From Mantamonas sphyraenae STR306 (lineage: Eukaryota > Protista > CRuMs): a DNA stretch of 64,000 bases. The position numbers were made by a program, and so were the translations under genes. Positions 1 through 64,000 of this stretch are shown in pieces (position 1 is the first letter of the stretch; each line of letters starts with the position of its first letter). Location of the stretch: the NCBI GenBank assembly GCA_026936335.1, contig JAPMXV010000036.1, positions 124,001 through 188,000 of the forward strand, given 5' to 3'. Under the pieces are notes generated by a model. It saw only the letters and a list, made by a program, of their open reading frames with translations. It ran no database searches and was not told the origin of the DNA.

Positions 1-1866
1 TACCCGTGTGCCCGCGAGTACATGTGGCAATCCTTCATCGCCAACGATCTCGACGCCATCGAATGCTTCCAGACCGGATGCACCTGTGTGTTTTCCCGCC
101 AGGAGATCGGCGTCATGTGTCGCTACGAGGAAGATTCGGCCGACGACAAACAGCAGGAGCTCATACGTGCCTTTGGCATCCTTGCCACCGGTGGCCGTTG
201 GGTGCCTCCATCTCGCTTCCGCACCTCTCAACCCCGCCAAGGCACACCAGCAACCCAGTCACAACCAGAACCACAACCAGAGCCCCACATGGGCATCGTC
301 GTTCGTCACCCATCCGACGGCACCCAGGTTGGCCTGGTCGAATACACCGCCGCCCACCGCCTTGACTCTGTCAGCCTGGACAATGCAGTCGTCCAGGAGT
401 GCGACCGATGCAAGGCAAAGGTGAAGGACACGGGCTTCTACTGTCCCGAATGCGTGCACCTCCTGTGCTTGGAATGCATGTTTGCCGTCCACGACACTGT
501 CGATGGCCACAATCCCAAGATGCTTGCAGAGGCGCTGGCCGAACATGCGGCGCGTCGTAGCGCACGGCCACATGGAAGCATCCCCGCCAACAATGGCGCC
601 ACCACCGGTGATTCACAGCGAGACAACGAGGGCAATGACAATGCCACAGTGGTGGTGGTTGCCCCCGAACCGGAACCGGAGCCAGAACCGGAACCGGAAC
701 CGGAACCGCCTGCGTTTCCGTGTGTTGTGTGTCACACCGAATACCCAGAGCCTGTGGCAGCGGTGCATGATGACCACACTGTGTGTGAGGGATGCATGAG
801 CAAGGCCGTGCAAAAGGCCATTGGCAACAGCACACTGCAGCAGATGCATTGTCCGGAGCCCGAGTGCGGCGTCTCTTGCGACTTTGAGACCATTGTGCGT
901 GTGGTGAGCGACGTGGCACTCAAGGAGCAGGTGGCAGCGGAGTATTGGAAGGACCCGCCACAGACCTACGAGTGTTCCGTGTGCCTCGATGACGATCTGG
1001 AGTTGGAGGACATGCGCACGCTGGATTGCGACCATCGCTTCTGCGAGGATTGTCTGTGCAGGAACTTTGAGGAGCGCATCAGCACACGCACCACACAGAT
1101 GGTGTGCATGCAGGCTGGCTGCCAGGTGCCCATTGCCCAAGCCCTCGTCCAGGACATCCTCACCAACAATGGCAAGGCCGATCTCTTTGCCACCTTTGAG
1201 ACCTTTCAACTCGAGGATCGCTTCTTGCGCAAGCACGGCGAGTATTGCCCGCTGTGCCACTCAGGTTACGTCACCGAAGGCCTCAACCCTGAGGTCAAGC
1301 GCGTGACCTGTCCCAACTGCCGCGAGTCCATCTGCCGCTCCTGTGCAGTGCAGTGGCACACCGACATGACCTGTGCTGATTACGTGTCCACGTTTCGCAA
1401 TCCCAACGCAGAAAGCGACCGCCGCTGGCTGGAGCGCTTCACAAAGGCGTGTCCCGAGTGCAGGACGCCCGTGCTGTACATGGACGAGGAGAACAGGCCC
1501 AAGGAGGCGTGCAACCACATGACATGCGGTGCCTGCGACCACGAGTTTTGCATGATTTGCCTCGAGGCATACAAGACCGGCCACTACTCACGCGACACCA
1601 CCGAGTGTCCCATTTCCAACATCAAGATCTACCAGGACAAGAACGAGGGCCACATTGTCAAGATGAAGGAGAGCCATCCCTTCAACAGCTTCACCGTGGC
1701 ACGCTACGACCCGCAGCAGCCCGACGACGCCGCCGAGCTCAAACCAGACAAGCGGACGGTTGTCATTCATGTCAATTCTACAAACAATCTCATCTTCCAG
1801 GTTGTCTGTCCCAAGGGCCCCTGTCCCTACGAAATCTACGACAGCGCGGAACTGGCCGCCGAGTGA
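1..1866 (+). CDS. RBR (RING1-IBR-RING2) E3 ubiquitin ligase with a B-box and extra RING1-like domains; 5'-truncated by the window edge
   Basis: Frame is open from base 1 (YPCAREYMWQSF..IECFQTGC = end of a RING1-like unit). Then B-box CDRC..YCPEC..LCLEC..VH..GH, a PEPEPE linker, two RING1-like domains, IBR (CPLC..CPNC..CRSC..WH..MTC) and RING2 with catalytic ACNHMTC. Confidence 0.9.
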   Translation, partial: YPCAREYMWQSFIANDLDAIECFQTGCTCVFSRQEIGVMCRYEEDSADDKQQELIRAFGILATGGRWVPPSRFRTSQPRQGTPATQSQPEPQPEPHMGIVVRHPSDGTQVGLVEYTAAHRLDSVSLDNAVVQECDRCKAKVKDTGFYCPECVHLLCLECMFAVHDTVDGHNPKMLAEALAEHAARRSARPHGSIPANNGATTGDSQRDNEGNDNATVVVVAPEPEPEPEPEPEPEPPAFPCVVCHTEYPEPVAAVHDDHTVCEGCMSKAVQKAIGNSTLQQMHCPEPECGVSCDFETIVRVVSDVALKEQVAAEYWKDPPQTYECSVCLDDDLELEDMRTLDCDHRFCEDCLCRNFEERISTRTTQMVCMQAGCQVPIAQALVQDILTNNGKADLFATFETFQLEDRFLRKHGEYCPLCHSGYVTEGLNPEVKRVTCPNCRESICRSCAVQWHTDMTCADYVSTFRNPNAESDRRWLERFTKACPECRTPVLYMDEENRPKEACNHMTCGACDHEFCMICLEAYKTGHYSRDTTECPISNIKIYQDKNEGHIVKMKESHPFNSFTVARYDPQQPDDAAELKPDKRTVVIHVNSTNNLIFQVVCPKGPCPYEIYDSAELAAE

Positions 1867-1894
1867 GCGCCCACTGAGCGCCCACGCTGCTGCC

Positions 1895-4800
1895 TCACTC
1901 GCGCTCGTACAGGCAATAGAACACATTCGTACACACGCGATGCTCGTGATCCTCCTTGTCCGCACCGTGCACCTGCATGCGCGCCTCGTCCTCCCTGTTG
2001 TTGCGCACCTTGTCAAACAGTGTTTTGACCCCGCGTTCTTCCGTCACCATCGGCACCGAGTTGGGCTCGGCGCTCGTTCGCCATCGAGTCAAAGTGGAAC
2101 CAACGATCCGAGCTCTGCTCACGCACGTAGCTGGTAAAGTGACCCGTGCCGATGGCCAGCACCGCAAACAGACGCATGCGTGTGTCGCCCTGCCCCGATC
2201 CACCCTGTGTCGTTGTTCCTCCTGCACTGCCTCCTGCCTCCTGCACTTCCTCCTGCGCTGCCTCCGCTTCCGCCGCCACTGCCTCCGCCGTTGCCACCCT
2301 CGGAGAACAGCACGTTCGCCAAATCGAGGACTGGCGAGGGAAGGATGGCGTCAAAGGTTTTGAACGTCTTGCCGTGACGAGGCATCTGTACAATGAGCAC
2401 ATCGGGCACGTGGTCGATCATAACCTGTGTGCTCTCTGCGTTGAGTTCCACCAGCTGCTGCACAGTGGGCAGCTCCTGCTGCTCCATACTCTTCTTCATC
2501 TTTTCGTCAATCAACAGGGACAACAGGTAGGACTGTGACAACACCTTGCTGTTGTGGTCGTGCATGTCCAACAGCGGCGCCACTCCCAGCGTGGCAAACA
2601 CCCTGTTCAGGAATTCGTCCACATCACGCTCGTCGCACTCCTCGTCTGGGATGTTGCCCGGCAGCACGTTGTTCAGCAGGCGCCTCCACGGCGACACCGT
2701 CGTGCGAGGCACCCACATGCGCGTGCGCAACGTGTTGACAATGTCCCGCAGACGCTTCTGGAATTCCCGTGCTCCGTCGTCGGCCACAGGGCTGTTCAGC
2801 ATCTTGTCGTCAAACACGTCCGTGAACGCAAACATGCCAAACAGCGTGGCGTCGATGTAGCACGAGTTGTTGAATCCCTGAATGCCCCTCAGGAAGCCCA
2901 GCATGTTGTGTGTGACGTACCCCACAGCTGGCACCACCTCATCCTCGCCAAACGCCGCCTCGTCATCTTCGATCTTGCTCGGGCCCAGGCGCCGGTCGTA
3001 CAGCGGCTCGCGCTGGTGATAGGACTTGAGCATGTGTTGGGACAGGTCACAGGATCGGCAAAACATCCGGTTGTTGCAGCTCTTGCAGTACACGGCCGCC
3101 ATGGGTTTGTGGCAGCTGCTGCAATACCAGTACAGCTCGTTGCTGTTGCCCATGTACTGGATCAGCGAATCATTGATGGCGTCCGTTGTGCCCTTGTCCG
3201 CCTTGTCATTACCCTCGTCGCCCTCACCTGCCGCCTTCTTCTTCGGTCGCGTCGTCTTTTCCAACTTGGATGTGCGATGCGAGTGCAGGTAGCAGATGTC
3301 GTCGCAGCAGTACTCGCAATAGTCCTTTTTGCAGAACGAGCAGTGTTTGCTCGCCACAATGTTCTTGCAATACTCGCAGATGATGTCCTCCTCCTCCTCC
3401 ACATCTGCTTCCTTCTCGCCCGCGCCGCCCTTGCCTCCTCCGATGCCGTCGCTAGGAGGCTGCACTTCCACCTTCCCCTTGCCCTTTCGGTCCATGTGCC
3501 ACGCCGGATCCACCAGCGAGTCGATGTCCTCCACGGGCAGTTCGCCGACACTGTCCTCGTGCTCCAACGTGGGCGCCTTGGGCAGGCTGCTCTTGTCAAA
3601 GTGCAGCTCAATCACAGGGTGCGCATCTGCACGCCGTTCGCCACGTACAACCGAGTCGCACTCGCGACAAAGCGACTGCATGTTCAGCATCGAGTACACC
3701 ACTGCGGGCTTCTGCTTGTGCTTCCCACCACCAAAGCACCGCTGGCACAGCGTGGAGGCCGCAAGGTCCTCAAAGCGCACATGCAGACTCAGTCGCCCCT
3801 TGGCGTGTGCCTCGGAGCAGCACTGCACGCAGTAGTCTGCCGCACAGTTCAGGCAGCGCACGGCTGCGTTTTGCGCCTGGCACATGTAGCACTTGCCAAA
3901 CCGAGGCACAAACGCACTCACACTCAGCTGCTGCGGCGCTTCAATCATCCGCTCCAGCTCGTTGTCCTTGTCCGAGTTGACACGCACCAAGCCAGACGAC
4001 GACGATGATGATGATGAGGAGGAGGAGGAGGGGGAAGACGACGAGGCCCCACCTGTCCCGCCCTGGCTTTCGCTCACATCCAACGCCACCAACTGCTGGC
4101 GCACAGTGTCCAGGTACGCATCCTCGGCATTGGTCACGGCCATGACGAGTTGGATCTCCGGGTCGAGTTCTTCGGTATCTGCGTCACCATCTCCGTCAAA
4201 CAGAGATCGGTTCTCCCACGCGGTGTACGCCTCGAGCTGTGCCTGCGAAACGGCATCCGGGTTGAGAACGCACACACGATGGTGGTCGCGCAAGGCATCG
4301 ATAGACCCCTTGAAAGCGCTGCAGTGGCGACACGTGATGGGTTTGGACAGGCAGACGTTCTGATGGTCACACGGCTGGTACTCCTGGCAGTGGGGACACA
4401 GTTGGATGCACGTGCGCTTGTGCTCGTCGAGATTGCGTCGAGGCACAGAGACGAGACACAGCGGGCATTGCACAGGGCGCATGGCACACTGTGAATCCAG
4501 GTGTTCCTGCATCTCGTACTGCGGCTGTGCTTTGCCACAAAAGCGACACTCCACGGTGCGGTCGGCACACATCTGCTTGTGTGCTTCGAGCTCGGCCGCA
4601 ACAAACTTGCGATGGCAATGCGGACAGTCGACAACCCTGTCCAGGCATTCGTTCAGCATGTGGCTCTCCAAGTGCACCTCCCCCACCTGACTCTTGCACC
4701 ACGGACACTGGGCAAACTTGATGGAGCAGCCGCGGTCCAGATGGTGGTTCATCATGCTCATGCGCATCTTTTCGTCACACATGGGACACTCGACCAGTTT

Positions 4801-7371
4801 GTCCGGATTCTGTGTGCACTCGTTGGCGCTGTGTTCACGCATCTTGTTGTGTTGCACCATTTCACGGCAGTCAAAGCATTCCTCCATGCGAAACGGGCAG
4901 CTGAAGCGCTTGTGGTAGTCGCGGTCCGAGCGCGTCATCATCTGGTTGCAGTCGGGGCACGGGTAGCGCTTGTACGGGTTGCTGTCGCACTCGTCCTCGT
5001 GCATCGACTTGTCCTCGCGCACAACCTCCTCGTGGCAGTACCTGCACTTGACCAGCTGCCGCGGGCACCGGTAGTCCAAGTGGAAGGGCAGGTCGCGTTT
5101 GGGCATGGTGTCGCCACACAAGTTGGGACACGGCCGTGGCTTCATGTTGCACTGCTCCATGTGCACCAACACCTCGTCCTTGGGATACTTGGTCCACTCC
5201 CACGACGGACAGTAGGGGCATTTGAACTTGGCCCGCGGATTCTGCTGGCTCACCTCCTCCAGATGCCGTCCGAAACACTCGGGTGTGTGCTCCTGCATCT
5301 CGTCCATGGGCAGATTCTCCGAACAGAACGCACACGTTTGCATGCGTCGCTTGCAATCGTTCTCCGTGTGCCACTGCTCCCTGCGCTTTTGCAGCGTCTC
5401 GCCGCACCCTTGCGGACACTCGATTTCACGATAGTCGCACGTCTTGACGTGGTTCTCCAGGTCCTCCGCCATAATCATGTTTGTGCGCAGTTCAGGACAG
5501 TATGGACAGTTCACCAGGCGTTTCGGACACGTTTCCCTGCTGTGTGCGCGCAGCTCATAGTTGGACACAAACTCCTCTTGGCAATCCATGCAGCGGAAGG
5601 GTGTGCGTGAGCCCAGGTTGCCCGTACCTCCCAGAGTGCCTGCACCGGCACGCTGTCCTCCCAGGCCAACGCCTCCGTACGTGCCGGGCAGCATGTTTTC
5701 CTCATCCTCGCTGTCTGCGTTGGCATCCAAGATGCCACTGCCTCCGTACGCCAGGTCCATACCCTCGCCTACGTGTGTGGTCCCATCCCTGTGCGACGGG
5801 TCTGCTTCGCTCTCACTCGCCATGGTGTCGACCTCGGCGGCGCCTGCCACGCCCGTCACGCCTCCCTCCCCGGCCGTGGCTCCAGCCTCCTTTGCCGGAC
5901 ACTTCAATTCGTGCCAGTCCATGTCCTTGAGGGCCACGTTTTCGCCGCAGTAGATGCAAGGGAACAGCCGGTGGTCGCAGAAGCTCTCGTGCTCCTCCAA
6001 GCTCTCTGCAGCCATCATGGGTGCGTAGGAAGGACAGTACTGGCAGCGGACGGAGCGTTTCACACAATCCCGAGTGCGGTGCGTGTGCATGGCGTTGTGT
6101 TTGACCTTTTCGTGGCACCGGCCACACTCCACGGTGCGTTCCGGGCAGTAACCACGCATGTGCGTCTCCCTGTTGCTGGTCAGGCTCAAAGTCTGGTCAC
6201 ACTGCGGACAGTAGCGCTTGCACTCCTTCAGGTGCTCCTCCGTGCTGTTCGAATGCGACGTGAAACAGTGCGAGCAGAAGCCGTTTCCCTGGCCACCCGC
6301 CAGATTCGAGGCCAACGTGGCCTCCTGTTCGTCAGAATGCTCGCTGCCCAGGGGCACCTCGTCAAAGTTGGACACCACCGGCGCCTGCAACGGCGCGCCG
6401 TCGTACATGGGCTGGATGGCGTCGGAATCGTCTGCGTCAAACACCTCGTCGTCGTCCTCGGAGGGCCCGTCGCACATGGTCACGTGCGTGCGCATCATCA
6501 TGTTGCTGTACATCTTGCCGCACATGGGGCACGCGCAGCTGTGCTTTCCTGTAATCTCCCGGTGTGTCCCTTTGGCGTAGCAAAAGAAGCACTCCTCCTC
6601 TCGCTCGGGGCACCGCTCGCGCATGTGATCCACCATCGTCGCAGTCGGCACCAGCGCACTGCACTGTTCGCATGCACTGTACACGCTGGTGCTGCTGTCG
6701 GTCGTCTTTCCTTTCCCTTTGTCGTTCAGCCAGTCGTTGTCTTCGTACTGCGGATACGTCGTGCCCAAACACGTCTCGGCATGCTCAAATGCCTCCTCCA
6801 GCGAGCGCATCAGGCCCATGCAGTCCTGGCACTGGCATGAATGGTCCTTCATGACGAGATAATCACCTGCGAGGTGTGGTGTGGTGTGCGCGGTGAGTGT
6901 GTGAGCAACGGCGGAATTCACCCTTTTCCCGCCAAACGCTGTTCCTTTTCCCGCGCGATTGCTCTCCATGCACACGCAGCCCCTCTACACGCGCCACAGC
7001 GACAGAGTAGAGCCCGAATTGGCGACGCGGATGTGTTTGGAGCTCTGTGGACAGTGTGCAACTCCATATCGGCGCGTGCAAACCGCAGGCGCCCTCCCGT
7101 GATCACAAGAGTGCTTCAACCTACCGCTTTTGGAGCACAGGGGACATCTGGGCACACAGTGGAGCTGCTTGTGGTCTGACAGCTTGATGCGTACGACGGG
7201 TTTGTGGCACTGATCGCATTCCACCTGGGCCTGTGGACAACGATCACGGTGCGCCTCAAGGTCGTCAAACTTGTTCAGGCAGTGGCTGCAGTACGACTTT
7301 TCGCACGTCTCCTCGTGCTCCTCCCACTCATCCTCCATGAAGTAGTGTCTGCACACAGGGCACGTGGGCAT
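1895..7371 (-). CDS. CYLD-type USP deubiquitinase with a long TRAF-type Zn-finger array and B-boxes (CYLD-like 1)
   Basis: Exon 1 7371-7125, intron 7124-6867 (GTAGGT..CTCGCAG). CYLD motifs GIQGFNNSCYIDATLFGMFAF, VQMPRHGKTFK, LFAVLAIGTGHF, WFHFDSMA and C-terminal NVFYCLYERE. Two single-base frameshifts (~2237, ~2077) must be corrected to join the catalytic domain. Confidence 0.85.
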
Positions 7372-7425
7372 CTGCGTGCGATGTGTGGCCGGAAATGGGT
7401 TGCGCTGGGAATCGCAGACACTCTT

Positions 7426-9222
7426 TCATTCCATCTCTGAAAACACACACACGTGTGCGTCATACGTAAACCTGTGGCAGTGGGAATAGTTGCCTGCTGT
7501 CTGCACGTGTTCCTCAATCGCCTTGCGCTTACGTTTGCGCGGCGACATGGCAAGCAACGTGTCAATCTCTGGCACGAGCGTCAGCTGCGGCATGTTGTTG
7601 TCTCCAAACCTGTCGGCCATGCTGTCAAAGAAGCACCATCCGGCAGGAGTGTTGACGTATGCTACAAAGTGCGAGGTGCCGATGCACAGGACGCTTTCCA
7701 GTTTCAAGGTGAGCGATTCCTCCTCGTCCTCGCCTTGCTCCTGCGCCACACAGCCACGCAAGTCCAACTGTGCCACGGGGAGAATGCTATCAAACACTTT
7801 GTAGTCCTTGCCAAAGCGGGGCATCTGCATGACGAGAACGCGAGGACGATGTGCAAAGCACAGGCGCTCGCTTTTAAGGAAGCCCAGCAACAGCTCGCGA
7901 ACGCTGGGCATGGCTGCGTACTCCTCCTTGTGGGTTTCATCCACAAACAGGTGAAGCATGTGCATGGATTGGGCCACACCTGCGTCGATGGCATCGGCGT
8001 TGGCCAACTGTACGTATGCAGGCGCCTGCAATTGCTCCCAGAGCACACTCAGTAGCTCCTCCACATCCCTTTCCTGGCATTCCTTGCGCGGATCGTTGTG
8101 GGGCAGCGACTGCGACAACATCAGCCGCCAGTCAAAGACATTCGACTTTGGCACAAACATTCGCGAGCGCAGCACATTGACAATATCTGTGCGCAGTGTG
8201 GCTGCAAACATGTCCTCGTTTCCACTGCTGCTACCGCTCGATTGAGGTTGCAACAGGTGGTCAAACGCGCTGCTGAACGCGTACATGGCCATCAGGGTGG
8301 CATCCAAGTAGCAGGAATTGTTGTCTGCTTGGATGCCCCTCCACGCGCCCACCATGCTCTTGTCCACCTGTGTTGCTACACTGACCAGTCCCGTGGCACG
8401 CACCTCGATGGGTGTCTCGGGAACCTCTGCCACGGGCCCCCATGATTCGTGCACCTTGACCACCGCGTGCGTCATGTCTCCAAACGACGATTCACTGGTC
8501 ATGGTACGATCCAGTGCCCCAGGATGCGCGTTGCTGCCCTGGCTGTGGTGTCCATTGACATGTGCGCTGCTGCTGGAGCCACCACCACCGGTGCTCTCTG
8601 CAGTTGGCAACTCCAGCACATCGTGGCCCTTTGCTCGGTGTGCACGGGGCCAACACGCTTCGCAGGACCATACACGACACTGGCGACATGTGTGCACGGC
8701 CAGGTTGAGTTTACACTGCATACACAGACCTCCGCCGTGCACAAAGGCAAACGCGTTGTGGTTTTGCCGCCTTCCCTTTTGGTGCACACTCGCGTGGCAG
8801 GCCACACAACGGATGCACTCGCACGTTGCACATTCCACCCAAGCTTCGTCGTTTCCACACGTGTCGCACATGGGCACAGCCCATCTGTCCGTCTCTTCCT
8901 CCTCACTCCTCTTCTTCCTCCTCTTCTGCTTGCTCTTCGCTCACCACATCCACCTCTGCAGCCGCCTCTGATGCAGACTGTTGCAATGCCAACGCCAGAG
9001 CTTCCTCCTCGTCCATGTCTGCACCCTGCATCTCTGCCACCAGCCGTTCTTCCGCCTCTGCCTTGCTCGCTGCCATCGCTCTCTCCAATTGTCGCTCCTC
9101 TTCACGCACAGCACTGCGTGTGCGTGCTGAAATGCGATCCAGCCCTGCCGAGCTGCCCAGTGCATCCGAGATTTGGTGGCCCTTGCCTGCACCCCCGCTT
9201 CCGCGGGCATTCCCACTGTTGG

Positions 9223-9253
<31 letters not shown>

Positions 9254-9627
9254 TTTCTTCTTCTTGCCAGTGCCAGTGCCTCCAGTAGTGCTTGCGGAGC
9301 CTGTGGAAGCATTGTCGTCGATGTCGTCTGTCAGTCGGCCCTCCAACGACGCTGCGTAGAGCCCGTCGTCCAATTCCAGCTCGCTTGCTTCCTCGCCTAG
9401 CCCACCCGCGCCATTGTCTTTGCTTCCATCTGCCCAATCTCTTCATTGTCTTCCCCATCGGCTATTTCGTCTGCCGACCAGGTGATGGCCCCCACCAACG
9501 AGTCCATGAACCCGCCCTTTGCCGCACCTGCGTCCTCTTCCACGTCGTCCACCTCTTCAGGTTGCGGCTTTGGCCTATTTTGGCCATCGCCCTTTTCTAC
9601 ACTCCCGTTCCCTTTCCCGTTGGCCAT
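7426..9627 (-). CDS. CYLD-type USP deubiquitinase with two UIMs, poly-Lys and two B-boxes (CYLD-like 2)
   Basis: GIQADNNSCYLDATLMAMYAF, MQMPRFGKDYKVF, LCIGTSHF, FFDSMADR. Upstream ORFs 9397-9627 and 8903-9373 (UIMs EERQLERAMAAS, EEEALALALQQS) join in frame after 1-nt corrections at ~9433 and ~8905. Confidence 0.8.
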
Positions 9628-9737
9628 GAGTCCTGTGGCTGTTGGCAAAGGGGGGGGTGGAGAGAGCGTATGTGTTGGACTTGGCGATGCTGCGCACCCA
9701 CGGGATGCAGCACAAACACAAACCAACAAACACACGT

Positions 9738-12583
9738 ATGGAGCTTGCAGAGATCGGCATGGTGGACGGGGTCACCACGCCGAGCCCAGGCAGGTCATCT
9801 CACCCGTCTCCGACCGACAGAGGCTCAGGTCGCCGGCCGGGTTCCAGACGCAGCACACCCACGCTGAAAAGCCACGTGGACAGCGTCGTTGATCTCATGC
9901 GTGCTCAGAACGAAGAGGAAGAAGAACAAGGTGCGTGAACGGGTGGACTTCCCACACATGACGCCGTAGGGGTTGCCTTGCTGACTCTCCCTCCGGGCTC
10001 CTTTCAGAAGAGAAATACCGCATTGCAGACCTGCTGGTCATTCTCAACCTTCGAATCTCTCGCAAACGTACGTTGGAGGGTGTGTGGCGCCGCAAGGTGG
10101 CGTGTGTATGGATGTGTGCGCGTCGACAAAGGGCAACTGACGCAAAACGCTTCCCCTGCTCTGGTTCTCTCGCGTCCTCTGTAGGCCTGTTTAAGGACTT
10201 TCTCATCTACCTCTTCTTCATCATTGTCTTTATCGTCCAGCTGACGCTGGCACGCAATGTGATGGCCAGTCACCAAATGGAACTGGCACTGAAGGCCGCC
10301 AGTGGGTTTGCGTTGTTGATCCATCGCCGCGTTTGGCCGTTTCAAACCGCTCGTGCACACTCACACACACCAACGCACATGCACACACATGCACACTGCA
10401 CACATCGCATGCCATCCGCCACCTACGATGCAGTTGTGGAGGAGGAATTCCCGGACCTGCCTGTAGAAAAGGCGTACGGAGACATCACAAAGACGGAGGA
10501 GTTCTGGCAATGGGTCAAGGGCCCTCTGCTGGAGGCACTGACCACGACCACGTTTGAGAACGACAAAGCGCTGCCGCCGCAGATGCGCTACTATGTAAGC
10601 AACAAAAACCGGCTCATTGGAGGCATGCGCTTCCGACAGCTGCGTGCACGGCCCGAACCGTGTGCCAATGCAGACATGCGCCGGGTGTATCCCGTGTGTC
10701 TGCCTGCGTATGATCCCACCAACAGTGGCACGCCGCCACCTTTTGGGAAGTACAGGTACATGGAGACGCAACGTGGCAGTGCCACACACACGCCCACCGA
10801 GTTCAGCAAGATCACGCCGTCGTGGTACGAAGGCGGTGGGTACATTGCAGACATCAAGTTGCAGGCGCCCAACCGCACCGTGGCGGATGACTCGGATTTT
10901 CTGCCCAAGTACGTGGAGGCGCAGATTGACGCACTGATTGCGGACAACTTTTTCGATCGTGGCACACGCGTCATGTTCATCAGCTTCCTGGTGTACAATG
11001 GGAACAGCGACCACTTCATGCTGCCTCTGTTCATGGTGGAGACGGACGAGGGAGGTCGCTTGTCGCCGTTTTACACGATGAAGCCCTTCCGAGTGCGCAT
11101 GTATGTCACGGTGGAAGACTACGGACGCCTGGCCACCGAGCTGATCCTCATGGGGCTCATTGTGTACTTTACGGTGGCGGAGCTGCGTGAAATCTACTCG
11201 TTCTACCGCAAGGGACAGATCATGCTGTACTTTTCGTTCTGGAACGTGCTGGATCTGCTCAACCTGGCCTTCTTCTGGCTGGTGATTGTGTACCAGATTT
11301 CTTACCTGGCTCGTCCCATCCCTCCCTTCCTGGACGATCCCAACTACCGCGAGTACGCTCACATGGACGGCTGGGCGCGGGACTACGTGTCCATTGTCAA
11401 CTTTGCCTCGTTCAACGTCTTCCTCTCCTTCCTCAAGATCTTCAAGTTCTTGCAGGTGAGCGATCGCATGTCGCTGATCTGGAGGACGCTGAGTGTGGCG
11501 AGCACCGATCTGCTGGCGTACATGATGTTCTTCTTCATTGTGTTCCTGGGCTTCGCCACCATGGGCCACATCCAGTTTGGCAGCTCGATGCCGCAGTTCA
11601 AATCGTTCTACAACTCCATCATGACGTGCTTCAGCATGACGCTGGGCGACTTTGACCTGGAGGGGATGTCGCGTGTGAATCGTGTGTTGGGCCCCGTGTT
11701 CTACGTGCTGTTTGTGGTCCTGGTGTTCTTCATCCTGGTCAACATGTTCCTGGCCATCATCAACGACGCCTACCAGGAGGCGCACAAGAACCTGTCGAAA
11801 CTGGAGTTTTCGGACCAGATGACGCGTGCGTGGAACAAGATGCTGCGGCGCGTGCGCATGCGTACGCGAGAGTACGCACAGAACAGGGGACAGGACGAAG
11901 AGCTTCTGGACCGATTGAACAACATCGATGCGTTGCAACGCAGCAAGCACAAAGACCTGACCGAACGGAATCTGCGCCTTCGGTTTGGCAACTACGTCAG
12001 CGACAGGGAGTTTGAACGGCTCATGCGCCTGTATCACGTCCTGCACGACCGTGAGGGTTACCGGGAGCCTCTGAAGCGAGAGCGACGACGTCACGAGCGC
12101 AACCAGCGCAAGAAGCAGCGACAATTGCTGCGCTTCCGCTCGGCAGGTTCGACGTCTGCAGACGAGACGGACGAGATGAGGAGCGGCCACGGAGCATCGC
12201 AAGCGGACGGAGACAACATGTACAGCGAGGACGATGAGGATGGGAGCAGGGATAGCATGGACAACGGGTCGATGGAAGACACGGCGTTGGAAGAGGAGTG
12301 GGACTCGCTGTCAGAGGCCAGCGAGCCGGAGCCGGGCGAATTGGTGGCTGCCATGCAAACCATGGATGCCCGACAGCAGCGTATGGAACGGGAGATGGAC
12401 AAACTGTCGCGTATGTTGGGGGAGTTGAACACGTCGATGCAGCTGGTGGCGAAGCATCAGCACAGAATGCTGCATGGAAGTGGAAGTGGAAGTGGAAGTG
12501 GGAGTGGTGGTAGCAGCAGCAGCAGCAGCAGCAGCAGTGGTGCTGGTCGTGGAAGCAGGAGGAGCAGCGGGCGCGGTGGGTGA
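9738..12583 (+). CDS. PKD2: Polycystin-2 / TRPP family cation channel
   Basis: TOP-domain motifs ([36 protein letters not shown]), S2-S6 helices, pore ..TLGDFD.., [17 protein letters not shown]-terminal coiled coil. Introns 9931-10007, 10068-10184, 10302-10433. Confidence 0.9.
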
Positions 12584-12617
12584 AGCACGCAATCAACGAA
12601 TCCGTCCTTTGTCCAGC

Positions 12618-13978
12618 ATGGTCCGGCCTGAGAATGTGGTTGTGCATCCGCTGGTGCTCTTGAGTGTGGTCGATCACTACACACGCGCACAGACGGAAAA
12701 CAGGGTGGTGGGCGTGCTGCTGGGCACAAAGTCAAGGGGGTGGTCGACGTGACCAACAGCTATGCAGGTGAGTGCACACCAGACACACACACACACACAC
12801 ATGTGTGTGTGTGCATACACCGTGGATGGAGGAAGTGTCACAAAAGGGACACAGTGCGTGTGGACACTGACGCACAAACGGGGCTACCACTGCTCGCGCG
12901 CGAATCGGGCGGGAATCGCGAAACGCGTCGTGGCGACACACAGTGCCGTTTGACGAGGATGAGAAGAACCCGAACATCTGGTACCTGGACTTTGAGTTCC
13001 ACGAGCAAATGTTCAACATGTTCAAGAAGGTTCAAGGTGAGTAAGCGCGTGTGAGGCGTAGCATGGGCCCCGAGAGGGGAAAAAGTGGAAATGCCTGGGT
13101 GGAAGGTGAAGGGCGGCGATTCCGCTGCCGTTTTCCGGCGACAAGAACACGGCTCGCAACAGGGCTGGGTTGACCACAAGGCAGGTGCTGACACACGAGA
13201 CTGCACGCGGGGACGTACGACAGCGTCGGAAAAGGTGGTGGGCTGGTACAGCACGGGGCCGAAGATCCGTCCTGCGGATCTGGACATCAACGAGCGGTTC
13301 CGAGCGTACTGCTCGGACCCTGTGTTTGTGGTGGTGGATGTGGAGCCGAAGGAGATGGTGCTTCCCACAGAGGCTTACCTGGCCATTGAAGAGATTGCGG
13401 ACGACAACACGGGCACCAGCCTGACGTTCCAGCACCTGCCGTCAGAGATTGGGGCCATGGAGGCTGAAGAGGTGGGTGTGGAGCACCTGTTGCGAGACAT
13501 TACGGATGCAACGACGAGTGACCTGAGTGGCCAGGTGACGGACAAGCTGTCGTCTCTGAACGGCCTGTTGACGAGGCTGCGGGAGATTGAAACGTACCTG
13601 CGACAGGTGCTGGCGGACGAGCTGCCTGTGAACCACCAGGTCATCTACCAGCTACAGAACATCTTTAACCTGCTGCCGGACCTGGACACCAAGTCATTTG
13701 CAGTCAAGACAAACGACCAGCTGTTGGTGATCTACCTGAGTTCCATCATCCGCTCGGTGATTGCCCTGCACGACCTCATCAACAACAAGCTGGAGCTGCG
13801 CGAGGCCGAGCAGGAGGTGGACCAGGCTGCACAGGAGGCCAAGAACAAGGCCGAGGAGGAGGAGAAGAAGAAGAAGGAGGGTGCATCGGCCGGCAACGAC
13901 GACAAGGAAGAGGGTGGCAGTGACAACAAGGAGAGCGGTGCCTCGTCGTCATCGTCATCGTCATCGTCGTCCAAGTGA
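12618..13978 (+). CDS. PSMD7: 26S proteasome lid subunit Rpn8 (MPN domain)
   Basis: [75 protein letters not shown]. Two introns; one missing G in the G-run at 12736-12740. Confidence 0.95.
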
Positions 13979-14070
13979 GGTGAGAGTGGGTTGGTGCGCG
14001 ACGACGAGGTTGGGGTCTGTGTTGCGTCAATGGAAGCATCTTTTTTGCGTGCAAAAGCCCATCAATCACC

Positions 14071-14687
14071 ATGAGCCAAATGGAAGAGCTGACCAAGACG
14101 GCGGAGGAGTTTGTGGACTACTACTACGAGACATTTGACAAGGACATCGAGGGTCTTATCGACCTGTACGCGGAAGATGCGCTCTTTACCATGGAGGACG
14201 AGCAGCTGAGCGGCAACAAGGACATCGTGGCATTCCTGATTGAAGAGAAGAACCTGGAGGGTGTGAAGCACCGCCCGTTGTTTGTGGACGTGCAACCGTT
14301 TTCCGACGAGAGCATGCTGGTTCTGGTCACAGGCGAGCTTTACGTGAGTTGGCCCGCCAATTTTCCATGCTTTTTCGGCGCCAAGTCACGAACGAGGCGA
14401 CGCAGAGGAGAGGTGGAAGGACAGGAGAGCAGGTGTGAGCGCGGGTGGTGAGACACTGCCAGTGGCATTGCGGGTTGCGTCTTTCCATTCGTGATTGGGT
14501 TGGGCTGACACGGTGTGTGTGTGTGTGTGTGTGTGTGTGTCGTCCGGGATGGCTGGACGATTGCGGACACGCGTAGTTTGAGAAGGACAAGCCGATGTCG
14601 TTCACACAGGTGTTTATCCTGAGCCAGGACAAGGAGGGCAACTACTTTGTGTTCAACGACATCTTCCGCCTGAACATCGGCGAGTAA
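14071..14687 (+). CDS. NTF2: Nuclear transport factor 2 family protein
   Basis: FVDYYYETFD..LVLVTGEL, then an intron, then MSFTQVFIL..YFVFNDIFRLN. GTGAGT donor at 14344. Confidence 0.85.
14513..14540. repeat. (GT)n microsatellite in the NTF2 intron
   Basis: Direct read; similar (CA)/(GT) tracts occur near 12783, 40327 and 42758. Confidence 0.85.
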
Positions 14688-14828
14688 AGCGGCGGCAACG
14701 GGCCAACCCCTGATCGCCATCTCTGATCAACAAATGTTTTTCCATTCCCCCCTGCTTCCAGTCCCCTCTGCACGTGCCCACATCCACACACACACACACG
14801 TATATACCCATGCACATGCACAGTGCGG

Positions 14829-16043
14829 TCAGCAGAACTGAAAATAATCGGCACCCACCTGCCAACCGGTGGCCAGAATGTTGCGTTCAAAGTCGCCTCC
14901 GCGTTGGACAGCAACACAGAGGAGAGCCGGCGGCTGTGCGTCGTCAGGGCTGACAATGGGCACCTTGCGACGTTGCGGGTCGTCGTGGTCGACAATGTAG
15001 TTGCCCACCTTGCGTGTGTCGACGTCGATAAAGGCTCGCACCAGAGGCCGCACGTCCACAGGCAGCAATTGAAAGACCTTTTTCCCATCGCGACCCGCGC
15101 CCCAAATGCTAAACGCACTCCAGATGCCCGTGTCGACAACCTGGCGGACAAAGGCGGCAAGGCGCATGCGCTGGAGGTCGACGCGGCTGATCTTGTGTGT
15201 GAGGGAGCTCCTGTGGAAGCGATAGACGCATAGGGGACGTGGGATCTTGGCCAACAAGCCCATGTGATCCAAGTGGCGGTAGAACAGGTCCAAGTCTTCT
15301 GGAAAGGCATACTCTGTGTTGTAGCCGCCCAGTTCGTCCTGGAACCACGTGCGACTCATGAACCAAGTGGGTTGGGCCACTGTGAGCTCTTTGAACCGTT
15401 GTGCATACAATTCCTCGCCGTGGACACCGTTGTGCCACTCGGTGTACCGTGGTGTGCTGTCGTGGGGACTGCGTTGGAAATTGCTTCCCAGCAGAGTCCG
15501 CTCTCGTTCGTCGCTCGGCAATGCCATCATGGTGTCGACCTGTTCTTGGATGCGTGTGGCATCCATGGCATCGTCGCTGTCCCAGAAACACAGCCACGGG
15601 GCACTGGCCATGGCGGCGGCGCGATTGCGCGCGTACCCGGCGCCTCGCAGAGGATCGCCCTCATCCTTGGCTTCCAGACACACCTGCATGCCCGCCTGCT
15701 GTAGAGTGCTCATCCATTGCTTGCATTGGGCGTACGAGTCGTCGGTGCTGCCGTCGTCAAACATGCACACCTGCAGTAGGGACGCAGGGTAGGTTTGCTC
15801 CAGCAGCGACTGCAGGCACTCGTCAAGCCACGCCACGGCGTTGTGGACCGCAATCACGACGGCTACCTCGGGGAGATGATGCAGGGAGGGGCTGGTATGG
15901 TCTGAAGTGGCATCCGACGACGACGACGACGACGACGATGAGGACAACGGGGTGACCTCCTCGACATCGACGTCCATGGATTTTTTGTCGTCTTTGTCGC
16001 ACTCGCGCATCCAGTGCAATGCATTGGGGATGGGTGCGTTCAT
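14829..16043 (-). CDS. B3GNTL1: GT2 glycosyltransferase, B3GNTL1/QTGAL (queuosine-tRNA galactosyltransferase) orthologue
   Basis: Full-length collinear motifs of B3GNTL1: HNAVAWLDECLQS, GAGYARN, LCFWDSDD, STPRYTEWHN, PTWF, PEDLDLFY, FSIWGAGRDGKK, AFIDVD, GDFERN. Confidence 0.85.
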   Translation of the reverse strand: MNAPIPNALHWMRECDKDDKKSMDVDVEEVTPLSSSSSSSSSSDATSDHTSPSLHHLPEVAVVIAVHNAVAWLDECLQSLLEQTYPASLLQVCMFDDGSTDDSYAQCKQWMSTLQQAGMQVCLEAKDEGDPLRGAGYARNRAAAMASAPWLCFWDSDDAMDATRIQEQVDTMMALPSDERERTLLGSNFQRSPHDSTPRYTEWHNGVHGEELYAQRFKELTVAQPTWFMSRTWFQDELGGYNTEYAFPEDLDLFYRHLDHMGLLAKIPRPLCVYRFHRSSLTHKISRVDLQRMRLAAFVRQVVDTGIWSAFSIWGAGRDGKKVFQLLPVDVRPLVRAFIDVDTRKVGNYIVDHDDPQRRKVPIVSPDDAQPPALLCVAVQRGGDFERNILATGWQVGADYFQFC

Positions 16044-16080
16044 TGTGTTTCATTCTTGCGTTGTGTTTTGGGAAAATCAC

Positions 16081-18044
16081 TCACTTCACCTGCTGCTGCT
16101 GCTGCTGCTGCTGCTGCTTCTGAGCTCGGGCAGCAATCTTACGCTGCAGGAGCTCTCGCTGTCTCTGTCGTTCGTCATCCATGCTGCCTTTCATGGCCTG
16201 GGTGACGCCCACGACTGCTTGGCGCACCTGCTGTGCCCCCTTATCCTTTGGATCGACCAAGGTCTGCGCAGGCGCCACAATCTCGCTTCGCAGTTTGGCC
16301 AGATGCCGTTCCCATTCCCGTTGCGACATGCCCGACCCTCCCAACGAACGAGAACACAGGTCATCTCTGTCTCGTGTGCCGTTTGCCCCTCCGTCCGATC
16401 CCCGTCGCTGCACCCCGCTGCGTGCCAGCATGGCAAACGGATCGCTGACTTGTGGCAGGTCATTGTTGTGGTGTCTGCTGCTCCCGCCTGCGTCATCCTC
16501 TGCCGCCGCCGTTGCTGCCTCTGCCGCCGCCAGGGCCGGGTCGCGGCTGTGGCTGCCGCCACTGCCGCCACTGCCGGTTGTTGTTTGTACATCGTCAAAG
16601 AACGAGTTGAACGAATTCGAACGCGAGCGTGTCATGGACAGCATGGGTGGCTTGGCCGTTTCCGTCATCACTGCCTGACGCAACTGTGCCATCCTTCGGA
16701 TGGGATTGACCACAGTGGGTGGCGTGGAGCGGTCGATGGATTTGCGTCGCTGTTCCAACGCTGCCTCCCCTGGTCCTTCGCCCTCACCACCACCACCACC
16801 ATCCACTCCTCCTCCTCCTCCTCCATCACCTCCTGCGTCCCCACCACCCATCCCCACCCCTGCATCTGTGCTTCGCGACCTCCTGCGTCGCGCCTGGAAC
16901 GATAGCGACGCTGTGGACGACACCGAGGCACTTCGAGCCCTTCGAGGCGATCTTCGACGGAAGGACACCACCGACAACGAAGTCGACGTGTCCACACTGC
17001 CAAACGCCTCCTCTTGTGCCTCATGTGCATCCACGTCTCATCCACATGGACAACCTGTGGTGGTGGCGTGGAGGCGGCGGCGGCAGTTTCTGCCGTCGTC
17101 GTCGCCGTCTGATCTTCCCTGGCCCTTTCTGGCGACGCCGGTGGTTCGGCGATCAGCACAAGGTCAGCCACGCCTCTCATCTCATCGTCGCTGACGTATG
17201 CGCTGTCTTCGCTGTTCACTGGACTGATGCCTACGCCGCTGCTGGGGGATTTGTTGGCCGGCGGCTGAGCCTTTGCGGCACCCACGACCCGCAGCAGGGT
17301 GTCGCTCTCCTGTACAAAACTGGTGTTGCTCGCTACACTGCTCTCCATGTCCTCCACAGTGATGGAGAGCGAGCTGGACGACAACAGCTCTGTTGGTATG
17401 CCGTCATTCACCTGTAGACGCGGTTTGTCTTGGAAGGCCGGAGCCAATGCCAGACGACTTTCATCCACGCCCGTTCCCGTCCACCAGCTCCGCGACGACC
17501 GCGGCGATTCTGTGCTGCTGCTGCTGCTGCTGCTGCTATTGTTGATTATGGAGGTGTGGTGTCCATACACACTCGCCAGTTCCTGATTCTGTTGCTGTTG
17601 CTGCTGCTGTTGTTGCTGGCGATGAACAGCGGCCGTTTTCACCATCAAGCTCGAGTCTGACACAGACTTGCGGCCGGTGACGCTGATGCGGCCATTGGAG
17701 GAGGAAGGCGAAGGAGATGGCGAATTGCCTCCTGTGGCTGCGCCCGTGGGTGAGAAGGCAGAGCGATGCGAAGCGGAGCTGGTGAGGCTCGCCAGGCTGT
17801 CCCGCTTGCCTGTGCTTCGTAGCTCTCCCAACGCGCTGTGGGTGCCATCCAGGTACAGGGCATCCTCGCTACCCGTCGACTCGTGACGATGCAGCGTCGA
17901 GGATTGTCCCGCGTGCCCGTCGTGCTCCTGCTGGCTTCTCCTGTGCTTCCTACGCTGGCCTTTGCCCGTTTCGGCGGCTGCTGCCGCATCACCCACTTTG
18001 CCTCCACGTCGCTTCCTTGGGCCACCAGACGTTGTGTTTCCCAT
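16081..18044 (-). CDS. Hypothetical low-complexity Ser/Gln-rich protein with N-myristoylation-like start (MGNTTS)
   Basis: ORFs 16668-18044 and 16081-17034 join after a 1-nt correction at ~17037. Short C-terminal helical segment; no recognisable domain. Confidence 0.6.
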
Positions 18045-19413
18045 GACCGTCCCAACCTAGCTTGCTTGTTGTTCCAAGTCCCCTGCGTAGCTTGCGTTGG
18101 TTCGTTGCACAAGTCTGCCCGCTGCTGCGGTCAGGCAAAGCGGGTTGGCGGGTTGGGGAGGTTCCTTTGGCCCCGACACCGCTCTGCAAAACTCGGCGCT
18201 TCTGGAATCCCATTCCACACCGTTCACTCGGATGGCGTTGTGAACGAGTGTGGATGTCAACACAAGGTTGCATCACTCATTCCAGTGGCATGTGCAACCT
18301 TGTCTGGATGCGCTGCTCTCATGTGGCCAAGACAACTCCAAGGGTTCGTTTCGTTCGTTTTTTCTGCCCCAACCGGTTTCCGCCTCCTGCCGCCGCGGAA
18401 CCGTCGTCACCACTGCGTTCCACCTGCGTCGTGGCCCTTTGTTTCTTGTCCCCCTGTGGTATTTGTGTGTGTTTGCACCCTGTGTGTGCTGTGTGGTGCG
18501 CCCTGCTGTCTGCAGGCCACCAGAAAATGGGCTGGGTCTTTTGCGCACTCAGGCGCTGCTGTTCCCGCGGTCGTGGTGACCCAAACACAGCGCACACGCA
18601 TCCATGCGCACCCACAGTTGCATGTACACGTTTGTACGCACCTCGGCAATGTGTTCATGTGGTTTGGATGTTCACAGCCTCTGTGCACGGTCGCACAGAG
18701 CGTGGAACCCGCCGATCCCAACACGAATGCGATGCTGGCCCAAACGTACCCGCGCCACGCACACACGTCCGCCCCTTTCCTTCACCCTCCCACTGCCATG
18801 GCCATCCTCTGCATACCCTCGCCCACGTGTACACATCAACAGTGGGCCTGTGCGCGACCCCCAACCCGCCCCACTGCACACAGCTTCACGGTCCGTGGAG
18901 TTACCCCCCTTTTTTTTTTCGGCAGGGATAACGTCGAGGCAATCCCAGATTTGTTCCAAACGACACGTCCCCGCATATGCGCGACGACTCACACGCACAT
19001 CGCACCCTGGCCACCCTTGTTGCACTGTGCATGGCCCATGCCTGTGCAATCTGCATGTCCACAGGACCTCGCAACAGCGTACACTCCCTTTCTTAACACA
19101 GCAAACTAGCAGGAAAGTCGCCGACCAACCCGCTCGTTTTCTCTTAAGCGTCGTTTTCGCTCTTCCTTCGTCACGTAATCTTCTTTCGACAGGCCACAGG
19201 TAAAACTCGCAGACTTCTGCACACACCTGATTCGCATTTGCCAAGGAACAACCCCTCCTTTGCACCGCAGCCCGCCGAAGCACAACTTTGCGTCAAAAAG
19301 TCCAAGAGCAGCTCAGCCATTCAAGTACACGTAGTCTTCAGCCTACAAGCATACTACCACAAGCACATCAAGGTATCCTACCAATCCAACCTACTTTCTA
19401 CCCCGCACGAACA

Positions 19414-20610
19414 ATGTTGACCACAGCAGCAGTTCAATCGAACGATTTCCTTTCCCCAGCCGAAACCGGCGAGGAGCAGTTTGCCAAGCGCCGTCGCGTG
19501 GACATGTCCATGGACGACCTGGTGACCATCCCCGCCTCCAACGCTTCCACCCTCTACGGTGACAACCAAAGCAGCAGCAGCAGCAGCAGCAAGCTGGATT
19601 TCAGCTCGCTGCCCTCTGTGCCTGCGCCCAGCTCGCCTGCCGAGTCGGCCATCAGCACCACGTCGACGTCCAGTCACGAGGAGCTGCTGGCCGAGCTTCG
19701 CAACATGAAGCGCCAGCAGGAGCACCAGCGTGTGGTCCTCAGCAAGCTGTTCTCCTCGTTGTCCAACAACGAGCACGCCAGCCTGTCCCAGCTCGACCTC
19801 GACCTGACTCTTGGCCACAGCACCGGTGGCAAGAGCGGAGGCTCTGTGAAGCAGCAGCACGCACGCAGCAGCGGCGGCGCAGGCGCAGGCAAGGCAGGCG
19901 CGACCAAGGTGAAGCGCGACGTCGAGGTGACTCTCCTCGACGACGCCATGTTCACCTCGCGCAACGCCACGTCGGGCAACAAGAAGCGCAAGCTGGCCGA
20001 GTTCACCGGCATTGCTGGAAGCACGGACAACCTGTTCAACACGCCCGCCCAACCGGTGATCGTGCCGTCGTCCAAAGCAACCCTGGACGAGTCCTCCATG
20101 GCTCTCACCGGAGCCGAGGAGCAGCACATCGACGCCATGGACACCGATTCGTTCAGCAAGGCCCCGCTGGTGATGGCAGACACCTACTCGGATGTCCGCC
20201 TGGCCGACGAGGCTGCGCTGGATCTGCAGTATGCCATGCGCATGGGCAACGGCGACGACGACAGCAACATGTTCAAGACGCGTTCCCTGGCCGACGAGGC
20301 GGCAGCCATGTTTGACACCGACGAGGACAACTCGACGTCCCTGTTTGGCGACGACTGGGCTTCCATCACCTCGGGCCTGCAGAACAGCTTTGCCAGCATG
20401 GATTTGCCCCTGGATTCCATCCTGGGAAGCAGCAGCAGCGACGACACGGTCAGTGAGCAGCACACAAAGGTGTTCCGCTCGGCCAAGGACTTCTTTGCCA
20501 ACCAGGCACTGGACACCAGCTCCCTTGTGGCCAGCAAGCAGTTCCAGGCACGCGTCACACGCAACTACGTCGACTCTTCCCGCTACGCTTTCCCCATCAT
20601 CAACGCATGA
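19414..20610 (+). CDS. Hypothetical nuclear protein with an HSF HR-A/B-like heptad segment but no DNA-binding domain
   Basis: Strongly C/G-biased codon usage, NLS-like KRRR and KKRK, segment ELLAELRNMKRQQEHQRVVLSKLFSSL. Probable 5'UTR intron ~19200-19270. Confidence 0.7.
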   Translation: MLTTAAVQSNDFLSPAETGEEQFAKRRRVDMSMDDLVTIPASNASTLYGDNQSSSSSSSKLDFSSLPSVPAPSSPAESAISTTSTSSHEELLAELRNMKRQQEHQRVVLSKLFSSLSNNEHASLSQLDLDLTLGHSTGGKSGGSVKQQHARSSGGAGAGKAGATKVKRDVEVTLLDDAMFTSRNATSGNKKRKLAEFTGIAGSTDNLFNTPAQPVIVPSSKATLDESSMALTGAEEQHIDAMDTDSFSKAPLVMADTYSDVRLADEAALDLQYAMRMGNGDDDSNMFKTRSLADEAAAMFDTDEDNSTSLFGDDWASITSGLQNSFASMDLPLDSILGSSSSDDTVSEQHTKVFRSAKDFFANQALDTSSLVASKQFQARVTRNYVDSSRYAFPIINA

Positions 20611-20798
20611 TGACCGGCGAGCTGGCATGAAAAGATGTTGCACGTTGTTGCGTGTAGGCCACACACGGCATGCACGGAAATCGACGGAAAGCAGGGGCCC
20701 TTTCTGGGCCCGCCCTTCATTCTCATCCAACAACAAAAAACGACCATTGACCCCACTGCTGCTGCTTCGTTTATGTGTGTGTGTGCGGGTGGGTAAAA

Positions 20799-21341
20799 TT
20801 AGTGCAGCAGATCAAACTGCATGGACGGCAAAATGGCCTCCACGTGTCGTGGATCAACCTGCACCACGCGACCTGTCCGCTCTTGCTCGTCCTCGGTGCC
20901 GTCTTGGCCGTCTTCCTCGCCTGTTTCCCCAGCCTCTTGCATCGCCTCTGCCGCTGCCCTGTTCATTGCCTCCAGCACAATCTCTTTCAGCAGCAACGCC
21001 GTTTCCCGGCGGATGTTGCTCGTTGGTGCTGCAAGATGAACCCCCGCGCCGTGTTGGTCACTCCTCGCTGACGCCCTAAACGCACACTCCCACTCACCTT
21101 TGACATCGCTTCCCTTTGTTTCCAGCACATGTTTCATGACAAGCTCCACCGTGTTCTGCGCAAGCGGTGGCCGGAAAAGCCGAGGAGGTGAGTGATCATC
21201 CAGCGTCACGCACTTTGGGGCTTGCCATCGACACACAGGCGTAAATGGCAACCGGCAAAGACACGCGGGCAACGCGCGGCAACATCGGCAACCTACGTCG
21301 TCAAACTCGACATCGAGGATGTCTGGCACGTCCCCCTCCAT
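20799..21341 (-). CDS. CENPX: CENP-X / MHF2 histone-fold protein
   Basis: Three exons give EFDD|NTVELVMKHVL..|..ALLLKEIVLEAMNRAAAEA..VDPRHVEAILPSMQFD, matching the CENP-X pattern (FVVEAA.R..A..VD..LE.VLPQL.LDF). Confidence 0.75.
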   Translation of the reverse strand: MEGDVPDILDVEFDDVGCRCCRALPACLCRLPFTPVCRWQAPKCVTLDDHSPPRLFRPPLAQNTVELVMKHVLETKGSDVKGEWECAFRASARSDQHGAGVHLAAPTSNIRRETALLLKEIVLEAMNRAAAEAMQEAGETGEEDGQDGTEDEQERTGRVVQVDPRHVEAILPSMQFDLLH

Positions 21342-21396
21342 GCCAGGCACCGTTTTCCGCGCGTGTTTCTGGGTTTTAGGGTTGGTTCCGAGGGAG

Positions 21397-22996
21397 ATGA
21401 GCTCTGCGCAAGCCTCTGTGGACGCAACAGACACGCTAGACACGCTGCCCGAGGGCGAGGCACACGCAGAGGAGCAGGGCAAAGAGCAAGGGGAGACACA
21501 GGAGCAGGAGAGCGGTGAGGAGACGGTGGAGGCCGTGGTCGAAGGAGAGGACAGCCAGGAACAGCAAGAAACCGGCGTCAAGACCCTGTTTCGACAGCTG
21601 ATGGTGTACAATGTCAACACGACCTTCTGGACACAGTCGATGGGCCGTGGATTGAAGCCACAGGCAAAGGCAGGAGCCTCATGCACGCCGGCACGCAAGA
21701 ACCTGCTTGTGTTTGGCGGCGAGGGACCCCAAGCCGGCTCGTTTGACAATGCCCTTCACTACTTTGACATGGACAAGCGCACCTGGAGTGTGGTCGCCTA
21801 CAAAGACGGGGATCCTGTGCCTGCGGCTCGCTGTGACCACAGCGCCGCCTTTGTGGCCTTCAAGGATCTCTTTGTCTTTGGCGGTGTCCTTCACACGGGC
21901 GCACTCTCCAACGAACTGTGGTCTTTCAGCACACGCACCCTCGTCTGGCAGTGCATTGGACCTAAGAATGCCTCCTCCTCCTCCTCCTCCTCCTCCTCCT
22001 CCTCCTCCTCTGCTTCCTCATCATCCGACAGTGGCGACGCACAGGACGCCGATCAGCCGTGGCCTTCGCCGCGCGCCATGGCCTCCTTTCACCGCGTCGG
22101 CACAGCCGTATACTTGTATGGAGGATACCAAGGTGCGTGTCAGGTGTTCCCCGGGCCCTGTGTCTTTCGTTTCACAGTGCGTGTGTGGAAAGAAAAAGTC
22201 AACAACGTGTGTGTGGGTGTGGGTGGGTGCGAGTGCTGCTGACACACACACACGGGAACCCCGACAACCCATCCGCAGACGGTGCAAACGGCCAGCTGGA
22301 GCCTGGATACGACCTGTGGCGATTGGACAGCAAGGCAGGCACGTGGGAACAGATTCCATGTGACGACAACACAGAGTACCAGCACGGAGACGTTGTGGGC
22401 GAGTTCACACACGTCCGAGGCGTGCCTGAATTGCCGCCCGGCACACCAAGCACGCGTTTGGGCAACGCAACCATCCTATTTCTGGACGACACAGCCCTGT
22501 GGAAGCTGGACACGTGTAAGTTGCGGGAGATTTTGTACACCCGCGCGGTGTTGGGAACATTTTGGGGAGGAAAGCGCCTCGGGGTGCCGAACGGGGACGC
22601 TAGCGTGGGATCGCCGCCTGACACACGCACATTCGCTCACGTTGCATTGCACGCCCTGTCTCTTGTCTCTTCCAAGCCAATCACACGTGGTGGTTTGCCA
22701 CTGTGCAGGCGGTGAACAAGTCCATCCTGCAAACATTCGACTTTATCACCGTCTATGGCCACGATCAGGAAATGGCACAGCAACTGCATGTGTTGGGCCG
22801 CGACGGTCCATTCTTGGCCACCGATGTCCTGGACATGGAAACCATGAGCTGGAGCAGGTTTGAATCTTCCAGTGTGCTTCCCGAGTATCGGCAGCGCGCC
22901 GCCGTCGCCGGCGCCTCTGGACGTGTCTTTGTGTACGGCGGCGAAACAGAGGCCACTGTGCGTGTGGTGGAAATGATCGCCACCCCTGACGAATGA
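21397..22996 (+). CDS. Kelch-repeat protein
   Basis: LLVFGG, ARCDHSAA..LFVFGG, PSPRAMAS..VYLYGG, RVFVYGG. Two introns (donors ~22132 and ~22516). Confidence 0.8.
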
Positions 22997-23529
22997 ATCA
23001 ACATACATTTGGTCCTGTGATGTCGTCAAGTCCTGCGTTTTTTTCGGCCAGCCGGAAAGTCCACTGCAACTTGCGCCCACTATGCGTCCCCACGTGCCAA
23101 GAAACTCTTGGAAACTGGGTTGGCATGTGTGCACAGGCGTCAGGGTGTGTTCCTTGTCCCTGTGGGCCCGTGTTGACCCCAGCCCGTGTCGCATCGGGCG
23201 TCGGAGAATTCGAGGGCGCCACTGCGCAAAAAAGAGGAAAAACGGCGTCTCGCGTTGTTCTCACTGCCGTGGCCACAGATCTCGCAATGGGCACAAGCGG
23301 TGATGTGGGGTCACTTTGGACCCATTTGTGACCAGATGCTATGAGAATGTGGATGGATGCATGCGCAAGGTCAACCAACCTCAGGCAAGCAAATCGAAGG
23401 ACGCGCTTTGGAACCACAGGAAATACTTCGAACGACACGAACCCGGGCTCCCACAAGGCACCGGCCATCGAAACCCCTTCAAGAGCACTGCAGATGCCCC
23501 AAGACGTGGCGCATCCACACATCAGTGAC

Positions 23530-25079
23530 ATGTTTGAACCATTCATTCAACCAGCAGAGGAGGCAGAGCGGCTGGCAAGCGAAGGAAAGGTGGAGTCCCT
23601 TCCTGACGGCCGCCGCTTTGTGTTTCCACGCAGCGCCACGACGTTTCTGATCAAAACATACCTTATCCTGGAGAATCCAGACACGCAACACATCGTCTCA
23701 TGGGACTGGGGCGAGTACAATTGCGAGGACAGTGGTGTGGACGACCATGTGGACGAAAGTAGCAGACGGACCACACCACGACGCAGCGCCGCTCGCCGCG
23801 CAATCACCCTCAGAGAGCCCAAAGAGGCGTTCTACAACGGATACACGGCGCAAAGCAACGCAGAGAACCCGTGTCGCTTTGTGGTGCACAACACAGACCT
23901 GTTTGAAAGCAACGTGCTCCAGTCCGCCTTCAAGCACAATCGGCTTTCGTCCTTCGTTCGTCAACTCAACAGTTACGGCTTCCACAAGGTCGACACAGAC
24001 ACCTTTATGCATCCCATGTTCCGCAGAGTGGACCTACAGAGCATAGGGATGATCCGCCGCAAGGCAACTTCTCACCAGGTAAGCTGCACACTTCCCCCCT
24101 TTTTTCGGCGTCGCGGTCCTTCGCGAGGTTTGTGGATCGGAGCCGGCGACTTTTGACCCCCACAAGGCGCCTTAGGCTCTCCGGTCGGTCCCCATGCCTA
24201 TGGGGGCCCCGGCACCTAATCGACCAACACGGGTGTGTGCAATTGTGCACATTGAAATCACTCGTACTGTGAATACTCACACAAAAGCGCGCACACGGGT
24301 GTTTTTTTTTTCGCGCAGGCCCGGCCCAAGCGCAAGCACGTCTCCTCCACCAACAACAGCACGGAGGAGGCACCCGCAGGCACCACCGCCTCGCCGGCGA
24401 GCAGCTCTTCCAACAAAACGACACCCAAGGGCCAATCGTCAGCTAGGGACATCACGCAAGCGCGCAAACGGCAGCGAGTGAGCAAATCGACGTCTGCCGC
24501 AAATCCGAACTGGCGCCCCAACTCCATGGCCGGCGTGCTCGCCAGTGAGCTTCCTGTGGTGCCGGCGGCAGGAGTGATGAGCATGTACTCGCCTCAGAAC
24601 CTCACTGCGCAGGCCATGACCATGTCCCTGCACGCATTGCAGAACAACGGACGCGGCAGCAGCATGAATGGCCCCACTCCGTCCCCTACGGCAAAGGCCA
24701 ACATGGACTCAGGTGTGCCTGCCATGGACGGGTTGGACAGCAAATCACGAGAGTTGGTCCTTCTCAAGGCCCAACGCGCTGTGTACGTGGAACAGATTCG
24801 TGCGATGCAACTGGAGTTGCAAAACCAACAAGGCGCGCTGCACCTGATGGAGCAGGAGTTGCAGAAAACACAGGCGTTGGCGCAACGCTATGCCATCACC
24901 GTGCAACACCTTCAGAGCCTTGTAAACAGCAAGAGCGACACAGCAAGCACAGGTGACAGGAGCACGGCAAGCAGCGACTCGTCGAGTCACAGCCACCATT
25001 CGTTGAGCAAACAGACGGGATCTGCAGGCGACGGAGGGGTGGGCATGACACGCGAGCAGCAGCAGCAGCAGCAACAAAG

Positions 25080-25111
<32 letters not shown>

Positions 25112-26056
25112 AGGAGAATGGGCATGGGAGCAGCGACAACACCGAACATTGCCAGTGCGAGACACATCATGAGCATGATGGAACGGGCACACAACATGCG
25201 CAACGAGGTCGCCAAAAACAACGGCACACATCTGGGTGACCCGTCACAGTCGCCGTCTGGGTCGACAGCGAGCACACAGCTGAGTACCGCATCGACGAGC
25301 TTGAACGGCAGCAACAGCAACAGCAACAGCATCAGTGATGGAAGCATCGGAGGCAACGATGGGCTGAGCAAACGCAGCAAGAGCAGACACAGCCAGGACA
25401 AAGAAAGGCCAGGAAGCAGACACAGCAGCGAGAGTCACAGCAGCAACAGCACGGAACAGCAACGGGCACACAATCACACCACAAAGACATCCACAGATGA
25501 CTCCAACAGCGAAGGGGGACGCTCACGCAGCAGCGGAACGGACAGTTCGGGCAGCCGCGGCAGCAGTGCAAGCAGCTCACGCAGCAGCAAGAGCCGCAGC
25601 AGAACTCGAGGGCAGCCCAGCGCCAAGGGTCGGCGTAGGGCACGATTCTCACGCAGACGCACCGTTCAATCCAGCGAGTCACCTCCGTTCAGTGTGTCGA
25701 TGACAACCACAAGGATGAGCGACGACGACAGCGACGGCGGACGAAGTCGCATCAGCGGAGGCAGTGGCAACGGCGGAAGCAATTCCAACAGCAGCACCTC
25801 GGGGGTGTTCAGCATGATTTCATCACCTGATGCTCTGGATGAATCTGTGACGGAACTGCTGCGCCAGGCCCCGATGAACCTGTCCAACCGCAGCCAAAAC
25901 ATCATCACCCTCACAGGCACGGGCGACAACGTACTCATTTCAGAGAGCAACTCGATGGAGTCACGGAGTCGAGAGGACAGGCGGCCACGCGAGGCGGATA
26001 TGGATTTGGACATGAACGATCAGGGTGTGCTGATGGGATGGAACCCAGTTGGATGA
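23530..26056 (+). CDS. HSF-type transcription factor, paralog A (start could be 23494 or 23341)
   Basis: FLIKTYLILE..IVSW, then a ~50-aa insert, then FKHNRLSSFVRQLNSYGFHKV..FMHPMFRR..IRRK. Intron 24079-24318; coiled coil; Ser-rich tail ending LMGWNPVG. One frameshift in the CAA repeat at ~25078. Confidence 0.85.
25057..25110. repeat. CAG/CAA trinucleotide tract in HSF-A containing the frameshift
   Basis: (CAG)5 CAA CAA A GAA (CAA)n. Confidence 0.85.
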
Positions 26057-26195
26057 TTTGGGGGGTGACTTCCGCCGCCCGAACGCCCGGGAAACATGCA
26101 CAGGGATGTGGAAAGGGAAGGAAAGCAGGACGAGAATGAAACACAACAGAACAGAGTGCATTGCCACTTTCACGGGATGAGGTGGGAGTGGGGAG

Positions 26196-28007
26196 ATGCG
26201 CGACGGTGAGAACACTGAAATCACACGTGTGGGCATGGACATTGACGACGCGGACAAGGAGGTGGTGTTGAAGGGAGAGGAGGACGATGGGGCAGTGTAC
26301 ATGGGATCCCTGGCCGAACAGATGGCCAGTGGGCAGCTAAACAGGAGCAGCAAGGAAGAGGCACTGGAACGCGGAAGGCGGGCCGGGAACATCAACGTGC
26401 TGGAACGGGGCAAGGGCAAGGGCAAGGGCAAAGGTGGAAAGAGGGGAAGTGGTGGTGGAGGAAAGGGTGGCAGCGGGGATGGGGACGGGGATGGGGAGAG
26501 TGAAGACGAGGAGGAGGAGGAAGACGACGACGACGACGACGACGTGATGGAACTGAGCGAAGTGGCACTTGCAAGCGTGCAGGAACGGAAGGAACTGGAA
26601 CGGGAGTTTGAACGGAGGAGCAAACTGACGCGAGTGGTTGTGCCTGCACTGGACAAGGATGTGCGAGCACGGTTGCGGTCGTTGGAGCAGCCAGTGACGC
26701 TGTTTGGAGAAGGGACGGAGGATCGGAAGAACCGACTGCGAGCACTGCTGGTGGAGTATGGAGGAGAGGTGGGAGAGCTGCCAAAGAGCAGAGCAGAGGT
26801 GAATGCAATGCTGAAGCAAAGGCAGGAAGAGGCAGCGGCGGCAACATTGGCACGAAGGGCAAAGGAGAAGGAAAGGGCAGCGGAGGTGGTGTACACGGAG
26901 GGGAGTGTGACACTGAAGGAGGCACGTGAACGGATAGCCAAGTATTCATTGGCACGTGCCAAGGTGCGTGTGGAGGCGGAACGGGCACGGGAGGCGGAGG
27001 AGGATGCAGAATCGGAGGAGGGACTGCGACGGGTGGCCAAGGCACATCGAGAGGAGAAGCGACGGTATGGGGCGTTTGGGGCACATGCATCGCAGTTTGG
27101 AGGGACACGGCCTGTGGTGGGATGCAGTGTGGGAGGGAAGGCGGGAGAGGAGGTTGTGGGAACGGCGTGTTGGACGGGAGGGGTGGCTGTGTGGAGTGCA
27201 GTGACATGCAAGGAGATTGTGCGTATGGAAGGGCACGAAGAGAGGGCAACGGGGGTGAAGATGCATCCACGTGTGGTGGAGGGAGGACTGGAAGGAGTGG
27301 GCAAGGGAGAGGTTGGGCTGGCAAGCTGTGGGGCAGACGGGGTGGCGAAACTGTGGAGTGTGGAGGGAGGAGCAGCGTTGGGAGAGCTGAAGGGACACGG
27401 GGGAAGGCTGACGGGGATCGCATTCCATCCGAGTGGGGAGTACGTGGGCACATGTGCACACGATGGGACGTGGCGACTGTGGGATGTGGAACGACAGGAG
27501 TGTGTGCTTGTGCAGGATGGACACTACTCGACACCGTACGATGTGAGCATGCAGTGTGACGGGTCGCTTGCGGTGACGGGTGGACTGGATGCAATGTTGC
27601 GAGTGTGGGATTTGCGGACGGGTCGGAGTGTGCTTGCGCTGCAGGGACACGTGAAGGAGGTGTTGTGTGTGGACTTTGCACCGAATGGGTATCAAGTGGC
27701 GAGTGGGTCGATGGACAATGCGATACGAGTGTGGGATCTGCGGCGGAAGGAGTGTGTGTACACGATGGCAGGACACCAGAAGCTTGTGAGTGGGGTGCGG
27801 TGGACGGGGCGGAACGGAGGGGTGCTTGTGAGCAGCTCGTTTGATGGGAGTGTGCGGACGTGGAGTGGACGGGACTTTGGGTTGATTGGGGTGTTGGCAA
27901 GTCACGACGACAAGGTGATGTGTGTGGATGCGGGGGTGGACGGGGAGTGCATTGTGAGTGGCGGGTATGACAAGACGTTCAAGGTGTGGAGGGAAGAGAT
28001 GTTGTGA
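26196..28007 (+). CDS. PRPF4: U4/U6 snRNP protein Prp4 (WD40), copy 1
   Basis: Prp4/SFM motif VRARLRSLEQPVTLFGEGTEDRKNRLR, YTEG..LKEARERIAKYSLARA, then seven WD40 repeats. Intronless. Confidence 0.92.
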   Translation: MRDGENTEITRVGMDIDDADKEVVLKGEEDDGAVYMGSLAEQMASGQLNRSSKEEALERGRRAGNINVLERGKGKGKGKGGKRGSGGGGKGGSGDGDGDGESEDEEEEEDDDDDDDVMELSEVALASVQERKELEREFERRSKLTRVVVPALDKDVRARLRSLEQPVTLFGEGTEDRKNRLRALLVEYGGEVGELPKSRAEVNAMLKQRQEEAAAATLARRAKEKERAAEVVYTEGSVTLKEARERIAKYSLARAKVRVEAERAREAEEDAESEEGLRRVAKAHREEKRRYGAFGAHASQFGGTRPVVGCSVGGKAGEEVVGTACWTGGVAVWSAVTCKEIVRMEGHEERATGVKMHPRVVEGGLEGVGKGEVGLASCGADGVAKLWSVEGGAALGELKGHGGRLTGIAFHPSGEYVGTCAHDGTWRLWDVERQECVLVQDGHYSTPYDVSMQCDGSLAVTGGLDAMLRVWDLRTGRSVLALQGHVKEVLCVDFAPNGYQVASGSMDNAIRVWDLRRKECVYTMAGHQKLVSGVRWTGRNGGVLVSSSFDGSVRTWSGRDFGLIGVLASHDDKVMCVDAGVDGECIVSGGYDKTFKVWREEML

Positions 28008-28124
28008 GTGGAAGAGGTGGGGAGGTAGGTGGAGGGTGTGAACAGGGGGAGGGTGGAGTGTGGAGGGTGGTGGAGAAAGGGATGGGTGGTGGGAGGTGGA
28101 GAACATTGGATGGATTTTGTTTGG

Positions 28125-28227
28125 TCAGAGCTTGGCTTCTTGATGGTCTTGCTTCCACAGGAGGTGTTCATCGCGCTGCATCTCTTGGACAGTGAGGTCG
28201 TACACGGTGCCAGCGTCCATGAGCTTG
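28125..28227 (-). pseudogene. Duplicated 3' fragment (last 33 codons) of the AAC(3)-like gene, carried by the left IR arm
   Basis: KLMDAGTVYDLTVQEMQRDEHLLWKQDHQEAKL* is identical to the C-terminus of 28291-29186, in opposite orientation. Confidence 0.9.
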
Positions 28228-28290
28228 TATTCGCCCAGCCACAGAGACAGCTGGTCGACGCCGTCTCTGCCATCGCAATAGCAAAACCAG

Positions 28291-29186
28291 ATGAGCAGCA
28301 GCAACGATAACGAGAACAAGCTGACGCAGGAAGAGTTGGAGGATGGATTCAAGAAGTTGGGTCTGAAAGAAGGAGACATGGTGCTGGTTCACTCGTCGTA
28401 CAAGTCGTTTGGAGGCGTTGAGGGTGGGCCGGCTACGGTTATCTCGACGCTGATGGCTGTGCTGGGTGACGAGGGCACACTGATCATGCCCACGTTCAAC
28501 TTTGCCTTTTGCAGGGGTAAGTCATCGGGCGTGTGTGCATGTGGGGTGTCAGAAAGGGGGAGGAGGACCGCTGACGTGTGGTTTTGGGGGCCGGAAAAAT
28601 TGCGCGGTTGCCTACAGGCGAAGCATACGACGCACGTACTACACCATCGAAGATGGGAGCCATGACAGAGATGGTACGCACAAACGAGGCAGCTCGGACG
28701 GTGATGCATCCATGGTACTCGTTTGCTGTACTCGGGGCAAGGGCTGAGGAACTGAGCAAGATCAAGGCCAAGGACGCGTACTCGGACGAAAGCCTACTGG
28801 GACAGCTGGCACCCATGGGAGCCAAGATCATGGTGATTGGGTTGGAGTACAACATGAGCATGACCTACTTTCACCATGTGGAATGGATGCAAAAGGTGCA
28901 CTACCGCTACTTCAAGGATTTTACGGGAACGGTGACCGACCTGGATGGCAACACGTACGAGGACACGTTTCCCTTTTTCGTACGGGACATCGACATGGGT
29001 GTGGTTACGCAGGTCAACCCCATGGGAGAGCGGTTGGACGAACTCGGGGCTGTGGCAAAACAGACCATCGGCAAGTCAGAGTGCAAGCTCATGGACGCTG
29101 GCACCGTGTACGACCTCACTGTCCAAGAGATGCAGCGCGATGAACACCTCCTGTGGAAGCAGGACCATCAAGAAGCCAAGCTCTGA
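28291..29186 (+). CDS. AAC(3)/YokD-family (Antibiotic_NAT) acetyltransferase, bacterial-like, with a spliceosomal intron
   Basis: LGLKEGDMVLVHSS..GG..GTLIMPTF, PSKMGAMTE, HPWYSFAVLG, IMVIG..MTYFHHVE. Intron 28517-28617 (GTAAGT..CTGAC..CTACAG). Confidence 0.9.
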
Positions 29187-31281
29187 CCAAACAAAATCCA
29201 TCCAATGTTCTCCATTCCCCGCTCCTCCTTTCTCCACCTCCCACCACCCATCCCTTCTCCACCCTCCCCCTGTTCCCACCCTCCACCCACCTCCCCACCT
29301 CTTCCACTCACAACATCTCTTCCCTCCACACCTTGAACGTCTTGTCATACCCGCCACTCACAATGCACTCCCCGTCCACCCCCGCATCCACACACATCAC
29401 CTTGTCGTCGTGACTTGCCAACACCCCAATCAACCCAAAGTCCCGTCCACTCCACGTCCGCACACTCCCATCAAACGAGCTGCTCACAAGCACCCCTCCG
29501 TTCCGCCCCGTCCACCGCACCCCACTCACAAGCTTCTGGTGTCCTGCCATCGTGTACACACACTCCTTCCGCCGCAGATCCCACACTCGTATCGCATTGT
29601 CCATCGACCCACTCGCCACTTGATACCCATTCGGTGCAAAGTCCACACACAACACCTCCTTCACGTGTCCCTGCAGCGCAAGCACACTCCGACCCGTCCG
29701 CAAATCCCACACTCGCAACATTGCATCCAGTCCACCCGTCACCGCAAGCGACCCGTCACACTGCATGCTCACATCGTACGGTGTCGAGTAGTGTCCATCC
29801 TGCACAAGCACACACTCCTGTCGTTCCACATCCCACAGTCGCCACGTCCCATCGTGTGCACATGTGCCCACGTACTCCCCACTCGGATGGAATGCAATCC
29901 CCGTCAGTCTTCCCCCGTGTCCCTTCAGCTCTCCCAACGCTGCTCCTCCCTCCACACTCCACAGTTTCGCCACCCCGTCTGCCCCACAGCTTGCCAGCCC
30001 AACCTCTCCCTTGCCCACTCCTTCCAGTCCTCCCTCCACCACACGTGGATGCATCTTCACCCCCGTTGCCCTCTCTTCGTGCCCTTCCATACGCACAATC
30101 TCCTTGCATGTCACTGCACTCCACACAGCCACCCCTCCCGTCCAACACGCCGTTCCCACAACCTCCTCTCCCGCCTTCCCTCCCACACTGCATCCCACCA
30201 CAGGCCGTGTCCCTCCAAACTGCGATGCATGTGCCCCAAACGCCCCATACCGTCGCTTCTCCTCTCGATGTGCCTTGGCCACCCGTCGCAGTCCCTCCTC
30301 CGATTCTGCATCCTCCTCCGCCTCCCGTGCCCGTTCCGCCTCCACACGCACCTTGGCACGTGCCAATGAATACTTGGCTATCCGTTCACGTGCCTCCTTC
30401 AGTGTCACACTCCCCTCCGTGTACACCACCTCCGCTGCCCTTTCCTTCTCCTTTGCCCTTCGTGCCAATGTTGCCGCCGCTGCCTCTTCCTGCCTTTGCT
30501 TCAGCATTGCATTCACCTCTGCTCTGCTCTTTGGCAGCTCTCCCACCTCTCCTCCATACTCCACCAGCAGTGCTCGCAGTCGGTTCTTCCGATCCTCCGT
30601 CCCTTCTCCAAACAGCGTCACTGGCTGCTCCAACGACCGCAACCGTGCTCGCACATCCTTGTCCAGTGCAGGCACAACCACTCGCGTCAGTTTGCTCCTC
30701 CGTTCAAACTCCCGTTCCAGTTCCTTCCGTTCCTGCACGCTTGCAAGTGCCACTTCGCTCAGTTCCATCACGTCGTCGTCGTCGTCTTCCTCCTCCTCCT
30801 CGTCTTCACTCTCCCCATCCCCGTTCCCATCCCCGCTGCCACCCTTTCCTCCACCACCACTTCCCCTCTTTCCACCTTTGCCCTTGCCCTTGCCCTTGCC
30901 CCGTTCCAGCACGTTGATGTTCCCGGCCCGCCTTCCGCGTTCCAGTGCCTCTTCCTTGCTGCTCCTGTTTAGCTGCCCACTGGCCATCTGTTCGGCCAGG
31001 GATCCCATGTACACTGCCCCATCGTCCTCCTCTCCCTTCAACACCACCTCCTTGTCCGCGTCGTCAATGTCCATGCCCACACGCGTGATTCCAGTGCTCT
31101 CACCGTCGCGCATCTCCCCACTCCCACCTCATCCCGTGAAAGTGGCAATGCACTCTGTTCTGTTGTGTTTCATTCTCGTCCTGCTCTCCTTCCCTTTCCA
31201 CATCCCTGTGCATGTTTCCCGGGCGTTCGGGCGGCGGAAGTCACCCCCCAAATCATCCCACTGGGTTCCATCCCATCAGCA
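29084..31281. repeat. Right arm of the 2.2-kb inverted repeat (partner 26028-28227)
   Basis: Contains the AAC 3' end, PRP4 copy 2 and the last 9 codons of HSF-B. Confidence 0.97.
29308..31113 (-). CDS. PRPF4: U4/U6 snRNP protein Prp4 (WD40), copy 2
   Basis: 601 aa, differing from copy 1 by three N-terminal substitutions and two fewer Asp. Confidence 0.92.
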   Translation of the reverse strand: MRDGESTGITRVGMDIDDADKEVVLKGEEDDGAVYMGSLAEQMASGQLNRSSKEEALERGRRAGNINVLERGKGKGKGKGGKRGSGGGGKGGSGDGNGDGESEDEEEEEDDDDDVMELSEVALASVQERKELEREFERRSKLTRVVVPALDKDVRARLRSLEQPVTLFGEGTEDRKNRLRALLVEYGGEVGELPKSRAEVNAMLKQRQEEAAAATLARRAKEKERAAEVVYTEGSVTLKEARERIAKYSLARAKVRVEAERAREAEEDAESEEGLRRVAKAHREEKRRYGAFGAHASQFGGTRPVVGCSVGGKAGEEVVGTACWTGGVAVWSAVTCKEIVRMEGHEERATGVKMHPRVVEGGLEGVGKGEVGLASCGADGVAKLWSVEGGAALGELKGHGGRLTGIAFHPSGEYVGTCAHDGTWRLWDVERQECVLVQDGHYSTPYDVSMQCDGSLAVTGGLDAMLRVWDLRTGRSVLALQGHVKEVLCVDFAPNGYQVASGSMDNAIRVWDLRRKECVYTMAGHQKLVSGVRWTGRNGGVLVSSSFDGSVRTWSGRDFGLIGVLASHDDKVMCVDAGVDGECIVSGGYDKTFKVWREEML

Positions 31282-33420
31282 ACTGGGCATTGACTGGATC
31301 CGAATCCAACTGGGTACCAGGTGGACGCGTGCGTGGCGACTGCAGACGGTCGTCTGTGCCGTTGCTGTCCACACTCAGGGCTCGGTTTGTCCCTTCCAGC
31401 CCCAGTGCCAAACCAGACTGGCCAAACAATTCCGTTACAGACTGGTCCACCCCCACCGGCGTGGCCAACATGCTAAACACGCCACCCATGCTCTTTTCGC
31501 TCGACGTGCCGCTGTTGCTGCTCTCCTGACCCGTGCTCCCTCCGCTGCTGCCGCTGCTGCTTCCACTGCTGCCCTGGCTGCCTTCACTGGATGGCGACTG
31601 TCTGCGTGTGCTTGAACGACCCTTGCTCTCTTCCGTTTCCCAATCGCCCTTGCCACCGTTGCGCCGTTTGCTACGCCTCGATCGCGAACTGTGATGCTTT
31701 CGTCCGCCACTCGACGAATTGCGATGATGGTGGCTGCTGCCCGAAGATCCCGACGTGCGTGAACGGCTACGTGAACGTGAGCTCGTGCGTGAGCTGCTGT
31801 CGCTGTTGCTGTCGTCCGTGCTCTTGCTGCCCTGCGAACGTCCGCTGCTCGCCGACGAGTAGCTGCCATCCAACATTGTGTAACTCATGTCGCTGCCCAC
31901 ATCACTGGTGCCCGTGCTGTTGCTGTTGCCCGTACGCACCGTGCTAATGCTCTTGTATCCCATGTTGGGAGAAGGCAACTTCTTCCCCAAACCCAGCAGC
32001 CTCGCTTGCCGGATGCCTGGCAATCCCTTGCCCTTGCCCATGCCCCCGGCGATCATGTCGTCCACAGATCCATCCGACGCCACCTCTGCCCCTCCGCCTT
32101 GCATGCGACGCACCACCATGGCGTACTTTTGGGCCACCACTTGCGTTTTGTGGAGTTCCTGCTCCATCATTTTCAGTGCGCTCTGCTGTGCGTGCATTTC
32201 CATCTGCATCGCCTTCATCTGGCCCAGGATCATGTCTCGCTCAGTCTTGAGCAGCATCAGCTCATGCATGTGGTTCTCAGACATCGTGTTCATCGTGTCG
32301 GAGCTGGCTCGAGACGCGGAACTCGCCCCATTGTCGCTTGTCGCTCCGCTTGATTTGCTGCCATTCTGTGTCGCAACCGGGTGTTGGGTCACACGATTGC
32401 CTCCATGGTACACCTGCAGCACATCCGGCTTGATGGAGTTTTCGCCGAGGATGTCGGCAAGCGCGTCGTTTCCTGCCCATTCCGTCCCCTCGTTGTCCCC
32501 GTTTGTTCGTTGACGTTTCTTGCTCTGTCCCACACTGCCAGCGCGTGTGGAGCGGCTGTGCTGCGAACTAATCGTAGAACGAGCATTCATCTCTCGGAAA
32601 TCGACTTCGCCGTCCTGTGTCTCCAACGCCATGTCTGCGGGGGGAACTTTGCGCTTCTTCCGATTCTGCGCGTTTTTTGGGGAGTTAGATTCTGCGCCTC
32701 ACAACCAGCTCCCGCGACACGCACATCCAAGCACACGCCACGCGCATGCACAATATCCGTTCTTCATGTCCCCACACATGCAATGCAAATCGGCTGCACA
32801 GCCCGATCTCCCCACACAAGCAGAACCTGACTTCCGTGGAAGACGGGGTTGCTCAATGGAAGCAATGCGCGATGCTTTTCCACACTTACCCGTGCGCTTG
32901 CAGTCTTGCGTTTGATGCGTCCAATGCTGTGCAAATCCTGCCTACGGAACATAGGATGGCTGAACGTGGAGGTTTCCACCTTGTGGAAGCCGTAGCTGTT
33001 GAGTTGTCGAACGAAGGAGGAAAAGCGGGAATGTTTGAAGGTGTTGCTCAATACTTCCCGCTCAAATGCACCGATGTCGTGGATGACCAGTCGGCACGGG
33101 TTCACTGCGTCGCTGTAGTCCAGATACTCCCCGTTCTCGTCTTTCATCAGTCGTTGGCTCTCATCGTCCGAGGCGTTGCGACGCGTTCCGCGTCGCTTTT
33201 TTCCACTGCCCAAAGGTCGCCCGCCTTTTCCGTACGTCTCCCAGTCCCACGACACGATGTGCTGCGTGTCCGGGCTTTCCAAAATCAGGTACGTCTTGAT
33301 CAGGAAGCTCGTTGTGCTCTTAGGAAACACAAACACACGCCCATCACTGCTGGTTGCCTGCTTCCCGTCAGAACGCAGTGCTGCCGCCTCCTCCTCCGGC
33401 TGTTCATACAGTGTGAACAT
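31253..33420 (-). CDS. HSF-type transcription factor, paralog B
   Basis: MFTLYEQP..FLIKTYLILE..IVSW, then an insert, then FKHSRFSSFVRQLNSYGFHKV..FSHPMFRR. Intron 32889-32666 (GTAAGT..CTAAC..CGCAG) at the same position as in paralog A; NLS KKRKV; coiled coil; ends LMGWNPVG. Confidence 0.88.
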
Positions 33421-33864
33421 GCCCGTCCCGTCTTGTTTTTCTTGTGTATCGCTCACTTTCGGATCTTCCGGTGGTGTAGTGTGTTTCTAGTGATACGGCT
33501 TCTGTGCTACGACTACGGAATGCGCTGAACGGGGTGAGGTGTTTTTTTTTGAGCAGGCAGGCGCAGAAAAATTTTGGGGAGTTGGCCCTGAAGGAGCCTC
33601 CCTCGTCTGATCGCAGCACCAATTTCACAAACGGTCAGAAGCCGCCGCACACTTGAAGCATGTCTACGTCGCCAGCAAAGTCTGTCTCCCCGACAACATG
33701 CTCAACAACCAGCGGGGGGGTGTGACGAAGCCAGGGGGCACTTTCTTCCAGAAAAACCTGGACGTCTTTTTCCGATTGGCACTTTCCACACCACACAACC
33801 AAACCAAGCCCGTCGTTTCCCATCAAAGACGCGCAATCTGTGCATCCGAACACCTGGCAGATGC

Positions 33865-34471
33865 TCATCGCTTTTCCATTTCCTCAGCCCTCGCCTGCAT
33901 CGCCCGCCGCACCATCCGCGCTTTCTCTAGCTTGTGAATCGACTCTGTGACCTGCCCAGCCACATGCTGTCCACTGTATACATGTGTTGAATGTGTTGAC
34001 GCACTTCCACCCCGGTTCACTTCGATTTGCTTCATGTCTGACCGTGGCACGCCCACACGAGTCACTACCGCCGCAGCGTTGCCCTCCCGCTCCTCTCCTG
34101 CGTCCAGCAAAGCACTTCCCAAGCCCTTTGCACTCACTCCTCGCCGCAACTCGCTTCGCATCTCCTGTAGCTCGCTCACACCCTCCTGAAACTCCCTCCG
34201 AAGCTGCAAACGGCCAGGTCAGCGCCAACCGCGACTCGCCAACGCGCCCCCCTGCATCCCACGCCTCTCCATCTTCCGAAAAGCTCACCTCGTCCAGTTG
34301 CGACTCCTTTGCGAAACGCTGCAGCATCGCCCGCGTCGACTGTACATACCCTACGGCCCTCCCCACCGATCGCCCCACAAGATACGCAATGCGCGGAAGC
34401 TGCTGCGGCCCCACAACCACAACCGCCACCCCAGCTGTCAGCACAACTTCCGTCACACTCAAGTCAAACAT
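33865..34471 (-). CDS. tatB: Mitochondrial TatB-like twin-arginine translocase subunit
   Basis: MFDLSVTEVVLTAGVAVVVVGPQQLPRIAYLVGRSVGRAVGYVQ matches the TatB pattern (MFD..E..TMH-GP..LP-amphipathic helix), with GRA.GYVQ as in plant mitochondrial TatB. Intron 34288-34204. Confidence 0.8.
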
Positions 34472-34547
34472 CCATGCGTGCCCAACTCTTTGTCCACACG
34501 ATGTTTCCCCTGCCCGTGCCCGTGCACAACAAACGCCACCATCCCAC

Positions 34548-37226
34548 ATGTCCAAGCGCACCCCGTCGCCATCCAACACATCCATATCCACTGCCTCCAC
34601 TGCCCCAAAACGCATGCGTGTCGATGACACCCTCACTCGCTTCAGCGACGTCGCCATGTACGCAATCTGCCCGCAAATAGGTTTGCTCCAAATCACCGCT
34701 CACACTTGACTCGATCCTGACACCACACACTCATCCAGCAATTCTCCAGACCCATCCACCGTTTCCCTCACCATTACACCCACCACATCCACCTCATCTT
34801 CATCTTCATCTTCATCTTCATCCTCATCTTCATCTTCATCCTCATCCTCATCCCTCTCCTCAAAGACGAGCACCCAGATCCCTCTCACGCCCGTGTCGGC
34901 AACCCCAAGCAAGTACATTGTCGCTGTGGCTGAAAACAAAGGTGGTGAGGTCGGCATGGCTGCCATCGACACTCGCTACCCGTGCCTCGAACTCTTTTAC
35001 CACGCGGATTCCATCAACACCTATGCACTGACTCTGACTCGCTTGCACAACCTCAACCCGGCCGAGATCCTCCTTAGCAGCACAAACACCCGCAAATCCA
35101 AGCGCTCCGACTCCAGCTCCGCCTCGACCGCCGATTCACAGCTCACACGCACCATTCGCCAGGCCCTTGTTTCCTCCACCACCTCCAAAACCAAGCTCGT
35201 CATGATTGCCCGCATGCACTACAACGACTCCAAGGGGCTCCTCTACGTCCGCTCGCACAGTGCCCAGGATGTGGACCTCCTTGAACTCGAGCATTCCAGC
35301 AAATACTTGTGCCTGGCAGCAACACACGCCCTCATGACCTATCTCGAGTACGAGCACCACCTCGCATTTGCGCGCCACTCCCTCAAGGTCGTCTACTGCG
35401 GCATCCAAGGTCATATGATGCTCGACACCTCGTCCATTGTCAACCTCGAATTGCTGGCCAACCTGCGTAGCGGCAAGACTCAACACTCGCTGTTCGGTCT
35501 TCTCAACCGCACCAAAACGCCTGCCGGTGCAAAGTTGCTTCGCTCAAACATCGTCCAGCCACTCGCCGATGAGAGCAGCATCCGTATGCGTCTCGACTGC
35601 CTTGATGAGCTCCTCAACGACGAAGGTCTCTTCCACACCTGCCAGGCCTCTCTCGCCGCCTTTGCCGACATGGACCGCATCCTCAGTGCCCTTGTCAACA
35701 TCCACACGGGAAATCAGGTGCGTCACGCCGTCCAGGGCATCCAGAACATCCTGTGCCTCAAGCAGAACCTCGAGTTGCTGCCCACGCTGCACGAGGCAAT
35801 CGCAGACTGCCACAATCCCCTTCTCCAGGCCATGGCCGACAACACCGCACACCCGTCCTTTGACCATCTGCGCAAGCGCATCGACGAGGTCATCAACCCA
35901 GATGCAGGCTTGTCCACCTTTCTTCTTCGCAAGAAGATGCAGCAATGTTTTGCCGTGCGCACCGGAATCAACGGTCTCCTCGACGTTGCACGCCGCACCT
36001 ACAGCGCCACATGCGAAGAGATCTTCCAACTCTCTCAGGACCTGTCTGAACGTCTGCAGTTGCCCGACCTGCGCCTCGCCTACAATGCCAAACGCCATTT
36101 TCACCTGTCGTGCGCCGCGCCGGCCGGGGATCTTTCCCTTCCCGAGGAATGCGTCCAGGTCTCACGCCAACGCAAACGCATTGTGTTTTCCACTGAGCAG
36201 CTCATTTCGCTGTCCAACCGCAACACAGAGGCCATGGAGGAGGTGTTCTTGCTGGCCAACAAGGTGGTCGAAGATCTCGTCGCCACGATCCGCAAAGACA
36301 TCGGACCGCTGCACAACCTCAACGAAAGCATCGCCTTGCTCGACCTCATGGTTTCACACGCTGCGTTCGTGTCGACCAGCAACGAGTACGTGCGGCCTGA
36401 GGTCACGGCCGACGGGCCCATTGCCATCCGCCTGGGGCGACACCCCATCATGGAGGTCATCCGGGCGCAGCAGTTTGTGGCCAACGACACGTACATGGGC
36501 GACACGAGCAACTTCCAGCTGCTTACCGGACCCAACATGGCGGGCAAGTCGACCATCCTGAAGCAAATCGGCCTCATTGTCATCTTGGCCCACATCGGAT
36601 GCTACGTTCCTGCAGCGTATGCTTCCATCCGCATCACCGACCGCTTGTTCACTCGCGTGGGCACAGGGGACAGCATCGAAAACAATTGCAGCTCGTTCAT
36701 GCTGGAGATGAAGGAGATGGCCTACATTGTGGAAAACACCACCGACCGCTCATTGATTCTGGTGGACGAGTTGGGACGCAGCACGAGCCTGGGCGATGGA
36801 TTTGGCATTGTGTTTGCCCTGAGCGAGTACCTGCTCAGCTTGCGTGCGTACTCCCTCTTTGTCACGCACATCGAAGACATGGAGCTTCTGGGCCGCCTGT
36901 ATGCAAACGTGCGTCAGTTTCAGGTGCTGGTTCAGATGGCCAACCATGGAGTGGTGTACCAGCACACCCTGGCCCAAGGCTTTGCCAAGAGCAACGAGGA
37001 TGCGATCTGGTGGCTGTGCAAGGTAGCCGGTCTGCCTGCGTCGCTCATGGACCATGCCAAGAGCGTGCTCCAGGACATCGAGCAGGTGCGTGCAAGCGTG
37101 CGCTCTGCTGAGGCCAACAAGGCCCTGTACGATGTAGCCCAGCAACTGTTGAATCTGCGCAACTCGAGTATGGCTCCCGAGGCCATGCAGACGTACCTGC
37201 GCACGTTGCGCAATCGCCTGCGATGA
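34548..37226 (+). CDS. MSH4: Meiosis-specific MutS homolog 4
   Basis: IVAVAE..GEVGMAAID, SKYLCLAA..LMTYLE, QCFAVRTGINGLLDVARRTY, Walker A GPNMAGKST, SSFMLEM, DELGR. No mismatch-recognition domain I. Probable first exon 34548-34657 and intron 34658-34738. Confidence 0.92.
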
Positions 37227-37297
37227 AGCGGTGACCGAGAGGGGAGGGACTGTGGTGGATCGAGTGCAAACACATCCATTTGCCAGCCGCCCTCTGT

Positions 37298-39639
37298 TCA
37301 TAGCGTCTCCTCGGGGCCATCGGCATTCTTGGCCATGTGCCACCTCAGCAAGGCAGCGCTGGCGTCAGCAACACCCATTTTGTTCAAGGCAGCCACCAAG
37401 CGCATGGCAAAGGGGTCGTCACCTCGCTGGTCGCGCACCATGGCGGCCAGGAGGCGGAGGTACACGTGTTGAGGCAGAAGTTTGCCGTCGTGGCGGGCCT
37501 CCCACTCGCGAAGGGCATCCATGCACTGTGCACCAAGGCCAGCCTGTCGTAGCCCTTGACCAGAGTGTACACGGTTGTGCTGTCCCATTGCAAGTCAAAC
37601 TGCTGCTTGGCGATTCGCAGCAACTGTTCCGCGTCGTCGACACGCCGCTGGAGCAGCAGACCGTGCAGCACAATGTTGAGCGAGTCTGTGCCCGGCTGCA
37701 CGCCCGACTCTGGCATGAGCTGGGTAAAGGTGTGCAGGGCCTGCTCGGGCAGACCACCCTGCAAACACAGCTGGAGCATGGGATTCCAGGAGAGGCGATC
37801 CGGTGTGACGCCGGCCTTGGCCATCTGTTCAAACGTGGTCATACCGGGCACGGGCATGTTGTGACGAGCACATCCCTTGAGGAGACTGTTGAACGTGACC
37901 CTGTCCCCAAACACACCCCGAGCCTGCACGAGCTTGATCCACACGGCAAAGATGCGCTTAAACGCAGCGACATCTTCCTCAGCACAGGCGTTTATGTGCT
38001 GGTTGAGCACACGCACAGCCACGGCCTGGGACTGGCTCTCAAACAGGGCTTCCAGGGTGTGTGCGAGCAGCGTCGTGCTGCGTGGCTGCCGCACCAGCAG
38101 GCCCGCAAGGGCGGACAGGGTGTCTGCCGTGTGTGTGGTAGGATGGGACATGAGCACGGGTGCAATGCGCATGGCATGCTTCTCCGGACGCATGCGAGCA
38201 GTCTTGAGCAGGGCCTTGGCAGAGACGGGATTTGGACGCACACGGGCGACCTTGCGCAGGTGTTCAATGGCACGCAGACTGGTGTCCATGTCGCCATGTT
38301 CTGCACACGCGGACAAGAGCACGTTGAGAGTAACGGCGTTGGGTCGTGCAGGTGCACACTGGCGCAAGAGGGCGTCCAGGCCGTCGAGAAGCTGTGCGGG
38401 GGATTGCATGGTGCGCCGCTGCACGCCCAGCAGTCCATTGAGGGTATATACATCGGGTTGGATGGATTGGGACTGCATGAGATCCAACCAATGGTGTGCT
38501 CGTTCGAGGGCATGGTGTGGGTCCTTGAGCGTGGCACAGCCCGCAATGAGGGTGTTGAAGCTGATGCGGTCGGGCTTGAGGTGTGTGTGTGTGCGTTGTA
38601 GCTGCATGAGGTCATCCAGCAGTGCCTCTGCAGCACGCATGTCACCCGAAGAGGTGGATGAGGCAGCAGAGGTGGCACGCATGAGTGCGTTGTAGGCACT
38701 GACCACGTTCCGTGCGGCACGTGCGGCGTTGGAGAGTCGCACGTCGCCATGCAACAGTTGCTTGCGCAGATCCAAGAGACTGGCATGCGCATGGACGAGA
38801 TCACCCTGTTCAATGGCCGCATGGACCAGGTTGGCATGCACGTGTGCACTGGGGGCAATGCGCATGTCCTGCATCAGTTGGGTGGCCTCGTCCAAACCAC
38901 GTCGTGCTCGGATGCGAACCATGGCGGCGTACGTAAAGGCGTCGGGAGTGTCCACGTGGGCAAACACCTCATCGGCCATGTGGTTGGCCACACACGGTGA
39001 CAGGCAATAATGATGTTGTTGTTGTTGTTGGTGGTGGTGGTTGGAGGAGGAGGAGGAGGAGGCGTGGTGGGATTGGGTGGTGGAGTAGCAGGTGGTGGTG
39101 CTGGCATGGGCAATGCCATTCAAGAGGGTGTTGAGCACAATGGTGTTTGCCTGTGGGGTGGGTGAGGGCAGAGGGATCTTGGCCCCACGTTGTGGATAGT
39201 ATCCACGTTGCATGCCACGCACCACGCCATACGCACGTGGCACATCGCCACTTCGACACAGAGCCTTGACCAACGTGCCGTACGTAGCCTCGTTGGGTGT
39301 CACCTGTTCCCCAGGCAGCATCCTCTCGGCAAACAGCGCCTGGGCTAGATCCGCTCGCCCATCTCGTGCACACCTGTTCAGCACCATGTTGTGCGCATAC
39401 ACACTGGAGGCCAGAGGAGAGTGTGGTTCAGAGGACAATTGACGACGAAAGTGGGAGACCACTCGTCCTGCATGTCCCTTGGCCAGGCATTCGTCCACAA
39501 GCTGCTGCACGCTCTTGGGTGCCACTTGTTGTTGATCGGCCAGCAACTCCTCCGCCGCCGCCGCCTGTGCCATGGACGTCGTCGACAGCACACGCACAGT
39601 GGCCCAGGGCACCACTCTATGGCCCTTTCTCGTCAGCAT
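37298..39639 (-). CDS. Pentatricopeptide-repeat protein, probably mitochondrial
   Basis: Many PPR motifs (PNEATYGTLVKALC, PDRISFNTLIAGC, PDVYTLNGLL, VTFNSLLKGC). Arg-rich N-terminus. One missing G at ~37553 restores the C-terminal ORF 37298-37588. Confidence 0.85.
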
Positions 39640-39829
39640 GGCTGCCCACCAGGTGCCGGGTGTGTGTGTGAGTGACAAACAACGGATGCTGCGGCGGAGG
39701 ATGCGCCCATGCGCAACACAGCCATGGCTCAGTATCCTTAGAGGGTCTTCGTTTGGCCACACCCCATCTTCACCATGGACGGAAAGCAGAGGACACAGGG
39801 AGCGAGGGCACAAGCACAGTCAACACGCG

Positions 39830-40296
39830 GGCAGCCACACGGGAGAGGGGAGGGGTGGGTGGGTGGCGGACGCGTGTGCAAAGAGCGGAGAGCGCGAAAC
39901 CCCTTGACGCCAGTGCCACAGGGCAAAGGGCCAATGCTCCGATCCCCACACACCCACAGGGAGTGTGTGGAATGGCGTGTGCATGCTATGGCACCGCATA
40001 TAGCAGCCGAGTGTGTCGCAAGGCGACGCACAAGGCCGCCGACGAGTGTTGTCGCATGGCGCACATGTGCCCCAGGGCCTTTTCGGAGAGGCAGTGGAAC
40101 ATACACATATGGGAGCACAGCACCAGGGCTCGGTGGCCAGAGAGGACACACAGCAAGAGAGACGGAGGCAAGGATTGGACAATCACCGCAAGGGATGGTT
40201 GTCACTCCTCCGGCTGCTCCGTGCTGTGCTCCCTGCGGCTGCCAAACCGACTTTTTCAAACTGGGGACGGGTGATCGACGGGTTTCCTCAGCAGCC
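39830..40296 (+). ncRNA. Candidate structured non-coding RNA of unknown class (boundaries approximate)
   Basis: 13-bp perfect stem 40111-40123/40221-40233, nested GCAA-tetraloop hairpin, several further hairpins whose wobbles are G-U only on the + strand, and a T5 run at 40252-40256. Confidence 0.45.
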
Positions 40297-40656
40297 CACA
40301 CAAGCACATGCACACACTTGTCCACTACACACACACACACACACACTCTCTCTCTCTCTCTCACCAACCAGTGGTGGAGCGACCTTCACGCTTGTTGTTT
40401 TGCCCTTGTGCACCACACACACTCCCTGCTTCACACGTCACGCTGTCTCCCAACACCAGAGGGTGCAGTATGTGGTGTGCCTCGGTTCTTTTCCTTAATC
40501 ATCACAGCCACAGGTGTGGGGGGGGGACACAGCGGGAACACACTCACATCGTTGGTTTGGGCTGGATTCCATTTCGCGTCGTTCTCACAGCTCGCGTCCA
40601 CACACACAGCTCCACACAATGTCCATCATCACGACGCACCCTCTCCCCTCTCGTCC

Positions 40657-42997
40657 TTACTCCTTGACGTCGATGTTGTGGAAGCCAATCTTGGCTTGCT
40701 CCTGCTGCTGGACGTCGACCTTGACGGCACCGCTTGCCACGCCACCGGCCGAGACAGGACGACCCATGGGCACAGCCTGAGGTTGAGCGGTGTTGGCAGT
40801 GACAGGGGCAGCCTGGGCGGGGCTCTTTGTGGAACCACGTGAGGAGGCACGGGAGGAGGCGCCTGCCTTGCGTCCGCTGCGTTGGCTGAGCACCTCTTCC
40901 TTCTGCTCGTCGGTGAGCATGGCAAGGTCGTCGGTGGAGACAAGGGCCGATCGGAAGAAGAGTAAGAGGATGATAAAGAGGGTGAACACCACACAGATGG
41001 TCACCTGGGTTTCCGTCATGCCAAACACAGAGTTGAGCATGTCCACACAGAACGCCTCCTTGATGTTGGTGAAAATCGTCAGTGCATACTTGCACGTCAA
41101 CAAATCGTCCAGATCCCGCTTGGCGTCACGCAACGAGCTGAGGTCGTTGCGAAGCCGGATCACCGTGGGATCCGTGTCGGGATTCGAGGCCTGGGCAATC
41201 GCCTCGTCCAACGCCGTCTGCGTGCTGTTGATACTCAACTCCACGAAATTGAGCATGCTCTTGATCACGGCAGAGTCCACACACGAGACCACCACACTCA
41301 GGGGCGAGCCGCGAGGGGCACCCTCCTTGAGGGTCTTGTCCAGGGCGTAGCAAAAGTCACCCAGGAAGAAGCTGGTGGGCACATGGATAATCAGAGCCAG
41401 CCAGCACAGCACCAGACCAATGTACATGGCCACAGCCATAATAATGGCAATGAAACGCGCGGTCTTCCAACGGAAGTAGCCCAGCACGACGGCGGCAAAG
41501 CCCAGCAGGGAGGCGGCAATGGCAAAGTAGTAGCCCAGGTTCATGAAGATCAAGCGATAGTTGTCAAAGCTCAACAGCTGTTGTTCTGTGTTGCCAAACA
41601 ATGTCAACACACTGCCCATAGCCGATACAAGCGCACCCGCAGGATTGGTTCCCGTGGCGTTGCGCAGTGTGCTCGTGCCGGTCTCGATCTTCTGCGTGGT
41701 GCCCTTGACACGCTCCAGCTCCTGCGTCACCGCACGGAATGCCTTGCTGATTGCCACCTGGAAGCTGGCATTCGCTGCAAAGCCCACCGAGGAGGACACC
41801 CTGGCATGGATTGAACGTGCGCGTGTGTGTGTGTGTCAGTCGCTGTGGGGAAGAAAACGGTTTCGCACAGAAAGAAACGGATGTGTGGACGGTTCTGGGA
41901 TCCAACGCCGCATTTTTTTGGCGCCAACACCCATGAGCCCATGGTGGACAACGTACAGGACAGCAATTCCACCGGCAATGAGGATGGCGTAGACAATGAA
42001 GCGCAGACGGTTCTTTCGCTCTGCCTTTTTGTGTGCAGACATGCGCTCCTCGTCGGTAGGTTCGGCGTCTTTGGCGCAGCAGCAGCGGCAGCAACAGCAG
42101 AGACACGTGAAGATGGCGCCACAGCACTTGCCACAGATCTTCAGCGCGATGAACATCACGCCGTAGATGATGGTCAGCACGAAAAAGATGATGGGCAGCA
42201 CCGCGATGATGAACAGACTCTGTGTGGGAGTGTAGGAGCCACACTTGTCAGTTGTGGGATTTTCAAACGGTCCACGCTGCTGCGACGAGCACGGTTGTCC
42301 GGGACCTGCACCCAGCTGGCAGAGGTACACAATGCACCATGCACAGCCACAAGGGGGGAAAGGTCAATGGCATGGCAAGGGCCTCATGGCCATGCAGACA
42401 GTCATGCATGCAAGGAACACGGAGAATGGGGCGGCAAACACAGAATTTTGGGGGCTGAGGCTGCAACGCACAAAGATGTAGTCTGGGCTCAGGGAGAACT
42501 CGGCCTTGTAAGGCACAAAGGCACCGTTGCGGAAGGTGTAACGCGGGGTGTCATGGATGGTCTGCACGGCGTTCTGGTTGACCTGGCCGGGCGTCTGCAG
42601 AAGGTGGCGCTGGTTGTTGGTGGCCGAGGCAGAAGCCGGGAACAGCCGGTCTGCAATGCGGCTCACGGGACTGTGGCCCCCAGAGGCAGTAAACACGGGC
42701 TGCTGGTCTGTAGTATGCGTGGGTGGAATAGTCGTGGGGGGAGGAGGGAGGGAGGGAGTGTGTGTGTGTGTGTGTGTGTGTGTGGGGGTATCATGTGGGG
42801 GGGGGGGTGGTGTGAGTGTGTGTGTGTGTGTCAATGGAAGCTTCTCGTTTCCCGGGAACAGCCTGATGGGAGGACATACCCTCATGCATGATATACGAGG
42901 TGGCACACACCAACACCATGCTGGCCATAAACAGCACGTGGAGCTGCTTGTTGCGTCGTCGCTCTTTCGAGCGCTGGCAGGCGGCTTGAGTGAGCAT
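40657..42997 (-). CDS. TTYH: Tweety-family (TTYH-like) membrane protein
   Basis: TM1 followed by a Cys cluster (CLCCCCRCCC), TM2 ..VGFAAN, W..FLGDFC, LLTC..AFC.D before TM5 (Tweety pattern). Three introns. Confidence 0.75.
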
Positions 42998-43159
42998 TCC
43001 TTGCAGGTGCGTTGGCTGCGATTGCGGGAGAGATGGATGGGCAACACAGCACAGAATCCACAGTCACTTTGGGTTTGATGGAATCCTGTCTGTGTGTGTG
43101 TGTGTTGTGTGTGAACGTGTGTGTGTGGCATGCCCCCGTTCAGCAATCCAAACACAGAG

Positions 43160-44437
43160 ATGGTACTCGCTCCCCCCCCCTTCACCTTCCACCCTGCGTT
43201 TGTTCCCCTCTCACACACTCACTTCCCCCCCCTCACCCCCCCTTCCCACCCACAGTCGTTCCGATCGAGCTATCTGTCGACGCTGGGTGTGCAGCGTCAT
43301 GAGCAGCACGAGTGGAAGGAGATCCTACACGGGGACAGTGTCAACGCCCACCAGGTGCTGCGTATATGTCTCAACACACCACCATCCACCCAGGATTACC
43401 TGACTGTATGGTCGGTGGCCCTGGGTGTCCTCCCATCCTCACCCTCCAGCTGGGATTTTGTCCGGGAGCAAAAGGCAGAAGCATTCGAGCTGCTGCAACG
43501 CACACAGGACCTGCTCAGCGACAAAGACGAAGAGCCCAGCAGTGGCAGTGGTGGTGGTGGTGAGCAGCAGCAGCAGCAGCAGCAGCAGGAAGGGATGTAT
43601 GATACCATCAGTAGTGTAAAGTATGCAGAGGGGTTGATGACACAGAATGACTCGACGGCGTCGGTGGAGAGTTCGGTGAGTGTGAGCAGCACGGGGAGCA
43701 GCAGCAGCGGATCGGGCGGGGCATCGTCCACACTTCGCAAGCTCCTGCAAACCAAGCAGGAGGAGGAAGAGGAGGCACAGGTGGAACGGTTGTATCAATT
43801 GTGGGTGTTGCGAAGGCATCTGGAGGCGTACAGCACGGGAAAGTTGTACGAAGAGGCAGGGGGGGAGGAGGAGGAGGAGGAAGGGGAGCAGGAGCAGCAG
43901 CAGCAGCAGGGAGCACGTGCACATGGGGATGTGCTTGTGCTGGGCATGTTGTTTATCCATCATTACGAGGAGGAGTGGGAACAGTATGCGTGTGTGGCAC
44001 GCGTGTTGGAACTGCAAGGGTCGCAGGGACAGAGGGAACGCCTTGCACGCAGTGCCCAGGTCATGGACGCATTGGTGGAACAGCACGACAGCGAACTGGC
44101 ACATCACATCCAATCCCTGGGCCAAAAGGTGTCTTCGTTGGTGCACAAGTGGCTGCAAACCATGCTGAGCAACCTGTTTCCGCCGCAACGCAGCAACACA
44201 CACACCGACCTGGATGCCCTTCGCTACTGGACCCTCCTTCTTGTACATATTGGGGCAAAGGGCACCAAAGGCTTTGACTTTGTGCCCATGGTCATCATGG
44301 CCGTCCTCAAGAGTCTGCGTGTCTCCTTGTTGCGCATCACCACAGACACTCGTCTCAAGACCTTCTTCACCCTCCGTCTGCCAGACATCAATCGTGACAG
44401 TGTCCTCGACCAGGCTGTCAAGTGGGCAAGTGGGTGA
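43160..44437 (+). CDS. TBC1D7: TBC-domain protein, TBC1D7-like
   Basis: M|SFRSSYL..EIL..VWSVALGVLP resembles the TBC1D7 N-terminus; D.ELAHHI..W..LF TBC motifs. ATG-only first exon, intron 43163-43255. Confidence 0.6.
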   Translation: MVLAPPPFTFHPAFVPLSHTHFPPLTPPSHPQSFRSSYLSTLGVQRHEQHEWKEILHGDSVNAHQVLRICLNTPPSTQDYLTVWSVALGVLPSSPSSWDFVREQKAEAFELLQRTQDLLSDKDEEPSSGSGGGGEQQQQQQQQEGMYDTISSVKYAEGLMTQNDSTASVESSVSVSSTGSSSSGSGGASSTLRKLLQTKQEEEEEAQVERLYQLWVLRRHLEAYSTGKLYEEAGGEEEEEEGEQEQQQQQGARAHGDVLVLGMLFIHHYEEEWEQYACVARVLELQGSQGQRERLARSAQVMDALVEQHDSELAHHIQSLGQKVSSLVHKWLQTMLSNLFPPQRSNTHTDLDALRYWTLLLVHIGAKGTKGFDFVPMVIMAVLKSLRVSLLRITTDTRLKTFFTLRLPDINRDSVLDQAVKWASG

Positions 44438-44556
44438 TGGGAGGAGCAGTGGCGCAGGCAAACCAAATCAAACGCACCCCCTCAACAACCACCCCACACC
44501 CCACACACACCAACCCACACCCAACCCACACTTTGCCATCTCTTCTCGTTCACATC

Positions 44557-46404
44557 ATGGGAATAGGCCAGTCTGCAGTGTTTGAGGGCAACGTGGATCC
44601 CGGGGCAGCAAGCGTGTCGACGGCACAGGGTGTCCTCTCCGACGACCTGTACCTGGACGTGCAGGAGCAACACATGGACCGTGTGGAGGACAACGAACAG
44701 TGGGAAGCGTGTGACACTCGTGTGTGGAAACCAACAGGGAGTGACCGCCTGGCTCCCGTGTGTGGCCAGAGTGTGGTCCAACACGGCGACCTCCTCGTTC
44801 ACTTTGGCGGCAAGACGGTCAACAGCATGGGTGCATGCAGAGCCACAAACACAGTGGCATTGTATTCCATCAGCCAGGAACGATGGGTCACAGAACGTGC
44901 CGTGGGTCATTTGTCTGAAGAGCCCTCCCCTCGCTGGGGTCATTCGGCCGTCCTCCTCCACCCGTGGATGATTGTCTACGGTGGTGAGAACCAACGCTCG
45001 CAACAGCCCCTTCAGGCATCCACACTGTGCTTCCTCAATGTGGAGACGATGACGTGGGAAGACCGACAGGTGCGTGTGTGTGCTTGCTGTTGTGTGTTGG
45101 GGTGTGTGTGTGGTGTGGTGGGTTTCAAGAGGGAGCTGGTGGGAAATTCGCTGACACCGCAGGCGCGTGGACGTCGACAGGAGGTAAATGGACCCAAACC
45201 AGTGGGTCGCACGTCACACACAGCAGTGGCGCTGCCACGAGACGTGACACAGGAGCGAGAGAACAACAGCATGGTTGTGTTTGGGGGGTTGAAAGGCAGC
45301 GGGCGAGTGAAGTACACCAATTCGACGCTGCTGTTGGAGCAGAACGGGGTTGGGGAGGACAGTTGGACGTGGCATTCGATAGAAGCAAGTGGCCGCACAC
45401 CACCGGCCATGGAGGGTCACCAGAGTGTGATGTTGCCCGGGAGGGAAAACAGCAGTGGGGACGACTTGATGCTTGTGTATGGTGGCGATCCATTTGTACA
45501 GGACGCAGTGTTTGTGCTCAACTGTCGCACGTGGTGTTGGGCGGTTCGTGTGTGTGTGCACAGTGCCATCAGTCCACGCATTGTCTACTCTCATGCCCTT
45601 GTCCGACACGGCACCTACCTCCTTGCTGTCGGTGGCTACGGCTCCGTCGCCCATCCCACCATCCATGCCATCAACCTCTCCACAGGCAAGTATGTGCGTC
45701 GTATCACCACCGCCTCCAGCACAGGCGCACGCATCGAAACAGCCGCCTCGGTGGTTGTCACGGGCAACACCAAAGGTCAGCAGCAGGATCACCAGCAGCA
45801 GCAGCTGCAGCATCATCATCATCATCATGGGGATCCTCCCATGGCCCAATTGGTGCTGGCCAATGGCCTCTCCAACAATTGGAATGCCCTCCGCAATGAT
45901 GTGGCTGTCATCCAATTGCCCAGCATCGCGTGGACTCCGCGTTCACATCGACTCTACCCCACTGCATTTCGTGCGGCTGTGCGCACCCTACTGCTCATGT
46001 GTGTGCGTCAAGGAGGCAGGTGTCCTGCGTTGGCACCGTCATCAACGACCTCGTCGTCATCGTCATCGTCATCATCGTCGTCGGCGATGGGTGACACCAG
46101 GGTGCTCCCATCATCAAGCACCACAGCGGAGGATTCAGTCAGTATTCACATTGTGAGCAGTGGAGACGACGGCAAACTCACAGAGGTTGTGAGTGTCGAC
46201 AGTGGCGACAACGAAAGCGATGAGGAGGGGGACGACGGGGAACAGGCGGAGGATCACACAGGCAATGGCTTTGACTGGGCCCAACTGTCTGCACACACCC
46301 TCCGGTGTATCATTGGTCACCTGGCCACCTACTATGCCGTCGATATGTCTGACGTGCACTTTGATCCAGAGGCAGAGCCCATGCGCATCGGCAACGCCGA
46401 CTGA
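44557..46404 (+). CDS. Kelch-repeat protein with N-myristoylation-like start (MGIGQS)
   Basis: PSPRWGHSAV..IVYGG, GRTSHTAV..VVFGG, PPAMEGH..LVYGG; C-terminal W+PRSHRLYP.AFR..VRTLLL motif. Intron from 45070. Confidence 0.8.
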   Translation: MGIGQSAVFEGNVDPGAASVSTAQGVLSDDLYLDVQEQHMDRVEDNEQWEACDTRVWKPTGSDRLAPVCGQSVVQHGDLLVHFGGKTVNSMGACRATNTVALYSISQERWVTERAVGHLSEEPSPRWGHSAVLLHPWMIVYGGENQRSQQPLQASTLCFLNVETMTWEDRQVRVCACCCVLGCVCGVVGFKRELVGNSLTPQARGRRQEVNGPKPVGRTSHTAVALPRDVTQERENNSMVVFGGLKGSGRVKYTNSTLLLEQNGVGEDSWTWHSIEASGRTPPAMEGHQSVMLPGRENSSGDDLMLVYGGDPFVQDAVFVLNCRTWCWAVRVCVHSAISPRIVYSHALVRHGTYLLAVGGYGSVAHPTIHAINLSTGKYVRRITTASSTGARIETAASVVVTGNTKGQQQDHQQQQLQHHHHHHGDPPMAQLVLANGLSNNWNALRNDVAVIQLPSIAWTPRSHRLYPTAFRAAVRTLLLMCVRQGGRCPALAPSSTTSSSSSSSSSSSAMGDTRVLPSSSTTAEDSVSIHIVSSGDDGKLTEVVSVDSGDNESDEEGDDGEQAEDHTGNGFDWAQLSAHTLRCIIGHLATYYAVDMSDVHFDPEAEPMRIGNAD

Positions 46405-46524
46405 AATTGGGAGGAGGAATGCAAATCATTGCAATTGCATTGCACATGGACTCACTGCATGGGTTCACTGGTTCATTTTTGTTTTGTTTTTGGATGTTGG
46501 TGAGTGTGTGACACGTGGCATCAA

Positions 46525-49500
46525 TCAATCCTCGTCTTCCTTGGTGCAGAACAGGTCGGCAAGGGTGAACCGATGCCTGTTCTGGCTGACACGCCACCAA
46601 ATCGTCGTGTGATCCATGCTGGTGGTGAGCAGTTCGTTCTGGGAACACACCACGTTGGTCACATGGCCATTGTGGCCTCGGAAGATGTGCAGGAGTTCCA
46701 TGTCCAGGTCCTGGGTGGCGTTGTACCGCAGCAGATGCAGGCTAAAGTCCACCTGGGCAGCAACCAGAACGACTTGCTTGCGTTTGGCATGCACACCCAC
46801 AAGCACAGTGTGAACGCCTGGCTGGGACCCCACAGGGGCCACCCATTGGCCTTCCGTGTGCACGTGTGTCCATCCGTCCCATCCCGACGTCACAATCTGT
46901 TGGAAGGCCGGCACGTGAATGACATTGGACACCACCGAGCCCTGGTTGTGCAGTTGCTCACACCAAACCACCTTGCCCTGGCTCACATCCACCAGAGCCA
47001 CCCTTCCCTTGCTGGAGCCCACCAACACCAGAATGGCAGCAGCAGCAGCATCGTCCCCAGCACCCGTGTCGTTGCTGTGATACCTGGTCATGCAACGCAC
47101 CTGTTCTGCGTCGCCATCCTCGTCCTTCTTCTCCTCAAACACACCCACTGTTCGCAATGGCGAGGGCTGTGCCACACTGTCCATGTTCCACAGGCAAAGG
47201 GATCCGTCGCGATGGCCTGTGAGCAGACGCAGCTTGGAGGCATCGTCACCCACATCCTGCACCCAGGCAAGGGTGGTGGCCACGGACGACAGAAACACAT
47301 TGGCACAGGGTTCACTCTGTTTGGTGCTCCACACACACAGGGTGCCATCCAGGGAGGTGGAGGCAAACGTGGCCTCCTGGGCATTGGTCCACCCGGGTGG
47401 CGTAGTGGGAGCACATCCGATGGCCAACACAGCGTTGGTGTGCGCCTTGAATGTGCTTGTGCTGTTGCGGTGCATCAGCCCATAGTGTCGGATCAGACCC
47501 GTGGCATCGCCCACCAGACCCTGCTGCAGCATCTGCTTGGGTTCCACCATGGTGGCACAGGTGCACGGCGTCGTCGACAGGTTCAACCGCATGGGTGCAT
47601 ACCGATTGCCCGTGCAATCGATGCGCTGTGTGCGTTCGGGTGCCTCCAGACCGATGGCGTGAAAGTCCAGCTTGTCCAGGTGGCTTCGAAGGGGTGCAAA
47701 CACAGTGTTGACGTGTTCGCCACTGTGTTGCGGGAAAAAGGTAGCATAGGGTCCAATGGTCTGTGAGGAGCCCATGGCCCCAGCACGCATGCTCTTGGCC
47801 TGGTCACATCGCACCAGAGTGACCCCGGCACGGCTGCACTGCTCCTCAAACTTGTGACCCATCGCATCCACCGCCGTCGACCATTGCGACCGTGCCAACG
47901 AAGGATACTTGTCCATGGACGAACTGCCGCCTGGGATAAACGTGGGATTCAACACAATGTCTGGCTCAGCCGCAAGCGTGTCCTCCCACACATCATGGTT
48001 CTCCACATCAAAGCAAATCAACACCGCCAATCGTCCCACATCCTCTGTGTCCACCACACACCGTTCCGTGCCACGTTCCATCTCCATGTTGAGTGGTCGT
48101 TGCTTGCGATACTTGGCCATCACCTTGCCCTTCCTGTCCAGCAGCAGCGACGTCTTTGCCCACCCCCCGCTGCTCGTCTCTTCCATGTGTGTGCCCACCA
48201 ATCCATACACACCATGCTTGGCCAATGCTTCACCCACCGCACGCACAAACCCGTTGCTGCTCTCACGTCCCTCCTTCAGATCCGCCTTTTGTGGCATGTT
48301 CTCTGCAAACAGCACAATGTCTGTGCGATTGTTCCGCATCAGTGTTTCATCCTCCCCTCCACCCAAACTCTCCAGCTCCTCGCTCAGGTATCGATCGATG
48401 GCGTTGGCCGTCGCCTGTGACAGCATGCCGTTGGTTTGGAAGCAGGCAATCTTGACGTTGGTTTTGATCCGCAGCAGCTCGCTTCCCGGTCCGCTTGTGT
48501 CGTACTTGGGTCCCGTGTACTCTTCGCCTGCGTCCAACAGGTCCAACTCGTCCTGTCCCATCGTGTACAGCGACGCACTTCGGCCTGTGTCTGCAGAGGA
48601 AGAGGAGGAAGAGAGGAAGAGGAGGAGGAGGAGGAGGAGGAGGTGCTGGCGGATGACGCCGATGACGATGGATTGGGACTGGATGCAGTCAGCTGTTCCT
48701 CCACACGCCACTGGATGGACACATAGTCCTCATCCTGGGCACACGGGTAGTCGGTGAGGGTGGACAGACCCATGAGCTTGTCACGAGCCTGTGGACTGCT
48801 GTCGAGTGCAGCCATCCACTCGTCCTGGAAGGCCTGGTACACTTCATCGAAAAAGTCCAGGCGGATGGAATCGACACCCTTTGTCCAGACATCGGCCCAG
48901 TCCATGCGCACCATCTCTGTCATGTAGGTCTTGAGATCGGCAAGGTGGGTCGGGTCCATGTCCACCACGGCTCGGATGCCCTGGACCATGCCCTTGCGGA
49001 TGGCCATCTGGGCAGGCAAGTCGACGGAAACGCCTGTGTTGAAGAGGAGAAAGAGGATGACGTGGCCAAACATGCCCTTGAACACAGGCAACTCGGAGGC
49101 CTGGGGATCGATCTCCACACGCACGTCTTCGGGCTCCTCGGCCACAAAAGCGTCCAGGGTCTCCTTGAGGACGGCATGCACCTTGTTCAGGTACTTTGCA
49201 CGCGCCCCCTTCATCTTGTGTGAGGTGCAGGAGAACAGGTTGTCGATGGGACACAACAGACCGCCCTTTTGGTCAAACACAAACATGATGTTGCCTGGGT
49301 TGCCCTCATTCTCCCATATCAGAGGCAATCGATCCCAATTGTTCATAAACACATCGGCAATGAGCATGACACCCAGTTGGCGAAGGTAGGGCTCCCCACG
49401 CTCGGCATCAAAGACCATACTGCTTTGCTCCGGTGTCAGATGCAACAGGTCGGGGCCATTCACATAGCTCATCACAGTGATGAATGCCCGGTTCAGTTCC

Positions 49501-51020
49501 TTCTCCACCATGATTTGGCATCGTTGGCTGGCCTTGCGTTTCAACCGGAACAGCGCCGATTTCATGTGCCGCCAGCCAGAATCGGTGTAGCTGAGCAGGT
49601 GGACATTGGGTGCATGCAGGTGGAAGATCTGCTGCAGAATAAGAGTGGACAGGTACTCTGTGAGGATGGATGGATGGGTGTGAGTGGGTGAGCGAGTGAG
49701 CGAGTGGGCAACAATTCCACCCCGTTGGGTTCCTGACCCGTCACTCACCTTTGACAACATTGGACGAACCCTTGACCACGACGGGCGTAAACGTGTCCCA
49801 ATGCACAAAGAAGACACCTGTGGAACCTTCGTCGGAAGCAGAGACCCGTGTGGCCTTGCTCCAGGCAATCTGCTGGTTGGTGATGCCCACCTCGCCCGAG
49901 GCACTTGCGTCTGTGCCGTGATCAACCAGGTCACGGGTGCCACGGACGACACGGAAGAAGGCAGCGCCAATCTCCTCACCCCATGCACGGGTCACTGTGG
50001 CCTGGTACAGGTCTTGCATGGCCTTTTGCACACCCGTGCCCTTCTTTGTGCGAAGGGCATAGTAGTGACAGAACCCATCCATGAGCACAAACCGAGGCAT
50101 GGCTTCCAGTGTGTCCTTCAGGGCGTTGTACGACGTGTACACCGGTGTGTCCTCGTGGTCTTGCACTCCAAAAAACGAGTTGGCATCGTCCACCACCAGG
50201 TTGGCAATCTCAATGTACGAGATGTTTTCGTTCAGCTTGGATGCCAATGTGTTGCCCTTTCCCTTGCCCTGGTTGCTGCTGCTGTTGTTGTTGCTGCCGC
50301 CGCTCCCTGTGTCCGACCCCGACGACGACGACGATGAAGACGACGACCCCGATCCATCATCCGTCGTCTTCTTTTTGCGCTTGAAAAAGTCAAAGAAGCT
50401 GCGTTTGGACTTTTTCACCTCTTCAAACTCGGCCTCCTCTTGCGGTTTGTGTTCCTCAAACGTCTTTACGTCCTGGCTGCCAAAGCGTCGCAACGCCTGC
50501 GCGTTTGTGGTGACGGTGTTTGCACCGAGTTCCGCGTGGTTGGTGTGTCGCAACCAGTGGGTTGCAGGGATTGCTTTGGGTGTCAGCACGGCGCAGGACA
50601 TTTCATGGGAGGTGTGTGCTGGTGATGGGCTGTGTGTGCATGTGTGTGGTGTCCTGCGTTTGCAGGAAAGGAGGAGGAAGAAGCGGGGGGCAAGGGTTGG
50701 GAAGCGGGTGTGTTCGTCGTACCGCTTTGATCGCCTCCTCCAGCGTGACCTTGGATGTGTCTTCGTCGGCAGACGAGATACTGTCGCGCTCAGCGTCTGC
50801 GTTGACGCGCAGGGACTGCTCAAAGTCAGAGATGTTATCGACGTAGAAGGCGCCGTCTTCTGTGCGGACGGTGGTGGTTGTCGCCTTTAGGTTCTGCGAC
50901 GCCTTTTTCAGGCTGCCAGAGTCAATGTTGCGCAGCGACTGGGTGGACAAGGACGGGAGGGAGGTCAGTGAGTTGGCAGCGGCACATACATGGCAGGGCG
51001 CAGGGAGTGTGGCGTACCAT
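46525..51020 (-). CDS. Probable fusion: actin-fragmin-kinase domain + carbon-nitrogen hydrolase (nitrilase-family) + WD40 repeats
   Basis: AFK motifs GVFF..VVVK, DVFMNNWDRLPLIWENEGNPGNIMF..PIDN; nitrilase triad FAEN / YRK / ICFD; C-terminal WD40s. ATG-only exon (51018-51020) and three introns. A 1-nt correction in the TCC repeat at ~48613 joins the kinase and nitrilase ORFs; otherwise these are two genes, the second starting at 48561. Confidence 0.75.
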
Positions 51021-51188
51021 CGGGGGATTGGTTGGGGCCGCGAGGGCGTTTGGAAGGAAGGACTGGTAAAGAACGAGGATGGGTTGAAAAGTGACGACTG
51101 ATGGATGCGGTCAGGACCGCCAGTAGCGGATTGTGAGGAACGAGGACACCTTGGAGATCGAGAGCGATGGTGCCCTCAAAAGATAATC

Positions 51189-51256
51189 AAATTTTGATTC
51201 AAACGAGAATAACATTGATACAACGAAACTGCAAATTTACATTTGAATCAAAATTT
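51189..51256. repeat. Perfect 15-bp AT-rich inverted repeat (AAATTTTGATTCAAA..TTTGAATCAAAATTT)
   Basis: 51189-51203 is the exact reverse complement of 51242-51256, with a 38-nt spacer. Confidence 0.9.
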
Positions 51257-51272
51257 ACACACCGACGGATGA

Positions 51273-52853
51273 TCAAGATTCCCCAAGGGAGTGCACAGTG
51301 GCTTTGGGCACGGTAGTGCCGGTTGCGCGGCGCAGTTGGACAAGTTCGGCGGGGTCAACGTCGTCATGGTGGTCCGGACGTGGTGACTCGTGGGTGACGC
51401 GCAGGCGCCACGATCGTTTGTACCAGTGGTAGAGCGGGATGGCCACGACAAACATCTCGATGACGATGGGTGAGGCTGCCACGGCTGTGCTGATGGTGTG
51501 ATCTTGGCAGAGAATGGGCCAGTTGAGAAAGGCGCGCATGGCGAGAAAGAGGGTGCTGCCGGACATGACGACGATGAGGATGACATGGCTGAGGCGCAGG
51601 TGCATGTTCCAACCCTCCTCGATAAAGATGCCCTGGCGGCGTTCGAGGAAGATACAGGTGCTGTCGACGACAACTTCGATGGCCAACTGGGTGCCCAGCG
51701 AGACAAGCATGCTGTCGAGAGTGGGGAAAATGGGCACACTGAGCACTGTGGGCACAACGGCAGGTTGGGAGAGCACAAAGGCGAGGAAATGGACCGTGGT
51801 GATGACAATGAGCTCTGCGATCATCTCCAAGCCGAGGAAGAAGGAGTGGTGGCCGTCGTCACGGCCGCGTTGGAGAAAGCCCACGCGAGACATGACTGCA
51901 TGCACGAGGCGACTGCGCTTGAAGTAGGTGATGCGCATGAGGACCTCAATGACACCGACGACGAGAGGGAGGACGACGGTGGAGATGGGGTCGCCGGGAG
52001 AAGGGACGAGCATGAGACGCCCCACACAGGACGCAATGATCGCCATGTAGAGGGTGAGGGATGTGGAATGGAGAGAGAGGGTGGTCTCACGCACAATGGC
52101 CAACACGAGTTCGTTGTAGAGTGGCAGGATGGCAATGCGCAGGATGAGACGGATGGTGGCGTCGCTGCGGAAGAAGACACCCAGGAGTTGCAGATTGACA
52201 AACCAGCTGGCAGCCAAACAGAACACAGCCGTGCTGTATCGAAGGTACTTGTACGGCGACCACTTTGCCTGCACAGCCACGGCGTAGGGGAAGAAAAACA
52301 CAATGAGGAAGGAGACGGCGAGGGCCACTGCCTCTGGACCCAACATCTCGTACTGGTCACAGGCAGCATCCATGTCCCAGAAACCAGCCAGGGCAAAGGT
52401 GTGGAGGATCCGAATGACGATGGCCAAGGGAAAGGCAAGCACAGAAAGCACCGCCTTTCCCAGGCCTTGGGTGCCATTCAGTTGCACATACTCAAGCAAA
52501 CATGCCAATGGGATGCCCAAAACACTGTAGAGGCCGTAGTGGATCATGATGACGGGGTAGTTGCCTCGTCCCGTCGCCGGATTGAGCAGATTCACAGCGA
52601 CCACCGCGTGGTACATGAAGATGAGGACTGCACACACCGACACACTTGCCAAGTACATGAGAAGCATCTTTTTCAGCATCCCACGGATGGCAATGTGCCA
52701 TGGTGGACGCACAGGGCGCTCCTGCTCGTCGTCGTCAGGAAGCAGGACGTCGCCGCTTCCCGCGCTTCCCGCGCTGTCCTTGCGGTACTCCTCCGAGCGT
52801 GGTTGCCATGCGTGTGTGGTACCACGAACAGGCACGTGTGTGGAACCTGCCAT
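51273..52853 (-). CDS. Uncharacterised multi-pass membrane protein, paralog 1
   Basis: About 12-14 hydrophobic segments; intronless; collinear with 57973-59663. Confidence 0.8.
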   Translation of the reverse strand: MAGSTHVPVRGTTHAWQPRSEEYRKDSAGSAGSGDVLLPDDDEQERPVRPPWHIAIRGMLKKMLLMYLASVSVCAVLIFMYHAVVAVNLLNPATGRGNYPVIMIHYGLYSVLGIPLACLLEYVQLNGTQGLGKAVLSVLAFPLAIVIRILHTFALAGFWDMDAACDQYEMLGPEAVALAVSFLIVFFFPYAVAVQAKWSPYKYLRYSTAVFCLAASWFVNLQLLGVFFRSDATIRLILRIAILPLYNELVLAIVRETTLSLHSTSLTLYMAIIASCVGRLMLVPSPGDPISTVVLPLVVGVIEVLMRITYFKRSRLVHAVMSRVGFLQRGRDDGHHSFFLGLEMIAELIVITTVHFLAFVLSQPAVVPTVLSVPIFPTLDSMLVSLGTQLAIEVVVDSTCIFLERRQGIFIEEGWNMHLRLSHVILIVVMSGSTLFLAMRAFLNWPILCQDHTISTAVAASPIVIEMFVVAIPLYHWYKRSWRLRVTHESPRPDHHDDVDPAELVQLRRATGTTVPKATVHSLGES

Positions 52854-53078
52854 GCCGATGTGTGCACAAGTGCCAGAGGAGGGGGGAAACGCTTGTGTGG
52901 GGGGGGGAAAGTTTGCTCCAAATGGAGAAACGGCGCCACACGACGCCAAACATCCATCGAAGCATGGAGATGCCCCTCATGCAACATGAGACCACACTCC
53001 ATGGTATTGCGATACCTGTGTCATTGATGCGCATGCAAGGCGCATAGGCAACCAACCAAAGTCACGGACGCAACAGGG

Positions 53079-55466
53079 ATGCAGCACCAGTCACGTGGGG
53101 GTGGTGGCTATGGAATGGCAGGGATGCCACGTGGACAAGGAGGAGGAGGAGGTGGCGGTGGTGGTGGAGGTGGTGGAGGTGGACATCAGTATGGAGCTCG
53201 AGGGCCACCGCAACGCAAGTTTGACGGCACCCGCATGCGAATCGGGGCAGTGAAGCGTTACACAGTGGACATCCGACAGAATATTGTGCGGTATCTGGAA
53301 GCACGGGCAGTGGACAAGGAGAAGACGCAGTTGGATGTGCAGATGCAGGCCAACCCGGCGTACCTGCGGCAGTTGTTGCCGGTGCAGATGTACGGCGACA
53401 ACAGCAGCACAAGCGTCACCACAGCGTACATCCAGGCCAAGGTCAACAAGGAGAACAGGGGGCCCCTTTACTCTCTGGCATGGACCCCCGAGGGGCGTCG
53501 TTGTATCTGTGCAGGCGTATGTTTGACCCAGCAGGGTTGGCGGGAAGAACTCAAGCGAGAGAGAGAGAGAGGGCAATCGATCGAACACCGCTGACACGCG
53601 CCACTTTGTCTCTTTGTGCCTCTGCACGGCCTTACGACGGCCATCCACACACACGCACGCACGCTGGATCAACGGCCCTCATGCCTTTCTTCCTACACAC
53701 GCACAATCACACAGCACACGGGCGAGTTTACGGTGTGGAACGGCGTGCAGTTCAACTTTGAAAACGTGGCGTGGGTAGGTTCATCTTCCGCACAAGGGAG
53801 CACACACCAGGAACATGGTCACCAGCCATCTGACCCCTGTTCCCGCCGCCATCGCACATTGGCACAACCACAGGCACACGCATCGGCCATCCGTGTGATG
53901 AGGTGGACACACAACCACAAGTGGATGATCAGCGGGGACAGCGAAGGAATTGTCAAGTACTGGGAGTTGAACCTGTCCAATGTGATGGAACTGACGGCAC
54001 ACAAACAGGTGTTGCGTGACCTGTGCATCTCACCCAGTGACAGCAAGTTTGCGACGTGTTCGGACGATGGCAGTGTGCGTGTGTTTGACTTTGCACGCAG
54101 CGTGGTGGAACGCAACATGGATGCTCATGGGTGGGATGTGAAGAGTGTGACGTGGCATTCACGCAAGGGGCTCATTGCAAGTGGGTCCAAGGACAAAACA
54201 ATCAAGCTGTGGGATCCGCGGCAGGGACGGAATCTGAGCACTTTGCACGCACACAAGGGGACAGTGTCACGTGTACGCTTCAACACCATGAACACCAATC
54301 TGCTGGCGTCGTGTTCACGTGACCATCTGGTCAAGGTGTGGGACATCCGCAAACTGGAGGAGTTGCAGACGCTGAAGGGACACAACGAAGAGGTGACGTC
54401 GCTCACCTGGCACAACCAGTGCGAAGACCTCCTGGTCACCGCCGGCTTTGATGGCAAGCTTATGTTTTGGCTGTTGGGTGAGGACGAGCCGGTGGGGTTT
54501 GTCAACGAGGCCCACGACGGCGCCGTGTGGGACATGGAGTACCACCCCATGGGCAATGTCCTCTGCACCGCAGGCAACGATCATCTGAGCAAGTTTTGGA
54601 AGCGCAACAAGCCAGGCGACCACATGACAGACAAGTACAACATTGGACAGATGCCTCCTGGAACAGTGCCTGTGGATGGGTTTGAACAGGGGGATTTGTA
54701 CGCAGCAGCACTGGCTGGTGGCGACGACCGCAAGGGACATGCATGGGCATCTTCCTCCTCCTCCTCCTCCTCCTCCGTGTCTGAAGACGACGACGAGGGG
54801 GACAATGCCCTGCTTGCAGCCATGCGTGAGGAGATGAAGGCAGCGGAGGCGGAGGACGACGATCGCATCCCGGGCCTGAGCGACGTGGATCTGAGCAAGG
54901 TGGACGTGGAGGCAATCAAGCGTGAGATCGCAGGTGTGGCTGTGGCAGGCATGGTCAACAGTGGACAGGGAGGTCTGTTGGGCGATGCAGCCATGACGCA
55001 GAACAGACGCATGTTGCGAGCCAAGGATTTCCAAGCAGGAGGCATCCTTCGCACACAGTCGCTGATGGGAGTCAACGCAGCGGCAGCCACAGGTGGTGGT
55101 GGCGGGTCATTGTTGGGCGGGCTTGGACGAGGTGGTGGGGCAGGTGGTGGTGGTGGTTTGTTGGGCAACGCTCAACAGGCAGCACCAATGATTGGCAGGG
55201 GAGGAGGAGGAGGCGCAGGAGGAGGAGGCGCTGGAGGAGGAGGGAGCGCATTCATTGTGTCGAGTGCAAGCATGCCTCCAGCAGAACACCTGCAGATCCT
55301 GTATGCCAATGCACAGATCAGACTGAACGAGAACGGCAAGCGGGAGCTGGAGAGCAGCAAGGAGGAGGATGACGAGGGTGGGGAGGATAGGAAAGGAGGA
55401 GTGGGTCAGCAAGGAGATGATGGTACCACAGGGGGGGGTGATGCAAAGAGGCAACGCACTGAATAG
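53079..55466 (+). CDS. WDR33: Pre-mRNA 3'-end processing WD40 protein WDR33/Pfs2/FY
   Basis: FDGTRMR..RYTVD, WTPEGRR, GEFTVWNG..FNFE, SPSDSKFATCSDDG, HGWDVKSV.WH, GNDHLSKFWKRNKPGD. Two introns. Confidence 0.93.
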
Positions 55467-55520
55467 AACGACGACGACGACGGCAGCTCCGCCAATCTTT
55501 TCCCGTTCCTCCCAGGTGGC

Positions 55521-57976
55521 ATGGATCCACTGGTAGTGTTACCAGACAAGGCACTGTTCCTCATTTTCGACTATGCATGTGGCGTGCCTTCATCCACACA
55601 CTCCCGCTTGCCATCGTCGTCGTCAGTGCGTGTGTCTGCCTTTAGCGAGGGCCGCTTGTCGTCCACGGTGAAACCCACAGCGTCTTCCGGAGCACGCAGC
55701 AGAGGTATACATGCGTGACGCGGCCACCCTGGTGCGATGCAGCCATGTCAACCAAGCCTGGCGTGCGTTTCTACTGTCCCCAGGCAGTCAGGCGTGGCTG
55801 TGGGCACGTGCAGTGACGCAAACGTGCACGTCAAGCAGGACAGGTCGCCACCGCATCCCTGGCCAAGCCGGTGCCTCTCGAACCCTGTTTGCAGAGACCG
55901 ACGACGGGGACAATGAGGACGAGGACGAGGACAGCGAAGGCTTTGGGATGCAAGGGTCCCGTGCGGATGGTGCACGGCGTCGTGGGAGCCTGGGCAATGC
56001 GTACACGGGAGTGTACGGCCCAGCGGGTGCTCGGGGCGAAGCCGAGTGTTTCTGTGCACCCGTGCCTGAGCATGCACCCTCCAACAGGGACGACACGGGT
56101 TCGGACCATGCAGTGGATTGCCATGCACGGTATATGAAGCACAAGAGGAGGGAGCACACGCTGGACACCCACCGTGTGCTGTACACCTTTCTGGAGTCGC
56201 AAAGCTTCAATTTGCCCACTCAGGACGCCCTTCGCTTCTTTTCCCGGGACCTCCTGTACGCCACCAGCTGTGCAGTGCTGTGGTATCTGGCCTGGCTGGT
56301 CGTGATGCTTGTTACCCACAATGTATGGGTGCGTGACAGCACCTGGGGTCGTCTGGTGGCCGGGGTGGGCCGTCGTTTGCTGGACGTGCCTCACTTGCCA
56401 TGGCTCCAGCACATGGTGCTCACTCTGCTTGTCCTGCTGGTCCTACAAAGACGTTGTCACAGACGCCTCCTCCTCACACGCACCACTGTCCTTCACTTTG
56501 CAGCATGCCATGCCTTGTCATGTGTTGCAGCTGCCTGGTGGACCTCCTCCTCCTCCTCCTCACCCCTCGGCACCACCCCGCCCCCGCTTGCCGTTCCGTC
56601 GTCACGTACCGTGATGCAATGGCTGGCTCTGGTGGCCACGAGTGTGTACAACACCGTGTTGTCTGTGGCCTGGTTCTATGTGCTCAAGCTGTGTTCGCCG
56701 TCGTTCTCCCTGTATGACCACCATGAACAGCGTCGCAACCCACTGCTGTGGTTCAACCCCGACGTGAGTGTGCGTCGAAAGGTGCTCCTTCTCCTCCTCC
56801 TTGCCCTTCCCCAACTGGTGGCTGTCGGGTGGCTCTTGCCCGAGTGGTGCACTGCCCTCTACCTCTTTGTCTCGGTGTGCAGCATGTACAGTGCCCCCAT
56901 GATCTACCTCCCCGTGTGGCTCTCCTACTTTCCCATCCACTTTTCCGACCTGTACCCAGCCAAGCACAGACGCAAGTTCTACCCACCCCCCGCCGCCCTC
57001 CTGCGCTACCGTCTCCTTGCCTTTGTGTTTTCCGCCTTCTTCACCATGATTTTCCTGCCTCTGGAGATGATGGCTGTGCTCGATCGCAAGTGGGACACCT
57101 TTCATGACCTCCTGCGCAATGCACGTGCCCTCATGGTGGAGATTGCCACACGCATCCCCGTGGGCTGGGTCTCCACCGCCTCCTTTGCTGCCCTCCTTGT
57201 CCTCCACCAGGCCCAACCCCATCTCCACGCCCTCCTCGTCCAACATGCCACCACCGCACACTCTGTCCACGATCTCCTCCTCCTTCTACGCTCCCTGGCC
57301 CTTGCCCTCCTCCGTGTTGACCACGTCATGGCCGCCTACTCTGTCCTCCTGTATATCTACGTGGGTGTCAGTGGCGCTGGTCTCCTCTTGGCCGTCCTCA
57401 TTGCCATTGCTGTGCGATTGGGCGACGTGGAGGACTCTGGCAGCAGCACCCATGCCCGTGCTGGGGCCACCCGAACTCACGGTTGGCGATCGAGAAGGAG
57501 AAGCAGTGGTGGGGTGCTGGTGGTGTGCTGCTGCTGCTGCTGCTGCTCTTCCTGCGTCCTCACCCTCCTCATCCTCATCATCCTCCTACTCCCCACGCAA
57601 GTTCCAGCAGAAACTGGATGCGGTGAAGCATGCGCGTGAGCTGAGTGCGGAGAACGCGGCGGAGGAGTTGATGATCGATGCGGTGCATCGCAATTGCCCT
57701 CGTCTCAGTCTGTGGATGCATCGGGTGGAGCAATGGTTTACGTTTGTGCCTGCACCCGATGCACGTGTGCTCCGCTTCATTCAACATCACAACCAGCAGC
57801 GCATTCGGTCCCAGTTTTCCACCAAGCGCTTCCCAGCCACATCAGGCATTGTCGTCAGCTGGAATGGCGTGGGCATCTGCAAGCACTCCAACATCAACTA
57901 TTACAAGAAGAACTGTGAGGCCAAGATGGCCATGTTGGTGCGCGAGTTGGGGGAACTGAACAAAATAGACCCATGA
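55521..57976 (+). CDS. F-box-like protein with multiple C-terminal transmembrane segments
   Basis: MDPLVVLPDKALFLIFDY..LVRCSHVNQAWR F-box pattern, joined by a 55-nt GTGCGT..CACAG intron. Hydrophobic C-terminal half; probable 1-nt frameshift near 57418. Confidence 0.55.
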
Positions 57977-59663
57977 GCGACGATCCACCGCCTCCACGAC
58001 GTCCCCTCCATTCGTGGATGAGCACCACACAAACCCCTCCCAACGAGGAGGCCTATGTGGTCAAGAGCACAAGCAGCAGTGCCGATGACACTCCAGTCAA
58101 GGGCCTGCGAGCGTCGGCAAGTCGACGCAGCGCTGCCTCCGCCGTCGCTGCCCGCCCCTTCCTGGAAATGGCCAAAAGTATCCTCCTCATGAGTGCCTGT
58201 CTCATGGTTGCCTTTGTCTCTGTGCTTTGGGTGTGGTACGAGGCCATTGCAAAGAACATGGTGGATCCCGTTACGGGCGTGGGAAACGCGCCCTTTCTCC
58301 TTGTCCACGAGCTCCTCTACGCCACCCTTGGCATCTGTCTCGCCTGGGTTGTCTCCTGGTACATTGTGCACGGTGCGTTGACACAGCTGTGCATTTCCCT
58401 TGCCGCCCCATTGCCCTCACGCACGCACACTGACCAGTTTGGGAAACCTGGTTTCCCCACGCGAATGGTCCCGCAGATTTCGACGACGTCCACATGGCTC
58501 TCCTCTCGCTATCGGTGTTCCCTTTTGCCTTTGTCCTGCGCTACGTCTATGTGCAGAGCCTGTCCGGGTACAACTGGCTGGAGTGTACCTTCTGGGGCGA
58601 CGTGGGCGGCCGTGTGCTGCTGAACATGGTGTCGCTGGTGATTGTCGTCTCCTTCCCGTTTGCCATGGCATGGAAGTCACGCTGGAGCACCGCCAACTTT
58701 CTGCGCTTTGCACTGGCGTTGACAGCCATTGCTGCCGCCTGGCTGATTATGCTGTCGTTGCTGGATGCGTACTTTGACGGTGCCGCGAGCACCAAGGTGC
58801 TTCTACGTGTGGTGGTTGTGCCCCTGTTTGTGGAGTTGGTCCTTTCGGTGGTCAAACAGATTGAAATCAACGTGGATGCGGTGGGACAGACCATGCTTCT
58901 GGCCCAAATGGGGGCCATTGTGGGTCGCCTGATGATGGTGCCCACAGGCACAGACCCGCTCCTGGATGCCCTCCTGCCCATCATTGTTGGTGCTCAGGAG
59001 GTCATCCTGCGCATTTCCTACTTCCGACGACACGAGTTCTTTGGTTGGATGCTGGGCAAGCTCAACGTGGTCGAGCAACGCAACAAGGAAGACATCCACG
59101 ACAAGCACAGCTTCCTCCTGGTGATGGAGATGATTCTGGAACTCGTCACCATTGTGGTCGTCCATGTCATGGCCGTCCTCTTCTCCGCACCGCAGTATGT
59201 GAGCGATGTGGTCAACGTGCCCAAACTGCCCAGCGCAACCGTAGCCACCATCTCCTGCCTCACCCAATTGGGCATCGAGGTGGTTGTCGATGGCACCTGT
59301 CTCCTGCTCGAGCGCAAACAAGGCATCAAGCTCGAGGACGGCTGGAACGCCTTTTACTCACGCAAACTCGTGGGCGTCACCATGACCTTCTGCATCTCTG
59401 CCTGTTTGCTCTCCCTTCACGCCTTTGTGGACTTTCCCAAGATTTGTAACATCCAACGGGGTGTGTATGACGTGTTCACTCGCCTACCGCTCGTGTTTTG
59501 GCTGATCATGCTTGTGCCCGCGTACCACACGTACGATTACCTCAACCGCCGCCGTGCGCCTGCGCTCACCCTTGTAGATATGAGCAAGCAGGGCACGCCG
59601 TCAGTGGAGTTGGAGGCCCTGGACACTCTGGTTGCTGAAGGAGAGGGAGTGAATGACGAATGA
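57973..59663 (+). CDS. Uncharacterised multi-pass membrane protein, paralog 2 (start 57973 or 58018)
   Basis: One intron (GTGCGT ~58373 to CGCAG ~58476). Shares P.TG.GN.P, GRLM.VP..DP, EV..RI.YF.R, EM..EL, TQL.IEVVVD.TC..LER.QGI..E.GWN with paralog 1. Confidence 0.8.
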
Positions 59664-59697
59664 AAAGTCTCGCTCTGTATTGCATTGTACTGTCCAA

Positions 59698-60940
59698 TCA
59701 CCAGTAGAACTTGCGTGGGCTGACAAACACATTGCTGTTGGGCTTGTTTTCTGTGGCCAGAGTGTTGCCATTGCCACGTGGCGAGTCCATGGTCAGACGG
59801 ACGGGTGTGAACGCATCCTGTCCGGTCCTTCCCGAGCCCTGAGACCCCGGGGTGGCCAGCACATCGGCTGTCGATGGCCCATCCGTGTCCTTGAGGATAA
59901 CAGTCGATGTTTCGCTGTCGCTGCTGTGTCCCGATTCGTTCAGCGTCTCGGGCGAGCGGAACTGACCAAAGGCCACCTGCGCTGCAGCTGCAGCCGCCGA
60001 CGCCGAGGATGACATGCTCGACGACCCCAAGTTGAGTGAAGAGGTGTCCTGTGCTTGGCTGCCACTTCGGCTGCTGTTGCTTCGGCCGCTGGTGTTGGCC
60101 GATCCGACACCGGAGCCGTGCGAGGAGAAGCTGAGATGCTGGCGCACTCCACGTCCGCTCATGCTCGAACTGGAGCTTGGGCTATCCTGCGGCTGCCAGG
60201 GAGGCGGCATGTCCAGCATGCTGTTACGTCGTTGTTCCTCCCAGTCGCTCTGCGAACCCCACAGCCCTGTGGCTGAGCCATGGCTCGACGACGACCCTGT
60301 GCGAGACGGACGACGCATGCCCACTGCCGTCAACGACTCGGTTGGCGACATGGACGCCGACTTGTTCTCTGCCGAGCTCTCCTTACGCTACATGGGAATG
60401 CACGCGTGCAATGGACCCCGTGTGTGTCAGCATGGCTTCCTGTGATGGCGCTTCGGCCACTTTTCCGCGCGGTGTGTGATGCAAAGCTCGAAAGCGCGCG
60501 GTTCCTGACAAACGGCCACCCGGAACGGCGGACAAAATGGCGGGCAACAAGACACGTGCATGCACAGGGAGAGGAGGATGTGGAGTAGGACGTACGTTTG
60601 GAGACACGGGACGCGACGAGGGTGTGGGACCCAGCAGCATAAAATACACAGCGGCCACCCAAGCCGGGAATGAAAGGACGACGGCCAGCAGGAGCGGCGG
60701 AAGGGCACGCAGTGGATTGACCAAAGGCAAAGCACGCATGAACCGGGAACCAAACACTCGTCCTGCAGTGCGCACCACTGCGTCAAGCAATGGGGTGGGC
60801 ACAAGCATGGCAAAGGGGCCATCTTCGCCAAGGTGTTCCAGAAACCTGGCGTCCGAGAGGTATGGCCATGCAAGCACCCACAAACAGGTGCTGCTGGCAC
60901 ACACAAACGCCGTCAGAGCCTTGTGGGCTGCCTCCGACAT
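59698..60940 (-). CDS. Small two-TM membrane protein (weakly PIG-P/DPM2-like N-terminus) with a Ser-rich tail
   Basis: Exon 1 has two hydrophobic segments and a GTACGT donor after ..PVSPN. Splicing to ..CATGTAG continues in frame into ORF 59698-60351. Confidence 0.5.
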
Positions 60941-60961
60941 TGTGAGAAAACTGGGGAATGG

Positions 60962-61907
60962 CTAGTTCATTCGGCGCGACTTCGCTTGCCGTCGTGTGTT
61001 TTTGCTCGTCTCCCCTGCTCCTCTTTCTCCTCTCCCTGCTCCCACTCCTGCTCCTGTCCCTGCTATGGTGTTTGTGGCCCCTATGGTGGTGTCTGTGATG
61101 ATGCCTGTGCCTGTGTCTGTGCTTGTGTTTGTGCCTCCTTCGATCCCCATCATCCCCATCGTCGTCATTCCCTTGCCCATCGATGTCCCCTCCACTCTTT
61201 CTCCTCCTCCTCTCCCTCTTCTTTGCTTTCTTCTCCTCCATGGCCAGCAGCGTTTGCAACTCCTCCACCGACAGGGAGGCCAGTGCCTCCTGGGTTGCCA
61301 CAGCCTCGCTCTCCTCGTCACTGTGCACCAGTTGCCCACCCGATGCCGTGTGGTCCACCAAACCCAACACGTGTGCTTTGATGTGCATCCCTCCACCCAG
61401 GTTTCCCTTTCCCGACCCTGTGCTGGCTGCAGCCGCCAGCTTGGTGGCGGTGATCAACGTCAGTGGGTCCTGCAGCGCACGTGCGTGCGTGTCCAGCTCC
61501 TCCTTGCTGATCACCCGTTCGCAATCACGTGCCTTGTGTCCCTTTTGTCCACACTTGTGGCAGTGCAGCCGTTGCAGGACGGGAGACGGCGTGCGTGGTG
61601 GTGCTTCCGCTTCCGTTCTGTCCCCTACATCATCTCCTTCCTCCGTCTCTGCCCCCTTTCCTTCTTCCCCGTCTTGGGTGTCGTTGCCCACCCCGGGCAC
61701 TTCGTACATAAACGCCAACGCCGCCTTGCGACGCTCTTCTGCACTCAGTGCCTCCATGCGCAGCCGTTCGTCACGCAACACCTTCTCCCGCTCCTTCCAC
61801 TGCTTCTCCTCATCCGCCTGTCGCTTTTCTGCCGCCTCCACACGTGCTCTGTTTCGAAACGAGCCCGTGTGCCAGGACTTTGTGCCCATGTACCCCAACG
61901 AGGACAT
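60962..61907 (-). CDS. Cir_N-domain (CIR1/Cwc25-like) splicing factor with a Zn knuckle
   Basis: YMGTKSWHTGSFRNRARVEAAE, LAFMY..P, CHKCGQKGH, His/Arg-rich tail. Stop at 60962 assumes a 1-nt correction near 61000; as assembled the ORF runs to 60783. Confidence 0.7.
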
Positions 61908-62017
61908 TGGGGGAATGGAATTTTGTTTGGATGGTAGCCTGCGCTTGCTCCCCAAACCCATCCCTTTGCTCCACGTCTCTCTCTCTCCCTCCCTCTCTCT
62001 CTCTCCCCTCACATCCC

Positions 62018-64000
62018 ATGCAAGCCCAGCCTCGTCGTGCATCACGTCGAAGGACGTCTGGCATCGTGGACGCGCAGCTGAACACGGCGTCGTCCACCTC
62101 TAGCAACAGCAGCAGCAGCAGTAGCAGCAGTAGCAGCAGTGACAGTGGACATCGTAGTGTGCTCAACACAGGATCCACTGTGGCATCGTACAACGAACAA
62201 TTGGCACTCAAGTCGTGGACACCGCCTCCTCCGTTGTCTGTGGACACCAAGAACAACAACCCGGGCTCCCCCAGCATGCTGCCCAGCATCCAAGGCACCG
62301 GTCGAAGCAGCCACGTGTCATCACCCCGAAGCAACAACAACAACAGCAACAACAGCAGTGGTGGTGGTGGGTGGTGGGGGTGGGGGCACACCCTCCTCTG
62401 CTTCTGCTTCGAAACCACCGGTTTACAAACAAACGACGCCCAAGAGGAAGCAGGAGCAGGAGCAGGAGCAACAGGCACAACCACAGCAGCAAACAAAGAG
62501 AGACAAGACACAGCATGATGGAGGCACGTCACCTCGACGAACACGCAACAAAAAAGCGGCGACGAGCGAAGTGGGAGCGATGCGACTGCTGGGAGGCAAG
62601 ACGACGCAGCAGCAGCAGCAACGGCTGGGAGTGTCGGACGTGGATGCACTCCCGTCTGCACTGGACACAGTCAACGCAGGCAGCAACACACATCAGATGA
62701 TCCGCAAGCATCTCAGGGCACAGTTGGACAGCCAGGAGGAGGCAGACGTGGGCAACGATGCAAGCCTGATCCAGGCGCAGGTGGAACGGCAGGTGGCCAG
62801 CTCGAAAGAGGTGGAAACACTGGCACAGGGGCCTCGCTTCGACGCCAAAGACGCAGCGGCCCTCAAGTTTGTGGAGTTTATGGATAGCAAACTGTTCAAG
62901 ATTGACCGAAGCCTGATGAAGCGCATTGTCAACGAGTGGGTGGCTTCGTTTGAGGACGAAGAGCACCGCTTTTCCTCGGTCGCCCTCTACGCCGAGTTTG
63001 TCATCAAGGAGACAAGACGCAAGACTGCCTCCTTCCCCAAACCCAACCATCTCATGACTGCCGTCTGCTGCCATCTGCTCGCAAAGGTAAGGACGCTGTG
63101 CGTGGGTTTCTTGGGCTTGATCTGAACGTTACCTCTCGCGAGGTGTGTTTTCCACCCACTCACACCCACACTCACACCCACACTCACTCACACAGGTTGC
63201 CACCGTGTTTGGTCGCTATGCTCCTCTGATGGAGGCATTGACCGAAGACATCCTGACGTCGGTGTACATCGATTACCCCGACGAAACGTTGCAGGAGAAC
63301 GAAGAGGACGAGGCACCCCTGTCGCTTACAGCCACCATCCAAAAGACACCCTACTTTGTCGAACACGAAATGATGATGCGTGAGCGCAAGTTGATTGAGT
63401 ATCAGACACGCAAGCTCAATGCCAGCTGGGAACGACGCAACCGCGTCCTTGCCGTCGCCATCAACAAGTGGCAGCTCAGTGCGTTTGTCCCACCTCCCAC
63501 CCCCCCACACACGCACCTTTTCTTTGCCACATCACCTGCTCACATAGCATTCACACACTCCCTTCCCCCACAGCGTTTGTGCGTACGGTGATGATCGCGT
63601 GGTACGGTTGGACCGTCAAGTCGCGCGTGCGTCGCCGCAACCTGAACCGGGTGATGAAAAAGTGGGTGTATTCATCGATGAAGGCACGTGCATTCCGAGA
63701 GTGGAAGGTGTATGTGCAATCGCATCGACGTCTGACGGTGGAAACCGAGGCTGGCGAGATGGCCACCGATTTCGAAGGCAAGATGGTCACCTTGCACGAC
63801 CGCCTGGCTCGTGCAGAGGCCAAGGCGGAACGAGTGGCGGCGCAGAACGAAGAATATCGACGTCGCATGGAGACGCAAGATCAGGAGATCGAACTATTGC
63901 AGGACAAGGTGCATCGTCTGGAGGAGAAATTGTTTGAAGCCAGTAGGTTTGGATGTCGATGGGCCAAACCCATCCCCCCCCCTCCCCACCCCCGTCTTCC
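62018..64000 (+). CDS. Coiled-coil protein with Sfi1-like (AF..WK) motifs; 3'-truncated
   Basis: Low-complexity N-terminus with a frameshift near 62370. Introns ~63087-63195 and ~63479-63572, and probably another from ~63942. Contains ARAFREWK and a coiled coil. Confidence 0.55.

Follow-up and report, generated by a model that had tools for sequence, protein, structure and literature searches.

A locus in the genome of Mantamonas sphyraenae raises the question of how two diverged HSF transcription factor genes came to face each other across arms that are almost identical. The initial annotation offered two answers. Either a cell-identity locus had two ancient alleles, HSF-A and HSF-B, that have been brought together, which would make the locus mating-type-like, or the two genes stem from an old duplication whose inner arms are homogenised while the transcription factors escape conversion. 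We analysed the locus within a window of 64,000 nt (C36:124001-188000) of an assembly comprising 25,061,354 bases in 78 contigs, and positions below are window coordinates unless a contig is named. According to the genome paper (PMC10492846), this protist of the CRuMs group is diploid, and its long reads were assembled with FALCON into contigs that mostly run from telomere to telomere. The locus is mid-chromosome, 2.3 kb off the contig midpoint.

Self-comparison of the window gives one long inverted repeat, in which 26028-28227 pairs with 31281-29084 over 2204 columns. The gene order is HSF-A(+) at 23530-26056, PRP4(+), AAC(+), PRP4(-) and HSF-B(-) at 31253-33420, with the two halves converging, and it is confirmed as first claimed by coordinates and Pfam (Table 1). 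The palindromic structure is real and had been correctly described. This includes the abrupt jump to near-identity in the HSF 3' ends, which is sustained over 2.2 kb (98.5% identical) and starts at the last eight codons, 2 nt ahead of the LMGWNPVG-stop codons in both genes. Outward of the HSF starts there is no A/B homology and the outer flanks are unrelated; no outer repeat pair around the locus was found in the self-comparison of the window. An isochromosome or an end-to-end fusion was rejected, as the HSFs are the only mirrored paralogues in the window and interstitial telomere arrays are absent from it.

Table 1. Parts of the palindromic locus, in window coordinates, with the evidence for each.
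Feature	Position	Strand	Evidence
HSF-A exon 1: HSF DNA-binding domain (DBD) with subfamily-specific insertion	23530..24078	+	Pfam PF00447 E 1e-18; spliced RNA contig
HSF-A phase-0 intron, 240 nt, GT..AG	24079..24318	+	240-nt skip in RNA run X3; splice sites
HSF-A exon 2: coiled coil, low-complexity Ser/Gln region, GVFSM..VTELL motif, terminal LMGWNPVG	24319..26056	+	
Left arm of 2.2-kb inverted repeat: HSF last codons, 3' UTR, PRP4 promoter region, PRP4, AAC 3' remnant	26028..28227	+	
PRP4 left copy (U4/U6 snRNP, PRPF4-type)	26235..28007	+	Pfam PF08799 and WD40
Inverted AAC 3'-end remnant at inner edge of left arm	28125..28227	-	Arm alignment
Unique spacer, 856 nt	28228..29083	.	Single contig 28228-29113 in both DNA runs
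AAC(3)/YokD-family acetyltransferase, 264 aa, one intron (28518-28618)	28291..29186	+	Pfam PF02522; intact spliced frame
Right arm of inverted repeat	29084..31281	-	Self-comparison, arm alignment
PRP4 right copy	29308..31074	-	Arm alignment; PRP4 copy count
HSF-B exon 2: coiled coil, low-complexity region, GVFSML..VTELF motif, terminal LMGWNPVG	31253..32665	-	470-aa open frame
HSF-B phase-0 intron	32666..32889	-	After DBD exon
HSF-B exon 1: HSF DNA-binding domain	32890..33420	-	Pfam PF00447 E 4e-20

From 26028 to 28026 (2.0 kb), arm-to-arm differences amount to 8 substitutions plus a single 6-nt indel (about 0.4%), and the high identity is uniform, intergenic DNA included. Within the shared HSF codons there is a single synonymous difference, at 26050. 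The genome has two copies of PRP4, both at this locus and both complete with the PRP4 motif and WD40; the open frame of the left copy starts at an upstream ATG, 26196. AAC is a single-copy gene of bacterial type, its intron splicing is visible in RNA, and its closest matches are about 54% identical, those with names being from Chloroflexota. The right arm takes in the last 103 nt of AAC, and its left counterpart therefore has an inverted AAC 3' remnant at its inner end. One allele of this remnant is without 41 nt (28187-28227), as the joint of 28186 to 28228 is found in both DNA runs. RNA contigs do not reach the remnant region.

A comparison of HSF-A/B divergence with that of the PRP4 copies, as called for initially, was run on fourfold sites. 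It gave p of 0.64, near saturation, for the conserved blocks of HSF-A and HSF-B, which are 66% identical in amino acids, versus 0 of 308 sites differing between the left and right PRP4 copies. For these analyses, HSF exons were searched and aligned separately, not as joined spliced models. Among the features that had been taken to link the two HSFs, the phase-0 intron after the DBD is indeed common to both, but the DBD insertion, the coiled coil and the GVFS-like motif turned out to be subfamily-wide. In exon 2 of HSF-A, the reading frame is broken within a CAG/CAA run near 25075-25080, and contigs are cut at that repeat. RNA contigs span 24316-25047 and 25137-26141 on both sides of the break, making an assembly error the likelier cause, and the break is probably such an error.

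Four public runs of a single study supplied short-read contigs, which were aligned to 23480-29420. Runs X1 and X2 are DNA, and run X3 behaves as RNA since it skips the HSF-A and AAC introns. Depths in X1 were 51-59 for HSF-A, 88 for PRP4, 49 for the spacer and 42 for the HSF-B contig; those in X2 were 38-39 for HSF-A, 68 for PRP4 and 35 for the spacer. The arms are thus covered at 1.7-1.9 times the depth of AAC and HSF-A in both DNA runs, HSF-A matches both AAC and the upstream flank in depth, and HSF-B has about 0.8 times the full diploid depth. Depth over arms versus spacer had been proposed as a check on the structure, and with arms at about twofold and the AAC spacer at about onefold, the prediction of a mis-join fails, as judged from short-read contig depth.

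Allelic differences between contigs were found in HSF-A (12 sites in 2.5 kb, about 0.5%) and in AAC. Because each of the two genes has two alleles, both are present on both homologues. In X3, contig depths were 15-18 for HSF-A, 11 for HSF-B, 96 for PRP4 and about 340 for AAC, although contig depth is a poor measure of expression. Presence of their contigs in this run nevertheless establishes transcription of the two HSFs in a single culture; the RNA is from bulk, so exclusivity at the level of single cells is compatible with it. At 26123, the base in the HSF-A RNA contig is that of the right arm; this hints at variants common to both arms, and part of the arm differences may be segregating instead of fixed. 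There are several arm variants at 26126-26248, which contigs cannot phase.

The two HSFs belong to a family with 13 HSF-domain matches in the genome, seven of which, all with one and the same insertion in the DBD, group as a lineage-specific subfamily (clade support 97-99). Its members are A, B, C at C36:277659(+), D at C36:293035(-), E on C39, and two on C47 that have equal scores and lie in inverted arms 99.95% identical. Six of the seven occupy inverted pairs. Paralogue E is intronless, carries the GVFS motif and ends in a related W-N-x-x-G-stop. In the tree, C and D are sisters (support 87-93). It does not recover A with B as sisters, though AU tests do not reject that grouping (p 0.24 and 0.49), and the A/B split is among the deepest in the subfamily. 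A and E as sisters were rejected (AU p 0.001). Among the comparisons made with A, A and B are each other's best or joint-best match in the DBD and the coiled coil. The C-terminal motif of HSF-A, however, is 70% identical to that of E and only 37% to that of HSF-B, and HSF-A ends with the exact eight residues of HSF-B. No neighbours are common to the A/B locus and the other HSF loci. When orthologues of the subfamily were sought elsewhere, word-index searches of protein collections with paralogue E returned no match, and a HMMER search with HSF-B exon 1 returned generic HSFs only, with a multi-domain oomycete protein as the top match and no Mantamonas orthologue.

The anatomy of the A/B locus is found again on the same chromosome. 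At C36:277-293 kb, C and D are convergent HSFs, with DBDs 76-82% identical in nucleotides, fourfold p of 0.46 and an unalignable middle. Their inner inverted repeat is 2.6 kb long and 97% identical, has its edge inside the HSF 3' end and encloses a spacer of 7.5 kb. Identity in the C/D arms comes in patches of 88-100%, and the passenger DNA differs from that of the A/B arms. Pfam did not bear out a degenerate HSF-like gene within the arms of this pair.

Inverted pairs are not confined to HSF genes. RAD51 (C1), RPL8 (C3) and RPL23A (C60) form pairs with equal scores a few kb apart, and a WD40 pair on C50 is inverted with near-equal scores. The RAD51, RPL8 and RPL23A pairs were preselected and checked by coordinates and scores, so they show the existence of such pairs, not their frequency. 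Among the 124 kinase candidates scored, no inverted identical pair was evident, although direct tandem copies were present. The inverted-pair pattern is therefore recurrent yet not common per gene. Neither rDNA nor other structured RNA was found on C47 or within the window at Rfam gathering scores.

We consider it probable that the A/B locus is an old local inverted duplication, the inner arms of which have been kept alike by gene conversion while the HSF bodies escaped. A block of about 4.7 kb, containing the HSF, PRP4 and the 3' tip of AAC, would have been copied head-to-head around AAC. Intrachromosomal conversion between arms 856 nt apart would then keep the inner 2.2 kb as similar as two alleles. 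Conversion requires pairing and stops where indels and substitutions build up (PMC3924837). The low-complexity Ser/Gln regions of the HSFs, which are quick to gain indels, would have lost pairing, leading to divergence near saturation, and the edge of conversion would lie at the last conserved block, which is the subfamily-wide C-terminal W-N-x-x-G-stop motif. The outcome would be a pair of diverged HSF paralogues that are expressed together and have their 3' end in common, along with two PRP4 copies that are interchangeable. Conversion as the process and its persistence through time are inferences, and so is the way in which the duplication came about, for which template switching is plausible.

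Several findings favor conversion. First, homology is mirror-collinear from the start codon to the inner edge and is layered in divergence strata, HSF versus PRP4. Second, the density of arm-to-arm differences is about the allelic density in HSF-A. Third, the C/D sister pair is independent and has the same layout at a younger stage. Fourth, inverted pairs with identical scores are found for RAD51, RPL8 and RPL23A, and a near-equal one for the WD40 genes on C50. The second answer of the initial annotation is supported by the divergence strata and the C/D recurrence. On the other hand, it counts against conversion that A and B are not recovered as sisters and that the C-terminal motif of A is nearer to E than to B, and so does the scarcity of inverted identical pairs per gene, none being evident among the kinase candidates.

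Base composition also bears on the matter. The G/C skew at PRP4 fourfold sites, 0.84, fits a C-rich domain around the right arm and ends at the outer edge of the left arm. This position-linked skew argues against long two-way conversion, which should have damped it. The + strand is C-rich from 29.2 to 36 kb, where genes have both orientations, and near neutral over HSF-A, and its strong G-richness is confined to the left arm and the AAC intron. Such a pattern can mean that the left arm was the recipient, or that the locus is on a skew jump.

Among known systems, the locus is like duplicates under interlocus conversion, in which a near-identical tract adjoins a deeply diverged paralogous tract, as in the opsin example, pairing is lost after indels and substitutions, and variants may be shared (PMC3924837). 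Collinear paralogy with tracts of very different divergence, by which concerted evolution is recognised, is found here. Unlike in those cases, the homogenised tract is a whole passenger gene with intergenic DNA, divergence affects almost all of a transcription factor, and less than 1 kb of spacer separates the copies, which are inverted. As with ODIRA template-switch duplications (PMC4689423), an inverted copy adjoins its source across a short spacer, and the junction holds a truncated neighbor; ODIRA yields inverted triplications with identical young copies, whereas no third copy or junction microrepeat is shown here. The Y-chromosome palindromes with HSFY and other ampliconic genes (PMC4772468) likewise have near-identical inverted arms, maintained there by conversion, and involve an HSF-family gene. 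However, HSFY copies are homogenised in several primates (PMC4772468), whereas here the HSFs are the part that escaped, and unlike Y palindromes, this locus is on both homologues of a heterozygous diploid, is not sex-limited and has arms of 2 kb.

The main alternative, tentative and rather unlikely, is a recent one-off copy. HSF-A and HSF-B would already have been convergent neighbors around AAC and a single PRP4 when a break or stalled fork at the HSF-A 3' end invaded the homologous C-terminal motif of HSF-B. The last codons of B, PRP4 and the AAC tip would then have been copied before rejoining just upstream of AAC, and the arms would be alike because they are young, perhaps with slight conversion since. 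This would account for the sharp edge at a conserved motif, for an identity that is uniformly high even in intergenic DNA, and for an HSF-A that resembles E (70%) and not B (37%) upstream, yet has the exact last eight residues of B. It would also agree with the G-rich left arm that breaks the local composition, next to a right arm that fits the C-rich domain, although the skew may instead mark a jump centered on the locus, as the AAC intron is G-rich too. Moreover, intact AAC runs into the right arm, while the left arm has a remnant only, which is decaying in one allele. But the rare event would be needed twice on one chromosome, given the C/D pair, and the patchy identity of the C/D arms (88-100%) is better explained by repeated conversion. 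An older local inverted HSF duplication would still be required as well. Conversion and recent copying are both ectopic exchange between inverted paralogues, and timing is the main difference between them.

We regard as very improbable a cell-identity locus whose ancient alleles, HSF-A and HSF-B, were joined in inverted orientation as a primary homothallic or decayed flip/flop arrangement. What speaks for it is that two deeply diverged factors have a common flank starting inside their 3' ends, that the A/B split is among the deepest in the subfamily, and that the inner-repeat geometry is known from yeast FF2 systems (PMC6692504). However, both HSFs are on one chromosome and both are transcribed. 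With HSF-A on both homologues and HSF-B at near-full depth, idiomorph status fails, and the initial proposal of a mating-type-like or two-allele locus is not borne out, both HSFs being on one contig and in one RNA run and HSF-A being heterozygous. MAT factors are homeodomain, HMG or alpha-box proteins. Here both first exons match PF00447 HSF only in Pfam. Heterothallic MAT idiomorphs are represented by one allele per haplotype at one locus, in contrast with two genes on one contig, and their flanks are common on both sides, whereas here the downstream flank only is common, with neither a common upstream flank nor an outer repeat.

The likeness to yeast flip/flop systems goes as far as gene-containing inverted repeats of about 2 kb with gene ends, two different transcription factors nearby, and an inner pair as in FF2. 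In FF1, the MAT genes are inside an invertible region bounded by a repeat, and in FF2, the inner repeat moves the centromere or the outer repeat moves the telomere, silencing one gene set (PMC6692504). Unlike in FF1, the HSFs are outside the invertible segment, since a crossover between the arms would invert 28228-29083 only and both HSFs are distal to the arms. Unlike FF2, the locus is without an outer repeat, is mid-chromosome and has one small expressed gene as its spacer. Unlike in either system, neither HSF is silent in bulk RNA, and both factors are HSF paralogues. AAC almost fills the 856-nt spacer, and a flip would shift its start slightly, its distances to the two HSF starts going from 4.8/5.1 kb to 5.5/4.4 kb. 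The size of the subfamily, with seven members, the recurrence of the layout in C/D, and the inverted pairs of RAD51, RPL8 and RPL23A also weigh against mating type, and no HSF mating-type determinant was found in the paper titles or abstracts searched. In this genome, divergent transcription factors with a shared flank are not specific to mating-type loci. If the allele reading were true, it would reveal a mating-type determinant of a new class in a deep-branching CRuMs protist, close to the base of Amorphea.

We give equally little credit to a functional invertible cassette, in which crossover between the arms would flip AAC and its orientation would tune neighboring expression, a hypothetical function. 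The geometry permits this, AAC would be intact in either orientation because its 3' end is present in both arms, and the fourfold-site skew of AAC is near zero. But the spacer is nearly central so that a flip alters little, and passive flipping is possible in any inverted repeat.

An assembly artefact, either two mis-joined haplotypes or a fold-back chimera, is scarcely credible, for although this is a long-read FALCON assembly of a diploid and no contig covers the whole stretch, the left junction has its own allelic variant, the outer flanks are unrelated, AAC is at half the PRP4 depth where a mis-join predicts equal depths, and depth with allelic SNPs rules out a haplotype mis-join.

Most likely, then, the A/B locus is one of several conversion-homogenised inverted duplications in the M. 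sphyraenae genome. On this reading, it is a clear case of conversion stopping inside the last codons of a gene, and C/D is a younger natural replicate on the same chromosome. The recurrence of inverted pairs suggests that small palindromes carrying genes arise time and again on the ordinary diploid chromosomes of M. sphyraenae; they are unmentioned in the searched parts of the genome paper (PMC10492846). The genome-wide palindrome pattern, together with the presence of six of the seven subfamily HSFs in inverted pairs, merits attention above the single locus.

Convergent HSF genes also occur elsewhere on C36, the 300,753-nt contig that holds the window. A second pair, HSF-C and HSF-D, is associated with a 2.6-kb inverted repeat (97% identity) that starts within the HSF 3′ ends and encloses ankyrin and LRR genes in its spacer, and near the repeat edge each of the two genes carries a frame break or stop. 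The frame of HSF-A, the left HSF of the window palindrome, is broken at window 25075-25080 within a CAG/CAA microsatellite, which is probably an assembly error.

Another contig, C47 (78.5 kb), carries two inverted arms (14615-27772 vs 50842-64000), each 13 kb long or more, which are 99.95% identical, probably extend past these limits, and contain one HSF of the A/B subfamily per arm. C47, on which no Rfam match was found, may be either a palindromic minichromosome or an assembly fold-back. Of the seven HSFs in this subfamily, five are located no more than ~26 kb from the end of a contig, and ~3 kb at ~90% identity is common to the subtelomeres of C36 (294785-300677) and C39 (1-2916). Inverted pairs with near-equal scores were also seen for a WD40 domain (C50:164171 and 176207) and a GATA fragment (C56:355283 and 358046).

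Features in and beyond the window
Feature	Position	Remark
AAC(3)/YokD-family acetyltransferase	window 28291-29186	single-copy
MutS-family gene (domains II-V)	window 34893-37226	1.5 kb upstream of HSF-B
Second convergent HSF pair (HSF-C/D)	C36:277659-293035	

Across window 26028-36000, G/C skew is strong whatever the gene orientation, as the left arm is G-rich and 29.2 to 36 kb is C-rich, with the jump at the palindrome centre. Fourfold sites of PRP4 show G 181 vs C 16. The centre (C36:152656) is 2.3 kb off the contig midpoint, and neither mirrored paralogues other than the HSFs nor telomere arrays within the window were found that would account for this near-midpoint position.

The acetyltransferase gene in the palindrome spacer is covered by RNA contigs of high depth, and its intron is spliced. 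Because its nearest named matches are from Chloroflexota, sequence similarity suggests that it was gained by horizontal acquisition.
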